From assembly GCA_017516865.1 (NCBI GenBank), contig JAFXAU010000025.1, positions 57,971-121,970 on the forward strand: a stretch of DNA of 64,000 nucleotides, read 5' to 3'. Made by a program: the position numbers and the translations under genes. This document shows, piece by piece, positions 1 through 64,000 of this stretch. Each line of letters opens with the position of its first letter. The first letter of the stretch is position 1. Source of the DNA: Bacteroidales bacterium. Its GTDB lineage: Bacteria; Bacteroidota; Bacteroidia; Bacteroidales; UBA1715. Below the pieces are notes generated by a model that had not been told where the DNA came from, made no database searches, and saw nothing but the letters and a program-made list of their open reading frames with translations.

Positions 1-14
1 ACAAAATAGGGAAG

Positions 15-3000
15 GTGCTCACGCATACCGAGGCTGCACGGATAATCACGCAGTTTTTCCCCGAAATTAAAGACACGTTACTCAATACGCTGGAACTTGC
101 CGACGATGCTTCGTTGGCTGACAATACTCTTGCCGTAGCTGCAATCAATCAAAAAATTGCAGCTCTCCGCCCGATTCCGTTCGAGTCGGCTATAGATTTT
201 AAGAAACTGCTTCGCTATTGGAAATATTTTGTTGCGTTGATTTTGATGATTGTACTTGTGTCAATCTTTTATCCGCGAGCCATTGCCGACGGGGCAAAAC
301 GTATTGTGAATCATAACGAGTTTTTCGAAAAACCGGCTCCGTTCACGTTTATTTTGGATAACGACACGTTGTCGGTGATAAAAGGCGATGATTTTACAAT
401 TTCAATGCACGTAGAAGGCCGCTTTGTACCAGAACGCATAAATATTTCAATCGGCGGAAATAACTTCTTAATGACGAGAAAAACGGCCTCGTCGTTTGAA
501 TATGTTCTCCGTGGTTGCAACAATTCAATACAGTTTTCATTTAATGCCGAGGACATTTCGTCGCAAGTGTTTCGGTTACAAGTATTTCCACTCCCGCAAT
601 TATTAAATTTCGGCATTTCTGCAACAGTTCCACAGTATACTGGTCTTGACAATGTAAATGTTTCAAATACAGGCGACATTACTATTCCTGCTGGGACAAA
701 CATTGTGTGGAACGTAGAAACTGCCGATGCCGATTCGTTGTTTTTTGTGACAGAAAACGGTGTTCAAACAGCATTTACTAAAAAAGATGGGCAATTTGTT
801 TTGAATCAGCGAATTATGCAGACAACTCCGTACACGTTAGTCGGAAAAAACAAATATCTCGACACGGTAGAAATAATTTCGTACACGTTTACTGTTATTC
901 CCGATTTGCGCCCGTCTATACAGGTTGAACAAAAGCAGGATAGTTCGCAGTATTTCACGTATTACTTTAAGGGAGAAATCCAAGATGATTATGGTTTTTC
1001 GTCGTTGGAATTTGTGTATTTTCTAAAAGACAAAGAATCAGAAGCCCAGCGTATTCCATTGGAATTTTCGCCGTCGACCGCACATCAACAATATTTCTAT
1101 ATGTTTGATTTCGCCCAATTTGCTAAAGGAGATGAGGTGAATTATTATTTCGAAGTGTTTGATAACGATGCTGTTAGTGGAAGAAAATCGGCACGTACGT
1201 CGACCTATAATTTTGTAATTCCTACGCAGGACGAGTTGGAAAAAATGCAGGAGGAATATTCCAAACAAATCGAATCGTCGTTTGAACAGTCTTCGTCGCT
1301 TACACAAGAATTGGTAAAGGATTTCGACAAATTGAAACAAAAATTGCTCAACGAAAATCTTTCCGACTGGGAACGACAACAGGTTCTCGATGAGATGAAG
1401 CAAAAGCAGGAGCAGATTAAGCAACAGGTGGAACAACTCACGCAGTCGCTCGAACAGAAAAACGACTTGCAAAACAAATTGTCGGAACGCGACGAGGAAA
1501 TTCTCCGCAAACAGAAGGAGATTGAAGATTTGTTGAATTCGTTGATGGACGATGAACTTCGTAAAATGATGGAGGAATTCAACCAAATGATGGAGAATTA
1601 CAACAAAGACGAGTTCATCAAGAAATCGGAGGAGATGAAGCTATCGTTCGAGGAGCTTTCCAAGCAGCTTGACCGCGATTTGGAATTGTTGAAGCGGATG
1701 GACGTTGAGGAGTCGGTTCAAAAGACAAGTGACCGTTTGCAGGAATTGGCAACAGAGCAACAAAAACTTGCCGAGGAATTGAAAAACGCTAAGAATCAAG
1801 AAGATATACAACAGAAGATAGACGAAATTTCTAAAGAATTGGAGTCCATAGAGAAAGAGTACAAAGATGCTCAAATGAAAAACGATGAATTACAGCAAAA
1901 GTTTGATTTACAGGATTTTGAACAACAATTCCAAGACATTCAAAATTCTATGGAACAGAGTAAGTCCGAGCAACAACAAGGTCAGCAGTCGAAGTCTTCA
2001 AAATCGATGAAAAAGGCTGCCGAACAGACACAGCAGTTGGCTCAGAGCATGCAAGGAATGATGCAACAGCAGATGGCTCAGCAAAATATGGAAGACATGG
2101 CTAATATGCGGCAAATTCTCGAAAACTTGATGACATTTTCGTTCCAACAGGAGGATTTGATGACGCAGACAGGCAAACTATCGTATGCCGATCCGAAATA
2201 TGCCGAGGTGGCATTTCAGCAGAATGTGTTGCGGGAAAATTTCAAAATCATAAAGGATTCATTATATGCGCTTAGTCTGCGTGTTCCGCAAATCTCGCAG
2301 ACTATCAACAACGAAATGTTGGAAATCTATAAAAACGGGAATGCGGTAATCGACCATCTTGAGCAGCGACAACGCGGACTTGCACGAATTAGTCAGCAAT
2401 ATATGATGACGTCGGCAAATAATTTAGCGTTGTTGTTTTCGGAAGTTTTGGAACAAATGCAACAACAGGCGGCACAACAAATGGAGGGGCAGCAACAGTG
2501 TCAGAATCCTAAAAACAGCGGAAAAGGTCAGAAACCGTCGTTCCAACAGATGAAACAAATGCAACAATCACTGAAAGAGCAAATGCAACAGATGATGCAG
2601 CAGATGAAAGATGGCGGAATGCCGTCGGGACAGATGCAGAAACAGTTGAGTGAGATGCTTATGAAAGAACAGATGCTGAAGCAATTGGGAAATCAAATGA
2701 TGAAAGAAGGTGAACTTTCACCCGAGGGTGTTCAACAATTGAAGGACATTCAGCGGTTGATGGACCAGACTGAGCGTGACATTGTGAATCAAAATATTAC
2801 TCCTCAGACGTTAATGCGTCAGGAACAAATTCTCACTCGTCTGCTCGAAGCTGACAAATCCGAGCGCGAACGCGATATGGATAAGGAACGCGAATCAAAG
2901 ACGGCAGTCGAAAAACCGTCGGAAAGCGCCAAGAAAATGTTTCGCCAGAGCGATGCCGAAAAACAGCAGTACGACGATGTCTTACAAGAAAATAGCGTGA

Positions 3001-3065
3001 AACTGAAACCACAGTATCAAAAGATTTATTCAGACTATATCATCAATCTGAACGAAGAAAAGTAG
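15..3065 (+). CDS. DUF4175-like large membrane-anchored coiled-coil protein (probably 5'-truncated by the window edge)
   Basis: One TM helix (YFVALILMIVLVSIFY), beta-rich region with DDYG and DNDAVSGRK motifs, long Q/M/E-rich coiled coil ending EQILTRLLEADKSERER; typical of Bacteroidota DUF4175 proteins. Confidence 0.7.
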   Translation: MLTHTEAARIITQFFPEIKDTLLNTLELADDASLADNTLAVAAINQKIAALRPIPFESAIDFKKLLRYWKYFVALILMIVLVSIFYPRAIADGAKRIVNHNEFFEKPAPFTFILDNDTLSVIKGDDFTISMHVEGRFVPERINISIGGNNFLMTRKTASSFEYVLRGCNNSIQFSFNAEDISSQVFRLQVFPLPQLLNFGISATVPQYTGLDNVNVSNTGDITIPAGTNIVWNVETADADSLFFVTENGVQTAFTKKDGQFVLNQRIMQTTPYTLVGKNKYLDTVEIISYTFTVIPDLRPSIQVEQKQDSSQYFTYYFKGEIQDDYGFSSLEFVYFLKDKESEAQRIPLEFSPSTAHQQYFYMFDFAQFAKGDEVNYYFEVFDNDAVSGRKSARTSTYNFVIPTQDELEKMQEEYSKQIESSFEQSSSLTQELVKDFDKLKQKLLNENLSDWERQQVLDEMKQKQEQIKQQVEQLTQSLEQKNDLQNKLSERDEEILRKQKEIEDLLNSLMDDELRKMMEEFNQMMENYNKDEFIKKSEEMKLSFEELSKQLDRDLELLKRMDVEESVQKTSDRLQELATEQQKLAEELKNAKNQEDIQQKIDEISKELESIEKEYKDAQMKNDELQQKFDLQDFEQQFQDIQNSMEQSKSEQQQGQQSKSSKSMKKAAEQTQQLAQSMQGMMQQQMAQQNMEDMANMRQILENLMTFSFQQEDLMTQTGKLSYADPKYAEVAFQQNVLRENFKIIKDSLYALSLRVPQISQTINNEMLEIYKNGNAVIDHLEQRQRGLARISQQYMMTSANNLALLFSEVLEQMQQQAAQQMEGQQQCQNPKNSGKGQKPSFQQMKQMQQSLKEQMQQMMQQMKDGGMPSGQMQKQLSEMLMKEQMLKQLGNQMMKEGELSPEGVQQLKDIQRLMDQTERDIVNQNITPQTLMRQEQILTRLLEADKSERERDMDKERESKTAVEKPSESAKKMFRQSDAEKQQYDDVLQENSVKLKPQYQKIYSDYIINLNEEK

Positions 3066-3070
3066 AAATC

Positions 3071-3706
3071 TTATTTGAAATTATTTAAAATCGTCTGCAT
3101 TTGTGCGGCCGTCAACTGACCAGCGGCGGAGCAATGTTGTTTGTCAATTGCGACAAATGTGAATGGACTGCCAAGGCATACGTTTGCGATACGTGAAATT
3201 TTTCCATTTTCTCCCATTGCCAGAGCAACTAAATTTTCGTATTCCGCATACAGCGAAAGAACTACCGCGCTATCGCGTTGTGAAAGGGCTGTAGTGGCAA
3301 CTTTTGCAATATCAGCCTTTTGCGAAAAACAAGTGTCTATAATGTTGCGTAATTCTTCAATAGATGGTGTATTTTCGTAATTGTGGTACGAAATAATTAC
3401 TTTGCAGCCGTGTTCGTGAGCAAACGAAATAATGTCGTTTTTAAACTCTGTCGCAGATTCTATTTCAACATCAACGTAGCAAGCTCCAGAAAGAATGGCT
3501 GTTTTCAATAGCAATGACCGCTGTTCGTCGTTGCAGTAGTCGGGTCGGCAAGTTGCAATTGTAGGGTGCGAAATATTCGAAAACACTGATTTGACGGTGT
3601 TTTCGTCCAATTCACATAAATCTATACGAATTTCTGCCATTTCGGCGGAATTTGCAATCTGGACTACAGATTCAGGGCTCTTTTCAACAACACTAACGCA
3701 AATCAT
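3071..3706 (-). CDS. aroD: Type I 3-dehydroquinate dehydratase
   Basis: EIRID, IISYHNYENTP, ADIAKVA, AMGENGKISR and AAGQ motifs; last gene of aro operon. Confidence 0.93.
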   Translation of the reverse strand: MICVSVVEKSPESVVQIANSAEMAEIRIDLCELDENTVKSVFSNISHPTIATCRPDYCNDEQRSLLLKTAILSGACYVDVEIESATEFKNDIISFAHEHGCKVIISYHNYENTPSIEELRNIIDTCFSQKADIAKVATTALSQRDSAVVLSLYAEYENLVALAMGENGKISRIANVCLGSPFTFVAIDKQHCSAAGQLTAAQMQTILNNFK

Positions 3707-4727
3707 TGACTACACGTTCTAATTCATCATAGGTTATTTTTTCGACAGAGCAAGCTCCAATGCCTGTCAGATATACAAAGTGTACGCCGTTGCCTTCGCG
3801 TTTTTTGTCGCTTTTCATAAGTTTGAGCAATTCAGAGCCATCGACGTTGCATGAAATTGGCATACCTAAATTTGAAAGCAAGGTTATCAATCTTGCACAG
3901 TCTGATTCTTTCATTTTCCCTTTCAAGACAGACAATTTTGCCGCGTAGACCATTCCTACGGAAACTGCACAGCCATGGGGCAGATGTGTAATCTTTTCTA
4001 TGGCGTGGCCGAATGTGTGACCGAAATTGAAAATTCTTCGTAATCCCGATTCCCGTGCATCTTGACTTACAATCTTAGCTTTAATCACAACCGACTCGTA
4101 CACAAGATTTTCAAGTACATCGAGCGAGAAATTTTTTATTTCCTGGATATGCGATTCAATATAAGAAAACAGCGATTCGCTATAAATTGCCCCGTATTTC
4201 ACGACCTCTCCCATTCCACTCAGCAATTCCTCTTGTGGCAGCGATTTTAGAATTTCTAATTCGCAAATCACAAATTTTGGAAGATTGAATGTGCCGATGA
4301 TGTTTTTGATGCCTCGGAAGTTCACGCCATTTTTGCCTCCCACACTTGCATCAACTTGACCAAGCAATGTTGTTGAAACAAATCCGAATTGCACACCGCG
4401 CATGAAAATTGTGGCGATAAAACCGCTCATGTCGCAAACAATTCCGCCGCCTATGCCTAAAATGAACGATGAACGGTCGAATTCCGCCTCTATCAATTGT
4501 TCAAAAATCACGTCAAGCGACTGAAGACATTTGTTTGATTCTCCTTGTGGAATTTCAAGAACAATATCGGCTTGCGGAAATTTGTCGCCGTACAATTTGT
4601 GAATGACAGGATCGGTTATGATGGCAATCTTTCCTGTTTTAGGTAGGTACTTGGAAACATTTGTAAGCGTTTCGCCTACAAATATTTCCGATTTCCCTAT
4701 GGAACTTTGTATTTCGAGTCTCTTCAT
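3693..4727 (-). CDS. aroB: 3-dehydroquinate synthase
   Basis: GGGIVCDMSGF, TTLLGQVDASVGGKNGVN, NFGHTFGHAIE, HGCAV and DKK motifs. Confidence 0.97.
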   Translation of the reverse strand: MKRLEIQSSIGKSEIFVGETLTNVSKYLPKTGKIAIITDPVIHKLYGDKFPQADIVLEIPQGESNKCLQSLDVIFEQLIEAEFDRSSFILGIGGGIVCDMSGFIATIFMRGVQFGFVSTTLLGQVDASVGGKNGVNFRGIKNIIGTFNLPKFVICELEILKSLPQEELLSGMGEVVKYGAIYSESLFSYIESHIQEIKNFSLDVLENLVYESVVIKAKIVSQDARESGLRRIFNFGHTFGHAIEKITHLPHGCAVSVGMVYAAKLSVLKGKMKESDCARLITLLSNLGMPISCNVDGSELLKLMKSDKKREGNGVHFVYLTGIGACSVEKITYDELERVVNDLR

Positions 4728-4743
4728 TTTTGCCTAATTTCGG

Positions 4744-5817
4744 CTACGAATTTACAATTTCCGTTTGAATATTGATTGATTCTTGGTGAATTGCTTTAAA
4801 AGTTTTTTCAATCAACTCGTTGCTCAAGCCTTTTTCAGCACCACGAGCAAGTTTGTCGGTCAAGATTTGGTCCCAACGATGTGACTGGAACACTTGCACA
4901 TTGTTTTCCTTTTTCGTCTTACCCATTTCGCGGCACACGTCCATACGTTTCGAAAGTGTGTCGAGCAACATTTCGTCAAGCACGTCGATTTTTGCACGGA
5001 GTTCGCTCATAACTTCCTTGTAATCAGCGTTATTCGTTCCACGTTCACGAACAACCAAACTGTTGAGGATTTCGCCTAAATCTTTCGGTGTGAATTGTTG
5101 TTTCGAGTCGCTCAACGCCACATCAGGATTGCAGTGCGATTCAATAATCAAACCATTTGCACCCAAATCCAACGATTTTTGAGCCAATTCCTGGACATAT
5201 TCGCGTTTTCCTGCCATGTGGCTTGGGTCGCAGATAATTGGCAATTCAGGGATTCGGCGATGTAATTCAATCGCCATCTGCCATTGCGGAGCGTTGCGGT
5301 ATTTTATTTTTTCGAACGATGAAAAACCACGGTGAATGGCACCGAGTTTCGTGATTCCAGCACCGGCAATTCGCTCGAAAGCACCAATCCACAATTCCAA
5401 GTCGGGATTGATAGGATTCTTGATAAGCACAGGAATGTCAACGCCCTTCAGCTCATTGGCAATTTCTTGCACGGCAAACGGATTCACCGTCGTACGGGCG
5501 CCAATCCAAAGAATGTCAACACCCATTTTCAATGCCTCGTTCACGTGTTTCTGGCACGCAACTTCGGTTGCCGTAAGCATTCCGTATTCTTTTTTAACAC
5601 GTTTCAACCACGCCAATCCTTCAAATCCTACGCCTTCGAATGAATTTGGACGAGTGCGAGGTTTCCAAATACCTGCACGGAAAATTTGCACACCAAGTTC
5701 TTTCAATCCTTTGGCAGTTTCCATTACCTGCTCTTCTGATTCTGCACTACATGGGCCTGCTATGATTACAGGACGCTTTGCGTTAATACCCCATGTTTCT
5801 ATACTATCTACTTTCAT
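4744..5817 (-). CDS. Bifunctional DAHP synthase (I-beta) / chorismate mutase (AroQ)
   Basis: IAGPCSAES, KPRT, WIGART, DPSH; C-terminal LRAKIDVLDE...KRM chorismate mutase helix. Confidence 0.93.
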   Translation of the reverse strand: MKVDSIETWGINAKRPVIIAGPCSAESEEQVMETAKGLKELGVQIFRAGIWKPRTRPNSFEGVGFEGLAWLKRVKKEYGMLTATEVACQKHVNEALKMGVDILWIGARTTVNPFAVQEIANELKGVDIPVLIKNPINPDLELWIGAFERIAGAGITKLGAIHRGFSSFEKIKYRNAPQWQMAIELHRRIPELPIICDPSHMAGKREYVQELAQKSLDLGANGLIIESHCNPDVALSDSKQQFTPKDLGEILNSLVVRERGTNNADYKEVMSELRAKIDVLDEMLLDTLSKRMDVCREMGKTKKENNVQVFQSHRWDQILTDKLARGAEKGLSNELIEKTFKAIHQESINIQTEIVNS

Positions 5818-5841
5818 ATAATTAAATATTTATTTTTTGTT

Positions 5842-5869
5842 GAAGAGACGCGATTAATCGCGTCTCTTC
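5842..5869. repeat. 28-bp perfect palindrome, REP-like family (GAAGAGACGCGATTAATCGCGTCTCTTC)
   Basis: Perfect palindrome between tyrA and the DAHP/CM gene; matches the copy at 32484-32511 except one terminal base pair. Confidence 0.85.
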
Positions 5870-5878
5870 GATTATACA

Positions 5879-6721
5879 TTATCCTTTTAATACGTCTTTA
5901 ATTCTATTTGCTTCTTTTATTTCGTCGTACAATTCTTTTGTCTTGTCTTCGGCAATCAATTGTTTGAAATGATTCAGCACGTCAATGTATTTGTCGATTG
6001 AATCCGTCAGGAAGCGGGCGTTTTGGCGGAAAATCGGCGTCCACATTGCTGACGAACTTTTTGCGATTCGCACGGTTGATGCGAAACCACTGCCAGCCAT
6101 TTCGAAGATTTTCTTTTCCTCGTTTTTCTCAATTTCCTGAACCGTCAAACTCAATGCGTAGGCAATCACGTGCGTAAGGTGCGACACATAGGCAATGTGT
6201 TTGTCGTGGTCTTCGGCCGACATATATAATACGCTCATTCCTAACAATTTGTATAGCATTAAGGCACGTTTCAAGGCAAAATCGCTGCTCAATTCCTTTT
6301 CGCAAATAATTGCTTTTTTGTCTTTGAACAAACCGACCAAAGCCGCTGTAGGTCCCGAAAATTCCGTTCCCGCCATAGGGTGCGAAGCCACGAAATTTCC
6401 TCGGCGAGGGTGATTGCGTACTTTGCCACAAATGCCTGCTTTTGTCGAACCAGTGTCGATTACGACAGCGTCGTCGCGGATGTTGTCGAGAATTGACGGA
6501 AGCATTTCACGAGCAGCGTCGACAGGTATTGAGATTATGATTAAATCGGCAATCTGAACGGCCTGTTCCAATGGCATTGCCATATCGATAATGCCAAGCT
6601 CCATTGCTTTTTTCAGGTTTTCCTCGCTGGCATCAACGCCAATGATTTTGGTCTCGAAGCCACGGGCGGAAAGCGCCATAGAGCCGCCAATCAAACCTGT
6701 TCCTATAACTACAATATTCAT
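5879..6721 (-). CDS. tyrA: Prephenate dehydrogenase
   Basis: VIGTGLIGGS NAD-binding motif, DTGSTK, HPMAGTE, HDKHIAYVSHL. Confidence 0.95.
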   Translation of the reverse strand: MNIVVIGTGLIGGSMALSARGFETKIIGVDASEENLKKAMELGIIDMAMPLEQAVQIADLIIISIPVDAAREMLPSILDNIRDDAVVIDTGSTKAGICGKVRNHPRRGNFVASHPMAGTEFSGPTAALVGLFKDKKAIICEKELSSDFALKRALMLYKLLGMSVLYMSAEDHDKHIAYVSHLTHVIAYALSLTVQEIEKNEEKKIFEMAGSGFASTVRIAKSSSAMWTPIFRQNARFLTDSIDKYIDVLNHFKQLIAEDKTKELYDEIKEANRIKDVLKG

Positions 6722-6722
6722 A

Positions 6723-7559
6723 TTAGTTCAAAATTTCGTAATTGAATTTTTCATCACGTTTATATTCTCCCAAGACCGAAAGATTCGAAACCACCTTGAG
6801 CACTGCGGCCAATGCGGCGTCGAACTTGTTTTTGTCCTTCCATTCCAAATCTACGTAGAACGTGTATTGGTAAGGACTTCCCAAAATAGGAAGTGATTGG
6901 ATTTTGGTAAGATTTATTTCGTGTTGCTTGAATGCCGCCAACACATCGACCAACGAGCCCGGCTGATGCGACAATTCAAAACAAATCGATGCCTTGTTGT
7001 TTTCCTCGCTATCGACGGGAATGCGGCTCAGGGCAAGAAAACGCGTGTAGTTTTTCTTATGCGTCTGAATGTTTCTTGCCAAAATCTCAAGACCGTATAA
7101 ATCGGCAGCATATTCACTTGCGATTGCTGCTGCATTGGTAAGTTTCTCTTCCTTGATTTTCTGTGCGCTCGAAGCCGTGTCGGACCAGTTGATGATTTTC
7201 ATATCAGGATAGTTGTCGAGAAAATCCTTGCTTTGCTGGATTGCGATGGGATGAGAATACACCTCGTGAATGTCCTCGATTTTCGTGCCCGGCAATACCA
7301 TAAGATTTTGTGTGATGTGCAGTGAAATCTCACCGATGATTTTCAGCTTTGAACGTTTGAGCAACAAATAATTTTCGAGAATGCTGCCCGCTATTGTATT
7401 TTCTATGGCACAAATGCCGTAATCGGCAGTGCCGTGCTCCACAGCCGAAAACAAATCCTTGAACTGGTTGCAGTTGAGCGTTGTAATGTCGTCGCCGAAA
7501 TATTCTTTGGCGGCTATTTCGTGGAATGCTCCGTTCACACCTTGAATTGCAATTTTCAT
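6723..7559 (-). CDS. pheA: Prephenate dehydratase with C-terminal ACT domain
   Basis: IAIQGVNGAFHE, IENTIAGS, SHPIA, NYTRF, NLTKIQSLP; ATG 7559 preferred because the track's TTG 7574 lies in the attenuator U-tract. Confidence 0.95.
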   Translation of the reverse strand: MKIAIQGVNGAFHEIAAKEYFGDDITTLNCNQFKDLFSAVEHGTADYGICAIENTIAGSILENYLLLKRSKLKIIGEISLHITQNLMVLPGTKIEDIHEVYSHPIAIQQSKDFLDNYPDMKIINWSDTASSAQKIKEEKLTNAAAIASEYAADLYGLEILARNIQTHKKNYTRFLALSRIPVDSEENNKASICFELSHQPGSLVDVLAAFKQHEINLTKIQSLPILGSPYQYTFYVDLEWKDKNKFDAALAAVLKVVSNLSVLGEYKRDEKFNYEILN

Positions 7560-7572
7560 ATTTCTATTATTC

Positions 7573-7605
7573 AAAAAAAAAAGCCCCGATTTTCATCGAG
7601 GCTTT
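7573..7605 (-). terminator. Attenuator terminator hairpin upstream of pheA
   Basis: Minus strand AAAGCCTCGAT-GAAA-ATCGGGGCTTT followed by a long T run. Confidence 0.9.
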
Positions 7606-7629
7606 GTTTATACAATCGTATTTATTCAA

Positions 7630-7707
7630 TTACATACACACAGCCTCGCTTTTACTGCTAAAGTAAAAGTAAAAGTAGAAGAAGTATGCGTATGCACTGT
7701 TAATCAT
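7630..7707 (-). CDS. Phe/Tyr-rich attenuator leader peptide MINSAYAYFFYFYFYFSSKSEAVCM (25 aa)
   Basis: Translated by hand; 5 Tyr and 5 Phe codons within residues 6-16; lies directly upstream of the terminator and pheA; contains CGAGGCT complementary to the terminator 5' arm. Confidence 0.9.
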   Translation of the reverse strand: MINSAYAYFFYFYFYFSSKSEAVCM

Positions 7708-7715
7708 TGGAATTC

Positions 7716-8417
7716 TTATTTATTAGTGAATTTAATTGCTGCATAAGCTACGAAACGTTCAGTAGCAGGGTTCAATGTCACACCACCTTTGATTGGAAGA
7801 GAGAAGTTGTCGTTGATTTTGATAGCAGTTTCTTTTTCCAAACCGATGTTACAGATTGCGAAGTCGCCACCGTTACCCCATACTGGGCTTGTAGTGTAAA
7901 TACCTTCGCCGGCACCAAGAGTTACTTTGAAAATATCGAAGTCGTATGCAAGGTGACCGTAGAAGTCAACTTTCTTATCTTCCATGAAGTTCAATGCAAC
8001 GAAGAATTGCAATTTACCATAATCGTAACGGATAGCTGGTTCAATTGTGTGAGTTTTTGCGATGTTGTCGAAGTTTACACCCAACCAGTTACCGCCCTTA
8101 TAGTAGTCAGTCAATTCAATTGACAAATCAAATGGGAAACGATATTTTGCATAGATATTGCTTTCGAAACCTAATTCTTCGCCTGTACACATTGTACCTT
8201 CTGCACCGATTGCGAATCCGCCAGCAGCTATTTCGAATGTAGGTTTGAATGCTGGTCCTGAACCAACTTGGATACCACGCCAAACTTCAGATGATTTAAT
8301 TTCTAATCCAACGTTGCATTTTGTATTGCAACTGCTTTTTGCTTCTTGTGCTGAAACGCTCATTGTACCGAATACAGCGGTAGCAATTAGAGCAAGGTTC
8401 AATAAAATTTTTCTCAT
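7716..8417 (-). CDS. Outer-membrane beta-barrel protein, TorF/Gcw-chp putative porin-like
   Basis: Signal peptide MRKILLNLALIATAVFGTMSVSA, SxxVWRG...GPAFKP start, ELTDYY, alternating aromatic strands, LNPATE..F near C-terminus; start ATG 8417. Confidence 0.6.
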   Translation of the reverse strand: MRKILLNLALIATAVFGTMSVSAQEAKSSCNTKCNVGLEIKSSEVWRGIQVGSGPAFKPTFEIAAGGFAIGAEGTMCTGEELGFESNIYAKYRFPFDLSIELTDYYKGGNWLGVNFDNIAKTHTIEPAIRYDYGKLQFFVALNFMEDKKVDFYGHLAYDFDIFKVTLGAGEGIYTTSPVWGNGGDFAICNIGLEKETAIKINDNFSLPIKGGVTLNPATERFVAYAAIKFTNK

Positions 8418-8512
8418 TGTCGTATAACCTTTAAAATTTTTTTGCAAATCTATAACTTTTACGAAAAAAAAAAGTATTTCCGTGAAAATTTTCGATAAAT
8501 TACTCATTTATT

Positions 8513-8520
8513 TATATTTG
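8513..8520 (+). promoter_or_regulatory. Bacteroidota -7 box TATATTTG; a divergent TAGATTTG lies on the minus strand near 8445-8452
   Basis: Matches TAnnTTTG upstream of each divergent gene. Confidence 0.6.
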
Positions 8521-8544
8521 CTCAAATTTTAACCTTTTTTGATT

Positions 8545-9369
8545 ATGAAAAAAATAGTACTTCTTTTGATTGGTTTAAGTGTTTCGGTTTTTGCCGCAAA
8601 TGCTCAAGGAAAATTATTGAACAAAGCTCTCAACGCTGCTGGGCAAGGCGTTACGAATGCCATTACGAAAAAAGTGGAATCGGTGGCCGAAAAACAAATG
8701 GAAGTCTATTTGAATAAGAAGCTGAGTGCGTACGAACAACATCTTACCGAAGAAAACAAAAAATACCAGGCAGCGATGGGTGCTTGGCAAGATTCGCTCA
8801 TAGCAATGACATCGGTGCCGTTCGAAGACGAATATGTGTTCAACACGTTGGTGAATAGCGAGGTTGTAATGGTTAACGAGCAGGGCGAGAAAGAAACGCT
8901 TGCTTGCACATATTATATGAATAAAGATGCCGAATATTTTGGTTACGGTGTTGAAAACATGATAACCGTGATGGACTACAAAAACAACGTGATGGTTTGT
9001 TTTTCGTCTGACGAAAAGGGCAAAGTTTATTTTGCGTACAAGAATGCCGCTACGCAAACTGTCGTTGCCGACGATGCTGTAGAAAAACTTTCGGGAAGCA
9101 AAACAATTTGTGGATATAGCTGTTCGGGCTACAAAACAATAAACCCAATGTACAATGGAACATGCTGGGCTTCGACAAGCGACGATTTTGCCATGAATTA
9201 CACAAATCTGTATCTGCCAAAAACGAGCTATGGCTTTCCGCTCTATATGGAAGGAACCGTTTATGGCGACAATGGCCAGAAGTTAGATTACACGGCCGAA
9301 GCCAAAAGCGTTAAAAAGAACGAGAAATTCACTATTCGCAAAGCAGATTACAAGAATATGTTCGAGTAG
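8545..9369 (+). CDS. Secreted protein, DUF4412-like
   Basis: Signal peptide MKKIVLLLIGLSVSVFAANA; GSKTICGYSCSGY motif resembles DUF4412/GLPGLI-type domains. Confidence 0.55.
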   Translation: MKKIVLLLIGLSVSVFAANAQGKLLNKALNAAGQGVTNAITKKVESVAEKQMEVYLNKKLSAYEQHLTEENKKYQAAMGAWQDSLIAMTSVPFEDEYVFNTLVNSEVVMVNEQGEKETLACTYYMNKDAEYFGYGVENMITVMDYKNNVMVCFSSDEKGKVYFAYKNAATQTVVADDAVEKLSGSKTICGYSCSGYKTINPMYNGTCWASTSDDFAMNYTNLYLPKTSYGFPLYMEGTVYGDNGQKLDYTAEAKSVKKNEKFTIRKADYKNMFE

Positions 9370-9501
9370 TAAATTCAACAACAAGTCATAAGAATCGAAA
9401 AATATACAGTAGTATTTATTATATGTTTATTGAATAATTTTATGAAATAGAAAACAAAGTAGAAATTAACCATAGTATTTGAGCTTTGTGCTCTTATTCT
9501 C

Positions 9502-9637
9502 TCTGCTGAAAACTGGACACTTTCAAACTGGATGAGGGTAGAACATGAAAGTTCACGTCAAGCGTGGACATTGTCATATCTATCCAGTTGGTAGTCCAGA
9601 ATCCACAGCAGAAGGTATAACAACGTGTTCCACGCTT
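9502..9637 (+). ncRNA. Candidate structured cis element / ncRNA with two interlocking helices
   Basis: TCTGCTG/CAGCAGA, CTGGAC/GTCCAG and AACTGGAT/ATCCAGTT nested; AAGCGTGGA(9560-9568)/TCCACGCTT(9629-9637) crosses them. Confidence 0.55.
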
Positions 9638-9684
9638 TTAGTTTACCGAGGGATGAGACCGAAGCCTTAAAAGTGCCGAAGTCA

Positions 9685-9903
9685 ATGAAACCGACGGAAT
9701 CTATAAATATTGGCAAAATTATATGCAATGAATTGAAAAATCAAGGTCGTACCGTCACTTGGTTTGCAAAGACATTGGGCATAAACCGAATACAATGTTA
9801 TCGAATTTTTAAATCCTACAGCATTGACACCATTACATTGTTAAAGATTTCGGCAGTGCTTAAAGTTGACTTCTTTAAATTGTATTCTAATCTTTTAAAA
9901 TAG
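9685..9903 (+). CDS. Small XRE/Cro-like HTH transcriptional regulator (72 aa)
   Basis: IGKIICNELKNQGRTVTWFAKTLGINRIQCYRIF...SIDT..LLKIS..LKVDFF, typical of small Bacteroidales HTH proteins; ATG 9685. Confidence 0.85.
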   Translation: MKPTESINIGKIICNELKNQGRTVTWFAKTLGINRIQCYRIFKSYSIDTITLLKISAVLKVDFFKLYSNLLK

Positions 9904-9913
9904 CAGACATTGT

Positions 9914-9953
9914 TGTATCAATATTGTTACATAGCTGTATCAATAATGGAACA
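9914..9953. promoter_or_regulatory. Tandem 18-bp imperfect palindromic operator-like boxes
   Basis: TGTATCAATATTGTTACA (9914-9931) and TGTATCAATAATGGAACA (9936-9953), 22-bp period. Confidence 0.65.
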
Positions 9954-10024
9954 CGCCGATATATTTAAATTAAAAGTAATATCCGTTCTTTGTAAAAAAT
10001 TTTTAATTTTAATTTATAAAAACT

Positions 10025-10699
10025 ATGAGTTGCTTAGAATTATTTTTTAAGAACAATCTTCCTGACGATTTTGATGTCGCAAGAAGTCCCGAACAAATCG
10101 AAATCATTAAATATTTCCATCCAGCAGGCGGTTGCATTGGAAAATTGTTCAAAACCATGTCAGATACTGTGTATAGACAAAAGGTTGCAGAAGCTGTTGC
10201 TAAAATTACCAAAGAAAAAGCATTGGAAAAAATTGGTCTGGACGAAAGTCAGGTTAGCGAAATTGAACCAGTTCATTTTGAGAACTTCTATTGGGATGAG
10301 AAAAGTGGTAGAAACTATTCAAAATGGATTAAAAAAGACCATGAATTTGTTAGTTCGGCATATCAAGTTACTTGGATATTCTTTGGCGATACACAAATGT
10401 ATGTTTATCAATATCTGTTAAATATGGACAGAAACGAGAAGAAAGAATCAACAGAAGAATATTTCTATAAAGATGTCACAAACTTCTCGACATCGTCAGA
10501 TACGGTAGAACAAGATACTTTGTACGAAGAAGGCGGATGCTTGAGCGGAGACACTTACAAACGTCAGAATGTAAATATGGACCGTTTCCAAATCAGTGCA
10601 ATGGGAGATAAATTCTGGTGCTCAATGAGGCAAAATGAATACTCGGAAAGAGCAATTCAAGGTATGAAGGCGAAACTTCGTGAAAAGAAAAACCAGTAA
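10025..10699 (+). CDS. Hypothetical soluble protein (possible PH-like C-terminal domain; two GGC motifs)
   Basis: 224-aa ORF, first gene of a tightly packed operon; no family recognised with confidence. Confidence 0.7.
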   Translation: MSCLELFFKNNLPDDFDVARSPEQIEIIKYFHPAGGCIGKLFKTMSDTVYRQKVAEAVAKITKEKALEKIGLDESQVSEIEPVHFENFYWDEKSGRNYSKWIKKDHEFVSSAYQVTWIFFGDTQMYVYQYLLNMDRNEKKESTEEYFYKDVTNFSTSSDTVEQDTLYEEGGCLSGDTYKRQNVNMDRFQISAMGDKFWCSMRQNEYSERAIQGMKAKLREKKNQ

Positions 10700-11108
10700 T
10701 ACTGACCTAAGGGCTATCAGCAAAGACGAGCAAGAGATAGTTCGGGGCTACGTTCTCTTTCGTCCTTTGTATAGACCTAATATTACTATAGCAAAAACAA
10801 TTCCTTTTATTGGAGCATATTTGTGCATCGTAGGAGGAATTGTTTTTTGGAAAGGATGGATGATTGGAATCATTGGTGGTTTAATTATCCTACTCGTTTT
10901 AGCACGGGTTATTTTAATAAAACTTATTGAACTATATCAACATTATGCCCCAGAAAATGTCAGAAGGAATTGCTTATTAAAGCCGACATGTTCGGAATAT
11001 GCAATATTGGCAATTAAACAATATGGAGCATTAATCGGCATGATAAAAACTATTCATAGATTGTTCCACACATGCCGAGGATATACGTATCATATTGACG
11101 AACCTTAA
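10680..11108 (+). CDS. YidD/haemolytic-domain protein with N-terminal TM helices
   Basis: LIELYQ...CLLKPTCSEYAILAIKQYG...RL..C....DEP YidD signature preceded by two hydrophobic helices. Confidence 0.8.
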   Translation: MKRKTSNTDLRAISKDEQEIVRGYVLFRPLYRPNITIAKTIPFIGAYLCIVGGIVFWKGWMIGIIGGLIILLVLARVILIKLIELYQHYAPENVRRNCLLKPTCSEYAILAIKQYGALIGMIKTIHRLFHTCRGYTYHIDEP

Positions 11109-11119
11109 TTTTTATAAAT

Positions 11120-12214
11120 ATGGGACTGTTTAATAATCGGAATGAAAATGAGTCGGCATTCATCGGTGGTGAAAAACATTGGAGTGACGTCATAAAAAAC
11201 TCTGGACCAGGAGAATTACTTATTTGGCGTCAACCTGAAGAAGACTTCAACACAAACTCAACTGTGATTGTAATGCCAGGCGAGCAAGCAATATTCATAA
11301 ACAAGGGAAATATTGAACAAGTTTTCTCAAGTGGCACATATAAACTTGATACTCAGAATTATCCGTTTATTAGTAGACTTCGAAATGCCTTTACGGGAGG
11401 GATAAGCACATTCAATTGCGTGGTATATTTTGTTCGCGAAGCTGACAGCCAGGAAATTGAATGGGGAACACGGCAACCAATCAGATACGGAGATCCTATG
11501 CTTGGACCTGTAAATATAAAAGCTGGTGGAGCATATAAAATAGCAATCTCGAATCCACAAAAATTTCTTACAAAATTATTGGGAAACAATGTGGACTTTG
11601 AAACACAAGATGGTTTGAATGCATATTTTGGGAATGAGTTTTCCATGCATATCGCAACATCTATAAATCAAACTTTACAACGCTTACAATCGGAGCAATA
11701 TAAAGAAATATATCACTATGTAGGTGATTTACTTTCATTTGCTAATCAAGTGAAGCCATCTTTACAAGAGATTCTTGACGATTATGGTATAAAACTTAAA
11801 ACATTCTCTATTTCAAGATGTAAAGACGAATACGATGATCCGGAAATTCAGAAGATGATTACGGACAAAAAACGTATGCAATATTTGGGTTCAAATTGGG
11901 GTGCGCAACAACAAGTTGACATTTTGAAAAATATTTCTACGAATCCAGGTTCAGGAGGAATAGCGGGAGCAGGAGCAGGATTAGGCATGGGGATGGCAAT
12001 GGGAGGAATGTTCGGAGGTATGGCACAACAACAATTCAATCAAAACCCTTTCCAACAACAGCAGATGCAGCAACAATCACCTCAGCAAACGCCACAACAA
12101 ACAGGAAATCCTGTTATGGAAAAGTTGAAACAATTGAAGGAATTGGCAGATATGAATCTTATTACTGCCGAGGAATTTGAAAATAAAAAGAAAGAACTTT
12201 TAAGTCAACTATAA
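11120..12214 (+). CDS. SPFH/band-7 (YdjI-like) protein with glycine-rich segment, Q-rich linker and C-terminal SHOCT domain
   Basis: STVIVMPGEQAIF..G..EQVF..GTYKL.TQNYPF, VYFV, WGT..PI; GAGAGLGMGMAMGG; EKLKQLKELADMNLITAEEFENKKKELLSQL. Confidence 0.85.
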   Translation: MGLFNNRNENESAFIGGEKHWSDVIKNSGPGELLIWRQPEEDFNTNSTVIVMPGEQAIFINKGNIEQVFSSGTYKLDTQNYPFISRLRNAFTGGISTFNCVVYFVREADSQEIEWGTRQPIRYGDPMLGPVNIKAGGAYKIAISNPQKFLTKLLGNNVDFETQDGLNAYFGNEFSMHIATSINQTLQRLQSEQYKEIYHYVGDLLSFANQVKPSLQEILDDYGIKLKTFSISRCKDEYDDPEIQKMITDKKRMQYLGSNWGAQQQVDILKNISTNPGSGGIAGAGAGLGMGMAMGGMFGGMAQQQFNQNPFQQQQMQQQSPQQTPQQTGNPVMEKLKQLKELADMNLITAEEFENKKKELLSQL

Positions 12215-12216
12215 TT

Positions 12217-13014
12217 ATGAAAAGACTAATTTCAAATACGTGGAGCATTGTCGCCGTTATATTGATACTCCTATTTAATGTGTGCTTTTTCCTCTTGACA
12301 ACAGATGATGTTGACATGGGACGAAGCATAACGACATGGGTTAGCTACGGTTTTATCCATGTTGCTTTCTTATTCTTATTGTTGGCTCCTGCTTTTGTGA
12401 CAAAAGGTGCGTCAACTCGCGATACGGCACCGTCTGTTTTTTATGTATGTATTACCTATTGGTGGATTGAACTGATAGTTGGTGTTTTTTTCATTCTTAT
12501 GACTTCTCCGGCAGTAATACGAACTGTTATAAATCCGTTAATCGATATTTTGTCGGGGAATGTCATTATTGAATTTTTTGCAAATTGGATTTTCGATGTT
12601 TTACATTCCGACCCGAACAAATTTGGAATTATTAGTCAAACAATTATTTTCGGATTGTTTATAGTAGTTTTAGTTATAGTCAGAGCTGTAGATAAAGATA
12701 CCGAAGAGCAAGAATTACGTCGCGAGCATGAATTACAATATGTTAAGACAGCCGAAGCCCAATTAAAGTTTAAACTTGCTGAAATAACTGAAAAAAACAC
12801 TGCTCGGAAAGTTGAACAATTGTATGACTATATTCGAACAAGTCCATTAAAATCTCATAATAGTGTGAGAGATATAGAAAATACAATCCTAAATAAGGTA
12901 TTTTCCATAGTATCGGAAAACGATAATGAAACAATTTTTACCCAAGCAGAAGAAACTCTTCGCTTGGCTGAACAACGAAATAAAATATTACTAATAAACA
13001 ACAATAAACTATGA
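12217..13014 (+). CDS. Hypothetical membrane protein (about 4 TM helices plus cytoplasmic helical domain)
   Basis: Hydrophobic N-terminal half; C-terminal LYDYIRTSP..S...IE...RN helical region. Confidence 0.7.
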   Translation: MKRLISNTWSIVAVILILLFNVCFFLLTTDDVDMGRSITTWVSYGFIHVAFLFLLLAPAFVTKGASTRDTAPSVFYVCITYWWIELIVGVFFILMTSPAVIRTVINPLIDILSGNVIIEFFANWIFDVLHSDPNKFGIISQTIIFGLFIVVLVIVRAVDKDTEEQELRREHELQYVKTAEAQLKFKLAEITEKNTARKVEQLYDYIRTSPLKSHNSVRDIENTILNKVFSIVSENDNETIFTQAEETLRLAEQRNKILLINNNKL

Positions 13015-13595
13015 TGCAAGCACAAATAGTAGAATGTCCAAGTTGTGGACGCAGTTTGTCGCCCGAGATGAAGAATTGTCCTGCTTGTGGCAATGCAATT
13101 ATTATTTCTTCTTTTACAAGTGTCGCTTCAATGCCATTGCCTACAATAAATAAATATGCAAATGCGTATCGAAACGCATTACAAAATAATCCTGACGACA
13201 AGACTCTTAATAACGCTGTAGGTATGTGTTATCTCAAATTGAAATTGTATGACAAGGCAATTCCTGCTTTTGAGAAAGCAATCGAAGATAATTTTGACAA
13301 CGCGGAGACTTTTTTCTATGCCGCAGTTTGTCTGTTAAAAGGAAAGAAGGCGTTTTTGGCACAACGTCCAGAAATCAATAAAATCGAAAATTATCTTAAT
13401 GCGGCTTGCATGATAGAACCGAAAGGAGTTTATTATTTATTCTGGGCATATATTAAGAAAGATTATTATGAACGGAAATTCCTGAATTCATCTCCCAAAT
13501 CTAGTGAACTTTTGCAACAGGCTATAGATTGTGGTTGCTCCAACTTCGACAAGGAACAACTTTTTTCACTATTGACGGTTGAAAGTCCGTTTTGA
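13011..13595 (+). CDS. Zinc-ribbon plus TPR protein
   Basis: CPSCG..CPACG N-terminus; TPR-like NAVGMCYLKLKLYDKAIPAFEKAIE..FDNAETFFYAA. Confidence 0.85.
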   Translation: MMQAQIVECPSCGRSLSPEMKNCPACGNAIIISSFTSVASMPLPTINKYANAYRNALQNNPDDKTLNNAVGMCYLKLKLYDKAIPAFEKAIEDNFDNAETFFYAAVCLLKGKKAFLAQRPEINKIENYLNAACMIEPKGVYYLFWAYIKKDYYERKFLNSSPKSSELLQQAIDCGCSNFDKEQLFSLLTVESPF

Positions 13596-13597
13596 AT

Positions 13598-16087
13598 TTA
13601 TTCTTCAAACTCTTCCCAGTAAATGGTATTGTCCCATTCGGCTTTTACACTTACCGAAGTTTTGAAGAAATAGATTTTTTCCGGCTGGCGTTTAATCTCT
13701 ATGCAGCCTGTATCCCATTTATTGTTGTTGTTTTCGTCAACATAGCAGCGAAGGGAGTATGAACCCATGGGAATATTGTCGAAACGATAGCCGTTGTCGG
13801 TTTTTGAGGCATAAAATGTTTCTGGTTCTTTGGCCTCGCTTTCTACGTAGAATACAAGATTTTGCGACGGAAGTCCTTTCGTGTTTTTAATGATGAGGTT
13901 TCCTACGTTGTCCATTTTCGGACATTGGAATGAAAACGACAACGAATCGTTTGCGTCTCCGAACACGTCGTGGAATGTGCTGTCGGGAATGACGAGGTAA
14001 TACGACGTGTTTCCCTCCCATTCCGCCGTGAGGGCATATTTTCTACCGTTTTTGTCGGTCGGAGTTAATGAGAAGTTTTTCTTTTGAACAAACTGTACGT
14101 CCGAAGGCTCTGTCTGCAATTCTGCGACAAAATCTTTCGAAGCAGATTTGAATGTATCGACAAGAGCACCTTTTTTGAGTTCTAATGAATATGTCTCGCC
14201 CGCTTTAGCAGTGTGATTTATCACAATAATTCTCGATGATTTTGGCGATATTGTTACGCTTGTTATGATTGATGTTTCGGTGGAATCATTTGTATTGACA
14301 AGCGAAAACAGACTGTCTGTCAACGATGCAATTGGATTGTTGCAAATGATTTCGAGAGGCTCGTAGGCTTTGAACTTGTCTTTTTGTTGATTGCGTAATT
14401 GTACAAGAAGTCGCTTGTTCGAACTTGGTTTCTTATACATTTTCTGCACAGGAACGTCTTTCTTATCGTTGAAATTCAGTTTTTGCACCGTTCCATTTTC
14501 ATCAGTAAATTCTACCGTTATGGCCTGATTTTTCAGTTTGAGCGCGTCAGATTCTGGTTTTATCCAAAACAACAGTGCGTTCGATTTTTCATCGCGTTCG
14601 CAATAGTACCAATCGGTAAGATTGGGAAGACCGTCAAGAGTGACTTTTACATCTTGAGGAATTGTCGGTTTACTAAAAAACAATGCAAAACGGTCGTTGG
14701 TTTCTTTATGCCGCAGGATTTCTTGACGGGCATAGTGTTTTTTCGGGCGGAATTTGGCATCGGAGAACGAGAAGAGTTCCTCGCATGTTGTTTTTGACGT
14801 ATCGCAGGATTGGTAGAGAGCAATTTTGTCTAACAATGATTTGTCGACTGGACGTGAGAGTGTCAGAAAAACCGTGTCTTTGGGGAAAATCTTTGGATTT
14901 TTTGTAAGATTCGAAGTTATGTCAACTCTGTCGGGCAAATCTTTCAGAGCCTCAATCTTGAGTGTGTCACTCTGCATTTTCTGCGAATTTTTATTTTCCT
15001 GATACGTAACAATCGCCACGAGTGAATCGCAATTTTGTAAGGTTGTGTCTGTCAGCCAAATAATAAGACTATCGGGAGTGGTAAGCTCCTGCACAAATTC
15101 TTTTTCGGGAATCAATTTCACCGTAATTTCGCCTTGAACGTCGGTGGCGAACTTACAGCCATACGCATATTTGGAGATGCGTTTCCCCGATAGGACGCTT
15201 TGTTTCCATACTTCGTTTTCAAAGATGCTGAGTTTTATGTCTCGAGGCGCCCAACGTGTTTTTTCCACTAATTTGAAGGAATCTTTTACTTGTGTAATGA
15301 GAATGCTGTCTTCGAATTCTTCGAAACGAGTGGTGTCGTTGTGCGAATACCAAACGGTGTCTATATATCGTTCGGCGGTAGGTGTGAACACGCTGTCGAG
15401 AAAACCAATGCTTTCCGAAGGTTGATTGAAAGTAAAATCTTTGTCGGAATCAACGAGAGCATAGATTCTGTATGGTTTTGCCTCGATGTTCGAAAACGAG
15501 AAATCTCCCCGTTTCGAAGCCTGGGTAATGTAGCGTGGTTTCTGCGTTTGAAAAGCGGAATCGCTCAAATCGTCATACAGTAGCACGTATGTTTTTTCAG
15601 GAATTTTTTTGCTTCGAGCCGATGTAATGGTTCCCGATACTTTCATGCTGTCAATTCCCGCACCGGTCGAAAAGGCGTAAAGATATTGTTCCGTAACATT
15701 GTCTTCAGTCAAATCTTTAATTGCGTTGTTAAAGTTGAAACTGTAGGTTGTTCCCGATTGCAACTTTTGTTTCGATAAGTCTATGGTAAGTTTTTTCTTT
15801 TTCACCGTGATTGACGGCGTTTCTTCCATTACTGGCGAAATCATGCAATTATCTTCAATGTTTTCGAGAGCGATAAATTCATTGAATTTGACAACAATTT
15901 TCTTTGGATTGATGTTCTGCGAATTGTTCATTGGTTTTTCGAGAACGGCATAAGGTTCTATGGTATCGACGGGACCGCCTAACGGAGCCGATTCCCGAGC
16001 GCAGTTCATAAGAGTGAACGGAAACGGGAGAGCCAACAACAGCGGGAAAAGAAGTCGAATGAATATTGTATTTCGTTGTTTGTCCAT
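13598..16087 (-). CDS. Ig-like (Big_5) domain lipoprotein conserved in Bacteroidota
   Basis: Lipobox LMNC followed by A..AP.GGP.D; FNEFI, TTYSFNF.NAIKD, FSTG..IDS; C-terminal DENNNNKWDTG...QPE. Confidence 0.8.
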   Translation of the reverse strand: MDKQRNTIFIRLLFPLLLALPFPFTLMNCARESAPLGGPVDTIEPYAVLEKPMNNSQNINPKKIVVKFNEFIALENIEDNCMISPVMEETPSITVKKKKLTIDLSKQKLQSGTTYSFNFNNAIKDLTEDNVTEQYLYAFSTGAGIDSMKVSGTITSARSKKIPEKTYVLLYDDLSDSAFQTQKPRYITQASKRGDFSFSNIEAKPYRIYALVDSDKDFTFNQPSESIGFLDSVFTPTAERYIDTVWYSHNDTTRFEEFEDSILITQVKDSFKLVEKTRWAPRDIKLSIFENEVWKQSVLSGKRISKYAYGCKFATDVQGEITVKLIPEKEFVQELTTPDSLIIWLTDTTLQNCDSLVAIVTYQENKNSQKMQSDTLKIEALKDLPDRVDITSNLTKNPKIFPKDTVFLTLSRPVDKSLLDKIALYQSCDTSKTTCEELFSFSDAKFRPKKHYARQEILRHKETNDRFALFFSKPTIPQDVKVTLDGLPNLTDWYYCERDEKSNALLFWIKPESDALKLKNQAITVEFTDENGTVQKLNFNDKKDVPVQKMYKKPSSNKRLLVQLRNQQKDKFKAYEPLEIICNNPIASLTDSLFSLVNTNDSTETSIITSVTISPKSSRIIVINHTAKAGETYSLELKKGALVDTFKSASKDFVAELQTEPSDVQFVQKKNFSLTPTDKNGRKYALTAEWEGNTSYYLVIPDSTFHDVFGDANDSLSFSFQCPKMDNVGNLIIKNTKGLPSQNLVFYVESEAKEPETFYASKTDNGYRFDNIPMGSYSLRCYVDENNNNKWDTGCIEIKRQPEKIYFFKTSVSVKAEWDNTIYWEEFEE

Positions 16088-16156
16088 AGAATCTAAATTC
16101 AGCCAAAAGTACTAAAATTTGTCGTATTTATCTATCTTTGTCAATAAATTAGGAAT

Positions 16157-16492
16157 ATGGCAGATAATAAATACAAATTACAAGTGTCGGATATCCGCGA
16201 TTTGGTCAAACCGATGGGATATTGCATTGCGTCGGACAGAATTACTGTCGATGGCGCAAAGGTAGGTTTTATGTACCGCGAGGAACGCGAAGACGAAGAC
16301 GACAGCGGCTGGCGTTTTCTTGCTGGCGACGAAACCGACGAATATCTTGACGACCAGCAACATTTTATGATGTTCGATGTGAATTATATTGCCAATTTAG
16401 ACGAAGCAATCATCCCGTATTTGAAGTACAGAAAAGGCTCGGAATTGGAACGGGTAGAAGGTTCCGATAAATTCACAAGATATTGTGAATGA
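16157..16492 (+). CDS. DUF2185 / Imm33-like protein
   Basis: CIASDRITVDG.KVGFMYRE...DSGWRFLAGDE.DEY...N.IAN.D.AIIPYL; -7 box TATCTTTG at 16133-16140. Confidence 0.85.
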   Translation: MADNKYKLQVSDIRDLVKPMGYCIASDRITVDGAKVGFMYREEREDEDDSGWRFLAGDETDEYLDDQQHFMMFDVNYIANLDEAIIPYLKYRKGSELERVEGSDKFTRYCE

Positions 16493-16530
16493 AAGTGTTG
16501 GCTGAATTTGTAGAAATAAGGGGTAAATAA

Positions 16531-17115
16531 CTATTTTGTTTCCCGCCATTCAAATGAGCTAATCATCTCAATAATGTCTTCGCGGACAAAATCAATCACA
16601 GGAGCCAAAGAATCTTTATTCGGCGGGACATTGAAGTACAATGCTCCTCTCACAAAGTTTTTGGTGCTGTCGGTTACGCAAAATTGCATTGACGATGCCG
16701 CGTCGCCTTTTATGTCGAACAGCAGACCGTGCACGTGTTTGTCGTCGTAGTGGAATTCTTTCATGTTGATTGCATCGGCACGGACTTCGTGTTTGAAAGC
16801 AAGCTGGTGGGCGTCTTCCACAATCTCGTCTAAATTGTTTTTGAGAGGGTGGTAGCTTACGTGAATTGTTGCCCTCATCGAAGGAAACTGAACATTAACC
16901 CAATACGGCTCTGCCCCTGCGTCGGTATCTTGTTCAACTGTTGCATATTTCGGCACCACGAAAGAGTAGGGGAATCCTGTTTTTTCAAATTGTGTGTACT
17001 CACGTTCAGGGAAGTCAATACGAAAATATCCCCGTTGTTTCGGCACACGTATGTCGCGTTCCTGACAGCCTAACAAGGAACAGACAACAAGTATGGGAAA
17101 AATGATTCGTTTCAT
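16531..17115 (-). CDS. gldD: Gliding motility lipoprotein GldD
   Basis: Lipobox LLGC, PK.RGYFRIDFP, KH..RADAI, GDAAS..QF..TDS.KNF.RGALYF..PN.DSLAP; ATG 17115. Confidence 0.9.
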   Translation of the reverse strand: MKRIIFPILVVCSLLGCQERDIRVPKQRGYFRIDFPEREYTQFEKTGFPYSFVVPKYATVEQDTDAGAEPYWVNVQFPSMRATIHVSYHPLKNNLDEIVEDAHQLAFKHEVRADAINMKEFHYDDKHVHGLLFDIKGDAASSMQFCVTDSTKNFVRGALYFNVPPNKDSLAPVIDFVREDIIEMISSFEWRETK

Positions 17116-17131
17116 GGTGTAAAAGTAAAAA

Positions 17132-17165
17132 AATAATCGCATACCACGAACGATATGCGATTATT
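17132..17165 (-). terminator. Intrinsic terminator after ssb
   Basis: AATAATCGCATA / TATGCGATTATT 12-bp stem, T run downstream on the minus strand. Confidence 0.7.
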
Positions 17166-17174
17166 GATTCTCAA

Positions 17175-17639
17175 TTAGAACGGAAGTTCTTCTTCGGGAG
17201 CGTCCTGCGAAGGATATTCCGCTTGAACTTCGGCAACAATTTGTGCCGCCGTCGGTTGAGGTTGGGCTGCTTGTTGGTTGTTCTCAAGCAAACTGCCCGA
17301 ATCGCTTTTTCTGCCTAATTTGCGAAGTTCGTCTACAACAATTTCCGTGCTGTAGCGTGTTTCGTTCGTGTTTTTGTCCTGATACTGAGAATAATGTATA
17401 CGACCTTCGACGTACACTTGATCTCCTTTTCTGACAAAATTTTCGCAGAATTTGGCCGTTCTGCCCCATACTGTAAGACGATGCCAGTCGGTACGTTCGG
17501 GAACTTCCGTTCCGTTTTGCCGAGTGAAGCCGCCTTCTGATGTGGCAACTCTAAGATGAGCAACTGGTTGGTCTTCCTTGATGTACTGTACATCAGGGTC
17601 GGCACCAACATTTCCGATTAAGATTACTTTGTTAATCAT
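17175..17639 (-). CDS. ssb: Single-stranded DNA-binding protein
   Basis: INKVILIGNVGADP, TDWHR, KGDQVYVEGRI, acidic tail ELPF. Confidence 0.97.
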   Translation of the reverse strand: MINKVILIGNVGADPDVQYIKEDQPVAHLRVATSEGGFTRQNGTEVPERTDWHRLTVWGRTAKFCENFVRKGDQVYVEGRIHYSQYQDKNTNETRYSTEIVVDELRKLGRKSDSGSLLENNQQAAQPQPTAAQIVAEVQAEYPSQDAPEEELPF

Positions 17640-17716
17640 GATGGAATAATATTAATTGGTTAGTAAATCAGGTCAAAAATACACATTTTTTAATTATGAC
17701 AAACACTTTTTCACAA

Positions 17717-19156
17717 TTACTGTATCAATTCTTCCCGATTTACGTCAAGTTTTAGGAAAATGAACAGCAACAGAGTAAATCCCCACAACGATGAACCGCC
17801 GTAGCTAAAGAACGGCAGCGGGATTCCAATGACAGGCATGAGACCTATTGTCATTCCTATGTTTATCATAACGTGCATGAATAATATGCTTGCAACGCAG
17901 TACCCATAAATTCGGCTAAATCGGGTTCGCTGTCGTTCGGCGACTTTCATAATTCTGATTATCAAGTAGATGAACAGGCCCAAAATAACCACCGCTCCGG
18001 CAAATCCCCATTCTTCGCCGATTGTACAGAAAATGAAGTCGGTACTTTGTTCCGGCACGAAGTTGTTCTTTGTCTGTGTTCCATTAAGAAATCCCTTTCC
18101 CGTCAAATCGCCGGAGCCGATTGCAATTTTCGATTGAATTACGTTAAATTCACTACCGCGCGGATCCGATTTCAACCCGAAAAATACTTCAATACGTGTC
18201 CGTTGGTGTTCTTCCAAGATGTTGTAGAACACGTATTCCACCGATTCTGAGATGACAACGGTTGATAGACCGATTCCGAATAAAAGAATTATGAAAAAGT
18301 TTTTCTTTTTATATGAAAACCACAAGGTCGGAACTAACAATATTCCGAATCCTGCCAAAAAACAGAAGAATTCATTTATTTGTAAATCAAATATGTGGTA
18401 GATAAGTATAGGAGTCAGGAAAATGATTGGGACTGCAATTAGGACTATTGGCTGAAGTTTGTGATTTTTCTGTAGTCCGTATGCAACGAACGAGATAAGG
18501 CAGATGCAAATTGCGAACAACGAGATACTTGCCCCGCCCCAAATAATCGACAGTGAGAAGACCAATATAAAATAAATGCCGACAAGCAAAACACCCAGTG
18601 GCATTCCTTCACGGTAAAAAACTAAGAAAAATGCTGCAAAAACGAGTGCGGTACCTGCATCGCCTTGCCATACGATTAAAGCGGCAGGAATCAGTAAAAT
18701 GAAGCAAGCAACGAACAAATCTTTCCATTTTTTGCCCGAAATGTGAATCCCATAACTTCCGAGATATTTTGCCACAGTCAGACTTGTGGCTAATTTTGCA
18801 AACTCCGACGGCTGAATCCGCAAAGGCCCAATTTCAATCCACGAACGGCCGCCGTTTACTTCTACGCCGAGAAAATATACCACAATGAGCGAAAGTATGA
18901 TAAATCCGTAGAAGAAATATGCAAATGAGAAATACATTCGGCTGTCGATGATGAGCACCGTCACGGCGACCAAAAATGCTGCAATAATCCAAATCAACTG
19001 TTTTCCGTATTTTTGAGAGACATCGAAAATTGACGCTGCCGTTTCGTCGAACACGGCGGAATAAATGTTTACCCAACCGGCAAAAACCAGAAATATGTAG
19101 ATTATTACAATCTGCCAATCCAAATTTTTAACAATATTTCCTACCTGTCGTGCCAT
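17717..19156 (-). CDS. rodA: Rod shape-determining protein RodA
   Basis: IQPSEFAK, QSKIAIGSG, PEQSTDFIF..IGEEWG, GIPLPFFSYGGSS; follows mrdA. Confidence 0.96.
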   Translation of the reverse strand: MARQVGNIVKNLDWQIVIIYIFLVFAGWVNIYSAVFDETAASIFDVSQKYGKQLIWIIAAFLVAVTVLIIDSRMYFSFAYFFYGFIILSLIVVYFLGVEVNGGRSWIEIGPLRIQPSEFAKLATSLTVAKYLGSYGIHISGKKWKDLFVACFILLIPAALIVWQGDAGTALVFAAFFLVFYREGMPLGVLLVGIYFILVFSLSIIWGGASISLFAICICLISFVAYGLQKNHKLQPIVLIAVPIIFLTPILIYHIFDLQINEFFCFLAGFGILLVPTLWFSYKKKNFFIILLFGIGLSTVVISESVEYVFYNILEEHQRTRIEVFFGLKSDPRGSEFNVIQSKIAIGSGDLTGKGFLNGTQTKNNFVPEQSTDFIFCTIGEEWGFAGAVVILGLFIYLIIRIMKVAERQRTRFSRIYGYCVASILFMHVMINIGMTIGLMPVIGIPLPFFSYGGSSLWGFTLLLFIFLKLDVNREELIQ

Positions 19157-20973
19157 TAGTGAATAAAATCTTTATCGAGAATCTGTTTTTCCCGCCATGT
19201 ATTTGTTATCGTTCCTTTTAAATATTTTTCTATCATCAAACTTGCAATTGGTGCAGCCCAGGTCGCTCCGAAACCAGCATTCTCAACATATACCGAAATT
19301 GCGATTTTAGGGTCTTCGCGAGGCGCAAAAGCCATAAAAATCGAGTGGTCGTCGCCGTGGGGGTTTTGTGCTGTACCAGTTTTTCCGCAAATGGAGATGT
19401 CTTTCAGTGCGACAAACCAAGCCGTTGCACCAGAGTATGGTTCGCCCTGTACGACTTGATACATTCCTTCTTGAACAATGTCGTAGTATTTCTCGGCAAT
19501 TTTGGTCTGATGTTTTTTGATGAAACTTTTGTCGAAAACTGTATCGTCAATTTCCTTCACTACGTGAGGGGTGTAGTAGTAGCCTTTATTTGCAATTGTA
19601 GCGGCCACGTTTGCCATTTGGAGCGGAGTCATGGTAATTTCTCCCTGACCAATTGATAAGGAAATAAGTGTCAGCGATTTCCAACGATTTTTACCGTATA
19701 CTTTATCGTAGTATTCCGCACGAGGAACTATGCCCGGACGTTCGCTCGGCAAGTCTATGCCAAGTTTGTCACCTAAGCCGAAGCTTTTTATGTGCGATTG
19801 CCATGTCAAAAATCCTTCGCGGACAGATTTATATTTCGGTGCGTCGAGAATTGCCCTGAATACGTTGCAATAGTAGGCGTTACAAGACATTTTTATTGAT
19901 TCAATCAAGTTTATCGGCGAATAGTGATTGTGACAGCCTACGTGCAATCCTCCCGAGTAGTATCCTGCCTGACAGCCGTACATGGTATTTGGGGTGATGA
20001 TTCCCTCTTGAAGACCAATCAATGCGTTCAATGTTTTGAATGTTGAGCCGGGAGGATAACGGTCGCCTTGTATTGGTCTGTTATACAATGGTTTGAGCGG
20101 GTCGCTCTCTAATTTTTTGTAGTTTTCGTTCACCAATCGACCGACCATGATGTTTGGGTCGAAGGTTGGGGCAGACACAAGGGCAAGAATTTCGCCAGTT
20201 TTCGGGTCAAGAGCTACGATACTGCCTTTTTTGTTTCTCATCAGTTCCTCGCCGTATTTTTGCAATTCTATGTCGAGTGTGGTCGTGATATTTTTTCCGA
20301 GAGTGACAGGTTTATCGTATTTTCCGTCTTCGAAGGAGCCTTTCACGCGACCTTTCACGTCAACTTGATAGTATTTGCCGCCTTTCACTCCTCTTAAATA
20401 TGGTTCATACCGTTTTTCTATACCAATTTTCCCGATGTAATCGCCTTGTTCGTAATACGGATTGGCGTCAATTTCTTTTTTGTTTACTTCGCTGATGTAC
20501 CCAAGCACCAACGCTCCGCAGTGATACGGATAATTTCGAACCGTACGTGTCTGGACATAAAAGCCTTGAAAATTAAATAACTGCTCTTGGAGTTTTGCGT
20601 AGGTTTCAGCACTAATTTGCTTAACAATAGGATAGGGGCGGAAACTACTTTTCTTTGCTTTTTTGAGTTCCGTGACGAATGTTTCTTTTGGCACATTGAT
20701 AATGGAAAGCAGTTTCAATGTGTCAAGATTTTTGATTTGTCCCGTGACGACCATTAAATCATAAGCCACTTCGTTTGCCACAATCAATTTCCCGTTTCTG
20801 TCATAAATCAGTCCTCGAGCAGGGTGCCGCACTTCGTAGCGACGACTATTATTCTCAGCATCAAGTTTATAGGAGTCGTCAATAACTTGAATATAAAACA
20901 ACCGAGCAATGTAGAGTAGGGCGACTGCTATATAAATCGCCGACAAAACAATTCTTCGATTGGAAAGATTCAT
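19156..20973 (-). CDS. mrdA: Penicillin-binding protein 2
   Basis: PARGLIYDRNG, PGSTFK, SCN, KTGT motifs; mre operon context. Confidence 0.96.
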   Translation of the reverse strand: MNLSNRRIVLSAIYIAVALLYIARLFYIQVIDDSYKLDAENNSRRYEVRHPARGLIYDRNGKLIVANEVAYDLMVVTGQIKNLDTLKLLSIINVPKETFVTELKKAKKSSFRPYPIVKQISAETYAKLQEQLFNFQGFYVQTRTVRNYPYHCGALVLGYISEVNKKEIDANPYYEQGDYIGKIGIEKRYEPYLRGVKGGKYYQVDVKGRVKGSFEDGKYDKPVTLGKNITTTLDIELQKYGEELMRNKKGSIVALDPKTGEILALVSAPTFDPNIMVGRLVNENYKKLESDPLKPLYNRPIQGDRYPPGSTFKTLNALIGLQEGIITPNTMYGCQAGYYSGGLHVGCHNHYSPINLIESIKMSCNAYYCNVFRAILDAPKYKSVREGFLTWQSHIKSFGLGDKLGIDLPSERPGIVPRAEYYDKVYGKNRWKSLTLISLSIGQGEITMTPLQMANVAATIANKGYYYTPHVVKEIDDTVFDKSFIKKHQTKIAEKYYDIVQEGMYQVVQGEPYSGATAWFVALKDISICGKTGTAQNPHGDDHSIFMAFAPREDPKIAISVYVENAGFGATWAAPIASLMIEKYLKGTITNTWREKQILDKDFIH

Positions 20974-20976
20974 AGT

Positions 20977-21480
20977 CTACTTTTTTATTACAAACTTCTC
21001 CGTGATGAGAATAATCAATACAGTTAAAATAATGTTAATCAACACTTTTACAAACATGAACGAGATGTTCTCCACGGTAAACGTAAAACAAAAATAGAGC
21101 ATAATGTGATGTATGGCAACGCAAGCCAATGTGTAGCGTGCCGCCCAACCAAAACCGAATACCGACATGAGCGGTTCGTTGTTGGCTTCGTAACCGATAC
21201 GCGGAGCCATAATATCCAAAATTTTTGGACGGAACACAGCCATCATTGTCATAGCACTTGCGTGTACACCCAATGAATTGATAGACAAGTCTATAATAAA
21301 ACCCGTCGCAAATGCCATAAGCAGAACTAGCGACGGCGACATGCTAACGGGAAGCAACAAAATAAACGCAACGTACAAATACGGAGAAATCATGCCGATA
21401 GCGGGAATATTGTTGAAGACCAATATCTGCAACAACATCAGCACCACAAAACGGATAATATATTTACCGACAAATTCCAT
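20977..21480 (-). CDS. mreD: Rod shape-determining protein MreD
   Basis: Hydrophobic 167 aa, PYLY..FILLLP, G..ID...GVHA; between mreC and mrdA. Confidence 0.9.
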   Translation of the reverse strand: MEFVGKYIIRFVVLMLLQILVFNNIPAIGMISPYLYVAFILLLPVSMSPSLVLLMAFATGFIIDLSINSLGVHASAMTMMAVFRPKILDIMAPRIGYEANNEPLMSVFGFGWAARYTLACVAIHHIMLYFCFTFTVENISFMFVKVLINIILTVLIILITEKFVIKK

Positions 21481-22295
21481 TATTCTGCTCCTTCGAGATT
21501 TTGACGTTCTTTTTTAAATAAATCTTTTACAACGTACACGTAGTCAAGTCTTTTGAAATCGGTCGAAAGCAGTACGTCTGCCGAAAAGAAGTTGTCGTTC
21601 TGATAAAACGACTCCACCGTTCCGACCATAATTCCGCTTGGGAATAAGTTTGAATATGAATTTGTGACTAACGTGTCGCCGTTTTTAATCACCGCATGAA
21701 GTGGAATTTCTTCCAAAGTTGCTAATTTGTAATTCTGCCCCGACCAACTTAATGAACCATAAAATCCTGAATTTTTGAATCGTGTGCTTACTTTGAAGTT
21801 CGTATTCAAAACCGTCATAATGAGCGAATAATGCTGTGATGTACGGACGACGACGCCGACAATTCCCGTCGGGCAAATCACCGCCATGTTTTTTTGTATT
21901 CCCTGCTTCCAGCCTTTGTTTATGACAATGAAATTCTGAATTTTATTGATTGAATTATTGAGAACTTTTGCAGGAATATATTCGTATTGCTGTTCATACT
22001 CCGTGTCTTCTACAACAGAAGAATTTACCGCATTGTCGTATTGCGAAAACTCTTGATTTTCATAAAGTTTTGCATTTTCTTCGACTAATCTGCGGTTTGC
22101 AAATTCAAGATAGAAGTATTGTGTGATTTTATGTGTGACGGAGTGTAATTTACCTTGAAACGCCGTAGAAACAGCTCCGTATTGACTTTTTTGTGGTTCG
22201 TTGAAGTTTACGATAAGAATAAAAGAAATTATCTGCAATACAAAGAAGAGCAATATAAAACTATGCTTCTCTATGAAGGCAAATAATTCTTTCAT
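21480..22295 (-). CDS. mreC: Rod shape-determining protein MreC
   Basis: N-terminal TM, coiled coil, INKG..QGI, GIVG, GDTLVT..S..FP.GI.VG. Confidence 0.93.
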   Translation of the reverse strand: MKELFAFIEKHSFILLFFVLQIISFILIVNFNEPQKSQYGAVSTAFQGKLHSVTHKITQYFYLEFANRRLVEENAKLYENQEFSQYDNAVNSSVVEDTEYEQQYEYIPAKVLNNSINKIQNFIVINKGWKQGIQKNMAVICPTGIVGVVVRTSQHYSLIMTVLNTNFKVSTRFKNSGFYGSLSWSGQNYKLATLEEIPLHAVIKNGDTLVTNSYSNLFPSGIMVGTVESFYQNDNFFSADVLLSTDFKRLDYVYVVKDLFKKERQNLEGAE

Positions 22296-22307
22296 TCGTA
22301 TACGTCA

Positions 22308-23333
22308 TTAGCGAATCAGGAACTGATATTTATCAATATTCTTCAGTGCAATACCTGTACCGCGTGCAACTGAGTGTAGCGGGTCTTCTGCAATCTTGAA
22401 TTTGATACCTGTTTTGCGTTGTAATCTTTCTGCCAAGCCCTTCAACAATGCACCACCGCCTGTCAGCCAAATACCATCGCGGGAAATGTCGGAATACAAT
22501 TCAGGAGGAGTTGCCTCCAATGCTGCGACAACGGCATTTTCAATTTGTGTCAGTGGTTCGTCGAGCCACGCTGCGATTTCTCTGTGGGAAATAGGAATTT
22601 CCAACGGAGCTGCCGTAACTTGGTGAGGACCTCTTACGAGATATTCTGTAGGAGGATTTTCGAGATCGGAAAGTGCTGAGCCGACACTCATCTTGATTTC
22701 TTCGGCAGTACGTTCACCCACTTTTATGCTGTGGTTTGCACGCAACGCTTCTTGAATTTTAGACGTAAATACGTCGCCGGCAACTTTTATAGACTTGTCG
22801 CATACGATACCGCCTAAGGCTATAACGGCGATTTCGGTTGTACCGCCACCTATGTCCACAATCATATTTCCTTGTGGTTCTTCAACGTCCAATCCAATAC
22901 CGATTGCAGCAGCCATCGGTTCGTGAATCATGTACACTTCACGACCGCCGGCATTTTCGGCAGAGTCACGAACGGCACGAAGTTCTACTTCGGTACAGCC
23001 TGACGGAATACAAATCACAATTTTCAACGATGGAGTAAACAAATGCGATTTGTTGTGTTCCATCATCTTAATCATACCGCGAATCATTATTTCGGCACAT
23101 TTAAAGTCGGCAATCACACCGTCTTTCATCGGTCGAACAACTTTCAATCCTTCGTGAGCCTTACCCATCATCTGGCGAGCTTTCGTTCCGATTGCCACCG
23201 CCTGCTGGGTTTGAGTATCCAATGTTACGATACTCGGTTCGTCAACAACAACTTTATCATCTTGAATGATGATTGTGTTTGCCGTTCCTAAGTCTATTGC
23301 AATTTCTTGCGAGAGAAATGAAAATAATCCCAT
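22308..23333 (-). CDS. mreB: Actin-like MreB
   Basis: IDLGTANT, EPMAAAIG, DIGGGTTE, LTGGGALL. Confidence 0.97.
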   Translation of the reverse strand: MGLFSFLSQEIAIDLGTANTIIIQDDKVVVDEPSIVTLDTQTQQAVAIGTKARQMMGKAHEGLKVVRPMKDGVIADFKCAEIMIRGMIKMMEHNKSHLFTPSLKIVICIPSGCTEVELRAVRDSAENAGGREVYMIHEPMAAAIGIGLDVEEPQGNMIVDIGGGTTEIAVIALGGIVCDKSIKVAGDVFTSKIQEALRANHSIKVGERTAEEIKMSVGSALSDLENPPTEYLVRGPHQVTAAPLEIPISHREIAAWLDEPLTQIENAVVAALEATPPELYSDISRDGIWLTGGGALLKGLAERLQRKTGIKFKIAEDPLHSVARGTGIALKNIDKYQFLIR

Positions 23334-23346
23334 TGTTTTCTATATT

Positions 23347-24936
23347 TTAATGTTTGAAATGTCTTCTTCCTGTAAACACCATTGCTATGCCGAACTCGTT
23401 GCATGCGTCAATTACTTCCTCGTCGCGGATGCTACCGCCTGGCTGAACAATGTATTTAATGCCAAATTCGTTGCATGCTTCCACGCTGTCTTTGAATGGG
23501 AAGAACGCATCGGAAATCAATACAGAATCCTCTATTTTGCATCCTTGTTTCAAGTTGAAACGTGGAATTGTCAAACGTTGCAAACTGTCGATACGGTTTG
23601 GCTGGCCCATTCCCGCACCTGTCAACCAATACGAGCCGTCTTCCGCCTGCGAAACGAGCGACATCGAGTTGCTTTTCAAGTATTTGCATGCTTGTGTGCC
23701 GAATTTTGCCAAATCAATTTGTTTTTCGCTGAACGTTTTGTTCGTAACTGGCTTGTATTCTGTGTCCATACCTTCGTCTTCGTCTTGTACCAACAGACCG
23801 CCGTTTACCGAACGATACAATTTCTCGCCTGTGATAGCAGGTTTAACTGGCGTTACCAAAACACGAAGATTTTTCTTCTTTGCCAAAATTTCTTTTGCTT
23901 CTGCTGTGTATGACGGAGCAATCATAATTTCGATGAATTTGCCCGTGAACCAGTTTGCAATTTCAGCATCAACTTCGCTTGTGAAGCAAACTATGCCGCC
24001 GTATGCGCTCACTGGGTCGCCCGCCCAAGCCAATTCCAACGCACGCATCGGTGTGCTTGCAACAGCCAAACCGCAAGGATTCAAGTGTTTTACAACCGAA
24101 ACGGCTACTTTATTTGGAACATTTTCCACCGAATTGTATGCGTCGCTCGCCGATTTCCAAGCTGCGTCGGCATCAAGCATATTGTTGTACGAAATTTCCT
24201 TTCCTTGCAGACAAGGTGAATTTGCCAACGTATGTTCCAAATTTGTGTTTGCAAATTGGTAGAACACAGCTTTTTGGTGTGGATTTTCGCCATAGCGGAG
24301 AACTTTCCCGTTTGTCAGGCTGATTTTTTCGGAACCTTCGTTGCCTTGGTTGAAGTAGTTGAAGATTGCCGAATCGTAGTGCGAGGATACATTGAATGCG
24401 TCGCAGGCGAAACTTTTTCTGTCTTCGATTGAGCTAACACCTTGTTTTTCAGCCAACAAAGCATCAAGTTTGCCGTATTGTTGTTTTGAAGCAACGATAA
24501 TCACATCTTTGAAATTCTTTGCCGCAGCACGAATCAAAGATATTCCGCCGATGTCGATTTTTTCAATAATGTCTTGTTCCGCAGCGCCCGAAGCAACTGT
24601 CTGTTCAAATGGATACAAGTCAACTATCACCAAATCAATTTCAGGAATTTGATATTGAGCCATTTGTGCCTGGTCGCCTTCGTTGTCGCGACGTGCAAGA
24701 ATACCGCCAAAAACTTTTGGATGAAGCGTTTTTACACGACCGCCGAGAATTGACGGATACGAAGTCAAACTTTCAACGGGAGTGACATTGCATCCCAATG
24801 ACTCCAAAAATGTCTGCGTTCCGCCAGTTGAGTAGAACGTAATCCCTAAATCTTTCAATTTCAGTACTATGCTATCCAAGCCGTCCTTGTGATAGACTGA
24901 AATTAACGCCGATTTGATTTTTTTATCTGCACTCAT
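23347..24936 (-). CDS. purH: Bifunctional AICAR transformylase / IMP cyclohydrolase
   Basis: GGRVKTLHP, IDIGG, LRYGENPHQ, KH.NPCG, SDAFFPF, QPGGSIRD, RHFKH. Confidence 0.97.
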   Translation of the reverse strand: MSADKKIKSALISVYHKDGLDSIVLKLKDLGITFYSTGGTQTFLESLGCNVTPVESLTSYPSILGGRVKTLHPKVFGGILARRDNEGDQAQMAQYQIPEIDLVIVDLYPFEQTVASGAAEQDIIEKIDIGGISLIRAAAKNFKDVIIVASKQQYGKLDALLAEKQGVSSIEDRKSFACDAFNVSSHYDSAIFNYFNQGNEGSEKISLTNGKVLRYGENPHQKAVFYQFANTNLEHTLANSPCLQGKEISYNNMLDADAAWKSASDAYNSVENVPNKVAVSVVKHLNPCGLAVASTPMRALELAWAGDPVSAYGGIVCFTSEVDAEIANWFTGKFIEIMIAPSYTAEAKEILAKKKNLRVLVTPVKPAITGEKLYRSVNGGLLVQDEDEGMDTEYKPVTNKTFSEKQIDLAKFGTQACKYLKSNSMSLVSQAEDGSYWLTGAGMGQPNRIDSLQRLTIPRFNLKQGCKIEDSVLISDAFFPFKDSVEACNEFGIKYIVQPGGSIRDEEVIDACNEFGIAMVFTGRRHFKH

Positions 24937-24977
24937 TATCTCAATTTTTATCTAAACAAAAGTAAAATTTTTATTCG

Positions 24978-25982
24978 TTATTCTGTTTTAAAAGCAAATT
25001 TCCTTACAAAAATATTTGTACCAACGCGCAAAGGGCTATCCACCGTGGCTTTGTTGATTTTTGCGAGTCGATTTGCCTGTATTCCGTAAAGTTGAGCAAT
25101 CGAATAGAATGTTTCACCTTCGGCAACTTTATGCGTCTGATATTTACTTTCGGCACGTAAAGCCTTTCGCTCTAAGTAAACAATCTCATTTTCAGAAATT
25201 TCGTGTCCGATTTTGAAATCGTTTACGTCATATAGTTTCCACATTGGAATGCCAAAATCCTTCGATACGGCAAAAATGCTTTCGTTCTTTTGTAGAATCA
25301 CGTATTTTTTACCGTTGTTCTTATAAACTTTTCGTCCCCGCTTCGTTGCGATGCTTTTGTTTTCGAGCAATTTTGGCGGTTCTACTGTAGACGCAGGTGC
25401 TTCAACGTCAACGACTTCCGCATGTTCTTCTTTTTCTTTTTGTTTGTCTTTTTCATCGAACATTTCAGCAGTCATCGTGTCGTATTTGTACAACTGAAAA
25501 TCTTCGATGATTTTAATGAGCATTTTCGGATAATCAGGATTCGTAGCGTAGCCGGCACGTTTCAGACCGTATGCCCACGAAGTGAAGTCGTTTTTGTCAA
25601 ATTCAAATAAAAACGCATATCGTTGACCGTTTCGCAGGAAATTTGAGTGGTCAATGTATGAATCATAAACTTTGTCATAAACGCGGAAACATTCGCCTTT
25701 GGCGTCGTCGTCGTGGTAAATGCGTTTTCCTTGCCACGAAGAGTGGCATTTTATTCCGAAATGATTATTTGAGGCGATAGACAAGTCGCTGTTTCCGTTG
25801 CTCGATTCCAAACAAGCCTGAGCAAGCGTGATGCTCGCAGGAATGCCCACACGTTGCATTTCCTGCACAGCCAATTTTGCATATTTCTCAATATACTCCT
25901 CGCGCGACATTTTTGTACCTTGAGCAATGCTCAGAAGGCTTATGCCGCACAGCAGTACCAAACTTGTTATCGTTCTTTTCAT
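24978..25982 (-). CDS. GH73 glucosaminidase with LysM domain(s)
   Basis: Signal peptide; IPASITLAQACLES, NNHFGIKC, GYATNP.Y; C-terminal HKVAEGETFYSIAQLYGI. Confidence 0.92.
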   Translation of the reverse strand: MKRTITSLVLLCGISLLSIAQGTKMSREEYIEKYAKLAVQEMQRVGIPASITLAQACLESSNGNSDLSIASNNHFGIKCHSSWQGKRIYHDDDAKGECFRVYDKVYDSYIDHSNFLRNGQRYAFLFEFDKNDFTSWAYGLKRAGYATNPDYPKMLIKIIEDFQLYKYDTMTAEMFDEKDKQKEKEEHAEVVDVEAPASTVEPPKLLENKSIATKRGRKVYKNNGKKYVILQKNESIFAVSKDFGIPMWKLYDVNDFKIGHEISENEIVYLERKALRAESKYQTHKVAEGETFYSIAQLYGIQANRLAKINKATVDSPLRVGTNIFVRKFAFKTE

Positions 25983-26093
25983 CTAAAAGAGATTACACCC
26001 ACGTTTTGACGTTCCCAAAATTACTGAACGTCAGCAATTTTTAAGAGCATTTTTATAAAAGAATTTCACAAGTTATCATCAATGTAATTTATT

Positions 26094-26121
26094 GCAGAAA
26101 CGACGTGCACATCGTCTCTGC
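26094..26121. repeat. 28-bp imperfect palindrome, REP-like family
   Basis: GCAGAAACGACGTGCACATCGTCTCTGC. Confidence 0.7.
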
Positions 26122-26145
26122 ATTACGTTCCGTGATGATATATCT

Positions 26146-26173
26146 GTAGCGACGTGCCATGGCGCGTCGCTAC
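26146..26173. repeat. 28-bp palindrome, GTAG-REP-like family
   Basis: GTAGCGACGTGCCATGGCGCGTCGCTAC (one mismatched pair), just downstream of the 2090-aa gene stop. Confidence 0.8.
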
Positions 26174-26179
26174 AAGGGA

Positions 26180-29100
26180 TTATTCCACAATAATTTTAAC
26201 TATTTGTTTGCCAACCGTCACGACATACACTCCGTCAAGTTTGACAGATACCGAGAAATTATCTTGTTTCTGTGCATTCACAAGTTTGTGACCGTTAATG
26301 TCGTAAACCGTGATTTCTAAGCAATCGGGATTGTTCACGTAGATTGTGTGACCGACAGAATAGACATTTGCGTTGGATTCTGCAATCGTGCGAATGGCAA
26401 CATCTTCGAGGGTTTCAACTTCTGCAATGTTGGAAATAGCAAGAACAAACGGTCCCGATTCGGCTTTCAGGAACTGGGTTTTCGGATTTACCACTTCGGG
26501 TAGTTTTACGCCGACGTAGTATGAAATCACGTTGCTGATTGCCGTATCGACAGTGTATGACGTGAAGTTTGCCGAAAGCGTAGCCAAGGTATCGACAAGG
26601 ATTTTGCCGTTTTCCTTGTGTTTGCACATCACTATAAACGACTCGTAATCAATACCTTCGTATGCGTTCCAAATCAGGTTCGTCTGATTTTTATTCTCCT
26701 CGGTGTCGGCACCGGCAACTTTGGCAATGTGCATCGTGGTGTGATGCTCGCTCATCTCGGTTTCCTCGCCGCACACGTCGGTTGCGGAAATCTTGTATCG
26801 CCACGGTTGAATGTTCGGATCGGCTTCTTCATCTTCGTAAACGCTTAATTCCGAATATTTTACCTGTGCAATTTCTTCAAAAACATCTTTTCTTTCCGAT
26901 TCACGGTAAATCGTGTAGAAATCTATCAAGTCGGTGTTTTCCTTCAACCAAACCACCAAGTTCTTGCCCGTTTGTTCGCTCACGGTCACGAGGGCGATTT
27001 CGGGCTGTTTCAACGAAATTGAAGGAACGGTTACGTCCAATGTTGCAGTACAATTGTTCTCGTCGGTCACAACCAGAGTGTAGTCGCCTACACTGACGTT
27101 CATCAAATTCTTGCTTGAACGGCCATTGTTCCAATGATAGATAAGATTGTCGTCACCGCTGATGATTACCGCTCCGCTCTTTTCGTTGCAGGCGGTAGAA
27201 ATGACATTAGATACAGTAACAACGGGTGCTTCTGGTTCTACCAAAGTATAATTATCACTGATTTGGCAGCCAGTTTCGGTGTTGGTTATCACAACGTAAT
27301 AGTCGCCTTCTGCAAGGTTGGCAACGTTTTGCGTAGTTGCCTCGTTGCTCCACGCAAATGAGGCGTTTTCGGCACCTGTCAAGGTAATTGAGATTGCACC
27401 GTCGGCGTTGGAGCAAGTAGGATTTTTGATTTTTGCCGACATCTTCATTTCTTCTGGTTGAGAAACCGTGAATGTTTTGTTGTAAACACAATTTTCGTTA
27501 TCGGTTATTACGACTGAATAGTTACCAGCAACTATGTTGCGAATCGTGTCTTCCACCGAAGTTTCGTTTTCCCATTTCGTTGTGTATGGTTCAGCCGCGT
27601 TCGTCACCTTCAGGGCGATTTCGCCGTCGCTTTCGCCGAAGCAAGACACGTTTGTGATTGTTTCCTCAACTTGAATGTTGCAAGCAAGTACGACAGTTGC
27701 CGTCGCCTTCACCGTGTTCTTTTCGCCGTTTGGCAATGTCGCCGTCACGGTGATTTCTGCTGAACCTTCGTATTCATACACAGTAAGGAACAGTTTGCCG
27801 TCGCTCACTGTTGCCGCCACCACGTTTGGAGCGGAACTTGCGGCACTGTATGAAATTTCACTACCTTCGGTAGTGACGAAAAGGTCGGTAAGGTCGATTG
27901 GAGCAGCTTCTCTTTCTGTTTTTAGCGTTGGGATTTCGAGAACGCCACTGATTTGAACTTTCTCTTTCTCCTTGAAGTTGGCAACCAATGTCGTGTCTTT
28001 CGTCACCGTCAGCTGTATTCTCTCGTCTTTCAGCTCTCCGTTGTTCCAGCCGATGAACTCGTAGCCCTCGTTGGCAACTGCCTTCAGCGTCGCAGTCGAT
28101 TTGTATTCAACATAACCTTCGCCTATGACGGTTCCCATAATCTTGCTGTAATCAACGGAAACTTTGTACTCGTTGATAGTCCATTTGGCGTAGAACGTCT
28201 TGTCGCCTGTTTCGCTCGACAAGATTGACAATATGGTTGAACCGATATACGATGAATTGCTGTACCAGCCAGCAAATGTGTAGCCCTCTTTGGTCACGTC
28301 GGTCGGCAAGGTTGCGCCTTTACCATATTCGTAACGTTCTATATTTTGTCCTTCGGCGATTGTGCCTTCGTTGGTTACAAGAGTTACTTTATAAGTGTTT
28401 ACAATCCAATTTGCATAAAATGCTTTATTACCGAGTTCGACAGACGAAATCATTGCAACGCGTTCGCCTTCAAATTCGGCATTGTCGTACCAGCCGTCGA
28501 AGGTGAAACCTGTTTTTGTCACATCGCTTGGAAGAATTACGGTCGTGCCGTAGATGTAGTTTTTCACATTTCCGTTGTTGATTGTTCCACCGTTTGGTTC
28601 GAACGTGATTGAATATGAATTAACAAGCCAATTTGCATAGAATGCCTTATCGCCGATTTCGTTTGAAGAGATTGATTGAACGGCCGAACCGAGATATGAC
28701 GAATTGGTGTACCAGCCGCCGAACGTGTAGCCGTCTCTCGTAATATTTGTAGGCAAGGTTGCTCCTTTGCCGTAGGTGTATCGTTCCACATTGCCAGAAT
28801 TGATAACGCCACCGTTGGTTTCGAGAGTTACGATGTACGAATTCACGTTCCAGTTAGCATAAAAGGTGAGATTTCCCGTCTTCGACTCGGAAATGCGTGT
28901 GACGCGTGCCGTTGCGCAGTCTTTGTCGGCGTACCAGCCATCGAAGGTGTAGCCGGTCTTGGTCACGTCGGACGGGAGCGGAATGCCGTAGCCGTAGGTG
29001 TAGTTCGCCACGTTGCCCGAGTTGATGGTTCCGCCATTCGCTTCGAGTGTGACGGTGTATGAGTTCACATTCCATTTTGCCCAAAATTCCTTGTTACCGA

Positions 29101-32100
29101 TTTCGGTTGACGAAATTGCCTGCACGGCTTCGCCTACATACGCCGAATTGGTGTACCAGCCGCCGAAGGTGTAGCCCTCGCGTGTAGGAACAGGCAGTGT
29201 GATTTCGCTGCCTATGCGGTAGGTGGCGGGAACGTCGTCGTCGCCAATGGTGCCGCCGTTGTAGTTGAGCGTGATGTCGTAGTCAACCACGCTCCAGTCG
29301 GCCCAAAATTCGCGTTCGCCAAATTCGGTTGTGGAAATAAGCGTGACGGGGTTACCCGTACGTTGTTCGTTGTCGTACCAACCACGGAACAGATAGCCAC
29401 GTTGCGTAACGTCGGCTGGAAGAACCACGCCCACGGTGTAGGTGTACGAGTCAACCACCACGTTGTTTATAGTGCCGCCGTTGGTGTGGAACGTGATTGG
29501 ATAATCCTGTTCCTTCCAACGAGCCCAGAACTGCTTGTCGCCCAAGTCGGTGTCGGTGATTTCGGTGAACGCCGAGCCGATGAAGCTTGAATTGTCGTAC
29601 CAGCCGGCAAAGTCGTAGCCAGTCTTTGTCACATTTGAAGGAAGTTCCGTGCGTCTGCCGTATTTATAGAGCACCACGTTGCCGCTGTTGATTGTGCCGC
29701 CGTTGGTGTGCAAGGTCACAAAGTAACCGTTTTCCTCCCATTTTGCCCAAAATTCCTTGTTGCCGAACTCAGCCACGGAAACCATGCTCACCGCGTCGCC
29801 CTCGCAGAGTTCGTTGTCGTACCAGCCGGCGAACATGTGGCCGTCGCGCTCCATATTGGAGTACGACGGAAGAACAGCACCCACGCCGAAAGTGTAGTTC
29901 GCCACATTACCAGTAATGATGGTTCCGCCGTTTTCGTGGAGCGTAATCCCATACGTTATCGGGTTCCATTTTGCATAGAATGTCTTGTCGCCGTATTCCG
30001 ACGAGGCGATTTTTGTGACAGCCGTGCCTGTGCAGTTCACGTTGGCGAACCAGCCGCCGAAGGTACAGCCGTCCTTCTTGATGGCGGGAAGCGTGACTTC
30101 GGTGCCGTAGTGGTACGAAGTGGCATAGTCGTCGGTGGTGATGGTTCCGCCGTTGTTGTTGAACGAGATTACATAGTCGCGAACCGTCCAGAAGGCGTAG
30201 AGCGTAATGTCGGACGTGTTTTTATAGCGTGCCACAGCCGATTTTCCCTCATACGTGTAATACTGCACGCCGCCGCCGTTCTCCTCGGTGAAATATCCGC
30301 CGAAGGCGTATCCAACGCTGTCGGGACAGATAACGACCTGCAACGGTGCGTCGTAGGTCGCCTCGATTGAAGCCGTGCCGAGCGTGGTCGGCTCACCTTG
30401 GCTGAATGTTACGGTGTAGGTGTTAGGTTTCCACACGGCGAAAAGTTCCACCACCTCGTTGTTCACGTCGGTGAGGTTCTTCACGCTCTGACCGTCGGTG
30501 TAGGTGATTGACGACGCCTGTGCGGCCGTAGCCCAGCCGAGGAACTCGTAACCCGTGCGGGTGTAGGTGTTCGCAGCAAGCGGCGACTCGGCGTCGTAGG
30601 TGCAGGCGCTGTTAGGCATTGGCTCGGAACCGTCGGCACCTGCGGGATTGTATGCTATGTAGTACGTGTTTGTGGTCCATTTTGCGTAGAAAGTCTTGTC
30701 GCCCATATCGGTGGCGCCGATGGAATAGACGGGGTCGCCCGTGAGTTCGGCATTGGGATACCAGCCGTAGAACGTGTAGCCGGGCTTTTCAAGCACGGGG
30801 AGCTGCAGGGCGGTGCCATAGACGTGCGTTGTCACGTCGATGTCCGACGAAAGTTCCGCACCGTTGCCCACGAGCGTCACCTTGAACTGTTTCGGGCTCC
30901 ATTTTGCGTAGAAAGTCTTGTTGCCCATATCGGTGGGATAGATTTCCGCCACGGGGCTTCCCGTAAGGGATTCGCTGGCGAACCAGCCCTCGAAGTTGTG
31001 GCCGGTCTTTTCGATGTTGGTAGGCAGCGTGGCTCCCACCGAATAGGTGTAGCGGCCGAAATTGCCGTCGATTATGGTACCGCCGTTAGGATTGAGCGAA
31101 ACGGCGTAGGTGGGATACATTCTGAAGTTAGGCACGGAATTGTTGGCCGAAATTGACGAAACCGAGGCGGTATTGCCGCAGGCGTCGGTAACGGTGCCGT
31201 TGATGCCCGTAACCTTCACAGTTCCCGTGATGCCCGAAGCCGCCGTGGTTGTGAGGTCGGAGTAGAACACCAGCGTGTTGGTGTTGAGACCGCAGGCATA
31301 GTTGAACGAGAACGCCCGCGAGCCGATGCTGACCGATGCGCCCGAAACGTTGCCCGTGACAGGTTCGTTGAAGTGGACAGCCACATAGAGTCGTTCGCCG
31401 CTGGTGTAAATACGGTTGACGTTCGCCGAAATTCCCGTGATGACGGGGGCGGCGTTGTCGTACATTTTTATATTTGCAACAACAGGTTCAGATATATTTG
31501 CATAATCCGCAAGCATTATAAAACCTATGTGTTTTGTCGGGTCAATGTCCACAATCCAGCCATCGGTAACGTTCGATGTGTAACTGGGATTAACAACATA
31601 TGATGGTGCTGAATTCCAGTCACTATGACCTTGAGCATCTGGTTTACTCTTACTTGGAATTACATAAGTTAAATACCAACTGTAATCTTTACGATGATAA
31701 AAATATGCATTAACAAGATTTTGATTTAACCCTACAGGACTACAACTCTCATAATGGCGATACCCCACTATACTTTCAACCGCAAGTTCACTGGATTTTC
31801 CATCTAACGTAACACCAATGGCCTGATCTTGATCGTAAGATTGACCTCTTAGATAATAAGTAAATTGTAGGTTAAAATCGTATTTTGCTGTTTGGTCGGT
31901 AAGGGTATAATATAATTTTTGAGAATCGGTAAATGCGTCACCTATGGCATTGCTACATACACGTTCAGTTTTTGTTCGTACATGAAAATATAGTCCGTCA
32001 TCCCAAGTTCCATACGAACCAGCAGGACAAATAGTCTGTTGTGAAGTCACAGAGATATCGCTTGCCGAAATAACCGTAGCGTCGTCCCACCAGCCAGTGG

Positions 32101-32452
32101 CGCGAGGCGTGTTGGCCATGGAGTTGTTGTGAATGCAGAAATAGAACAGTCGCGAGATGCCCGACTCGAGGTTGAATTTATCAATGGAAGCAACGGAATA
32201 GAGCGGCACGGTAACGATTTTGGAGTATTCGCCAGCGGCGAAGTCAAGTCGTCCCGCCACGTCCTCGTAGTGAATGCCCGCCACGGCGCTACCGCTCTGC
32301 GTGTAGTATTCCACCCAGCTCGCCGCCGAAGCGTCGCTACGCGAAATGGTGAACACGTTTCCTCCCGAAACCGAGACGGTGAAGGAGTCGGGGTCGGCAA
32401 AGGCGGCAAGGGCCATTGCCATGAGAATGAATAAGGTAGATAATTTTTTCAT
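26180..32452 (-). CDS. Giant secreted surface protein: Calx-beta-like N-terminus, 13 InlB-B/Flg_new repeats plus one divergent repeat, 3 SprB-like repeats, FN3-like pair, T9SS-type CTD
   Basis: Signal peptide; YYTQSGSAVAG.HY...G.L.F..GE; repeated NGG...LP...K.GY.F.GWY...FYA.W; NVSCFGESDG; terminal VYDING...GVYVV.VG...KIIVE. Confidence 0.88.
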   Translation of the reverse strand: MKKLSTLFILMAMALAAFADPDSFTVSVSGGNVFTISRSDASAASWVEYYTQSGSAVAGIHYEDVAGRLDFAAGEYSKIVTVPLYSVASIDKFNLESGISRLFYFCIHNNSMANTPRATGWWDDATVISASDISVTSQQTICPAGSYGTWDDGLYFHVRTKTERVCSNAIGDAFTDSQKLYYTLTDQTAKYDFNLQFTYYLRGQSYDQDQAIGVTLDGKSSELAVESIVGYRHYESCSPVGLNQNLVNAYFYHRKDYSWYLTYVIPSKSKPDAQGHSDWNSAPSYVVNPSYTSNVTDGWIVDIDPTKHIGFIMLADYANISEPVVANIKMYDNAAPVITGISANVNRIYTSGERLYVAVHFNEPVTGNVSGASVSIGSRAFSFNYACGLNTNTLVFYSDLTTTAASGITGTVKVTGINGTVTDACGNTASVSSISANNSVPNFRMYPTYAVSLNPNGGTIIDGNFGRYTYSVGATLPTNIEKTGHNFEGWFASESLTGSPVAEIYPTDMGNKTFYAKWSPKQFKVTLVGNGAELSSDIDVTTHVYGTALQLPVLEKPGYTFYGWYPNAELTGDPVYSIGATDMGDKTFYAKWTTNTYYIAYNPAGADGSEPMPNSACTYDAESPLAANTYTRTGYEFLGWATAAQASSITYTDGQSVKNLTDVNNEVVELFAVWKPNTYTVTFSQGEPTTLGTASIEATYDAPLQVVICPDSVGYAFGGYFTEENGGGVQYYTYEGKSAVARYKNTSDITLYAFWTVRDYVISFNNNGGTITTDDYATSYHYGTEVTLPAIKKDGCTFGGWFANVNCTGTAVTKIASSEYGDKTFYAKWNPITYGITLHENGGTIITGNVANYTFGVGAVLPSYSNMERDGHMFAGWYDNELCEGDAVSMVSVAEFGNKEFWAKWEENGYFVTLHTNGGTINSGNVVLYKYGRRTELPSNVTKTGYDFAGWYDNSSFIGSAFTEITDTDLGDKQFWARWKEQDYPITFHTNGGTINNVVVDSYTYTVGVVLPADVTQRGYLFRGWYDNEQRTGNPVTLISTTEFGEREFWADWSVVDYDITLNYNGGTIGDDDVPATYRIGSEITLPVPTREGYTFGGWYTNSAYVGEAVQAISSTEIGNKEFWAKWNVNSYTVTLEANGGTINSGNVANYTYGYGIPLPSDVTKTGYTFDGWYADKDCATARVTRISESKTGNLTFYANWNVNSYIVTLETNGGVINSGNVERYTYGKGATLPTNITRDGYTFGGWYTNSSYLGSAVQSISSNEIGDKAFYANWLVNSYSITFEPNGGTINNGNVKNYIYGTTVILPSDVTKTGFTFDGWYDNAEFEGERVAMISSVELGNKAFYANWIVNTYKVTLVTNEGTIAEGQNIERYEYGKGATLPTDVTKEGYTFAGWYSNSSYIGSTILSILSSETGDKTFYAKWTINEYKVSVDYSKIMGTVIGEGYVEYKSTATLKAVANEGYEFIGWNNGELKDERIQLTVTKDTTLVANFKEKEKVQISGVLEIPTLKTEREAAPIDLTDLFVTTEGSEISYSAASSAPNVVAATVSDGKLFLTVYEYEGSAEITVTATLPNGEKNTVKATATVVLACNIQVEETITNVSCFGESDGEIALKVTNAAEPYTTKWENETSVEDTIRNIVAGNYSVVITDNENCVYNKTFTVSQPEEMKMSAKIKNPTCSNADGAISITLTGAENASFAWSNEATTQNVANLAEGDYYVVITNTETGCQISDNYTLVEPEAPVVTVSNVISTACNEKSGAVIISGDDNLIYHWNNGRSSKNLMNVSVGDYTLVVTDENNCTATLDVTVPSISLKQPEIALVTVSEQTGKNLVVWLKENTDLIDFYTIYRESERKDVFEEIAQVKYSELSVYEDEEADPNIQPWRYKISATDVCGEETEMSEHHTTMHIAKVAGADTEENKNQTNLIWNAYEGIDYESFIVMCKHKENGKILVDTLATLSANFTSYTVDTAISNVISYYVGVKLPEVVNPKTQFLKAESGPFVLAISNIAEVETLEDVAIRTIAESNANVYSVGHTIYVNNPDCLEITVYDINGHKLVNAQKQDNFSVSVKLDGVYVVTVGKQIVKIIVE

Positions 32453-32483
32453 ATTTGTTTATTTTGTATGTTTCGTTTTTTAT

Positions 32484-32511
32484 GTAGAGACGCGATTAAT
32501 CGCGTCTCTAC
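32484..32511. repeat. 28-bp perfect palindrome GTAGAGACGCGATTAATCGCGTCTCTAC, GTAG-REP-like
   Basis: Perfect palindrome in the 5' region of the 2090-aa gene; near-identical to 5842-5869. Confidence 0.88.
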
Positions 32512-32573
32512 GAAAACGGGTGCAAGATAGGAAAAATAATGCGAAATGTTCAAGGCGGAATTATAAAAACAGA

Positions 32574-32658
32574 GAGGTTCTTCACTACACAATATCGTTT
32601 CGGGGAGGAGGTTCCTCACTACGCAATATCGTTTCAGTAAGGAGATTCTTCACTACGC
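32574..32658 (+). repeat. Three tandem 34-bp-period units (GAGGTTCYTCACTACRCAATATCGTTTC)
   Basis: Units start at 32574, 32608 and 32642; the third is partial and forms the left end of the nested inverted repeat. Confidence 0.8.
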
Positions 32659-32792
32659 TGCGCTTCGTTCGGAATGACGGCCGCATAGAATATAATAAAG
32701 GAAGGAGTCAGATGCGGCGAAGCCGCATCTGACTCCTTCCCTGTCGCCCTTCCCATTATGGTCGCGTCATTCCGACCGAAGGGAGGAATCTC
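32642..32792. mobile_element. MITE-like nested inverted repeat (151 bp)
   Basis: Outer arms GAGATTCTTC..CTTCGTTCGGAATGAC / GTCATTCCGACCGAAG.GAGGAATCTC; inner perfect 19-bp stem 32700-32740 with GAA loop; mobility itself is inferred. Confidence 0.55.
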
Positions 32793-32815
32793 ATCAAAAA
32801 AAGGTGGAGTTTTTA

Positions 32816-32846
32816 TTGACAACGGGAGGATTTGGTTGTATATTTG
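32816..32846 (+). promoter_or_regulatory. Bacteroidota promoter TTG-N20-TATATTTG with no long ORF downstream
   Basis: TTG 32816-32818, TATATTTG 32839-32846. Confidence 0.7.
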
Positions 32847-32850
32847 CGTC

Positions 32851-32979
32851 GTTCTTATGTATCAACATAAAGGCGTAAGCCCTGAACCATTCGAGCAACC
32901 ACCGATTAAATTCGGGAAATCTGCCACTACGGTGAAGCAAGATTATTAAAGGGAGGTCTAACTCCCTTTATTTATTTTT
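32851..32979 (+). ncRNA. Candidate structured small RNA (~125 nt) convergent with the nuclease gene
   Basis: Promoter upstream; GTTC/GAAC closes TTATGT-ATCA-ACATAA and GGC-GTAA-GCC (GNRA); CCGA/TCGG; AATCT.GC.CAC-TACG-GTG..GC.AGATT (cUNCGg); terminator TAAAGGGAG/CTCCCTTTA plus T-rich tail. Confidence 0.65.
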
Positions 32980-33660
32980 ATTCCATACCGTTTTGAATGA
33001 CTTTAAAAATGTTTTTGCCACGAACATCTTCTTTGATACTTGTATCAACCGAGATCCTTTCAGCAAAAAGATTTCTTGTAGCACTGGATAAGACTCGAAA
33101 GCATTTTTTATTTCTTTCATTATATAATTCGTTTTCGTAGTTCCAATTATATCTATTACAAGTCTATTTGACTGTTCGCAACCTTTCTCAATCAAATGGT
33201 CAAGGGAGTTTTTGCCGTCGAGGGTTTTGCCTTCCACATAGTATAGTTTGTTATTCTGTCGCAGGACAAAATCCGCACTTTTCGTGGATGTGGGATTCGG
33301 CAGCAGAAAGACATCGAACTTGTTTGCCACGAGTTTTTGGGCAATTACAAGATTCTTGGGCATTTCGCCAGAAAGAAGAATGTCGTCGTACTGGCTGATG
33401 TTCAAGCCATAGACGGCATTTTCGGGTGTTGAATACCGTTTTAACACCTGAAACTCAGGGTTTTCCACTATCCATTGCAAAACGGAGACTTTTTCCTTAT
33501 TCGTCGGGCATGCGTAATAATCCTTGATTGCCTTGTTGATTGACGTGCCCGCATACGGCGGTTTTTCGGTCGGCCTATACTCGCCAACCGGTTCTGCCAC
33601 AATATTATCTTGAATGGAATCCTCACTGTTTGGATTCTCATACGTTACGACTATTTCCAT
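32968..33660 (-). CDS. Stand-alone PD-(D/E)XK nuclease, CdiA C-terminal tRNase-like
   Basis: VFLLPNP..TKSADFVL...YVEGKT...SLDHLIEKG.EQ..RLVIDI pattern; own promoter TTG-N20-TATCTTTG ends 4 nt before the ATG (leaderless). Confidence 0.65.
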   Translation of the reverse strand: MEIVVTYENPNSEDSIQDNIVAEPVGEYRPTEKPPYAGTSINKAIKDYYACPTNKEKVSVLQWIVENPEFQVLKRYSTPENAVYGLNISQYDDILLSGEMPKNLVIAQKLVANKFDVFLLPNPTSTKSADFVLRQNNKLYYVEGKTLDGKNSLDHLIEKGCEQSNRLVIDIIGTTKTNYIMKEIKNAFESYPVLQEIFLLKGSRLIQVSKKMFVAKTFLKSFKTVWNKNK

Positions 33661-33748
33661 AGGGCAAAGATATGGAAATAATGAGAAATGCTCAATGGGG
33701 AATGCGGAATTATGAAAACAGAGAGATTTGATAATTACTATTACAACA

Positions 33749-33776
33749 AAAAGGGGCGAACAACTTCGCCCCTTTT
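33749..33776 (-). terminator. Intrinsic terminator of the atp operon
   Basis: AAAAGGGGCGAA-CAAC-TTCGCCCCTTTT, just downstream of the atpG stop. Confidence 0.9.
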
Positions 33777-33799
33777 AAAAAACATATTTCAAGTGATTT

Positions 33800-34669
33800 T
33801 TATCCCTTCAATGCATTGGCACCGCTTACTATTTCGTTCAATTCGTTCGTAATGGCTGCCTGGCGGGCTTTGTTGTATTCAATTTTCAACTCTTTCAATA
33901 GTTCGCTTGCGTTGTCTGTAGCCTTATGCATTGCGGTCATTCTGGCGCCATGTTCCGAAGCAAACGATTCCAACAGAACATTGTAGAACTGTGTACGCAA
34001 CGATTTAGGAATCAATTCGTTTACAATGTATTCTTTGTTTGGTTCAAAGATGTAGTCGTAATTGATTTTTTTGCTTGTCGATGCTTCTGTTTGTTCTATT
34101 GGCAGATATTGACTTGTCGTTATGATTTGCGTTGCCGCATTTTTGAATTTATTATAAACCACGACGATTTTGTCGTATGCACCCGAAGCAAAGGATTCCA
34201 TCAGTTCCGATGATATTTTTGTGGATTCATCATACGTGAGCTTGTCGAAAATTTCGGCAAACACTTTTTTGGGGACAATGCCCTTACTTTTCATCGAATC
34301 AGCCACTTTTTTCCCAATTGCGAACACATCGACATTGCAGCCTGCATAGTCGTTTTGAGCGAGTGTCACAACGGTTTTTCCGATGCTGGAGTTGAAACCG
34401 CCGCAAAGTCCGCTGTTCGATGCAACTGCAACTATCAGCACTTTGTTTTGTGGGCGGACAACAGAATACGGATTGCCTTCGTTCGATTCGAGGCCGTTGC
34501 TTACATTTTGCAAGATCTCCTGCAATTTGTCGGAATACGGTCTCATTTGCAATACCGCCTGCTGAGCCTTGCGCAGTTTCGCCGCCGACACCATCTTCAT
34601 GGCACTGGTTATTTTCTGCGTACTGGCTACAGAAGCGATTCTATTGCGTATTTCTTTAATACCTGCCAT
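33800..34669 (-). CDS. atpG: ATP synthase F1 gamma subunit
   Basis: KITSAMKMVSAAK, GLCGGFN, SEHGARMTAM, YNKARQAAIT.E. Confidence 0.98.
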   Translation of the reverse strand: MAGIKEIRNRIASVASTQKITSAMKMVSAAKLRKAQQAVLQMRPYSDKLQEILQNVSNGLESNEGNPYSVVRPQNKVLIVAVASNSGLCGGFNSSIGKTVVTLAQNDYAGCNVDVFAIGKKVADSMKSKGIVPKKVFAEIFDKLTYDESTKISSELMESFASGAYDKIVVVYNKFKNAATQIITTSQYLPIEQTEASTSKKINYDYIFEPNKEYIVNELIPKSLRTQFYNVLLESFASEHGARMTAMHKATDNASELLKELKIEYNKARQAAITNELNEIVSGANALKG

Positions 34670-34675
34670 ACGGGA

Positions 34676-36256
34676 TTACTTTTTATATTTTGCCGAAACT
34701 TCTTTTGCTGCCGCAGCCAAAACGCTCTTGATTTCGTCGTCAATTGCGCCGCCTGCTATCTTATCAAGCGTGTCTTTTTGTTTCAGTTCAAGATATTCCA
34801 AATATTCTTTTTCAAATTCAAGAACTTTGTCGATAGGCACATCCGACAGCAATCCTTGCGTACCGCAATAAATAATTGCCACCTGATGTTCAACCTTCAT
34901 CGGCGAATATTGTCCTTGTTTCAAAATTTGAACATTTCTACGTCCTTTTTCAAGTACAGCCATGGTTGCAGCATCCAAATCCGAACCGAATTTCGAGAAT
35001 GCTTCCAATTCACGGAACTGAGCCTGGTCCACACGGAGCGTACCGGCAACTTTCTTCATTGCCTTAATCTGAGCATTACCGCCCACACGCGACACCGAAA
35101 TACCCACGTTGATTGCAGGTCGGATACCAGCATGGAACAAGTTTGACTCAAGATAAATCTGTCCGTCGGTGATTGAAATCACATTCGTAGGAATGTACGC
35201 AGAAACGTCGCCTTCTTGTGTTTCGATAATAGGAAGTGCAGTCAATGAACCGCCACCTTTGATTTTGCCTTTCAACGAAGCAGGCACGTCGTTCATATTC
35301 TTTGCCACATCGTCGTTTGCAATGATTTTTGCAGCACGTTCAAGCAAACGAGAGTGCAGATAGAACACGTCGCCTGGATAAGCTTCACGCCCCGGTGGAC
35401 GACGAAGCAACAACGACACTTCACGATATGCAACTGCCTGTTTTGACAAATCATCGTAGATAATCAAAGCAGGACGGCCAGTATCACGGAAATATTCACC
35501 GATTGCACATCCAGCAAACGGAGCGTAGTACTGTAATGCTGCTGGATCCGAAGCCGTCGACGACACGATTGTCGTGTATGCCATTGCTCCGTGAGCTTCC
35601 AATGTCTTAGCTATACTTGCAACGGTAGAACCTTTTTGACCTACAGCAACATAGATACAATATACAGGTTTACCTTTTTCGTAAAATTCTTTTTGATTGA
35701 TAATCGTATCAATAGCGATTGCAGTCTTACCAGTCTGACGGTCGCCGATAATCAACTCACGTTGTCCGCGTCCGATTGGAATCATCGCGTCGATAGGTTT
35801 GATACCAGTCTGCAATGGTTCATTTACTGGCTGACGGAACAAGATACCTGGAGCCTTTCTTTCAAGAGGCATTTCAACCATGTCTCCTGTGATTTCTCCT
35901 TTACCGTCAATTGGTTCTCCCAAGGTATTTACCACGCGTCCGAGAAGTCCTTCTCCCACCATAATGGAAGCAATCTTCTGTGTTCTCTTCACTGTGTCAC
36001 CTTCGCTGATTCCGTCGGATTCACCGAGAAGCACGGCTCCTACGTTGTCCTCTTCGAGGTTAAGTACAATACCCATAGTTCCATTCGAGAACTCAATCAT
36101 TTCATTTGCCTGAACGTTCGTCAGACCATGGATACGGGCAATGCTATCGCCCACGGAAAGTACCGTTCCCACTTCTTCAAGTTCTGCTTCGGTTTTGTAG
36201 CCTTCAAGCTGCTTTTTTAAGATTTCCGAAACTTCTGCTGGTTTTATATCTGCCAT
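34676..36256 (-). CDS. atpA: ATP synthase F1 alpha subunit
   Basis: [31 protein letters not shown]. Confidence 0.99.
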
Positions 36257-36273
36257 AATTTAAACGTTTACAC

Positions 36274-36816
36274 TTATTTGTTTGCAATCAATTCTTTTTT
36301 AATTTGTTTCAGTCGTGAACTTACACTTGCATCGTACTGTTGGTCTTCTACACGAAGAATGAAACCACCCATCAACGACGGATCGACTTTTGTCTGAAGT
36401 TCCACTTCGGTGTTCCGAGTTTTTTTCACGAGGTCGGCAACCGATTTCTCCTGTTCTTTCGAAAGCGGTGTGGCCGAAGTCAGCGTAACTGCGGTTATGC
36501 CTTGCTCCTTACGGTAAATAGTGAGCATGTTCCGCAAAATGTCCTGCGTGTACATCTCGCGACCGTTTTCAATTTCGAGATTCAAAAAATCAATAGTTTC
36601 TTCCGAAACTTTCCCTTTCAGCAAACTCGAAACGAAGGCTTTCTTGCCGCTCGGTTTCACAATCGGATTTTGGAAAACTTCAGCCAGTTCGGGAATTTCG
36701 CCCAAACTTTTTATAAGTAGTTTCACGTCGGCAATCACGTTCTCAAGAATTCCCTTTTCTTTGGCGAATTCGAAGAATGCTTTTGCGTACCGAACTGAAA
36801 TTTTACTTTGATTCAT
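36274..36816 (-). CDS. atpH: ATP synthase delta subunit
   Basis: RYAKA, VDPSLMGGF..RV.D..YDAS. Confidence 0.96.
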   Translation of the reverse strand: MNQSKISVRYAKAFFEFAKEKGILENVIADVKLLIKSLGEIPELAEVFQNPIVKPSGKKAFVSSLLKGKVSEETIDFLNLEIENGREMYTQDILRNMLTIYRKEQGITAVTLTSATPLSKEQEKSVADLVKKTRNTEVELQTKVDPSLMGGFILRVEDQQYDASVSSRLKQIKKELIANK

Positions 36817-36833
36817 ATAATTTTATTTTTCGA

Positions 36834-37328
36834 CTAATTGAACTTGAGGTTTTTTATAGACTCTGCGATAATTTCATCGGAAACTTTTTTGTTTTCTAAT
36901 TCTTTTCCGATGACTTTCTCAGCAATTTCGAAAGAGAGTGTTGCCACTTGGCTCTTCAAGTCCTGCATAGCCTGATTTTTCTCGTTTTCGATTGAGACCT
37001 TAGCCGCAGCCATGATTTTATTTGCTTCGGCCGATGCTTCGGCTTTCGCCTGAGCAATCATTTGGTCTTTCATTTCGCGGGCTTCTTTCAACAAATTGTC
37101 GCGTTCTTTGCGTGCTTCTGCGATAATTCTTTCATTGTCGGCTTGAAGCTGCGCCATTTCCGCTTTTGTTTTTTCTGCCAACTGCAAAGCGTCTTCTATC
37201 GACTTGTTACGTTCGTTAATCATGCCAAGTACTGGTTTCCATGCAAATTTTATAAGCAGGAACACGACAAGCAAAAATGTAACTGTTGTCCAAAAGACTA
37301 AACCTATACCAGGGGTTACTAAATCCAT
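36834..37328 (-). CDS. atpF: ATP synthase F0 b subunit
   Basis: PGIGLVFW..TM..KFAWKP...ER...I, coiled coil. Confidence 0.96.
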   Translation of the reverse strand: MDLVTPGIGLVFWTTVTFLLVVFLLIKFAWKPVLGMINERNKSIEDALQLAEKTKAEMAQLQADNERIIAEARKERDNLLKEAREMKDQMIAQAKAEASAEANKIMAAAKVSIENEKNQAMQDLKSQVATLSFEIAEKVIGKELENKKVSDEIIAESIKNLKFN

Positions 37329-37357
37329 ATTATTATAATTTAATTTTGTTCGTTTTC

Positions 37358-37400
37358 AAAAAAAAGTCTGCTTTCGGAGCCAACCGCCCCAAAAGCAAAC
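37358..37400 (-). terminator. Hairpin plus U8 tract between atpE and atpF (internal terminator/stabiliser)
   Basis: Minus strand GTTTGCTTTTGGGGC-GGTTG-GCTCCGAAAGCAGAC then T8. Confidence 0.7.
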
Positions 37401-37412
37401 TGTTTTCGGGTT

Positions 37413-37646
<234 letters not shown>

Positions 37647-37665
37647 TTAAGTTAAACAATCATTT

Positions 37666-38736
37666 TTATGCTTCGTGTCCCTCTGGCATAGCCAAACCAA
37701 TAAACAATGCCGACAACATTGTAAATATGTAAGCCTGCAAAGCGGCAACGAATAATTCAAGTACATCCATAAACATTACAAAGAATACCGAAACCGGGGC
37801 AATCGCCAATGTTCCGAAGATGAAAATCAGCGATGTCAAACTCAGCACGATAATGTGACCTGCGGTGATGTTTGCGAACAAACGAATCATCAACGCGAAC
37901 GGTTTCGTGAAAATACCGATGACCTCAACCACAGCCATAATTGGAATCAATGGCCAAGGCAGACCTGGCATGCAGAAAATATCTTTCCAATATTCTTTGT
38001 TTCCACTGAAGTTTGTGATGAGCAACGTGAACACCGCCAAGACAAACGTAACGGCAATGTTACCCGTCAAGTTTGCACTTCCTGGGAAGAACGGAATCAA
38101 CCCCATCATGTTCGAAATCCAAATGAAGAAGAACACAGTCAACAAATACGGTGTGTATTTGTCGGCATGTCTGCCAAGATTAGGTTCAATCACATCTTCC
38201 TTGATGAACAAAATCACCGGTTCCAACCATGCTTGGAAACCTTTTGGTGCTTGTCCCGGGCGACGCTTGTATGCACGCGCACAACCAATGAACATTACCA
38301 ACATGATGATTGCTACAAGGAATAATGTAAATACATTCTTTGTTATTGAGAAGTCGAGCGGACCTTTGTCGGTCACTTCGCCGTTTTCTACATAGAAAAT
38401 ATCTTGACCTCCCATTTCTTTTGCCACCATTTTATATGTATGGTCGCCTTTTGTTACAGTTTTATGTCCATGTTCAAACTCGCTCGACATGAACACGTCG
38501 ATTGAGAATGGATTCGTGTTCACCAAAATCACTGGCAATGGGAAGCCGACAGCGTGACCGTTGTAATCCCACATGTGCCAATCGTGATTGTCGCCAATGT
38601 GACCAAAAATAGTTTCATTAATATTGAATGCTGGTTTTTCTTCTACAGCCGAATCGTCGTTTGCAAACGATATACAAGAAAAAAGGAAAGTGAAACAAAC
38701 TATTAGAAAATTCCTTTTTGATAATTTCAATATCAT
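37666..38736 (-). CDS. atpB: ATP synthase F0 a subunit (Bacteroidota long form)
   Basis: HIGD.HDWH, DFSITKNV, KPFALMIRLFANITAGH, QAYIFTML. Confidence 0.97.
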   Translation of the reverse strand: MILKLSKRNFLIVCFTFLFSCISFANDDSAVEEKPAFNINETIFGHIGDNHDWHMWDYNGHAVGFPLPVILVNTNPFSIDVFMSSEFEHGHKTVTKGDHTYKMVAKEMGGQDIFYVENGEVTDKGPLDFSITKNVFTLFLVAIIMLVMFIGCARAYKRRPGQAPKGFQAWLEPVILFIKEDVIEPNLGRHADKYTPYLLTVFFFIWISNMMGLIPFFPGSANLTGNIAVTFVLAVFTLLITNFSGNKEYWKDIFCMPGLPWPLIPIMAVVEVIGIFTKPFALMIRLFANITAGHIIVLSLTSLIFIFGTLAIAPVSVFFVMFMDVLELFVAALQAYIFTMLSALFIGLAMPEGHEA

Positions 38737-38977
38737 AGTTTAAAATCTTTTTACTTCGTATAAAATTACAATCTTACAAATGTAGAATTTTTTTTGAAAA
38801 ACGGCAATTCTTTGAAAGATTTTTTAAAGAAAAAGTTAAAAATCTTATAATTCAGATAGTTGCAAGAATAAATTTAGATATAGAAATGCACAATGTCAGG
38901 ATCCTATTAATAAATATGAATCATCGAAAGCAAACGAAAAGACGTAGTGTGCCTCTTGTATAAAACAGGAGGTAATT

Positions 38978-39658
38978 CTATAAACTTTGAGCAAGTGCCT
39001 TCCACAAGTTGTCTTCGGGCACTGGGGCGGTGATTTTTATTGGTTCTTTGGAGACAGGATGGATAAATTCAACAGAACGAGCGTGAAGTGAAATTCCGCC
39101 ATCTTTATTGCTTCGTTCCGCCCCGTATTTTAAATCGCCTTTGATGGGACAACCTATATGTGCCAACTGACAGCGAATTTGGTGATGCCGCCCCGTATGT
39201 AGGTCTATTTCAAGCAAATTGTAGTTTTCCGACGAGGCAATCAATTTATAGCTAAGTCGTGCGAGCTTTGCATCTTTTGAGTCTTTTTGACACACGAATG
39301 ATTTATTTTTCTTCGCATCGCGGCGGATATAATTTTCGAGCGTGGCTGCCTCAATCTCTGGCCGATTTTTTACAATAGCCCAGTATGTCTTCTTGATTTC
39401 TTTTGAACGAAATTGTTCATTGAGCCGTGCCAACGCTTTGCTCGTGCGGGCAAAAACCACCACGCCACTTACAGGTCGGTCAATTCTGTGAACAGCGTTC
39501 AAAAAAACAGCTCCGGGCTTGTTGTATTTTACTTTAATATATTGTTTCGCCAAATCTTCTAAAGCAACATCGCCGGTCGTGTCGGGCTGAACAAGCATGT
39601 TGTTCGGCTTGTTTGCGACTAGAATGTGATTGTCTTCGTATAATACTTGAAAATCCAT
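38978..39658 (-). CDS. RluA-family pseudouridine synthase
   Basis: LYEDNH..ANKP, HRIDRPVSG, TGRHHQIR, PIKGDLKYG, LHA. Confidence 0.93.
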   Translation of the reverse strand: MDFQVLYEDNHILVANKPNNMLVQPDTTGDVALEDLAKQYIKVKYNKPGAVFLNAVHRIDRPVSGVVVFARTSKALARLNEQFRSKEIKKTYWAIVKNRPEIEAATLENYIRRDAKKNKSFVCQKDSKDAKLARLSYKLIASSENYNLLEIDLHTGRHHQIRCQLAHIGCPIKGDLKYGAERSNKDGGISLHARSVEFIHPVSKEPIKITAPVPEDNLWKALAQSL

Positions 39659-40479
39659 CAGTATTGCTCGTTCTCGTTAGGGAAATCGCCCGACTTCACA
39701 TCTGCTATATACCCTCTTGTGGCTTCGGTTATCACGGAAAATAAGTCTGCATAGCGACGAAGGAACCGCGGAGAAAAATCCTTGTTGATTCCCAGCATAT
39801 CGTGGAGCACTAACACTTGACCGTCGACACCTCCGCCTGCTCCAATGCCTATGATAGGCACTTTCACCTCTTTTGCGATTTTCCCTGCCAATTTTGCAGG
39901 AACTTTTTCAATCACAATGGCGAAACAGCCTGCTTCTTCCAATTTGTGAGCATCGGAAATAAGTTTACTTGCCTCTGCTTCTTCTTGAGCACGAACAGCA
40001 TACGTGCCGAATTTATTGATTGATTGCGGGGTTAGTCCAAGATGTCCCATTACAGGAATGCCGGCGGTGATGATTCGTTTTACGGATTCAATTATTTCCT
40101 CTCCGCCTTCCATTTTCACGGCACCGCAACCTGTTTCTTTCATGATTCTAACAGCGGAGTGCAATGCCTCAATCGGGTCGCCTTGATAGGTGCCGAACGG
40201 CAAATCTACGACGATTAAACTACGGTTTACCGCACGTTGCACAGAAGCGGCATGGTAAATCATCTGGTCAAGCGTGATTGGTAACGTTGTAACATTTCCC
40301 GCCATCACGTTCGAGGCGGAATCGCCTACAAGAATCACGTCAATTCCTGCCTGGTCCAATATTTTTGCCAAAGAATAGTCGTAGGCGGTAAGCATGGAAA
40401 TCTTCTCGCCGCGTTGTTTCATCGCACTCAATACGTGCGTTGTAACCACTTTTTCCGAAATTGTATTTGCTGTTGACAT
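39658..40479 (-). CDS. panB: 3-methyl-2-oxobutanoate hydroxymethyltransferase
   Basis: [40 protein letters not shown]. Confidence 0.97.
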
Positions 40480-40538
40480 TTCAATATTTTTTTACAAAGG
40501 TACCATTTTATTTATGTAAGCATCCAAAATTTGGGAAT

Positions 40539-41597
40539 TTAATTGAATCCCTCCGATGTCAGCCATTTCTGATATTCTACGGCGTTTTTTCTATGCTGTT
40601 CAAACGTCGAAGCAAAATTGCTGTAGCCTGAATAATTCGGTTGGGCACAGAAATAATAAAAATTGCTTCGTTCGTAATTCAAAACGGCTTCTATCGCGGC
40701 TTTCGACGGAATGCAGATTGGTCCCGGAGGAAGCCCTGCGTGCTCGTATGTGCTATACGGCGACGATTTTGCCCGTTCAATATGACCTTTGCGGATTCGT
40801 TTAATTTCGAAATCGTTCAAGGCAAATTTTATTGTCGGATCGGCTTGCAATTTGCCGCCTGTTGCTGTGCCGTTCAGTCTGTTCATGTAAACTCCTGCGA
40901 TACGGGGTTTTTCGTCGTTGTGACGTGTTTCTTGATCAACAATTGAAGCTAAAGTCATAACTTTTTGCGGAGTCAGTCCAATTGATTTTGCTTTGCTTCT
41001 TCGTTTGTCATTCCAATAATTATTGTACTCTTTTGCCATTTTCTCTAAAAATTGACGCGCCGAAGTATTCCAGTAAAATTCATACGTATCGGGCAGAAAC
41101 AAGCAGATGGTGTTTGCTTTGTTGAATCCTAGGGAATCCATAAACTGCCGATTGTCGGTGAGAGAAATCAAATCGTCGTATTTCGCTTCCAATTTTTCAG
41201 AGGCAAGTTCAAGAACTTCTTCGTAATGACGGGCATTTGTGATGGAAAGCCGTACCGTTGCGCGTTTCCCTGAACGGAACAATCGAACAGCCTCGAACGC
41301 CGACATGCCATTTTGCAATTCGTATAAACCTGGATAAATGTGATGTTCCAAATCAAGAATTTTTGCAACAAGGCGGAATCCCATCGGATGTTTTACATTA
41401 AAAACTAAGTCGAGATTCTCTGCAATATCATCAACGGAAGAACCTGTCGCTACGGTCGTGTACATTTTTTCTTGCCCCGATTTACAGTAAATATTTTCAC
41501 CGAACATAATCAAGGCTAAATAGCCGCCAACAAGCAAGCCGACAGCAACGCAAATGCCTAAGATGTATCGCAGATTTGATTTTTTCTTTATAGCCAT
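40539..41597 (-). CDS. mltG: Endolytic transglycosylase MltG
   Basis: N-terminal TM; LPDTY, LASIV..ET, IAGVY.NRL, LQADPT, SPY.TY..GLPPGPI. Confidence 0.95.
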   Translation of the reverse strand: MAIKKKSNLRYILGICVAVGLLVGGYLALIMFGENIYCKSGQEKMYTTVATGSSVDDIAENLDLVFNVKHPMGFRLVAKILDLEHHIYPGLYELQNGMSAFEAVRLFRSGKRATVRLSITNARHYEEVLELASEKLEAKYDDLISLTDNRQFMDSLGFNKANTICLFLPDTYEFYWNTSARQFLEKMAKEYNNYWNDKRRSKAKSIGLTPQKVMTLASIVDQETRHNDEKPRIAGVYMNRLNGTATGGKLQADPTIKFALNDFEIKRIRKGHIERAKSSPYSTYEHAGLPPGPICIPSKAAIEAVLNYERSNFYYFCAQPNYSGYSNFASTFEQHRKNAVEYQKWLTSEGFN

Positions 41598-41677
41598 TTT
41601 AAAAAATTTACAATGCCCAAAACTATAAAAAATAGTTCAAAAACAAATAATTAAATACCTTTGCAAAAAAACAGTCT

Positions 41678-42895
41678 ATGTTTGATGTCGAAACCATACG
41701 GAAGGATTTTCCCATTTTAAGCCAAAAAGTGAACAATCACAATTTGGTTTATTTTGACAATGCTGCCACTACGCAAAAGCCTCAGGCAGTGATTGATGCA
41801 ATTGTTGAATCATATACAAAAACAAATAGCAACATTCATCGAGGAATCCATACATTGAGTCAAATTTCGACTAATTTATATGAAGCGGCACGAAAAACAG
41901 TGCAGTCTTTTATTCATGCTCCTCACGATTATGAAATTATTTTCACCAAGGGTGTAACGGAGTCTTTAAATCTTGTGGCACAGATATTTAGCGAAGCTTT
42001 TTTGGAAGAAGGTGATGAGGTAATTGTTTCGGCTATGGAACATCATTCCAATCTTGTTCCATGGCAGATTGTCTGTGAACGTCACAAGGCGCATTTGAAG
42101 TTTATTCCGTTCAATCACGACGGTGTTCTCGATATTGAAGCATATAAAAATTTATTTACTGAAAAGACAAAATTTGTTTCTGTCGTACATGTTTCAAATA
42201 CGCTCGGCACGGTCAATCCGATAAAAACAATGATTGACATTGCCCACGGACACAATGTCCCCATAATGATTGACGGAGCTCAATCTGTGCAGCATTTCCC
42301 GATAGATGTTCAAGAATTAGACTGCGATTTTTTTGCTTTTTCGGGACATAAAATTTATGCTCCTACGGGCATCGGCGTGCTGTGGGGCAAGGAAAAATGG
42401 CTGGAAAAACTGCCTCCGTACCAAGGCGGTGGCGATATGATAAAGACCGTCACTCTTGAGAAAACAATTTATAATGATTTGCCATTTAAATTTGAAGCTG
42501 GAACTACCAATTACGTCGGCGCCCATGCTCTTGGCGTCGCTTTAAATTATTTGACAAATCTTGGCATGGAAAATATTCATTCTCACGAAAAAGATTTGAT
42601 GTTGTATGCGACTGAAAAACTCAGTCAGATTCCGTATGTCACGATTATAGGCAACGCGCCCGAAAAAGCTGGAGCAATTTCGTTCGAAGTTGACGGAGCA
42701 CATAGTGCCGACATCGGCATGATACTCGACAAACAGGGAATCGCCATTAGAACGGGAACGCACTGCACGGAACCTATCATGCAGTATTACGGTGTTCCTG
42801 GTACTGCGAGAATGTCGTTCGGGTTGTACAATACCCGTGACGAAATAGATTATTTTGTAAAAATGCTTTCGAAAATAGCAATGATGTTTCAATAA
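41678..42895 (+). CDS. sufS: Cysteine desulfurase, SufS type
   Basis: YFDNAATTQKP, MEHHSN, FSGHK, FEAGT, RTGTHC. Confidence 0.93.
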   Translation: MFDVETIRKDFPILSQKVNNHNLVYFDNAATTQKPQAVIDAIVESYTKTNSNIHRGIHTLSQISTNLYEAARKTVQSFIHAPHDYEIIFTKGVTESLNLVAQIFSEAFLEEGDEVIVSAMEHHSNLVPWQIVCERHKAHLKFIPFNHDGVLDIEAYKNLFTEKTKFVSVVHVSNTLGTVNPIKTMIDIAHGHNVPIMIDGAQSVQHFPIDVQELDCDFFAFSGHKIYAPTGIGVLWGKEKWLEKLPPYQGGGDMIKTVTLEKTIYNDLPFKFEAGTTNYVGAHALGVALNYLTNLGMENIHSHEKDLMLYATEKLSQIPYVTIIGNAPEKAGAISFEVDGAHSADIGMILDKQGIAIRTGTHCTEPIMQYYGVPGTARMSFGLYNTRDEIDYFVKMLSKIAMMFQ

Positions 42896-42906
42896 AAAAT
42901 ATAGAC

Positions 42907-43776
42907 ATGCAAAAATTAGAACCAAACGACCCCTGCTGGTGTGGGAGCGGAAAGAAATACAAGAAATGCCATTGGCTTCAGGATTGTGAACTCGACAAAT
43001 ATCGCCGCGAAGGCTTTCGAATTCTGCCTCGGACAATTTTATATTCTGCCGAGGAAATTGAGAAAATCCGTGCTGCCGGTGCGTTGAACCATGCCGTGCT
43101 CGATATGGTTCAGTCGGAAATCAAAGAAGGTGTTTCCACCGAACATCTCGACAATCTTGTGCGTGAATTTACCTACGACCACCACGCCATTCCTGCGTGT
43201 CTGAACTACGAAGGTTTCCCAAAAAGTTGCTGCATCTCCATCAACGAGGTTGTGTGCCACGGCATTCCTTCGCCCGACAAAATCATAAAAGACGGCGACA
43301 TTGTGAATGTTGACTGTACCACAATTCTCGATGGTTATTTCGGCGACAGTAGCCGTATGTATTGCATTGGCAATGTGGCTCCGAACGCCCAGAAATTGGT
43401 CGATGTGGCAAAAGAATGTCTTGAAATTGGACTGAAACAAGTTAAGCCTTACGGCAGATTAAACGATATTGGCGATGCCATTGAACCGTATGCCAACGAC
43501 AACGGTTTCAGCATTGTACGCGACCTGTGTGGACACGGTATCGGCAAAAAATTCCACGACGAACCCGAAGTGGTGCACTACGCGCAGCCCCGTCAACGTG
43601 GCGTGCTGATGGTTCCTGGCATGGTTTTCACCATAGAGCCAATGGTAAACGAAGGTACGTGGAAGTGCAAATTCCTGAAAGACGGCTGGACAGTCATCAC
43701 TGCCGACAAAAAACTCTCCGCCCAGTGGGAACACACGCTGGTGGTGACGGAAAATGGGTATGAGATTTTGACGTAA
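42907..43776 (+). CDS. map: Type I methionine aminopeptidase with N-terminal SEC-C motif
   Basis: NDPCWCGSGKKYKKCH; CISINEVVCHGIP, GHGIG..FH, FTIEPM, SAQWEHT. Confidence 0.96.
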   Translation: MQKLEPNDPCWCGSGKKYKKCHWLQDCELDKYRREGFRILPRTILYSAEEIEKIRAAGALNHAVLDMVQSEIKEGVSTEHLDNLVREFTYDHHAIPACLNYEGFPKSCCISINEVVCHGIPSPDKIIKDGDIVNVDCTTILDGYFGDSSRMYCIGNVAPNAQKLVDVAKECLEIGLKQVKPYGRLNDIGDAIEPYANDNGFSIVRDLCGHGIGKKFHDEPEVVHYAQPRQRGVLMVPGMVFTIEPMVNEGTWKCKFLKDGWTVITADKKLSAQWEHTLVVTENGYEILT

Positions 43777-43823
43777 TTCACAATTCACAATGCATAATGC
43801 ACAATTCACAATGAAAAATTAAC
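43775..43823 (+). repeat. Tandem heptamer array, 7 units of AAT(T/G)CAC type
   Basis: AATTCAC AATTCAC AATGCAT AATGCAC AATTCAC AATGAAA AATTAAC, starting inside the map stop codon. Confidence 0.9.
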
Positions 43824-43833
43824 ACCACAACCA

Positions 43834-44190
43834 ATGAAAAAAGATGCCGACAACATCATTATTGTTAAGAGTAAATCTTTTGCCCTTGAAATAATACAGA
43901 TTTATTCATATCTGTGTGATACAAAGAAAGAGTATGTTCTTTCCAAGCAAATGCTTCGAAGCGGAACAAGCATAGGGGCGAATGTAAAAGAGGCTGTTCG
44001 TGCCCAAAGCAAAGCTGATTTTCATGCAAAAATGAATATTGCGCTTAAAGAAGCAAGCGAAACTGAGTATTGGTTGGAATTACTTACAGAGTCAAAAATT
44101 ATTGTTAAAGAACAAGCGGATCAACTACTTTTCCGTTGCCGAGAGCTTCTACGAATGTTAACTTCTATCGTAAAAAATAGTGTCGCATAG
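43834..44190 (+). CDS. Four-helix-bundle protein (23S rRNA IVS protein / TIGR02436-like)
   Basis: KS..FA..I, LSKQMLRSGTSIGANV.EA..AQSKADF..K..IALKEASET.YWLELL. Confidence 0.92.
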   Translation: MKKDADNIIIVKSKSFALEIIQIYSYLCDTKKEYVLSKQMLRSGTSIGANVKEAVRAQSKADFHAKMNIALKEASETEYWLELLTESKIIVKEQADQLLFRCRELLRMLTSIVKNSVA

Positions 44191-44218
44191 TAAATTTCAT
44201 ATTTCACACCGCATGACA

Positions 44219-44267
44219 ATACATTGCACATTGAACATTATGCATTGTGCATTGTGCATTGTGCATT
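44219..44267 (-). repeat. Tandem heptamer array, 7 units, inverted relative to 43775-43823
   Basis: ATACATT GCACATT GAACATT ATGCATT GTGCATT GTGCATT GTGCATT (reverse complement AATGCAC). Confidence 0.9.
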
Positions 44268-44280
44268 TTTTCGTATTGTC

Positions 44281-45411
44281 ATGACAAAAGCTGGAATATA
44301 CATCCACATTCCCTATTGCGCTAAGCTTTGCTACTACTGCGATTTTCATTTTAGTCTGAATTTGAAAACGCGGGAGGAGTTTGTAAGTGCTGTTTGTGAG
44401 GAGTTGCGTATGCGGAAGAATTTCGTTGCGGCTCCTGTTGAAACGTTGTATTTTGGTGGAGGAACGCCGTCGTTGTTGAGTGTTGAGGAATTACGGAAAA
44501 TCTTTTCGGTTATTCGGAAGAATTTTGTTGTTCAGCCGTGGGCTGAGGTTTCGTTTGAATGCAATCCCGACGATATTACCGAGGAATATTGCAACGCCTT
44601 GCGTGATTTGGGCATAAACCGTTTGAGCATCGGGATTCAGTCATTTTTCGACGATGACCTTCGTGCGCTCAACCGCCGTCATTCTGCCGAATCAGCACGA
44701 AATGCAGTGAAAATTGCACAAAAAGTTGGATTTCAGAATATTACCGTTGATTTGATTTACGGTCTTCCCAATATGACGGTGGAACGATGGAAACAAAATC
44801 TTGCCGAAGTCGAAAAACTCAACGTACAACATTTATCGGCGTATTCGCTTATGGTAGAGCCACATACGGCGCTCAACACGTTTGTTCGCCGTGGAACAGT
44901 TCATTTGCCGACGGAAGAATCCGTTTTGGAACAATTTAATTATTTGATTGACTGGTCGGAACAAACAGGTTTTGAGCAATATGAGATTTCGAATTTTGCC
45001 CGTAACGGTATGTATTCACGGCATAATTCATCGTATTGGACAGGCGAACCGTATCTCGGAGTCGGTCCGTCGGCGCACTCGTTCGATGGCGAAAAACGTT
45101 ATTGGAACATTGCCCACAATGCAAAATACATTGCGTCCATCAAACAAGGAATTCTTCCCTGCGGAACCGAAACATTGTCACTTCGCGACAAATATAATGA
45201 ATTGATATTGACTGGTTTGCGGACAAAAAAAGGTATTTGTTGCGAAACAGTAAAAACGCTATTTTCCGATTTTTTCTTCTCTTTCGAGCAGCACAAAAAA
45301 ATCTATCTTGCACGAGAGCTTTTACAAGAACAGAATGGCAACATTTCGCTCACACGCAAAGGTATAATGCTGTCGGATGCGATTATGAGCGATTTCTTCG
45401 TGACGGAATAA
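44281..45411 (+). CDS. hemW: Radical SAM heme chaperone HemW
   Basis: YIHIPYCAKLCYYCDF, YFGGGTPS, YEISNFA, HNSSYW; ATG 44281 preferred. Confidence 0.92.
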   Translation: MTKAGIYIHIPYCAKLCYYCDFHFSLNLKTREEFVSAVCEELRMRKNFVAAPVETLYFGGGTPSLLSVEELRKIFSVIRKNFVVQPWAEVSFECNPDDITEEYCNALRDLGINRLSIGIQSFFDDDLRALNRRHSAESARNAVKIAQKVGFQNITVDLIYGLPNMTVERWKQNLAEVEKLNVQHLSAYSLMVEPHTALNTFVRRGTVHLPTEESVLEQFNYLIDWSEQTGFEQYEISNFARNGMYSRHNSSYWTGEPYLGVGPSAHSFDGEKRYWNIAHNAKYIASIKQGILPCGTETLSLRDKYNELILTGLRTKKGICCETVKTLFSDFFFSFEQHKKIYLARELLQEQNGNISLTRKGIMLSDAIMSDFFVTE

Positions 45412-45511
45412 GTGTTTCTTTACCAAAGTTTTACAATCTTTATTGTTAATAAAATGTGAAATGTTTGTGGAATGTAAAAAAATTCCTATTTTTGCCTGCT
45501 TAATTTTTAGT

Positions 45512-46039
45512 ATGAGTCGGACGAGGGATACATATACGATTCCATTGCAGTCGCTGAAAGAAGGGGTGTTCGACGAGGTGCTGGAAATTGGCAAAGAGTT
45601 CATTGAAGCACAAAAAATGGAAGGAGTGTTCGACGCAGACGTTCACGCCAAAGTTCATTTTGTGAAGCAGAAAAATCTGCACACGCTGTCAATCGTAATG
45701 AAAGGAACTATTTCGGTGGCTTGCGACAGATGTTTGGACGTGTTTGCCCTGCCAATCGAAATGAGTCAGGATATGGTTGTGAAAGTTGGTGAAAAGAACG
45801 ACGAGCTTGCCGATGCGGAAAACGTGATAGTAATTGCTCCCGACGAGACTGAAATTGGTCTTTCGCCGATTCTCTACGAAATGATAATGCTCTCAATTCC
45901 ATTGAAAAAAGTGCATCCGAACGAAAAAGATTGTAACGCCGATGTAGTTTCTTATTTGAAACAATCGGCAAACAAGAAAACAAAACAAGAAACAACGGAT
46001 CCTAGATGGGATTCATTAAAAAATATGTTTAAAAATTAA
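45512..46039 (+). CDS. DUF177 / YceD-family protein
   Basis: CDRCL, YE.I.LSIP.KKVHP, DPRWDSLK; directly upstream of rpmF; ATG 45512. Confidence 0.9.
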   Translation: MSRTRDTYTIPLQSLKEGVFDEVLEIGKEFIEAQKMEGVFDADVHAKVHFVKQKNLHTLSIVMKGTISVACDRCLDVFALPIEMSQDMVVKVGEKNDELADAENVIVIAPDETEIGLSPILYEMIMLSIPLKKVHPNEKDCNADVVSYLKQSANKKTKQETTDPRWDSLKNMFKN

Positions 46040-46051
46040 AATAATAATAAG

Positions 46052-46246
46052 ATGGCACATCCTAAACGAAAAGTCTCGAAAACGAGAAGAGACAAAAGAC
46101 GTACACACGACAATGCAGTAATCCCAACATTGAGCAAATGCGCTACAACTGGTACTGTTCACCGTCGTCACACAGCTTACGAAGTAGAAGGTAATCTTTA
46201 CTACAACGGCAAATTGTTGGTAGAAAAACAACAAGCTGCTCAGTAA
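46052..46246 (+). CDS. rpmF: 50S ribosomal protein L32
   Basis: MAHPKRKVSKTRRDKRRTH. Confidence 0.97.
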   Translation: MAHPKRKVSKTRRDKRRTHDNAVIPTLSKCATTGTVHRRHTAYEVEGNLYYNGKLLVEKQQAAQ

Positions 46247-46272
46247 GAGTAAATCAAAAATATATTTTGCAG

Positions 46273-46312
46273 AACAAGGTATTCCTTATTTTGAGGAGTA
46301 CTCTTGTTTTTT
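46273..46312 (+). terminator. Intrinsic terminator after rpmF
   Basis: AACAAG.GTATTCCTT / GAGGAGTAC.CTTGTT followed by T run. Confidence 0.65.
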
Positions 46313-46370
46313 GTGTTTATATTAAACCAAAAAAGGAATAATTTCATAGATTTGTAAAAATAAAGTTACA

Positions 46371-47153
46371 ATGAAAAGTCTTTTCCGTCATTCGGTTGTA
46401 GTATTATCTCTTCTGACAATGCTTTCGTGTTCTTCGAGGGCTCAGGAAACGGGTTTAATGCAGCCGGCAGAAATGGCGGATTATGTTACGAATACTCCTT
46501 GCCAACTTATTGAGCATGTTGGATATACAGTTTGTTACAACATAAAATGGCATATTCCTAACTGGGTAGCGTATGAATTTACGTATGACGAAGTAAACGG
46601 CGACATTCCTCGTAAAGGGAATGACGTTTTTATGCACGACCCGCAGGCAAAAGGAACAATTGTAAATAAGTATGATTATTCAAAATCAGGATATGATAGG
46701 GGACACATGGCTCCAGCAGGAGATATGAAGTGGGACAAGAAAGCAATGACGGAAAGTTTTTACCTTTCGAACATTTGTCCGCAGACGCATAGTCTGAATG
46801 ATGGTGACTGGCGAATCTTGGAAGAGCGAATTCGTGCTTGGGTGCGAAAATATGGGACATTATACATTGTATGCGGACCATTGATTTCCGACAATCCCCA
46901 AACAATTGCAAACGGGAAAATTGCCGTTCCGTATGCTTTTTTTAAAGTCATACTTAGAAAAAAAGGCGACGGGTACGAGGCTATCGGGTTTGTGTTCAAA
47001 AACGATGAAACTCGTGGACCACTTTCTTCGTATGCGGTTTCGGTCGATTATGTGGAAGAACTTACAAAGATAGATTTCTTTTCTCCTTTGCCTGACGAGG
47101 CAGAAGAGCAGGCGGAATGCGATTTTAATCTCTCTTCATGGGGATTGAGGTAA
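46371..47153 (+). CDS. DNA/RNA non-specific endonuclease (NucA/EndoG type), lipoprotein
   Basis: Lipobox MLSC; PNWVAY, YDRGHMAP, FYLSNICPQ..LN.G.W..LE. Confidence 0.93.
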   Translation: MKSLFRHSVVVLSLLTMLSCSSRAQETGLMQPAEMADYVTNTPCQLIEHVGYTVCYNIKWHIPNWVAYEFTYDEVNGDIPRKGNDVFMHDPQAKGTIVNKYDYSKSGYDRGHMAPAGDMKWDKKAMTESFYLSNICPQTHSLNDGDWRILEERIRAWVRKYGTLYIVCGPLISDNPQTIANGKIAVPYAFFKVILRKKGDGYEAIGFVFKNDETRGPLSSYAVSVDYVEELTKIDFFSPLPDEAEEQAECDFNLSSWGLR

Positions 47154-47178
47154 CTCGAGATTTTCAGTCTTAAAATTT

Positions 47179-48156
47179 CTAATCCATGGGATATTTCACG
47201 CCCCATTCTTTGCGAAGCGAATCCATCTGGTGCATGACGGAAATCGTTTCGGCGTGTGGCATCATAGGTGATTCAAGCAAGCCCGCCTCTATGCTCCGAC
47301 GACTTTCCATCACTTGATATTCATAGCCAGAAATCATATCCGACGGTTTCTCATAGGTTGCCACTAGTGCATAATTGCGATAAACCTCAACCCGTTCGGG
47401 ACAGTTCACATTGTCAATTCTAATATAGCCCTCTGTGCCGCTGATAACGCCTTGACGGTCGTTGAGACAGCGCGCGCCAGCCTGTAGATTCGCCATTTTG
47501 CCGTCGGCGTAACTCAACGAAATACTTTCCTGCATATCCATTCCCGTTGCTCCCAACTGACAGTTCGTGACCGTTTTCACTATATCGCTACCGAAATACA
47601 TTCGTGCAAAATTCAGCACATACACGCCCACGTCGAGCAACGCTCCGCCGCACAATGCTGGATTGGTGATTCTTTCTTTGTCTTCCAACGGATAGCACAA
47701 ACTTGCCGAAAGCAAACGAGGTTCCCCAATCGCTCCGCCATCAAGAAGTTCTTTAATCTTATGTGACAGAGGCATATAGCGTGTCCAAATTGCTTCGGTT
47801 ACGAATACTCCTTTTGATTCCGCAAGTTGCAACAATTCAGCTGCTTCGCGGGCATTGGCCGTAAACGCTTTCTCCACAAGACACGGTTTCCCGTGTTCAA
47901 CGGCCAGTTTCGTATGCTGAAAGTGATGCGAGTGTGGTGTAGCCACGTAAATCAAATCTATGTCATTGTCGCGAACCAATTCTTCGTAAGAGCCGTATGC
48001 TTTTTCAATATTAAACTTTGCTGCAAACAACCGAGCTCTTTCAATTGAGCGAGAGGCAATCGCAGATATTTCATATCCATTCATTCTTGATACTGTCTCC
48101 GCCATTTTCTCGGCAATCCAGCCTGCTCCAATTATTCCTATTTTGAATGTGTCCAT
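47179..48156 (-). CDS. Gfo/Idh/MocA oxidoreductase
   Basis: GIIGAGWIA, YVATPHSHH, EKAF, GGALLDVGVY. Confidence 0.92.
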   Translation of the reverse strand: MDTFKIGIIGAGWIAEKMAETVSRMNGYEISAIASRSIERARLFAAKFNIEKAYGSYEELVRDNDIDLIYVATPHSHHFQHTKLAVEHGKPCLVEKAFTANAREAAELLQLAESKGVFVTEAIWTRYMPLSHKIKELLDGGAIGEPRLLSASLCYPLEDKERITNPALCGGALLDVGVYVLNFARMYFGSDIVKTVTNCQLGATGMDMQESISLSYADGKMANLQAGARCLNDRQGVISGTEGYIRIDNVNCPERVEVYRNYALVATYEKPSDMISGYEYQVMESRRSIEAGLLESPMMPHAETISVMHQMDSLRKEWGVKYPMD

Positions 48157-48208
48157 GTTCGTATAATCTGTTTTATTTATTATATGGCTTTGACATGTTT
48201 TGTCTCCC

Positions 48209-49330
48209 TTATTTCAATAATGCCCGGAATTTCTCTGTAAGAATATTCCACGCATATTTTTTCTTTTCATCGCGAATGTTTTCTGTCATTTTTATGGCAT
48301 TGTCGGAAGCGAAGAATTTCACAATGGCGTTTGCCAGTGCGTGGCTGTTCGGTTCCACGACGTAGCCCACTTTCTCGTCGGGAATGATTTCTGCCAAACC
48401 GCCCACGTTGGTCACAATCATAGGTTTTTCAAAATGATAGCCCACCTGCGTCACACCCGACTGCGTGGCTGATTTATATGGCTGGACAATTACATCGGCG
48501 GCACAGAAATAATTGTTGACTTCGTTGTCGGGAATGTATTCCGAAAACCACGTAATATTTTGTATGCCAAGATGTTCGGTGAGTTTCTTATATTTTTCTT
48601 CGTTGCTGTAAAATTCCCCTGCCACGAGCAAATGAATGTTAGAGAACTTGATTCGCTCGTTTGCCATTGCGTGGAGCAGCAAATCCAAACCTTTGTATTC
48701 GCGAATGAAACCGAAAAACAAAATATACCGTTTGTCAGGATTTAAGCCAAGATGCCGACACGCCTGTTCTTTACTGATTAGCGCACCGTAGGTGTCGTAA
48801 ATTGGATGTGGCGACCACGATTTTGGTTTTGGTTTGCGTTCAAACAATTCAATTTCCTTAAAAACTGATTGCGACAAGGTGAAAAATCCGTCCATTGCGT
48901 TCACAAAATATGGAGCAAGAATTTTGTCTAGAATCGATGGCTCATGTGCTATCATGTTATGAATCAATCCGATACATTTTGCGTTACATCGCCGTTTCAA
49001 CACACGTGCGATAGTGCCGAAACATGGAGCCATAAACGACATCCAATAGGCGAAAATCACCACGTCGGGGTTTTGTTTAGCAATTGCCTTTGCCGTTTTT
49101 CGCCAGTTGAACGGGTTCACGGAATGAACCGAGCGGTTAATTTTCAAGTCGGGAGCGGTTCCGTTGGAATATTGCGTCTTCCCCGGGAACAAAAAGTTCG
49201 GATATTGCAGCGTGAATGTTTCAATGGAAATATCTTCGCCTTCCTTTTGAAACTCAATGGCAAGCCGTTCGTTGAAGGCGGCCAGGCCACCACGATACGG
49301 GAATGCAGTACCGACCAAAACTATCTTCAT
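48209..49330 (-). CDS. GT4 glycosyltransferase
   Basis: PYRGG, FFGFIREYKG.D.L, PYKSATQSGV, VGGLAE. Confidence 0.92.
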   Translation of the reverse strand: MKIVLVGTAFPYRGGLAAFNERLAIEFQKEGEDISIETFTLQYPNFLFPGKTQYSNGTAPDLKINRSVHSVNPFNWRKTAKAIAKQNPDVVIFAYWMSFMAPCFGTIARVLKRRCNAKCIGLIHNMIAHEPSILDKILAPYFVNAMDGFFTLSQSVFKEIELFERKPKPKSWSPHPIYDTYGALISKEQACRHLGLNPDKRYILFFGFIREYKGLDLLLHAMANERIKFSNIHLLVAGEFYSNEEKYKKLTEHLGIQNITWFSEYIPDNEVNNYFCAADVIVQPYKSATQSGVTQVGYHFEKPMIVTNVGGLAEIIPDEKVGYVVEPNSHALANAIVKFFASDNAIKMTENIRDEKKKYAWNILTEKFRALLK

Positions 49331-49869
49331 TATTTGTCCTCCCGTTTATTTGTATTCATACTAAACTCGCAAGCACAATAGCATTGGCGGTACAAATCTA
49401 ATTCTTTGCTCAGTTCAATGCTTCGTTTGTAGCCGTCTTTTTTCTTAAAATCATAGTGCGTGTAACCCTTGAATTGTTCGCCAATGGCTTGTATCACATT
49501 TGAATTTTTATGCGGACTGATGGTTAATGTTGTCGCAAAGTGTTCAAAACCAAGTTCTTCGGCCTTTTGTGCCGTGGCAGAAAGCAATGTCTTGAAGCAC
49601 GCATGGCAACGAAGACCGCCTTCCTTTTCGTGTTCCAGACCAGCCACATTTTTAAGCCAGAAATCATGGTTGTAGTCACCAACAATCAGTTCCACGCCAA
49701 AGTGTTTGGCAAGTTTTTCCACGTACAATTTTCGTTTTTCCCATTCTTCTTTCGGATAAATGTTGGGCATAAAATAGTAAAGTGTCAAGTCCCATTCTTC
49801 GGCAAGCAGCCGTTCCACCGACGCCGAGCCGCACGGAGCACAACAGATATGAAGAAGAATTTTTTTCAT
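49330..49869 (-). CDS. queH: Epoxyqueuosine reductase QueH
   Basis: LLHICCAPC, PNIYP, RCHACF, TTL.ISPHK, YRQCYCAC.FS. Confidence 0.92.
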   Translation of the reverse strand: MKKILLHICCAPCGSASVERLLAEEWDLTLYYFMPNIYPKEEWEKRKLYVEKLAKHFGVELIVGDYNHDFWLKNVAGLEHEKEGGLRCHACFKTLLSATAQKAEELGFEHFATTLTISPHKNSNVIQAIGEQFKGYTHYDFKKKDGYKRSIELSKELDLYRQCYCACEFSMNTNKREDK

Positions 49870-49985
49870 GTAACCGAAGGTTCAACTATTTATCGAATAC
49901 AAATTTCTGACAATTTTTTGGACAAAGTAATAAAAAATGTCAAGAAAAGCGGAAGAATAAAAAAATAATCAAACCACACTCGTAC

Positions 49986-50010
49986 AGTATTAAAAATAAT
50001 ACTATATTTG
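49986..50010 (+). promoter_or_regulatory. hicAB promoter -7 box with abutting palindromic operator
   Basis: AGTATTA-AAAA-TAATACT (49986-50003) overlapping TATATTTG (50003-50010). Confidence 0.7.
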
Positions 50011-50030
50011 CCGTACACATTTCTAATTTC

Positions 50031-50225
50031 ATGAAACGCTATAAGGTAAGGGAAGTGATAGATTTTCTAACTCGTGACGGCTGGATTCTGCAATATTGGA
50101 AGGGCGACCACCGCCAGTATAAGCATCCGACAAAGAAAGGAAAAGTAACCGTAAAGGGGAAATTGTCGGATAATTTAAGTCAAGAATTGTTGAACAGTAT
50201 ATGGAAACAGGCAGGATGGAAATGA
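50031..50225 (+). CDS. hicA: HicA-family toxin
   Basis: L.RDGW...KGDHRQYKHPTKKGKVTV...LNSIWKQAGW. Confidence 0.93.
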   Translation: MKRYKVREVIDFLTRDGWILQYWKGDHRQYKHPTKKGKVTVKGKLSDNLSQELLNSIWKQAGWK

Positions 50226-50635
50226 AAAAAATTTTAGTACATATTGACTGGTGTGATAAGAATTATGGTGCAGTAACTGATTGTAAAGAACTTATGGGTG
50301 TTGTAGCCGTAACGGACAAGACAATGCTTGGTTTGAAATCCTCGTTGCTGGAATCTATTGATTTTCACATAGATGGATTGGTTAATGATGGAGAACATAT
50401 TCCCGAATGGCTTGCGACCAAGAATTTCGAAATCGTGTATGATTACACGTTGAGCGCTATTTTACAAGAGTCACAGCGATTTACTACATTGGCTGCCATC
50501 AGCAGGGCTACAGGAATCAAGCATGCACAATTGTCGCATTACGCCAATGCAGTTTGTCGTCCTCGTCCAGCACAACGCAAAAAAGTAATCGACGGACTGC
50601 ACTCCATCGGTCAGAAATGTCTTTCGCTTGGGTAA
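50222..50635 (+). CDS. hicB: HicB-family antitoxin with C-terminal HTH
   Basis: ATGA overlap with hicA; NYGA, IDFHIDG..DG..IPEW, AAISRATGI...LSHYA. Confidence 0.88.
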   Translation: MKKILVHIDWCDKNYGAVTDCKELMGVVAVTDKTMLGLKSSLLESIDFHIDGLVNDGEHIPEWLATKNFEIVYDYTLSAILQESQRFTTLAAISRATGIKHAQLSHYANAVCRPRPAQRKKVIDGLHSIGQKCLSLG

Positions 50636-50664
50636 TTACGAATTTATATAACTCATATCTCGTC

Positions 50665-52374
50665 TTACCCTTCGTGCATCATCCTGTGAATCATCGGAGA
50701 AAGCAGGAAGAGCAGAATGCTTGCGACCAATGCGGCAAGTCCTACGTTCACAAACACGTTGGTATAACGGAGCAAATTCACCACCGAAACTTTTTCTTCG
50801 TCGGAGATTGTCTGCAACGTTTCTTCCGAAACGTAATTCTTGTTTAATGCGGTTTGCAATGCCTGTTGCGAGTTTTCGCCTGCAAGTATGGCGGTATACG
50901 ACGCCGTCGATTCATCTATGGTTTCAGTGTTTTCCGAATTGTCGGCAATTTCGTAGCTGCTTTCGTCGGTGGTCAGATTTGCAATCCAGCCGCCAACCTG
51001 AAATGCCAGCGACGATGACAAATACCACGCCCCAATCACCATTCCCACGATTTTGGGCGGAGCCAGCCGCGAAACCATCGAAAGCCCTATGGGCGACAGG
51101 CACAATTCTCCCAACGTCTGGAACATATAACTTAGAACCAAGAAAATAGCCGGCACTGCGGCGATTTTTAGCATTGTGTTGTTTTCGGCAATCGTTTCAA
51201 ACGAAAGGAAACGCGGAGCCAAGCCCAGCAGCAAAAATCCTATGCTGAGCAATAAAATACCCATAGCAAATTTTATTGGCGTCGAAGGTTCTTTCTTCCG
51301 CTGTGCAAGCTGCATCCACAAGATTGAAAGTGGCGAGGCAAAAATCAAGATGAACATTGGATTTACCGACTGGAACAACGACGCGGGAATGACGCTTCCG
51401 AAGAAATTTCGGTTCACGTTTTCGCTTGCGTACAACGTGAGCGATGAGCCTGCCTGCTCAAAGAATGTCCAGAATAAAGTAATGAACAACAGTAAGATAA
51501 GTATGACAAACAATCTGTCGCGTTCAACTTTTTCGCTACGCAACGCTATCACAAATATGAATCCGAGAATTGCCAGCGAAAGTGGGAAGATAACGTAACT
51601 CATTATTTCATAATGCTTTACAAGCAAGGATATTCCAAACGTGCTGATGACGCATAGTGCGTAAATCCAAATTTCTTTCGACAATCCACAGAATTTCTGT
51701 GCAAGGGATTCTTTGTCGGGCACACCGCCAAGAGGGCGGTATTCCAATGTTTTTTCTCCCGTTTCGGCATTGATATTTTCGTGATAATCAATGATATGAC
51801 CAAATTTCAAGAAGATGAACAATCCCGCCAACATTCCAATTCCCGCAATGGTGAATCCATAGTGCCAACCGTAGGTTTCGCCCACAATTCCGCAGAGAAT
51901 CGGCGAGAAAAACGCACCAAGGTTCACGCTCATATAATAAATGGTGAATCCGCCGTCGCGACGAGGGTCGTTTTCTTCGTAAAGGCCGCTCAGAATTATT
52001 GGCATATTTGGCTTGAAAAACCCGTTGCCGACAATCAGAAACGAAAGAGCGAGATACAGGAACATTTCGTTCTCAATCGCCATCAAAAAATGACCGATTG
52101 CCATCATAATTGCTCCCCAAATTACGGCTTTTCGGTGACCGAGGAACTTGTCGGCAATCAGCCCGCCAATAAATGGTGACGCATACACCAACGAGCCGTA
52201 GGCGGCAAAAATGCCGTATGCCACGGTTTTCGACGTTTCAAGATTTTGAAATAATTGCTGGATTAAGTACAGCACCAACAACGCACGCATGCCGTAGTAA
52301 CTGAACCGTTCCCACATTTCGGTGAAGAACAGCACTATAAGGGCGCGAGGTTGTTTCATATTTATCGGTTTCAT
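50665..52374 (-). CDS. POT/PTR proton-dependent oligopeptide transporter
   Basis: FFTEMWERFSYYGM, GNGFFKPN, YMSVNLG, EQAGS, FQSVNP, GELCLSPIGLS. Confidence 0.95.
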   Translation of the reverse strand: MKPINMKQPRALIVLFFTEMWERFSYYGMRALLVLYLIQQLFQNLETSKTVAYGIFAAYGSLVYASPFIGGLIADKFLGHRKAVIWGAIMMAIGHFLMAIENEMFLYLALSFLIVGNGFFKPNMPIILSGLYEENDPRRDGGFTIYYMSVNLGAFFSPILCGIVGETYGWHYGFTIAGIGMLAGLFIFLKFGHIIDYHENINAETGEKTLEYRPLGGVPDKESLAQKFCGLSKEIWIYALCVISTFGISLLVKHYEIMSYVIFPLSLAILGFIFVIALRSEKVERDRLFVILILLLFITLFWTFFEQAGSSLTLYASENVNRNFFGSVIPASLFQSVNPMFILIFASPLSILWMQLAQRKKEPSTPIKFAMGILLLSIGFLLLGLAPRFLSFETIAENNTMLKIAAVPAIFLVLSYMFQTLGELCLSPIGLSMVSRLAPPKIVGMVIGAWYLSSSLAFQVGGWIANLTTDESSYEIADNSENTETIDESTASYTAILAGENSQQALQTALNKNYVSEETLQTISDEEKVSVVNLLRYTNVFVNVGLAALVASILLFLLSPMIHRMMHEG

Positions 52375-52376
52375 TT

Positions 52377-53408
52377 CTAATATGTTATCGTTGCCGTTGA
52401 TTCGCTCACGTCAATGCTGACGGTGCGACCCAAGTATGTTGCAAGATTTTTGTCCTCGTGACCCATATTCATTCCATAGATGATAGGAATGTTGAGATCG
52501 TCAAAATAATTATGAATAATTTCGTCGATTGGTCGGTCGTTGCCTTGCGATGTGCTGAAATCGCCGACAATCACGCCTTTCAAACCGTCCAATTTTCCGC
52601 TCAACTTCAAGTTTGCCAACATTCTGTCTATTGCATAATTGGCTTCCCCAGTGTCTTCAATCAGAAGAATGGCATTTTTCGCATTCAAGTCGAACAATGT
52701 TCCGCCCATGCTGTACATCAACGACAGATTTCCGCCGACCAAGCGGCCTTCTGCCTTGCCTTGTACACAGTTTGTATTTGTTTTTATGCTGTGATTTTTC
52801 AATTCTCCGAATAATGCTTTACGCAAACTTTCGTCGCTGTCGTTGTCGCCAAATGTCTTGACCATTGGTCCATGAATAGTTTCGTAGCCCATATTGTTCA
52901 ATGCGATGTGCATGCCTGTCACGTCGCTGTAACCGACAATCCATTTCGGATGCGATTTCATTGGTGAAAAATCGATGTACGAAAGCACTTGGGCAACGCC
53001 ATATCCGCCACGTGCGGCTATGAGAGCCTTAATGTTCGGATTGTCAATCAACTTTTGGAATCCGTCAATTCTTTCGCTCATTGTTCCTGCATAGCGACCG
53101 TCTTTATTGTAAAGATTGCTGGCTTCAACAACTACCAATCCCCAACTTTTCAGTTTTGCAATGCCATTTGCCAAATCACTTTGTGTAACGGCATTCGACA
53201 GTGCAAACACTCCAACGGTATCGCCCGCCTTCAGGTAATCGGGACGAATGTCGTCGGTCACTTCCTGCTGATTGTTCAGCACAGTTTGGTAGTAATAACT
53301 CGTGTAAATACTATCAACGTTGGTCACATACGTATTGTAGTAGTTGTATTCTTTTTTACAGCCGCATACGGCAGTAAGAATCAGTAAAAATGGCAGAATT
53401 CGCTTCAT
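52377..53408 (-). CDS. S66 LD-carboxypeptidase with lipoprotein signal peptide
   Basis: Lipobox VCGC; RGGYG, GYSD, HGPM, GGNL, IED, GH catalytic motifs. Confidence 0.9.
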   Translation of the reverse strand: MKRILPFLLILTAVCGCKKEYNYYNTYVTNVDSIYTSYYYQTVLNNQQEVTDDIRPDYLKAGDTVGVFALSNAVTQSDLANGIAKLKSWGLVVVEASNLYNKDGRYAGTMSERIDGFQKLIDNPNIKALIAARGGYGVAQVLSYIDFSPMKSHPKWIVGYSDVTGMHIALNNMGYETIHGPMVKTFGDNDSDESLRKALFGELKNHSIKTNTNCVQGKAEGRLVGGNLSLMYSMGGTLFDLNAKNAILLIEDTGEANYAIDRMLANLKLSGKLDGLKGVIVGDFSTSQGNDRPIDEIIHNYFDDLNIPIIYGMNMGHEDKNLATYLGRTVSIDVSESTATITY

Positions 53409-53437
53409 AATGATATTTTTTAATTTTTATCTTTTAC

Positions 53438-54454
53438 TTAAAACAGGCTTCCTTGTTTTTCTTGTGGCAATCGTCCTAAATGTCTGTATGCGAGCGGTGT
53501 AACTTCGCGACCTCGCGGAGTCCGTTGCAGAAAGCCTTCTTTAATCAAGAACGGTTCATACACTTCCTCTATCGTCCCAGAATCCTCGCCTACGGCGGTT
53601 GCAATGGTATTTACGCCGACAGGTCCTCCGTTGAATTTGTCTATAATGGTACAAAGAATCTTGTTGTCCATTTCGTCGAGACCGTATTTGTCGATGTTCA
53701 AGGCTTCCAAGCCGAATTGTGTTATTTCTGGGGTGATTTTTCCTGAACCTTTCACTTGTGCGAAATCTCTGATGCGTCGGAGTAGTGCGTTCGCAATACG
53801 TGGCGTGCCGCGGCTTCGCGAAGCAATTTCCTTTGCTGCCTGCGTTTCAATGTGAATGCCGAGAATGCCTGCGGAACGAATGATTATTTTTGTAAGCAAA
53901 TCAACGTCGTAATATTCAAAAAGGCAGTTTATGCCGAATCGAGCGCGGAGCGGACTTGTAAGAAGTCCCGAACGCGTTGTGGCACCAATGAGCGTGAATG
54001 GTGCGAGCGACAATTGTACCGAACGTGCCGCCGGACCTTTGTCTATCATAATGTCTATGCGAAAATCTTCCATTGCGGAATACAGATATTCTTCCACAAC
54101 GGGCGAAAGGCGGTGGATTTCGTCAATAAACAGCACGTCGTTTTCTTCGAGACTTGTGAGTAGTCCAGCCAAGTCGCCAGGTTTGTCAAGAACGGGTCCC
54201 GATGTTACTTTGAAGTTTACGCCAAGTTCGTTGGCAATAATGTTCGACAGAGTTGTCTTTCCCAATCCTGGAGGGCCATGAAGCAAAACATGGTCTAACG
54301 ATTCTCCTCGCATTTTTGCAGCGGCGACGAAAATTCTAAGGTTTTCTACAACCTTCTGCTGACCTGTGAAGTCGTCAAAATCCAACGGACGAAGTTTCTT
54401 TTCGAATTCACTGTCCTTGTTCGATATATGTTCAGGGTCAAGATTTGTATTCAT
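53438..54454 (-). CDS. ruvB: Holliday junction helicase RuvB
   Basis: [32 protein letters not shown]. Confidence 0.98.
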
Positions 54455-54485
54455 TTTCGCTGTTTTTGCAAAGATATAAAAAACA

Positions 54486-56021
54486 CTATTTTGACGGTGC
54501 TACAATTCTATTTTCTTGTCCGTCTTTGTAATAGACGGAATATTTGAGATTTCCGTTTTCGTTATAATAATTCCATGTTTTTACTGCCTTGCCGTGTTTC
54601 CATTGCTCGTTGTGTTCCACTTGACCATTTTGGTAGTAATAATAATGTTTCCCGTTAGGTTTTCCCGAAAAATACTCTCCTTTGAACGCTTTGTGTCCGT
54701 TGAGGTACGAACTTTTCCACACGCCGAATTTCTCTCCATATTCGTAGTTCCCTTCCGAAACCAAATCGCCGACTGTGATTTTCCAAATGCCCTGTTGACG
54801 GTCGTCTTTGTACATTCCTTCGCTCACAACGTTGCCTTCTTCGTCATATTCCATACTTAGGCCATTGCGTTGTCCTATTTCGTATTCTTCGCGTTTGATT
54901 ACGTCGCCAGATTCGTTGTAAAACTCCCATGTCCCCGAATAGAGTCCGTTGCTGAAAGCTCCTTGCTGTTTAATTGTTTCGTCGGGGTAGAAAAATTTCC
55001 ATACGCCTGATTTTTGTCCTTGAGAATACATTCCTTCGGATTCTATTTTCCCCGATGGATAGAAGAATATCCATTTTCCCGTTTTGTCGCCATTTTCGAG
55101 TGTGATTCCTTGTCCTACAAGTTTCCCTTGCGTGTCGTACAGTTCTCCATCGACGATAGAACCGTTTTTGTCGTAGTGGCGATGGATTCCGATAGGTGTT
55201 TTGTCGCGGTAGCCGCCTTTAAATTTTAGTGTGGAATCAGGATAATATTCTTTTTTCTCAAATGGGTCTTCGAATTCGTCCATTGTGGAACTGGAAGACA
55301 TAAGACTATCGTTTTGGTATTCGCCCACCTGAATGAGTTGCTCGTGCTGGTTATAGAGCTTATATTTCCCATTCAGTTTTCCTTTGTCGTAGTAGGCTTC
55401 GCTTTTCATTGCACCGTTGGAGTAGAAACTGACGTGCTGTCCAGTTTTCAGTCCCAACGAATCGGTTCTGTTGATTGATTGGCTGGAAATGAGCCTGTCA
55501 TTTTCAAAAATCAAGATTGTGGTGACGATTCCGTCGGTATATTCATATCCCTTTCCTTCTTTTTTGTTGTTCACGAACGGAATATCTTTGATTAGCTCGC
55601 CGTTTTTCGAAAAATATTGCTCGTTTCCTTGTTTTTGGTCGTTCACGTAAAGTACGCTTAGACTGAGAAACGACGTGCTGTCGGAGGTATATTCTTTGTA
55701 AAATCCGTTTTTGTGATTGTCGAGATACGAGATTTCCTTTTGCAAATTTCCTTGTTCGTCGAAAAAGCACCATATGCTGTCGAGTTGGAAATTCGTGCGT
55801 TTCCCGACAGATTTGAGTGTCCCGTTTGGATAATACGATTTCCAATAGCCGTCGGGTTGGCCATTTACAAGATAGCCTTCCGACGAAACAGTCCCGTCGG
55901 GGTAATAGTAGCGGGTTAATTCTTGTGACGAGCTGGAATTTATTCCCAAAACTACAGAAAGTAAAACGGCAAGAAAAACACGTTTTTCTGTAAGTGTACT
56001 ATGTTTTGCCGTCTTTGTCAT
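54486..56021 (-). CDS. Secreted MORN-variant repeat protein
   Basis: Signal-like N-terminus, many G.W..YY..G....EG.Y..G repeats. Confidence 0.85.
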
Positions 56022-56026
56022 AGTGT

Positions 56027-56950
56027 TTATTTTGACAGTTCCAACATGGTGTTGAGAGCCTTCACCGCCTTACGGCTGACTTCTTCGTCGACAAAAATTT
56101 CGTTTGTTTCGTTCAAAAGGCAGTTGTACACATCTTCGAGACGAGTTTTCTTCATATCGTGGCAACTAAGAGTTGGACTTCCAAGATAGAAGGTTTTGTC
56201 GGGATTTTGCGTTTTCATAGGGTGAAGCACGCCCTTTTCGGTGCAGACGATAAATTCTTTTGCCTCTGATTTTTTTACAAACGAAAGTAGTTGTGCCGTG
56301 GAACCCACGTAGTCGGAAATTTCAAGAATGTCGAGCTGACATTCAGGGTGTGCAATTATAAGTGCGTCGGGGTGTAGTTCCTTTTGCTTCAAGACTTTAC
56401 GTTTGTCAAGAAAATGATGAATTGGGCAGCAGCCGTTCCATACCTCGAATTGTTTTCCAGAAATTTTCATGGCGTATTTCCCTAAATTTTGGTCGGGAGT
56501 ATAAAGAATTTTTTCTCCTTGGTCGAGATAGTGTTCAATAATTTTCAAACCGTTGGTTGAGGTACAGATGCAATCGCTCAAAGCCTTGATTTCGGCTGTG
56601 GTGTTTACGTAAGTGATAATTTTTGTATCGGGGTGTTCGTCTTTGTATTTCTGCAAATCTTTTTTTGTAATTGTCTGTGCCATAAGGCAGTCGGCATTCA
56701 TGACGGGAAGAAGAACTTTTTTGTTTGGCGAAAGAATTTTTGCCGTTTCCGCCATAAAATGCACGCCACAGAACACAATAATGTCAGCGTCAGTCGACAC
56801 CGCAGTCTGACTGAGATTCAAACTGTCGCCTAAAAAGTCGGCAACATCCTGTACGTCGTCTTCCTGATAATAATGAGCTAAAATAACGGCATTCTTTTCT
56901 TTTTTCAGTCGTTGAATTTCCGATTTATAGTCTATGTTTTTCATCACCAT
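56027..56950 (-). CDS. nadA: Quinolinate synthase
   Basis: ILAHYYQ, GDSL, FCGVHFMAE, YVNT, C.IH, AHPEC, C.DMK. Confidence 0.96.
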   Translation of the reverse strand: MVMKNIDYKSEIQRLKKEKNAVILAHYYQEDDVQDVADFLGDSLNLSQTAVSTDADIIVFCGVHFMAETAKILSPNKKVLLPVMNADCLMAQTITKKDLQKYKDEHPDTKIITYVNTTAEIKALSDCICTSTNGLKIIEHYLDQGEKILYTPDQNLGKYAMKISGKQFEVWNGCCPIHHFLDKRKVLKQKELHPDALIIAHPECQLDILEISDYVGSTAQLLSFVKKSEAKEFIVCTEKGVLHPMKTQNPDKTFYLGSPTLSCHDMKKTRLEDVYNCLLNETNEIFVDEEVSRKAVKALNTMLELSK

Positions 56951-57206
56951 ACGATTTTTAGCAAAGTAAAGATTTTTTTATGAAATCATGCGTAGTGCCG
57001 AAACATAAATATGAGAATCTGTTTTGATTTATTTACAATATTTTGTTATTATGCCCTCCGAATACCCGTCTTTTAATTCTTAATCCCATTGTTATTTTAC
57101 CCTTCATTTCAAAACAATCTTTTAATTTTGTTGTATAAGTGTCTGTATGTCAATACTTTAACGGGGGTGGGTAAATTCAGAAAATTGATTATCTTTGCAA
57201 TTGGAA

Positions 57207-58323
57207 ATGACAGTTTTTATTACATCATATTATGTATTGGCAATAGTCCTGTTTCTTATGGCTGTTGTTTTCTTTTTTGTTCCGCTACCTAAGGACGAAG
57301 GGCTTCGAAATTATAAAATTTCGCTGCGTCTTTTCTCTCTATCATATGCGGCGTTGACAGTGTATTGTTTGATAAAACTTCACTATAAGCCGCAGTTGCT
57401 GAGCATACCTTTTTTGATTGCGGCACCGTCGCAGGCGATACTTCTTACGCTGTCGCATATAAATTTGGTGAATCCTCGACGGGTGACAAAAGCCCGTGCT
57501 ATAAAAAACTTGATTCCACTGATTGTTTTCATTTTGTTGGAAGTAGTGCAATATACGGTGGCTGGTCATGTTGAAATGAGGAATTACCATACTCTGCTTT
57601 TCTGGGACAACGGCTATACGCTTGGCGAGTTAACCGATGTCCTTTTACGCGAGGCATGGTTCATAGTGTATTTTGCCACTTGTATATATTATGGAATAGC
57701 ATATTTTCGTGAAGAAAAAGAATACAAGGTTCTTGCAGGAAATTATTCATCGGAAAACGAGATTGTGAATATGCCAGTGGCACGTGCCAGTTTCATTTGT
57801 GCCTTGTGTGTTGGTGTAACCACAATATTCATTACATTGTCGTTGAACGAATATATGTGTACGGTGTTGAATTATATGATAATGGCATTTTATATTGTAA
57901 TGGCGTTGTTGTATTTGCAGTATCCAAAGATGTTCCTTGAAATTTCGGCGTTCATGTTCGAAAACTCGCCGAAACTCGAAAACGTGCAAGAACAAACTGT
58001 GGATTCCGAATGGACAGAAATAAGAGAAAGCATAATAGCAGAGGGTTTGTATAAACAGAAAGGTGTTACGGTGGAAGATGTAGCACGGCGTTTTGCAAAA
58101 AATAGGACATACGTCTCTAATATGGTGATTTAATACCTTTATAAATAAATTACGTATTGCCGAAGCCGAACGGCTTGTGAAAGAGAATCCTGACATGACA
58201 TTTGCCGAGATTGCCGAAAATATCGGCTATACTGAGCAGTCGAACTTTGCGAGACAATTCCGTCAAATTATGGGCATATCTCCTTCGGCATTCCGAAAGG
58301 AAATTTTTGACGGCAAAAAATAG
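57207..58323 (+). pseudogene. Membrane-anchored AraC-family regulator, frameshifted at ~58128
   Basis: Multi-TM N-terminus and first HTH (NRTYVSNMV) stop at 58133; the shifted frame from 58129 reads FNTFINKLRIAEA...IGYTEQSNFARQF...GISP..FR to TAG 58323. Confidence 0.85.
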
Positions 58324-58353
58324 ACAATCACCCCAAACGCTTGTCAATATTGG

Positions 58354-58389
58354 ATTTTATCAATTTATATTTGTATGAATTGATAAAAT
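58354..58389. promoter_or_regulatory. 12-bp perfect inverted repeat enclosing a -7 box
   Basis: ATTTTATCAATT-N12-AATTGATAAAAT, with TATATTTG at 58366-58373. Confidence 0.6.
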
Positions 58390-58440
58390 TACTTTGCAAA
58401 AAAAGTAAAATCTTTGTTGAAATTTTAAAATTCAAATGGT

Positions 58441-61400
58441 ATGAAAAGAGCATTCTATTCTTTAATGATGTTTTTGTCGGGACTTTTTGCAAGTGCTGCG
58501 ACGTACAATGTAAAAATTAACGATGCAAATTTTGTTATCAGTGCAGAGTACCCTAATGTTGACATTACGAGTCAAGTAGGTGATTTGCTTCAAGTGGGCG
58601 ATAAGGTTATTGTGACGGTTGAAGGGTATTTTGATTATAATGTAAATGTACGTTTACTTACCATAGCGGATAATTCCGAGGAGGCAAATTGGTATAAAAT
58701 GCTGACAGAATGGAATGGTGTTGAACTTGGAACTGCAACTGTAGGAGAAAAATTCTCGGAATCGTACGAATTTACGATAACAGAAGATGCTGTTACAACA
58801 GACAAATATATTGTGCAGATTTCACTTGGTTTTAATAGTATATTGGAGGAAAAACAATGCCAAGAAAACGGTGGCATTGTAACTTTAAGTCATCTTGTTC
58901 CAGGTGCTACGGCATACAATGTATTAATTAACGATTTTGATTTTGATTGTAGTTCAGACAATGACATTGATATTTCAAGCCAAATAGGTGAGTTACTCAA
59001 AATAGGTGATGAGGTTAATGTAACAGTGGAAGGGTACTTCAGTGCGAAGGTAACAGGTGTAGGTATTTGTGGTATAGTGGATGGTTCCGAAGCTGCCAGT
59101 TGGTGGACTCCACTGACCGAAATGGACTATGCTTTATCTACAGTTATTGGTTCATCTACCGAAGTTGGAGAAAAATTCTCAGCGTCGTACGTTTTTGAAA
59201 TAATTGAGGATGCAGTATCGTCAGAAGTTTATAAACTTCGGCTGTGTCCCAAAGTTCCCATACAGGCAGGAGACAATGTAACCTTGCGTCCGACCGACGA
59301 GCCAGACCCTGAAGGCGAAACATACACTATTGATATTACTTCGACGGTGTTTTCTAATGACGGGAATGGTAGCAATTACATGGCTCAATTCCCATTTGTA
59401 ACTGAATCTACCACGCTCAAAAAGAATGATAAGGTTGTTGTAACTTTTGACGGGTCATTCTCTCAAGACATGAACGGCATCAATTTCATGATTTTTGATG
59501 GAAACTGGAGTGAAGTATTGGGATGGACTGCAAAATCTCTCTTTGTTTCGACCAACGAAAATATTGTGACATCGTATGAATTCAATATTAAAAACAATTA
59601 TGAAACTGATAATTACTACGTCGCTGTGTTTGTCGAAGGATATGACGAAAATGTAGAATTGAAGTTTACTAAAACGGGAGATATAAATAACGAATACGAA
59701 TACCTCGGCGGTCCCTCGTCCGTGTACGGTTCATTCTATACCGCCAACAACGGAGTTCAGACAAAAGTGCAGTTAGGAGAAGACGGTTCACAGGTATTGT
59801 TCTGTCTTGGTTCCGACGACAAAGGTTATTACTTTGTTTCGGGAACAAAAACTGCTAATGAAATAGTAAATTCAACGGCTGCTGAAACTAGATTCTCTGT
59901 CTCGTCAGAAAACGGTGACGATAACGATTTTAATTATGCCTCAAACAAGGTTTATGTGATGATAGGCGGCGTGTACGGATTTAAAAATAAGAATGCACAA
60001 GGTACTGTCACCGTTGTTGACATTGACGAAGAAACAGACGATGTTACGGTGAAAGTGGAAAAGGCAACAGGCTCAGGCGAAGATTTTTCTGACAAATTAG
60101 TGTATCTCGGCGGTCCTATGTCAAGCCTTGGCTCATTTTTTACAGCAGATAACGGTGTACAAACAAAATCGCAATTGGGTGACGATGCATCCAAAGTTGT
60201 ATTCTGTTTTTCTTCATATGACGGTAATGTTATTATGTCGGGAACGGCATCACCAAATGAAATTGTAAGTTCGCAGGCATCGGAAACGAAATTTGTGGCA
60301 ATGAGCGAGGCAAGCATGTCCGCATTCAAAGCATTGATTGAAACCGATTTTACAGAAACTTCTGTTGCTGTGATAGAAGGAAGTGTCTTTGCATTTAAGA
60401 ATGAATATGCAACGGGATTTTTCAAGGTCGGCAATATTGATGGGGATTTGCAGATGAAACTGTATATGGAAACAAAATTTGACCAACCGGGTGATTATGA
60501 ATACCTCGGCGGTCCCTCGTCCGTGTATGGTTCATTCTATACTGCCAACAACGGAGTTCAAACAAAAGTGCAGTTAGGAGAAGACGGTTCACAGGTATTG
60601 TTCTGTCTTGGTTTTAATGACGGCTCATACTCTATTATGTCTGGAACGGAATCTGCAAACGAAATTGTAAAATCGCAGGCATTGGAAACGCGTTTTGATA
60701 TTATAGGAGATTTGGAAGTGTTAAACTATTTAACACCAATGGATTATCGTTTTACAAGATTAGCGATTGAAGAAGGCGGACTGTATGCGTTTATAAACAA
60801 ACAAGTGAAAGGTTATTTTTCTGTTGTAGAAATACAAGAAAATACGCAGACGGTTGTTATAGACGCACATGTTGAAGAAATTTCGGGTGAAGATTTTCCT
60901 AATAAACAAGCCCTTCTGGGTGGTGCAAGTTCCATGTACGGTTCTTTCTATACTGCCGACAAGGGTGTTCAGACTAAAGCACAATTGGGCGACGATGCTT
61001 CGCAAGTCCTTTTTGCCATGTTGATGGGCAGCGAAGGTAATTGTACCGCCATGTCAGGAACATTATCAGCAAACGAAATTGTAAAATCTCAGGCATCGGA
61101 AACAAAATTTGCACTTATGAGAGCCACAGGATTGTCGGGATATTCCTTATTGAGTCCTTCCGACTTTACACAAACAAGCGTCTCTTTAGACGGGGGAGCA
61201 AACGGATATGCCTTCTCTAATAAAAATGCGTCTGGTTTCTTCACAGTGAATTATATAGATTTAGAAACAGAAACAATTTCATTGTTTGTATATTTAGAAA
61301 CAAACGTGGTAAAAACATTCGAAACCTCGTACGCCGAATGGGACGGCACAGTTGATATTGACAACGACGGTATTTCCGACCAATGGGAAAACGATTTCGA

Positions 61401-63594
61401 TGAATTTACAACGGCTGCCGGTTACGAAGAAGGCACTGAATGGCAACCGGCAACTGACGATAAATTCACACTGAAGATGTCGGGAATGGCGAACTTCACG
61501 GGATATGTTCAATTGCACATGGCCGATGTCCGCGAAGAGGTTGGATGGTTCAAGGAATTTTCAACCGCTCCTGAACGCATTTACGTGAAAGAAGGCGAAC
61601 GTTTCGAGGTAGAACGTGAATTTGTGGTTAAGACTATTACCACAGGAAATATCGAAATGCTTACTCCAAAATTGCACATGGTTTGTATCGGACAGCCGAC
61701 TTCGAGCCAAGACGGTTTCGACAATACGGTTAAAAAGACATTGTCGCTCACAAAATACGAAATGAAATATGTTCCGTTCGTACAGGAATTAGTTGCCACA
61801 TGGGATTCCTACACTGGTAACGACACCGACCTTGACGGTATTTCTGATTTATGGAACGGAAACAAGTATGTTTTTGAACATTATAATAATGTTGGCGATT
61901 CGTATGAATTCCAGATGTCTGGGTTCTCGACTTTTACGGGAACTGTAAAATTCTGGATGATTAACTGGGGTGTTAATGGCCAGACATGGAACGAAATAGC
62001 AAAACCGTCGCCATTATTCAATGTTACCGCAGGCGAAGAATATAATTTTACATGGACGTTTGATGTAACGGAGGATGAATGGGTTGTAGGTAACGGTGCT
62101 GCTTCGGCTCTTCATTACCAATTCATGCCTTCTACAACTTCTACAAAAGAAGATTTCGACAATTCAGTGGAAATGAAACTGTTTGTGAACAGATATTCTC
62201 AAACGTATGTTCCTGTTGAGACAGTGCAAGCAGGCTATATTTATCTCTATAATGTATATTCTGACACATTGAAGATATATTTGCCAAATTCAGAAGTACT
62301 TTCATCAACATACGGCAGTCCTATCACATACGAAATTGTCAGTTCAAATACAAGTGTTCCTGCCTACATCTCGAACGACACGTTGTATGTTAAATCTATC
62401 GAAGATGACCGCTCGAAAAGCATAGAAATAAAATTGAAGGGAACTATAGAGAACGGTTCGTCTGAAACGGGGACTATAGCGGTATTTGCACAAGATGAGT
62501 ATTGGGAGTGGAAGAGTGTCCGTGCAAACGATACGTTGGCGTTGTATGTGCCAAACGAATATATATTCTCAAATATGAATGGAACAGGATTCCCGACAAG
62601 GTATCGGATGTCGTATGACGAGACAGACATTCCTGTTGCTTTCTCAAACGATACGTTGTATGTAACGCCGTCGAAAGAGCATTTTGACAAATCAGTTGAG
62701 GTTATAATAAAAGGCTACTATAGCAATGGCTCTATTCTTGGTGAAAAATTGCACATTTATATCGAACACGATTCCATTGTTCCGAATCCAGAAATCGCTC
62801 TTGTTACGGTTAGCCAAACAACAGGGAAGAATCTTGTAGTATGGCAGAAATTTGATACCGACAAAATTGATCACTATAATATTTACCGCGAGGGCGAAGT
62901 GGCAGGAAAATACGAAAAAATAGCCGAAGTTCCATATTCCGAAACAAGTGTTTACGAAGACCTCGAAGCAGATCCTGTCGTTCAACCATGGCGATATGGC
63001 ATTACCGCCACCCCAACCGACGACCGATATAGTGAAACAGAAATGATTAGTGTACACAAAACGCTGCATTTGCAACAGAACCAAGGTTTGGGGGGCGTTA
63101 TCAATCTTTCGTGGAATGAATACAAAGGTATTGATTATTCTACGTATAAAATAATCAGAAAGTCGGTAGTTCGTAATGTAGAAACTATAGATACGATAGC
63201 AACTATTCCGTCGAATCTTACTACGTATACCGATATTAAACCGGCAAAAGGAACGCAAGCATATTATGTCGCAATAGAACTTCCTCAGACAATCGATCCG
63301 AATGTGCTGCTGAAGTCAGAAAATGGTCCATTCTTGTTGGCTATTTCAAATATAGCCGAGGTGGAAATCGACCCGACGGCGGTTTCGGAAGTTCAGGACG
63401 ACAATGTGGAAATCCGTGTAACAGGTCGTGTTATTACGATAAAGAATGCCGAAAACGGGGCAAAAGTGTATGACGTTTCGGGACGTTTGGTCGCTGCATC
63501 CGACGTTGCTCCTGTTCAACAGGTTGAGGTGGCGAAAGCTGGCGTTTATTTCGTGAAAATTGGCGACAATGTGTTTAAGGTAGTTCTAAATTAA
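58441..63594 (+). CDS. Giant acidic modular secreted protein with several internal repeat types, FN3-like pair and T9SS-type CTD
   Basis: Signal peptide; 2-3 x GDKV.VTVEG.F, 4 x LGG.SS.YGSFYTA.NGVQTK.QLG, 2 x D.D.DGISD.W, 2 x SNDTLYV; terminal VYDVSGRLV...GVYFVK...KVVLN. Confidence 0.88.
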   Translation: MKRAFYSLMMFLSGLFASAATYNVKINDANFVISAEYPNVDITSQVGDLLQVGDKVIVTVEGYFDYNVNVRLLTIADNSEEANWYKMLTEWNGVELGTATVGEKFSESYEFTITEDAVTTDKYIVQISLGFNSILEEKQCQENGGIVTLSHLVPGATAYNVLINDFDFDCSSDNDIDISSQIGELLKIGDEVNVTVEGYFSAKVTGVGICGIVDGSEAASWWTPLTEMDYALSTVIGSSTEVGEKFSASYVFEIIEDAVSSEVYKLRLCPKVPIQAGDNVTLRPTDEPDPEGETYTIDITSTVFSNDGNGSNYMAQFPFVTESTTLKKNDKVVVTFDGSFSQDMNGINFMIFDGNWSEVLGWTAKSLFVSTNENIVTSYEFNIKNNYETDNYYVAVFVEGYDENVELKFTKTGDINNEYEYLGGPSSVYGSFYTANNGVQTKVQLGEDGSQVLFCLGSDDKGYYFVSGTKTANEIVNSTAAETRFSVSSENGDDNDFNYASNKVYVMIGGVYGFKNKNAQGTVTVVDIDEETDDVTVKVEKATGSGEDFSDKLVYLGGPMSSLGSFFTADNGVQTKSQLGDDASKVVFCFSSYDGNVIMSGTASPNEIVSSQASETKFVAMSEASMSAFKALIETDFTETSVAVIEGSVFAFKNEYATGFFKVGNIDGDLQMKLYMETKFDQPGDYEYLGGPSSVYGSFYTANNGVQTKVQLGEDGSQVLFCLGFNDGSYSIMSGTESANEIVKSQALETRFDIIGDLEVLNYLTPMDYRFTRLAIEEGGLYAFINKQVKGYFSVVEIQENTQTVVIDAHVEEISGEDFPNKQALLGGASSMYGSFYTADKGVQTKAQLGDDASQVLFAMLMGSEGNCTAMSGTLSANEIVKSQASETKFALMRATGLSGYSLLSPSDFTQTSVSLDGGANGYAFSNKNASGFFTVNYIDLETETISLFVYLETNVVKTFETSYAEWDGTVDIDNDGISDQWENDFDEFTTAAGYEEGTEWQPATDDKFTLKMSGMANFTGYVQLHMADVREEVGWFKEFSTAPERIYVKEGERFEVEREFVVKTITTGNIEMLTPKLHMVCIGQPTSSQDGFDNTVKKTLSLTKYEMKYVPFVQELVATWDSYTGNDTDLDGISDLWNGNKYVFEHYNNVGDSYEFQMSGFSTFTGTVKFWMINWGVNGQTWNEIAKPSPLFNVTAGEEYNFTWTFDVTEDEWVVGNGAASALHYQFMPSTTSTKEDFDNSVEMKLFVNRYSQTYVPVETVQAGYIYLYNVYSDTLKIYLPNSEVLSSTYGSPITYEIVSSNTSVPAYISNDTLYVKSIEDDRSKSIEIKLKGTIENGSSETGTIAVFAQDEYWEWKSVRANDTLALYVPNEYIFSNMNGTGFPTRYRMSYDETDIPVAFSNDTLYVTPSKEHFDKSVEVIIKGYYSNGSILGEKLHIYIEHDSIVPNPEIALVTVSQTTGKNLVVWQKFDTDKIDHYNIYREGEVAGKYEKIAEVPYSETSVYEDLEADPVVQPWRYGITATPTDDRYSETEMISVHKTLHLQQNQGLGGVINLSWNEYKGIDYSTYKIIRKSVVRNVETIDTIATIPSNLTTYTDIKPAKGTQAYYVAIELPQTIDPNVLLKSENGPFLLAISNIAEVEIDPTAVSEVQDDNVEIRVTGRVITIKNAENGAKVYDVSGRLVAASDVAPVQQVEVAKAGVYFVKIGDNVFKVVLN
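59698..60613 (+). repeat. 115-bp near-identical intragenic direct repeat (59698-59812 and 60499-60613)
   Basis: Three differences, all synonymous; 801-bp offset. Confidence 0.9.
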
Positions 63595-63615
63595 ATATAC
63601 TTTTTCATTCTTTTG

Positions 63616-63650
63616 GTGGAGACGTAGCAGCGCTACGTCTCTTTTTATTT
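63616..63650 (+). terminator. REP-family-derived hairpin acting as terminator
   Basis: GAGACGTAGC-AGC-GCTACGTCTC followed by TTTTTATTT; shares GAGACG/CGTCTC arms with the 28-bp family. Confidence 0.75.
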
Positions 63651-63698
63651 GCAAATTCGAAAAAAACTGTAATTTTGTATTTATAAAAAAATGCAAAA

Positions 63699-64000
63699 AT
63701 GGATGATAAGACAATAGTGATGGCTGCCGACCATGCAGGCTATCAAATGAAGGAATACATCAAAAAACAATTGGTTCAGGAAGGTTATTCTCCTGTTGAT
63801 TACGGAACTGATTCTGATGAATCTGTCGATTATCCAGATTTTGCTCATAAAGTCGGCGAGGCTATCGAAAGCGGGGCATACTCAAGAGGATTGGTGTTCT
63901 GCGGTTCGGGCAATGGCGTGAACATGACGGTGAACAAGCACAAAGGTGTTCGTTCCGCATTGTGCTGGAACGAGGAAATTGCCCGTCTTGCCCGTGCACA
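63699..64000 (+). CDS. rpiB: Ribose-5-phosphate isomerase B (3'-truncated; not in ORF track)
   Basis: Hand translation MDDKTIVMAADHAGY...SVDYPDFAH...FCGSGNGVNMTVNKHKGVRSALCW. Confidence 0.95.
   Translation, partial: MDDKTIVMAADHAGYQMKEYIKKQLVQEGYSPVDYGTDSDESVDYPDFAHKVGEAIESGAYSRGLVFCGSGNGVNMTVNKHKGVRSALCWNEEIARLARA

Follow-up and report, generated by a model that had tools for sequence, protein, structure and literature searches.

What does a set of five contiguous genes, which combines a YidD-like protein with an SPFH protein and three further partners, do for the Bacteroidales genome that carries it? We examined the set (genes A to E) in the window, that is, the whole 64,000-nucleotide stretch of DNA analyzed, whose ORF list and composition confirmed the five AT-rich ORFs as genuine. 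The initial annotation had described overlapping or abutting genes, AT-richer than the core genes and ending 2 bp from a convergent core gene, that encode TM and YidD-like (B), SPFH-SHOCT (C), 4-TM (D) and Zn-ribbon-TPR (E) proteins, and our results agree on each of these points. The ORFs (10025-13595) are separated by gaps of 2-11 nt or overlap by 4-20 nt, and E lies 2 bp from the end (13598) of a convergent Big_5 gene that is present in 13/13 congeners. The GC content of the operon is 0.360, compared to a genome mean of 0.406, and was as low in 39 of 730 equal-sized genome segments; GC3 is 0.28-0.34 in A-E, compared to 0.41-0.53 in eight of the nine neighboring genes and 0.34 in the ninth. 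Pfam and hydropathy supported the gene types, with two TM segments in B, four in D and none in A, C or E. Pfam held no family for A or D.

Table 1. Coordinates of the five genes and of the upstream ORF in the window.
Feature	Position	Strand	Product	Remarks
HTH-like ORF	9625-9903	+	92 aa	start uncertain; HTH_3 18.6 bits, below the cut-off of 23
Gene A	10025-10699	+	224 aa	
Gene B	10680-11108	+	142 aa	GTG start; 20-nt overlap with A
Gene C	11120-12214	+	364 aa	11-nt gap after B
Gene D	12217-13014	+	265 aa	2-nt gap after C
Gene E	13011-13595	+	194 aa	4-nt overlap with D

The HTH-like ORF upstream of the operon was overlooked in the initial annotation. Its homologs were found upstream of A in 12/80 genome loci and its family has 12 matches across the source genome; the ORF is a possible local regulator outside the operon core. 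A scan for promoters and terminators remained at chance level (22 sites vs 17.9 expected), and the upstream intergenic region yielded no notable repeat elsewhere in the genome. In two runs, other contigs contained matches to a 37-nt stretch (9489-9525). RNA-library contigs, which are unstranded and come from one study, span all five genes, and those over A to C begin 18-27 nt before A, a weak hint in favor of the form without the ATPase described below.

Searches gave 951 homologs of gene A and 1017 representatives at 50% identity. A TM segment is present at the N-terminus of 42/83 A homologs and absent from the other 41; the source copy has none. The predicted model (pLDDT 91.4) consists of N-terminal helices and a PH-like domain. 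In comparisons with solved structures by VIA-align the best match was 4tyz (Z 9.7, rmsd 4.2, 108 aligned), and the next ones included the PH-like domains of Lam6, Exo84 and the bacterial 3hsa; the top eight matches (Z 9.7-8.0, rmsd 3.3-4.3) are mostly named PH-like domains, at Z values modestly above the background of 7-8. Foldseek returned weak PH matches (best E 0.028). The modeled fold, a β-sandwich capped by a C-terminal helix and alignable to PH domains, would place A in the PH superfamily. A search of PDB sequences with the A profile gave no match, the ESM Atlas returned unnamed clusters only, and a complex prediction for A and E scored 0.00 in both runs, which had no folded controls. 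A is likely an adaptor from an unnamed family.

Gene B passes, with its C-terminal YidD-like domain, the cut-offs of both YidD models, PF01809 (51.9 bits, cut-off 27) and TIGR00278 (49.8 bits). It differs from the YidD membrane protein insertion efficiency factor, a short stand-alone protein that acts with YidC, by two added TM segments, a YQHYAPE family motif and a different operon, and a 73-aa YidD (109.9 bits) is encoded separately in the source genome, on contig C8. In an alignment of 72 B sequences C98 and C104 are invariant and C132 nearly so. By sequence, B appears to be a specialized membrane-anchored YidD paralog rather than the housekeeping YidD; it was found in 74/80 genome loci. 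Among the papers searched, none pairs YidD with SPFH.

Gene C encodes a soluble, TM-free SPFH protein of the YdjI/SamI type (Band_7_1, 112.8 bits), as in pspA-samGHI, with a Gly/Gln-rich linker followed by a SHOCT domain (27.9 bits, cut-off 27); the tail of C varies among relatives, which carry SHOCT, GYF_2 or zinc ribbons there. C is present in 74/80 genome loci and as a single copy in the source genome. D was found in 62/80 loci, directly 3' of C in all except one inverted locus, and is likely the membrane anchor of C. Its all-helical model (pLDDT 89.6) is a 4-TM bundle that continues into a cytoplasmic helical bundle, and HHalign links its two sub-families as homologs (95.5%, E 1.4e-8, 200 columns). 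The structures closest to D were helical bundles of various kinds, including Rx-CC and designed proteins, with MLKL at Z 8.2, and since the best Z of 10.6 lies under the tool's bar of ~13 for helical proteins, we do not claim a fold. E combines Zn_ribbon_3 (27.6 bits) with TPR_17 (26.5 bits, cut-off 24.4) and is likely a second adaptor. Its C-terminal helical surface is strongly conserved, with K113, F115, R119, D151, R155 and K156 invariant among 66 sequences of 53% mean column identity. In distant E homologs EAD11 replaces the zinc ribbon and an A homolog is still adjacent. PHROGs matched nothing beyond a short stretch at the C-terminus of C and the E zinc ribbon.

The co-occurrence of the five families outside this genome, on which the initial annotation depended, was recovered in both directions. 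All five genes were present in 52/80 A-seeded genome loci, or in 43 of the 55 with sufficient flanking DNA; E was present in all 55. These five-gene loci span Bacteroidota, Bacillota and Spirochaetota, and the order A-B-C-D-E was found in 38/80. Reciprocally, A was found in 66/80 E-seeded metagenome loci, the remaining 14 having less than 2.7 kb of upstream DNA. The proposed horizontal acquisition also looks correct from sequence comparisons: A was found in 1/13 congeners, at a different locus, and that copy has 45% identity, compared to 63-68% for flanking core genes. Carriage is very patchy (4/399 Clostridia), and among 400 Bacteroidia there was no close E and two distant ones. No empty insertion site was recovered, as the gene after Big_5 varies among six congeners, and no joint skipping the operon was seen in four runs. 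IMG/VR contained no relatives of A or E, and 50,697 phage records gave no match to A. The operon also occurs in one plasmid record, where the presence of obgE, adk and hpt makes a fragment of a chromosome probable. Record titles of carriers include Lachnospiraceae, Oscillospiraceae, Treponema and Bacteroidales (gut anaerobes), and among cultured carriers Ruminococcus albus AR67 (L026) has both the ATPase and its cargo, and Bacteroides finegoldii TSDC17.2 is motor-less.

The relatives of the operon provided the main indication of function. A conserved ~890-aa HerA/FtsK ATPase is inserted in 41/160 related loci (8/80 genome loci and 33/80 metagenome loci), nearly always after B or A. This putative motor has 73% mean column identity, intact Walker motifs and DUF87 above cut-off; no match was obtained for its N-terminal ~390 residues. 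Its best NCBIfam match is the DNA translocase CedD, far below the CedD cut-off, and it is also weakly similar to solved HerA proteins and to anti-phage HerA models (~43 bits, cut-off 800). The gene after the ATPase is acidic in 31 of the 32 ATPase loci with downstream DNA. In 23 of 24 cargo proteins measured, the first 60 residues contain 23-52% D+E and at most 8% K+R, the other being masked by Ns. This very acidic N-terminus is followed by a variable C-terminal tip and usually by a small cognate ORF. Pfam placed above cut-off a TNT tip (L114), WHH/colicin DNase tips (L142, L196), papain Gln_amidase tips (L014, L125) and an ADP-ribosyltransferase tip (L196), and below cut-off metallopeptidase and C39 tips; no Pfam match was obtained for the tips in L004, L005, L006, L115, L121, L138, L164 and L165. 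The 24 tips form 11 clusters, and among 17 tip/small-ORF pairs the seven small-ORF clusters map exactly onto tip clusters, although several pairs are near-identical copies and therefore not independent. Nine cognate small ORFs were scanned; none matched a known immunity family and one matched DUF6985 only. Additional cargo genes occur in tandem in L122, L142, L196 and L197. The cargo proteins of the motor-bearing relatives share a putative N-terminal trafficking region joined to variable toxin-domain tips, the arrangement of polymorphic toxins.

We also followed the ATPase outward from the operon. In one Clostridia family (401 genomes), all four close ATPases (>1600 bits), two of them additional to the loci counted above, lie in E-A-B-ATPase-acidic cargo-C loci, and both intermediate ATPases lie behind SPFH and zinc-ribbon genes with an acidic cargo. 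One more remote ATPase is followed by genes for a WHH nuclease and for SUKH immunity, and the distant ATPase loci G835 and G1147 contain none of A-E. The one named Bacteroidota ATPase locus, from Paludibacter (L040), encodes an acidic protein in which no toxin tip could be recognized. An EssC/WXG100 cluster is enclosed by C, E, A and B in two genomes (G452, G453), where one same-strand run comprises SPFH, FHA-FtsK (EssC-like), WXG100, DUF4176-type, PP2C, kinase, E, A and B. An outer-membrane channel gene was not noticed, which makes export from diderm cells hard to explain.

There is no ATPase in 72/80 genome loci, the source locus included, and the main role of the core may therefore lie outside toxin biology. 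In the source locus C directly follows B, with no toxin/immunity pair between them. The ATPase was not found elsewhere in the source genome, nor in 14/14 other motor-less genomes, for which G440 served as positive control and completeness figures are absent. There was no EssC/YueA-type ATPase within positions 4000-20000, DUF87, which EssC-like proteins match and which stood in for FtsK_SpoIIIE in the genome-wide search, was not found, and a search of the source genome for WXG100 (PF06013), which the G452 locus contains, gave no match. Eight ORFs with acidic stretches occur elsewhere in the source genome. On the E tree the motor-bearing/motor-less label changes at least five times, in a tree whose root rests on long branches and which does not separate gain from loss.

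Because A-E of many relatives surround an ATPase of the HerA type and exchangeable gene pairs predicted to encode toxin and antidote, we see roughly an even chance that A-E provide the membrane scaffold for a polymorphic-toxin export system not yet described, of which the source genome carries the scaffold with neither motor nor neighboring toxin, likely for membrane surveillance or defense. By analogy with SamG and SamH, D and B, with its two TM segments and YidD-like helix, would anchor the soluble C, whose oligomers could form a cage that fences off a patch of membrane, and A and E may dock clients on this cage. In motor-bearing relatives the ATPase, a relative of DNA pumps, would grip the polyanionic leader of the cargo and expel it, the product of the small downstream gene protecting the producer. 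In the source genome the motor-less scaffold would assemble and guard the inner membrane in conflicts with neighbors. More tentatively, and with the chances somewhat against it, we propose a new interbacterial toxin export pathway, in which the SPFH cage, the YidD-like and 4-TM proteins and the PH and zinc-ribbon-TPR adaptors are the chassis, a DNA pump of the HerA type would thread toxins by means of a polyacidic leader that mimics DNA, motors would be exchangeable on the chassis (a single HerA or EssC), and most carriers, including the source genome, are motor-less and on the receiving or defensive side. If correct, this would add one more trafficking route to the few known for polymorphic toxins, in gut anaerobes, and would link to toxin export the bacterial SPFH cages that have so far been tied to membrane stress and proteolysis. 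Two questions become testable: whether a nucleic-acid pump of the HerA type is able to move a protein via a polyanionic leader, and what specialized YidD paralogs do.

Other explanations must be weighed against toxin export. The genes could form a SamGHI-type scaffold with a general role in envelope stress or membrane quality, the ATPase-toxin cassette being a recurrent passenger that uses the operon promoter or scaffold. The motor-less form is indeed the intact majority, B retains the YidD signature, a distant A homolog directly precedes a run of SPFH, zinc-ribbon and TPM genes in G851, and the soluble SPFH protein C precedes a TM partner, which resembles the pairing of SamI with SamG/SamH in the available text of PMC8581546 and PMC13713150. 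However, the cassette sits nearly always after B or A across several lineages, these genes are shared by a second system of the FtsK type (EssC), and the distribution is very patchy. Moreover, PspA (PF04012) was not found in the source genome, which is 99.4% complete (in the control it was found in 9/14), and TPM matched none of A-E at E 0.05 with a library that finds it in L170. We regard a passenger cassette on a stress scaffold as rather unlikely. The absence of PspA had been noted in the initial annotation, whose analogy with Psp/ydjGHI did not hold as the main frame, since it covers the SPFH protein only; the co-occurrence, the horizontal look and the lack of a named match stood, and the HerA/FtsK ATPase-cargo and EssC/WXG100 partners had been missed.

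Intracellular abortive infection against phage, in which the HerA ATPase senses infection and releases an inhibited toxic effector while the SPFH module serves as membrane sensor (alone or with other effectors when motor-less), could draw on the weak similarity to HerA proteins, the EAD11 fusions of E homologs, TIR-bearing zinc-ribbon proteins beside related SPFH/D genes, and NADase- and nuclease-type tips that could act in cis. We consider it improbable: PADLOC 2.0 (2023 library) had no family for A-E at E 0.05, and tip-specific downstream ORFs, tandem cargo genes and a SUKH gene, the last of these in a distant relative, are what polymorphic toxins acting between cells typically show. It is very unlikely that the five genes are a decaying or retained remnant that does little after loss of motor and toxin. 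Motor-less loci do nest among motor-bearing ones (e.g., L148/L150 with L135 on the E tree) and some motor-less clades have long branches, but the five ORFs are intact with their invariant residues kept, entire clades of 20-22 loci are motor-less, and the RNA-library contigs cover the whole operon.

No named system was recognized for A-E, as first reported. We found no published description of the set in a search with little coverage of subscription papers, and the supplementary neighborhood lists of PMC11237479, PMC7159879 and PMC3482391 might include it; PMC7159879 and PMC10936438, considered as sources, describe other systems in their available text. One of the closest arrangements is pspA-samGHI (ydjGHI) of B. 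subtilis, in which SamG and SamH anchor SamI, a soluble SPFH protein with TM partners (PMC8581546; PMC13713150, available text), and which shares with A-E an anchor-free soluble SPFH protein, integral membrane partners and zinc ribbons (also PMC11237479, in part). That operon has PspA and TPM, whereas A-E has PH-like, YidD-like, 4-TM and zinc-ribbon-TPR partners, and relatives of A-E carry an ATPase and toxin-like cargo, unlike pspA-samGHI. HerA-family pumps and anti-phage HerA systems (CedD and HerA_antiphage models) share a homologous P-loop domain with the ATPase of the relatives, but the ATPase scores far below their cut-offs and its partners here are membrane and scaffold proteins. In T7SS/ESX toxin loci, for which the available text of Zhang et al. 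2012 (PMC3482391) names an FtsK/HerA motor and the PH-like EsaC, there is likewise a motor, a PH-like accessory (EsaC there, A here) and toxins with variable tips followed by small cognate genes. The T7SS motor is the three-domain EssC and its cargo leader is WXG/LXG, whereas relatives of A-E usually have a ~890-aa motor with one HerA domain and an acidic, low-complexity leader.

ORF calls placed the five plus-strand genes (A to E) where the initial annotation had put them; neighbouring genes overlap by 20 or 4 nt or are separated by 11 or 2 nt. The convergent core gene reported 2 bp beyond the operon proved to be Big_5, present in 13 of 13 congeners, and the genes were AT-richer than their surroundings, as had been noticed (GC 0.360 against 0.406 for the genome; as low in 39 of 730 genome windows; GC3 0.28-0.34). 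Pfam backed the predicted YidD (B), Band_7_1 and SHOCT (C) and zinc ribbon and TPR (E) domains and gave no family for A or D. PADLOC matched no system to A-E, in keeping with the annotation, and PspA likewise went undetected in the genome, which is 99.4% complete. The housekeeping YidD is a separate gene. All five genes were covered by RNA-library contigs of one gut study, the longest beginning 18 and 27 nt before A; being unstranded, these are a hint of expression. The family of the HTH-like ORF has 12 matches across the window genome, and homologs sit ahead of the operon in several Bacteroidales loci and in Bacteroides finegoldii. The 37-nt intergenic stretch also occurs in other contigs from two sequencing runs; a second copy was not found in the window assembly.

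We scanned GTDB genomes with A and confirmed 155 relatives. At the best 80 of the 155 loci, whose record titles name Bacteroidota, Bacillota, Spirochaetota and single acidobacterial and alphaproteobacterial MAGs, profiles built in this analysis detected B at 74, C at 74, E at 70, D at 62 and all five at 52. Among the 55 of these 80 with enough flank the counts were E 55, B 52, C 51 and D 46, and the complete set recurred in 43, confirming that the suspected module exists elsewhere. The window's order, A-B-C-D-E, was commonest (38/80); Clostridia usually have E-A-B-C-D. A reverse scan of metagenomes with E confirmed at least 326 relatives, and A was present in 66 of the best 80, all 14 misses having less than 2.7 kb upstream. 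The operon is real, conserved and unnamed; our literature search, which covered main texts, found no paper on the five-gene set. It is also rare and patchy: A was found in 2 of 40 relatives and 4 of 399 Clostridia, no close E among 400 Bacteroidia, and the operon in none of the viral collections searched. Only one congener carries it, at another locus and more diverged than core genes, which fits separate acquisition and supports the horizontal origin proposed earlier. In a B. finegoldii 'plasmid 5' record (NZ_OY725907.1), obgE, adk, hpt and dinB adjoin the operon; the record is probably a chromosome fragment.

Coordinates of features in the window and at extracted loci of relatives (L-numbers)
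Feature	Location	Content
A	window 10025-10699 (+)	PH-like
B	window 10680-11108 (+)	2-TM YidD-like
C	window 11120-12214 (+)	soluble SPFH
D	window 12217-13014 (+)	4-TM
E	window 13011-13595 (+)	zinc ribbon-TPR
Gly-Cys motifs of A	window 10130-10135, 10535-10540	in predicted loops
HTH-like ORF	window 9625-9903	upstream of A
Intergenic stretch	window 9489-9525	37 nt
Candidatus Symbiothrix operon	L043:4237-10549	split, partly inverted; N-terminal piece of D duplicated
Sister systems	L198:6131-13245; L199:2542-10249	SPFH, zinc-ribbon protein (TIR in L198), diverged HerA ATPase, acidic ORF
More distant HerA ATPase	L201:6062-12936; L202:1072-8145	gene order identical in two genomes
T7SS-like clusters	L178:6753-14765 with L024; L179:6856-13482 with L081	first SPFH-zinc-ribbon gene, last PP2C, kinase, E, A, B
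Distant E (EAD11-TPR) beside distant A	L086:7357-8874; L087:7667-9166	two Bacteroidia; no SPFH, B or D nearby
SPFH, zinc-ribbon, TPM run	L170:4780-8691	distant PH-like A directly upstream
Tandem zinc ribbon-TPR proteins	L180:4817-11709	after SPFH (652 aa) and D homolog

A is one member of a large family without a name; one search gave 951 homologs and another 1017 representatives. Its predicted model (pLDDT 91.4) aligned best with PH-like domains (Z up to 9.7), Foldseek gave weak matches of the same fold, and roughly one in two homologs carries an N-terminal TM segment. The Gly-Cys motifs of A are possible membrane-contacting or modified sites; C37 is invariant among 43 sequences and C172 nearly so. 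In B, two TM segments precede the YidD-like domain, and the tail of C is SHOCT, GYF_2 or zinc ribbons among relatives. D, with two mutually homologous sub-families, is modelled as a 4-TM bundle running on into a helical bundle, and E is well conserved between phyla, with a mean column identity of 53%.

A HerA/FtsK ATPase of about 890 aa, the motor, comes after B, occasionally after A, in 8 genome and 33 metagenome loci (best 80 each). It is strongly conserved, with 1816 or more relatives in the database at E 1e-50, and passed no NCBIfam cut-off. Nine of the 41 loci stop within or just past it; in 31 of the 32 informative ones an acidic protein, the putative toxin cargo, is encoded next, and in the exception C comes directly. 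In an independent sample, a single Clostridia family represented by 401 genomes, 13 genomes had ATPase matches, of which we examined nine. All four close ATPases lie in E-A-B-ATPase-cargo-C loci, one repeating a locus already extracted. Two intermediate ones, preceded by SPFH and zinc-ribbon genes (TIR-bearing in G1221; a D homolog in G1044) and followed by acidic cargo, are sister systems. One distant ATPase has WHH nuclease and SUKH genes downstream, and two further loci have none of A-E nearby. At L198 and L199 the gene after the acidic ORF is endonuclease NS_2 or metallopeptidase-like cargo, accompanied by a small ORF, and A and B are absent. The ATPases of L201 and L202 are accompanied by ~580-aa probable coiled-coil, small zinc-ribbon, ~155-aa and ~525-aa proteins.

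Cargo leaders consist of 23-52% Asp+Glu and contain almost no Lys/Arg. The C-terminal tips of the cargo (24 sequences, 11 clusters) vary: Pfam cut-offs were passed by TNT, WHH/colicin-type DNase and papain Gln_amidase domains, and an ADP-ribosyltransferase was identified at one additional locus. Metallopeptidase and C39 matches were weaker, and eight tips matched nothing in the domain scan. Where a small ORF follows the cargo (17 loci), clustering the small ORFs reproduces the tip clusters exactly; several pairs are near-copies, and no small ORF scanned matched a known immunity family. No ATPase homolog, DUF87 or WXG100 was found in the window genome, nor the ATPase in 14 of 14 other motor-less genomes (completeness not given; G440 as positive control). 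When presence of the motor was mapped on a quick tree of 119 E proteins, it switched 15 times; well-supported branches force five or more of these switches, which may be gains or losses.

In B. subtilis, PMC8581546 describes a soluble SPFH protein that depends on its own operon's membrane proteins for membrane localisation, and part of that protein's role is independent of PspA (PMC13713150). The analogous roles here would be membrane anchoring of C, likely by D and B, and docking of clients on the scaffold, likely by A and E. In motor-bearing relatives, the kinship of the ATPase to DNA pumps and the leader composition suggest that it would pull cargo by the acidic, DNA-like leader. Export of such cargo is unlikely in the motor-less window, and a defensive or surveillance role is our best guess. 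We read the operon, with about even confidence, as the core, lacking its motor, of a new type of polymorphic-toxin machine, its scaffold here serving defence or surveillance. The main points against this are that the motor-less form predominates among loci and that we noticed no outer-membrane component in diderm carriers. Bolder, and a tentative possibility, is a new export pathway using a DNA-mimic leader. A general stress scaffold carrying the ATPase-toxin cassette as a passenger is somewhat unlikely. Anti-phage defence is improbable and a remnant more improbable still.

The families are coupled in other ways. G452 and G453 have a single same-strand run of SPFH, FHA-FtsK (EssC-like), WXG100, DUF4176-type, PP2C, kinase, E, A and B genes; inspection of the T7SS-like clusters by eye revealed no EsaA/EssB-like gene. 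The EAD11-TPR and A pair ties the family to effector-associated-domain conflict systems. The tandem zinc ribbon-TPR proteins of L180 have identical N-termini, with TIR detected in the first, and that genome carries E-A-B at a separate locus. The SPFH-zinc ribbon-TPM operon of G851 resembles samI-samG-samH, with no pspA in the stretch.

The window operon itself falls outside Psp/SamGHI (B. subtilis pspA-samGHI, or ydjGHI) because it has no PspA and no TPM, and outside the type VII secretion system (T7SS) because WXG100 is missing and the locus has no EssC. In T7SS toxin loci, as PMC3482391 presents them, an FtsK/HerA motor and a PH-like protein occur together, and our motor-bearing relatives repeat this logic with other parts. 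As a scaffold the operon is like SamGHI; in those relatives it is also like a polymorphic-toxin locus.

Follow-up and report, generated by a model that had tools for sequence, protein, structure and literature searches.

What does a gene for a small four-helix-bundle protein do between two host genes of a Bacteroidales bacterium, and why is it enclosed by arrays of heptamers that are the reverse complement of each other? The locus joins two puzzles. The families PF05635 and TIGR02436, to which the protein belongs, rank with the most common small protein families whose function is unknown. Heptanucleotide repeats form a class known since 1990, and the arrays of Cyanobacteria, Xanthomonas, Beggiatoaceae and Bacteroidetes have repeatedly been described, to our knowledge without explanation. 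The locus lies in a window of 64,000 nucleotides (contig JAFXAU010000025.1, assembly GCA_017516865.1), which is the whole stretch of DNA that was analysed and in which positions are counted from the first letter. An earlier note, made from the letters of the window, had described the gene and its flanks as an element resembling the intervening sequences (IVS) of 23S rRNA. We find that the locus represents a conserved and very widespread cassette, made of a PF05635 gene of about 120 aa and inverted arrays of about three to seven heptamers whose sequence is locus-specific. Two co-directional host genes flank the cassette, which occupies the short spacer between them in sense orientation, and no promoter of its own was detected. 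Papers are cited by PMC number; the words "in part" mark statements that rest on a portion of the paper.

Organisation of the map-hemW locus

The upstream host gene, map (42907..43776, + strand), encodes a type I methionyl aminopeptidase (Peptidase_M24 and SEC-C domains; TIGR00500, 333.6 bits) and the downstream one, hemW (44281..45411, + strand), a radical SAM haem chaperone (Radical_SAM and HemN_C domains; TIGR00539, 282.1 bits). The four-helix-bundle reading frame of 118 aa that the earlier note had placed between them (43834..44190, + strand) was identified by its matches to PF05635 (E 1.7e-28, 99.4 bits, cut-off 33.8) and TIGR02436 'four helix bundle protein' (E 6.4e-32, 110 bits, cut-off 24). 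PF05635 is the only Pfam domain of the protein; no nuclease, transposase, recombinase or HUH (Y1) domain was matched, in agreement with the earlier statement that no transposase is present in cis, and PADLOC gave no match.

The upstream arm (43775..43824, + strand), delimited by TRF and by inverted-repeat pairs, consists of five good AAT(T/G)CA(C/T) heptamers and two degenerate ones (AATGAAA and AATTAAC). It reads GACG TAA TTCAC AATTCAC AATGCAT AATGCAC AATTCAC AATGAAA AATTAAC; as the TAA stop codon of map occupies 43774-43776 and the first AATTCAC unit runs from 43775, the array begins inside the stop codon. TRF reported a period of 7 at 43775-43812 (5.4 copies, 87% matches) and a period-14 row reaching 43824, about 7 units in all. 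The downstream arm (44222..44267, + strand), supported by TRF, inverted repeats and duplex energy, is built of (G/A)TGCATT-type units, reverse complementary to those upstream, with a period of 7 at 44236-44267 (4.6 copies, 96% matches) and of 21 at 44222-44267 (2.2 copies, or about 6.6 units of GTGCATT type). Its end (44267) is separated by 13 nt from the ATG of hemW (44281), so that both arrays lie where the earlier note had put them. The two arms are complementary over 32 nt at 88% (43782-43813 with 44236-44267), over 39 nt at 82% and over 54 nt at 74%.

An inverted-repeat search also revealed a local hairpin around the downstream arm (44212..44283, + strand), with a perfect stem of 11 bp (CATGACAATAC / GTATTGTCATG) whose 3' strand includes the ATG of hemW (44281-44283). 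In genome G003, an A>G change in this 3' strand leaves the two bases paired, as U.G, according to a by-eye reading of the sequence. The number of upstream units varies, with one fewer in G003 and one or three fewer in contigs from RNA libraries. An Rfam scan of 43500-44500 gave no family up to E 1, and promoter and terminator scans, in which the promoter models do not include Bacteroidota-type promoters, found nothing. No target-site duplication was visible by eye at the junctions of the element.

A protein family related to Avd

The family is characterized by the motif GxxRxxxSxxxNxxE, and its genes have been reported in cas loci (PMC3936711, in part). In an alignment of 48 sequences (A1), conservation is at least 90% at R42, S46 and N50 and complete at Q39, E53 and E76; the 118-aa protein displays the motif as R42..S46..N50..E53, with a K at the position of the leading G (by eye). 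The protein matches the sequence of PDB 2rld chain A (E 5.3e-33), an entry in which this sequence is present as five chains, and a toroidal pentamer has been published for Xcc0516 (cited in PMC4990558, in part). Of 201 genomes sampled in the same phylum, 155 had PF05635 matches, up to 16 per genome; the control genome of Bacteroides thetaiotaomicron was also positive, and a cross-phylum scan collected 596 relatives.

Avd, the accessory protein of diversity-generating retroelements (DGRs), binds nucleic acid. The relation to Avd that the earlier note had stated is borne out by published work, as the family is homologous to Avd and shares its four-helix-bundle pentamer fold (PMC10053308 and PMC4990558, both in part). 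That the 118-aa gene is itself the Avd gene of a DGR has, in our view, virtually no chance of being true. Its resemblance to Avd (PMC10053308, in part) and the match of paralogue L001 to phrog_3206 'Avd protein of DGR' (E 3.9e-10) would fit such a role, but the 118-aa protein itself had no match to this PHROG family and its neighbours are map and hemW, with no reverse transcriptase and no template/variable repeat context. A search for reverse transcriptase (PF00078) in the whole genome, which is 99.4% complete, gave no match, while control genomes gave matches.

Predicted pairing of the arms in RNA

The earlier note stated that the transcript can fold into a long imperfect duplex that loops out the reading frame. 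An RNA duplex formed by the two arms has an energy of -36.6 kcal/mol, whereas 300 shuffles average -10.8 (sd 2.8) and reach -21.6 at the lowest, and in the minimum free energy (MFE) fold of 43740-44300 the arms pair around the reading frame. However, the z-score of this fold is only -1.97, with 1 of 100 shuffles folding as well, and in the centroid structure the arms are unpaired and a local hairpin is formed in the 3' region; in nested folding, the 44212-44283 hairpin competes with the long-range pairing of the arms. The duplex energy and the MFE fold agree with such pairing, and the centroid structure does not.

Across loci, the mismatches between arms comprise 158 sense G.U and 142 A.C (p 0.39), with no excess of G.U, and 247 transversions were counted among 2571 matched pairs. 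These counts indicate that the stems, which are about 80-90% complementary, are not maintained pair by pair. They give no support for selection at the RNA level, yet they are not decisive against an RNA structure.

Logan contigs from gut and rumen metatranscriptomes bridge both the map-cassette and the cassette-hemW junctions, DNA carry-over being possible in such libraries, and one RNA-library contig of 473 nt spans the locus from array to array. As assembled contigs cannot show RNA ends and break at repeats, they were not counted as evidence of processing. A contig joint 43798>44236, present in one run (depth 2.15, side 24), most likely comes from another locus or is a repeat artefact. The genome encodes an RNase III homologue (157.8 bits, just below the NCBIfam cut-off of 166.25).

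Recurrence of the armed cassette

Inverted flanks of locus-specific sequence, mostly tandem 7-mers, were found at 97 of 130 PF05635 loci, the other 33 being below the threshold. An inverted-arm score of at least 13 was reached by 39 of 54 loci in the family and phylum samples and by 58 of 76 in the cross-phylum scan, in which 40 of the 49 loci with names outside Bacteroidota passed. The same threshold was passed by 5/83 neighbouring ORFs, 3/76 pairs of arms taken from different loci and 9/76 loci when scored in direct orientation (Fisher p 4e-25). A few loci, L087 and L102 among them, have their arms in direct orientation. Autocorrelation of the flanks at lag 7 was 0.444 upstream and 0.431 downstream, compared to about 0.28 at other lags. 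Among the 260 arms examined, 198 had a repeat, for which the best TRF period was 7, 14 or 21 in 132 cases; the copy number had a median of 4.3 and a mode of 4. A heptamer detector that asked for 80% identity across 21 or more positions was passed by 8/54 loci; it was too strict and was replaced by autocorrelation and TRF.

The insertion context also recurs. At 89 of 124 loci, a co-directional ORF of 80 aa or more lies within 200 nt on each side; both neighbours are antisense at 2, and the median spacers flanking the cassettes are 56 and 50 nt. Many cassettes were found at contig ends. In the studied genome, all three full PF05635 genes carry matching inverted heptamer arms, and both paralogues use a unit different from that of the map-hemW cassette, which answers the earlier suggestion that paralogues be searched for such flanks. 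More generally, paralogues within one genome each carry their own arm unit, and at several sites cassettes with the same arm unit are present at the same site across genera.

The map-hemW site itself was compared among congeners. Its arms are AATKCAY / RTGCATT in the studied genome (G000) and in G003, AATGCGT / ACGCATT in G004 and RRTTATG / CATAAYY in G011. Empty sites, which the earlier note had proposed to look for, do exist: the spacer is 17 nt long in G013, where it keeps about two heptamers fused in a palindrome, and 27 nt long in G005, where it is devoid of an array. In G002, the site holds an inverted doublet lacking an ORF, with a unit type as in the G011 cassette. In the subfamily tree, the G011 map-hemW copy groups with a G007 copy from a different site (94/97, not starred) and not with the G000 and G004 copies. 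This is a weak hint that the G011 copy may not be orthologous to the others, the protein being short and most forks of the tree being open.

Dispersed arrays of the arm families

The heptamers are not private to the 118-aa gene, a point that the earlier note had missed: 137 period-7 arrays are present in the 2.66 Mb of the studied genome, and 122 of the 129 that were scored are intergenic. Among these arrays, the most frequent class of unit is the one found in the map-hemW arms. Three heptamer families (A, B and C), the only ones counted in the comparison of arms with arrays, gave 119/52/17 matching 21-nt windows in G000, 105/43/20 in G003, 15/58/7 in G004, 0/0/22 in G011 and 12/0/0 in G013. 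The map-hemW arms are of family A in G000 and G003, B in G004 and C in G011, and G013 has no cassette at the site. The arms at map-hemW are therefore of the most abundant of the three counted dispersed families in four genomes, an observation that is apparently new. In G242, the arm family is present only at the cassette itself, indicating that orphan arrays are not obligatory.

In blind samples, 38 arrays were found in 971 kb of ten PF05635-bearing genomes and 8 in 702 kb of seven PF05635-free genomes, that is 3.9 compared to 1.1 arrays per 100 kb, a difference of about 3.4x (Mann-Whitney p 0.0016, ignoring phylogeny); the two groups of these 17 genomes overlap at 2 per 100 kb. G013, which is 93% complete, keeps a few arrays although no PF05635 gene was found in it, and 21 arrays of G000 belong to a class AAGAATT (best TRF unit, among 152 period-7 rows) for which no matching PF05635 gene is present.

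The arrays of G000 have a modal length of 31-33 nt (35/137), 33 of them have exactly five cores at 7-nt spacing, and a near-identical 32-nt element of five units recurs. They adjoin stop codons, start codons and terminator-like hairpins, and orphan arrays of this genome had no orientation bias with respect to transcription (53/50 and 39/38). Close inverted doublets of arrays are numerous in G241, and two were found in G000. In polysaccharide loci of G000, galE and a stretch of 2.8 kb are each enclosed by inverted array pairs; two other inverted pairs, 511 and 608 nt apart, contain no convincing ORF, and some operons have arrays in several successive spacers.

Published catalogues contain a similar proximity. 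Xcc0516 and alr0549 of Nostoc PCC 7120 (annotated in PMC8491059) each adjoin an array of a family catalogued genome-wide, with 186 arrays in Xcc, of which three in the supplement have 4 units each (PMC4692102, supplement file 2, in part). An idea of one heptamer per subunit of the pentamer was set aside: the arrays of G000 peak at five cores, but the arms have a median of 4.3 copies and a mode of 4 and the three Xcc arrays have 4 units, so that a strict model of this kind does not fit and it is kept as a loose idea. Beyond a local remark in the Coxiella paper, we found no published link between the PF05635 family and heptamer arrays, in a search that most subscription journals lay outside. The terms S23, four-helix and intervening have no mention in the main text of PMC4692102 and PMC4679880 (both in part).

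An IVS-like cassette in an mRNA operon

The closest known system is the 23S rRNA IVS with an S23p ORF, found in Leptospira, Coxiella, Xanthomonas and Brucella, in which a gene of the same protein family is enclosed by stem-forming terminal inverted repeats and, no promoter of its own being described, rides on the host transcript. In Coxiella, the ORF lies within the stem, a variable number of tandem GACAGAT heptamers is located upstream of it, and RNase III cuts the stem in vitro where the first repeat begins (PMC4990558, in part), which bears out the earlier claim that the family occurs in IVS cut by this enzyme. The host differs: here it is the map-hemW mRNA operon and not helix 25 or 45 of 23S rRNA, and the flanking RNAs must stay translatable. 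Processing is known from the Coxiella rRNA copy, in vitro, whereas the mRNA-embedded cassettes are defined by their architecture. Combined, the recurrent inverted arms, the sense embedding, the variation of the map-hemW site among congeners and the likeness to the Coxiella IVS support the description of an IVS-like cassette in an mRNA operon as an architecture.

Our preferred explanation adds two steps to this architecture. In the polycistronic transcript the arms would pair and loop out the ORF, forming an imperfect stem of about 30-50 bp that tolerates shifts of register, and by analogy with the 23S rRNA IVS, RNase III would cut this stem. The transcript would thereby be divided into map, cassette and hemW segments, and polar damage to the operon would be limited. 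The pentameric protein may in turn recognise the heptamer arrays, both the arms beside its gene and the orphan arrays of the same family dispersed elsewhere, a step that is less certain than the RNase III cut. Recognition of this kind would account for the common family of arms and orphan arrays within a genome and for the parallel between sampled array density and the presence of the gene. Taken as a whole, with the architecture, the release by RNase III from the polycistronic RNA and the recognition of the arrays, we judge the chances of this explanation to be about even.

Besides the DGR reading, three others were weighed against it. Heptamer arrays could be generic, slippage-prone intergenic repeats that flank a small gene by chance, as might be expected in a genome where such arrays are numerous, almost always intergenic and sometimes present in several successive spacers of an operon. 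This coincidence is extremely improbable, given that every full PF05635 gene of the genome has matching inverted arms, that 97/130 loci across phyla have them compared to 5/83 and 3/76 in controls, and that the arms are complementary to each other while differing between loci. The cassette could instead be a mobile element at the DNA level. In RAYT/REPIN and IS/MITE systems, inverted copies of a short repeat flank a single gene, the repeat is also dispersed through the genome, partly as inverted doublets, and the repeat family is matched to the gene copy. By analogy, the arrays would be terminal repeats (double-stranded ends or ssDNA hairpins), the protein an end-binding factor recruiting host enzymes, and the ORF-less doublets and solo arrays non-autonomous progeny. 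The presence or absence of the cassette at map-hemW among congeners (G013, G005, G002), the dispersal of arm-family arrays in several genomes, the inverted doublets of G241 and G000, the recurring 32-nt element, the grouping of the G011 and G007 copies and the many cassettes at contig ends are consistent with such mobility, and equal numbers of G.U and A.C mismatches fit maintenance of the arms as DNA. The likeness to RAYT/REPIN is limited, however, to a gene flanked by inverted copies of a dispersed family, since there is no Y1/HUH transposase, the repeats are tandem 7-mers and not unique palindromes, and synteny is often stable; the terminal inverted repeats of IS/MITE elements have a counterpart in the tandem heptamers, but neither a transposase in cis nor a target-site duplication was seen. 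Moreover, the same arm unit at the same sites across genera points to vertical inheritance, a sense bias of 89 to 2 is unlike random transposition, although selection could filter insertions, and simple homologous recombination between inverted repeats cannot delete the ORF. We consider DNA-level mobility unlikely, though worth retaining. The same facts bear on the compact selfish or regulatory unit proposed in the earlier note: stable synteny across genera at several sites, the sense bias (89/124 against 2) and the lack of a G.U excess argue against a purely selfish, freely mobile one.

The remaining reading dispenses with both RNase III and mobility. The arms would be operator-like sites, and the pentamer, by binding arrays beside its own gene and elsewhere, as DNA or RNA, would regulate expression, termination or mRNA stability. 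The toroidal pentamer of this Avd-homologous family (PMC4990558 and PMC10053308, both in part), the predominance of arrays of 31-33 nt and five cores in G000, the match of the arms to the most abundant counted orphan family in four genomes, the position of arrays beside stop codons, start codons and terminator-like hairpins and the parallel between sampled array density and gene presence would all be compatible with it. On the other hand, a protein binding single strands would meet different, complementary sequences in the two arms, for which the inverted layout is of no obvious use; the 21 AAGAATT arrays of G000 and the few arrays of G013 have no PF05635 gene to match, and the orphan arrays of G000 are unbiased with respect to transcription. 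We regard this alternative as quite improbable.

A broader version of the proposed recognition step can be put forward. Published heptanucleotide repeats (LSSR/STRR; GGGAATC in Xanthomonas, GGGGAYT in Nostoc, TAACTGA in Beggiatoaceae, Cyanobacteria and some Bacteroidetes) are likewise intergenic arrays of a few units with genome-specific sequences, but here the arrays are tied to, and bracket, a specific gene. The Xanthomonas arrays include many convergent inverted pairs, and G-quadruplexes or translational regulators have been proposed for such repeats (PMC4692102 and PMC4679880, both in part). PF05635 pentamers might be the missing trans-acting partner of these repeats, with a ring reading about 4-5 consecutive units. 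The armed cassette would then act as the autonomous element, with orphan arrays and ORF-less inverted doublets (in Xanthomonas, Nostoc, acidobacterial and Prevotella-like genomes) as its dependent progeny or regulon and the 23S rRNA IVS as one landing site among others. This extension is tentative, and we hold it to be rather doubtful.

The results nevertheless link the two puzzles, as the PF05635 gene is mostly bracketed by inverted 7-mer arrays, its arms at one site follow the most abundant of the counted dispersed families in four genomes, and gene-free sampled genomes are poor in arrays. Should the arms excise the cassette at the RNA level, this would explain how such a gene can reside inside essential operons, cas loci (PMC3936711, in part) and rRNA genes at little cost, and it would constitute a natural design for inserting genes into operons in insulated form. 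Both puzzles become testable at the bench, through the binding of arrays by the pentamer and the release by RNase III from mRNAs as from 23S rRNA. If the proposal on PF05635 pentamers is true, the heptamer repeats and a protein family whose thousands of copies are unexplained would be two halves of one system.

An ORF bracketed by inverted heptamer arrays between map and hemW

The window cassette lies between the genes for type I methionyl aminopeptidase (map) and HemW and contains a 118-aa four-helix-bundle ORF (43834-44190; PF05635 99.4 bits, TIGR02436 110 bits), whose product matches PDB 2rld at E 5.3e-33. The upstream array was found by Tandem Repeats Finder (TRF) at 43775-43812 (period 7, 5.4 copies, 87% matches) and is extended to 43824 by a period-14 row. 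It is made of five good and two degenerate units, the first of which, AATTCAC, begins at 43775, within the TAA (43774-43776) that ends map. The downstream array occupies 44236-44267 (period 7, 4.6 copies, 96% matches) or, in the longer reading of a period-21 row, starts at 44222 and holds ~6.6 copies of the upstream unit in reverse complement; 13 nt separate its end from the hemW ATG at 44281. The inverted arrays that the earlier note had described around the ORF, starting in the map stop codon, were thus confirmed.

Upstream and downstream arrays match as inverted repeats over 32 nt (88%), 39 nt (82%) and 54 nt (74%). The predicted arm-arm duplex reaches -36.6 kcal/mol, compared to -10.8±2.8 for 300 shuffles, and the arms are paired in the minimum free energy fold of 43740-44300, in line with the claim that a long imperfect duplex could loop out the ORF; the z-score of the whole region is only -1.97 and the centroid structure differs, favouring local pairing. 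An 11-bp local hairpin (44212-44222 / 44273-44283) includes the ATG of hemW and has the downstream arm between its strands. In nested folding this hairpin and the long-range stem are mutually exclusive, so that the two could serve to switch hemW translation, a possibility drawn from one genome pair: in the close relative G003, an A to G change in the hairpin, outside the arms, gives a U.G pair, the one wobble-compatible change seen. No promoter or terminator signal stood out at the cassette in a scan run without a model of Bacteroidota promoters.

Inverted arms accompany PF05635 genes across phyla

The genome of the window (2.66 Mb, 31 contigs, 99.4% complete) carries PF05635 three times as a full gene and once as a weak match. 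The two full genes outside map-hemW sit in polysaccharide-type loci and have GAGAGTT/GAGACGA arms upstream with the reverse complement CTCTCAA/TCGTCTY downstream; inverted heptamer brackets, from two unrelated unit families, are therefore present on all three full copies. In these two loci (L002, contig C2:263212-266923; L001, C2:289646-292417) GAGAGTT-family arrays fill several successive spacers. Array orientation alternates around galE in the L001 locus, leaving galE bracketed by inverted arrays too, and an orphan array follows a fucose-synthase-like gene in the L002 locus. One PF05635 copy lies directly 3' of a gene read by eye as a UpxY/NusG-like antiterminator. The weak match (L004, C12:81519-81740; 29.5 bits, profile positions 1-73) falls in a ~205-aa ORF of a type conserved in three congeners (also on G004:C54 and G001:C400), which may be a fused or divergent PF05635 relative.

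PF05635 is present in 21 of 24 genomes of the window's own bacterial family and in 155 of 201 genomes sampled from its phylum. A pattern scan of species genomes gave 596 relatives, of which the best 80 were taken; these include Chlorobi, Planctomycetes, Acidobacteria, Clostridia, Actinobacteria, Fibrobacteres, Elusimicrobia, Cloacimonadota and Omnitrophota, several proteobacterial classes and five candidate-phyla-radiation groups. Flanks of 110 nt on each side were scored for 54 of 58 loci from the family and phylum sets and for 76 of the 80 from the wide set, leaving out contig ends, N runs and mis-sized ORFs. Scoring aligned the upstream flank, without gaps, to the reverse-complemented downstream flank and kept the best match. 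A score of at least 13 was obtained for 39/54 family and phylum loci and for 58/76 wide-scan loci (40/49 of those named outside Bacteroidota, 18/27 of those with Bacteroidota names). The same threshold was reached by 5/83 neighbouring ORFs, mostly sharing an arm or lying in array-rich loci, by 3/76 pairings of an upstream flank with the downstream flank of another locus, and by 9/76 of the same flanks in direct orientation. The search for inverted 7-mer arrays around paralogues was thus positive beyond the window's genome, at 97 of 130 loci, and the inverted-arm architecture is a property of the PF05635 family, not of this genome alone. Chance association of arrays and gene is ruled out by the 97/130 armed loci against the 5/83 and 3/76 of the controls.

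Autocorrelation of the flanks is maximal at lags 7, 14 and 21 (0.44, 0.41 and 0.39 versus ~0.28). A tandem repeat was found in 198 of 260 arms (median 4.3 copies), with a best period of 7/14/21 in 132 and of 8/16/24 in 33. The units are locus-specific (GTGGTTA, CGTGACT, AGTGACG, CAGTAGT, ACGGTTC and TAAGATT are examples) and only the complementarity between arms is conserved. Paralogues within single complete genomes have differing units, and orthologous sites across genera keep theirs. At a site between thioesterase and thiolase genes, where two cassette lineages occur in one genus, arms and protein sequence change jointly.

Arm scores fell below the threshold at 33 of the 130 loci. At L036, L040 and L047 the following gene begins right at the stop codon, so that only the upstream array is present. 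At L087 (genome G045) and L102 the arms are in direct orientation, with CAGCAGCCAGTAGCC... on both sides and GGGACTG/GGGATTA on both sides, respectively, an arrangement explained by neither a stem nor a terminal-inverted-repeat model.

Further features were observed at individual loci. The period is not strictly seven, since 8-nt units occur in L272 (G124), L286 (G148) and L072/L066, for example TGAACTCC repeated seven times. Syntenic cassettes of several genomes (L276, L280, L282, L285, L272, L286) share a conserved ~35-nt upstream motif, TTTTGTAAGGAATT...GTCTTAC, that may be a promoter or RNA element. The first downstream heptamer often begins at the PF05635 stop codon (TAACCAC..., TGAACCG..., TAACAAC...; L142, L156, L170, L171, L055 and L050 are examples); a stop triplet inside a 7-nt unit repeated three times in tandem gives a stop in all three frames.

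The map-hemW site varies among relatives

With 99% map identity, G003 encodes an identical 118-aa protein and has an upstream arm shorter by one heptamer. In G004 (97%) the protein is 64% identical and the arms are AATGCGT / ACGCATT; in G011 (88%) it is 50% identical and the arms are RRTTATG / CATAAYY. The empty sites looked for as a further check were found: G005 (92%) has a 27-nt spacer with neither ORF nor array, and G013 (92%) an ORF-less 17-nt spacer, TTCACAATGCATTATT, in which about two heptamers are fused in a palindrome. In two more distant genera (L024, L026; 63-67%) the spacer is 21 nt or the genes overlap. ORF-less spacers with arrays were also found: 112 nt in G002 (89%), with RRTTATG-type arms at its ends and a small inner inverted repeat, and 284 and 183 nt at L020 and L022 (71%), with a single AATTAAR array just 5' of hemW. 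These mixed states indicate that map and hemW have long been adjacent and that the cassette between them varies: congeners have it, lack it, keep it without the ORF or carry it with other arms, with no direction of change implied. The tree of the short protein was mostly without resolution; it placed the G011 copy with a G007 copy from another site (94/97, not starred), a weak hint against simple orthology of the former.

Dispersed heptamer arrays track PF05635 among sampled genomes

The window's genome contains 137 merged period-7 arrays (5.1 per 100 kb); periods 5, 6, 8 and 9 give 7, 25, 8 and 22 unmerged TRF rows with three or more copies. The arrays are intergenic in 122 of the 129 scored, and their orientation relative to genes is without bias. 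Their lengths have a mode at 31-33 nt (35/137), 33 arrays have exactly five cores at 7-nt spacing, and a 32-nt five-unit element repeats nearly identically at several sites. The unit class of the window cassette's arms is the most frequent one in the genome. Families were counted as 21-nt windows matching the patterns AATKCAY, AATGCKY and RRTTATG with one mismatch allowed (reversed-pattern controls, 0-5 per genome). Counts in this order were 119, 52 and 17 in the window's genome and 105, 43 and 20 in G003, both with AATKCAY arms at map-hemW; 15, 58 and 7 in G004 (AATGCKY arms); 0, 0 and 22 in G011 (RRTTATG arms); and 12, 0 and 0 in G013, where PF05635 was not found. Of the three families counted, the one used in the arms is thus the most abundant in each of the four cassette-bearing genomes. 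Elsewhere, the arm family of an acidobacterial genome accounts for 235 windows at >100 sites, with many close inverted doublets, a Pirellulaceae genome has ~8 sites, and in a Ruminococcus genome the arm family is confined to the cassette.

Array density was compared in blind samples (fixed coordinates or first contigs) with identical TRF settings. Seven PF05635-free genomes had 0, 2, 1 and 1 (phylum) and 1.0, 2.3 and 0.9 (own family) arrays per 100 kb, 8 in 702 kb; ten PF05635-bearing genomes had 2, 5, 5, 3, 2, 4 and 2 (phylum) and 5.3, 5.7 and 5.5 (own family), 38 in 971 kb. The rates in these small samples are 1.14 and 3.92 per 100 kb (Mann-Whitney one-sided p 0.0016, conditional binomial p 3.6e-4, both ignoring phylogeny). 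Arms amount to ~0.5 per 100 kb and cannot explain the difference.

Published arrays also lie beside such genes. In the supplementary repeat table of Rehm et al. (PMC4692102), repeat #15 of X. campestris, four GGGAATC-type units, lies at a distance of 6 nt from bccP and extends over the annotated start of XCC0516, which is the crystallised PF05635 pentamer. Repeat #14 of Anabaena, 129 nt of GGGGAYT, runs from 1 nt past alr0548 to 55 nt short of alr0549, an entry that PMC8491059 lists as a four helix bundle protein. PF05635-family terms are absent from the main text of Rehm et al.

A second dispersed repeat of the window's genome, ~45-55 nt and starting GGTGAGATGCCTCA(C/T)TCCGTTCGGCATGACG..., directly adjoins heptamer arrays at at least five sites; it lies at C16:37820-37870, C26:92474-92520, C2:153150-153203 (reverse), C31:106480-106532 (reverse) and C25:4473-4520, with a relative at C2:240085-240115, and might represent a MITE-like element or small RNA. 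Two arrays are very long, C27:59262-59514 (253 nt) and C31:151827-151972 (146 nt). Within the single tract of the former, units change from the GAGAGTT type to GTGCATT/GAGCATT types, which suggests that unit families interconvert or fuse.

Operon setting and arm pairing

At 89 of 124 loci, same-strand ORFs of at least 80 aa lie on both sides at a distance of no more than 200 nt; both neighbours are antisense at only 2/124, and median spacers are 56 and 50 nt. Eighteen PF05635-type genes have been found inside cas operons (PMC3936711). Contigs from four rumen/gut RNA libraries span the map-cassette and cassette-hemW junctions and include alleles one and three units shorter; these contigs show no RNA ends, and DNA carry-over is possible. 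Over 43759-43809 and 44218-44268, summed contig depth is 10-100x that of flanking genes (up to 766 versus 2-8), indicating that many other loci or organisms in the RNA-library material carry AATKCAY arrays.

The 97 aligned arm pairs comprise 2571 matches and 247 transversions, with 158 G.U and 142 A.C pairs in the sense RNA (p 0.39). The stems are loose, ~80-90% complementary. The lack of a G.U excess speaks against strict RNA-structure selection on the arms, which look as if they were maintained by whole-unit turnover rather than by compensatory point changes.

Discussion

The PF05635 family was already known, as were its pentamer, its homology to the accessory protein Avd of diversity-generating retroelements (DGR), RNase III processing of 23S rRNA intervening sequences (IVS), the heptamers of the Coxiella IVS and heptanucleotide arrays as a genome feature. 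A DGR role of the window gene is ruled out by the absence of a reverse transcriptase from its genome. In the full-text literature searched, which takes in few subscription journals, we found no report of inverted, locus-specific tandem-heptamer brackets on PF05635 genes across phyla, of the rule that these genes lie in sense orientation in operons, or of arms belonging to, and gene presence tracking, dispersed heptamer arrays; earlier notice is possible.

As described in PMC4990558, the Coxiella IVS in helix 45 of 23S rRNA has inverted-repeat borders, a 28-bp stem and an S23p ORF inside, with two or three tandem GACAGAT heptamers and a degenerate one before the start codon, in a strain-variable number. 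Its stem is cut by RNase III in vitro, the 5' cut being at the start of the first repeat, and the S23p protein of Xanthomonas campestris assembles its four-helix bundles into a toroidal homopentamer (PMC4990558). On this description, the window element has matching parts in matching order but sits in an mRNA instead of 23S rRNA. An RNase III homologue is present in the window's genome (157.8 bits, just under the curated 166.25). By analogy, and with about even confidence, we read the window locus as an IVS-type cassette: the PF05635 gene would have no promoter of its own and would be transcribed with the host operon, and the arms would fold back and be cut by RNase III. We also suspect that the PF05635 protein recognises the heptamer arrays.

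The main rival, which we consider rather unlikely, holds that the cassette is a mobile element acting at the DNA level, with the arrays as its ends and the orphan arrays and ORF-less doublets as its progeny. It is consistent with the presence/absence pattern at map-hemW and with the equal G.U and A.C counts, but the element contains no enzyme, and stable synteny and the rule of sense orientation are hard to reconcile with mobility. An exclusively regulatory role, with operator-like arrays, seems improbable to us as the whole account. The cassette, mobile-element and regulatory readings can hold together.
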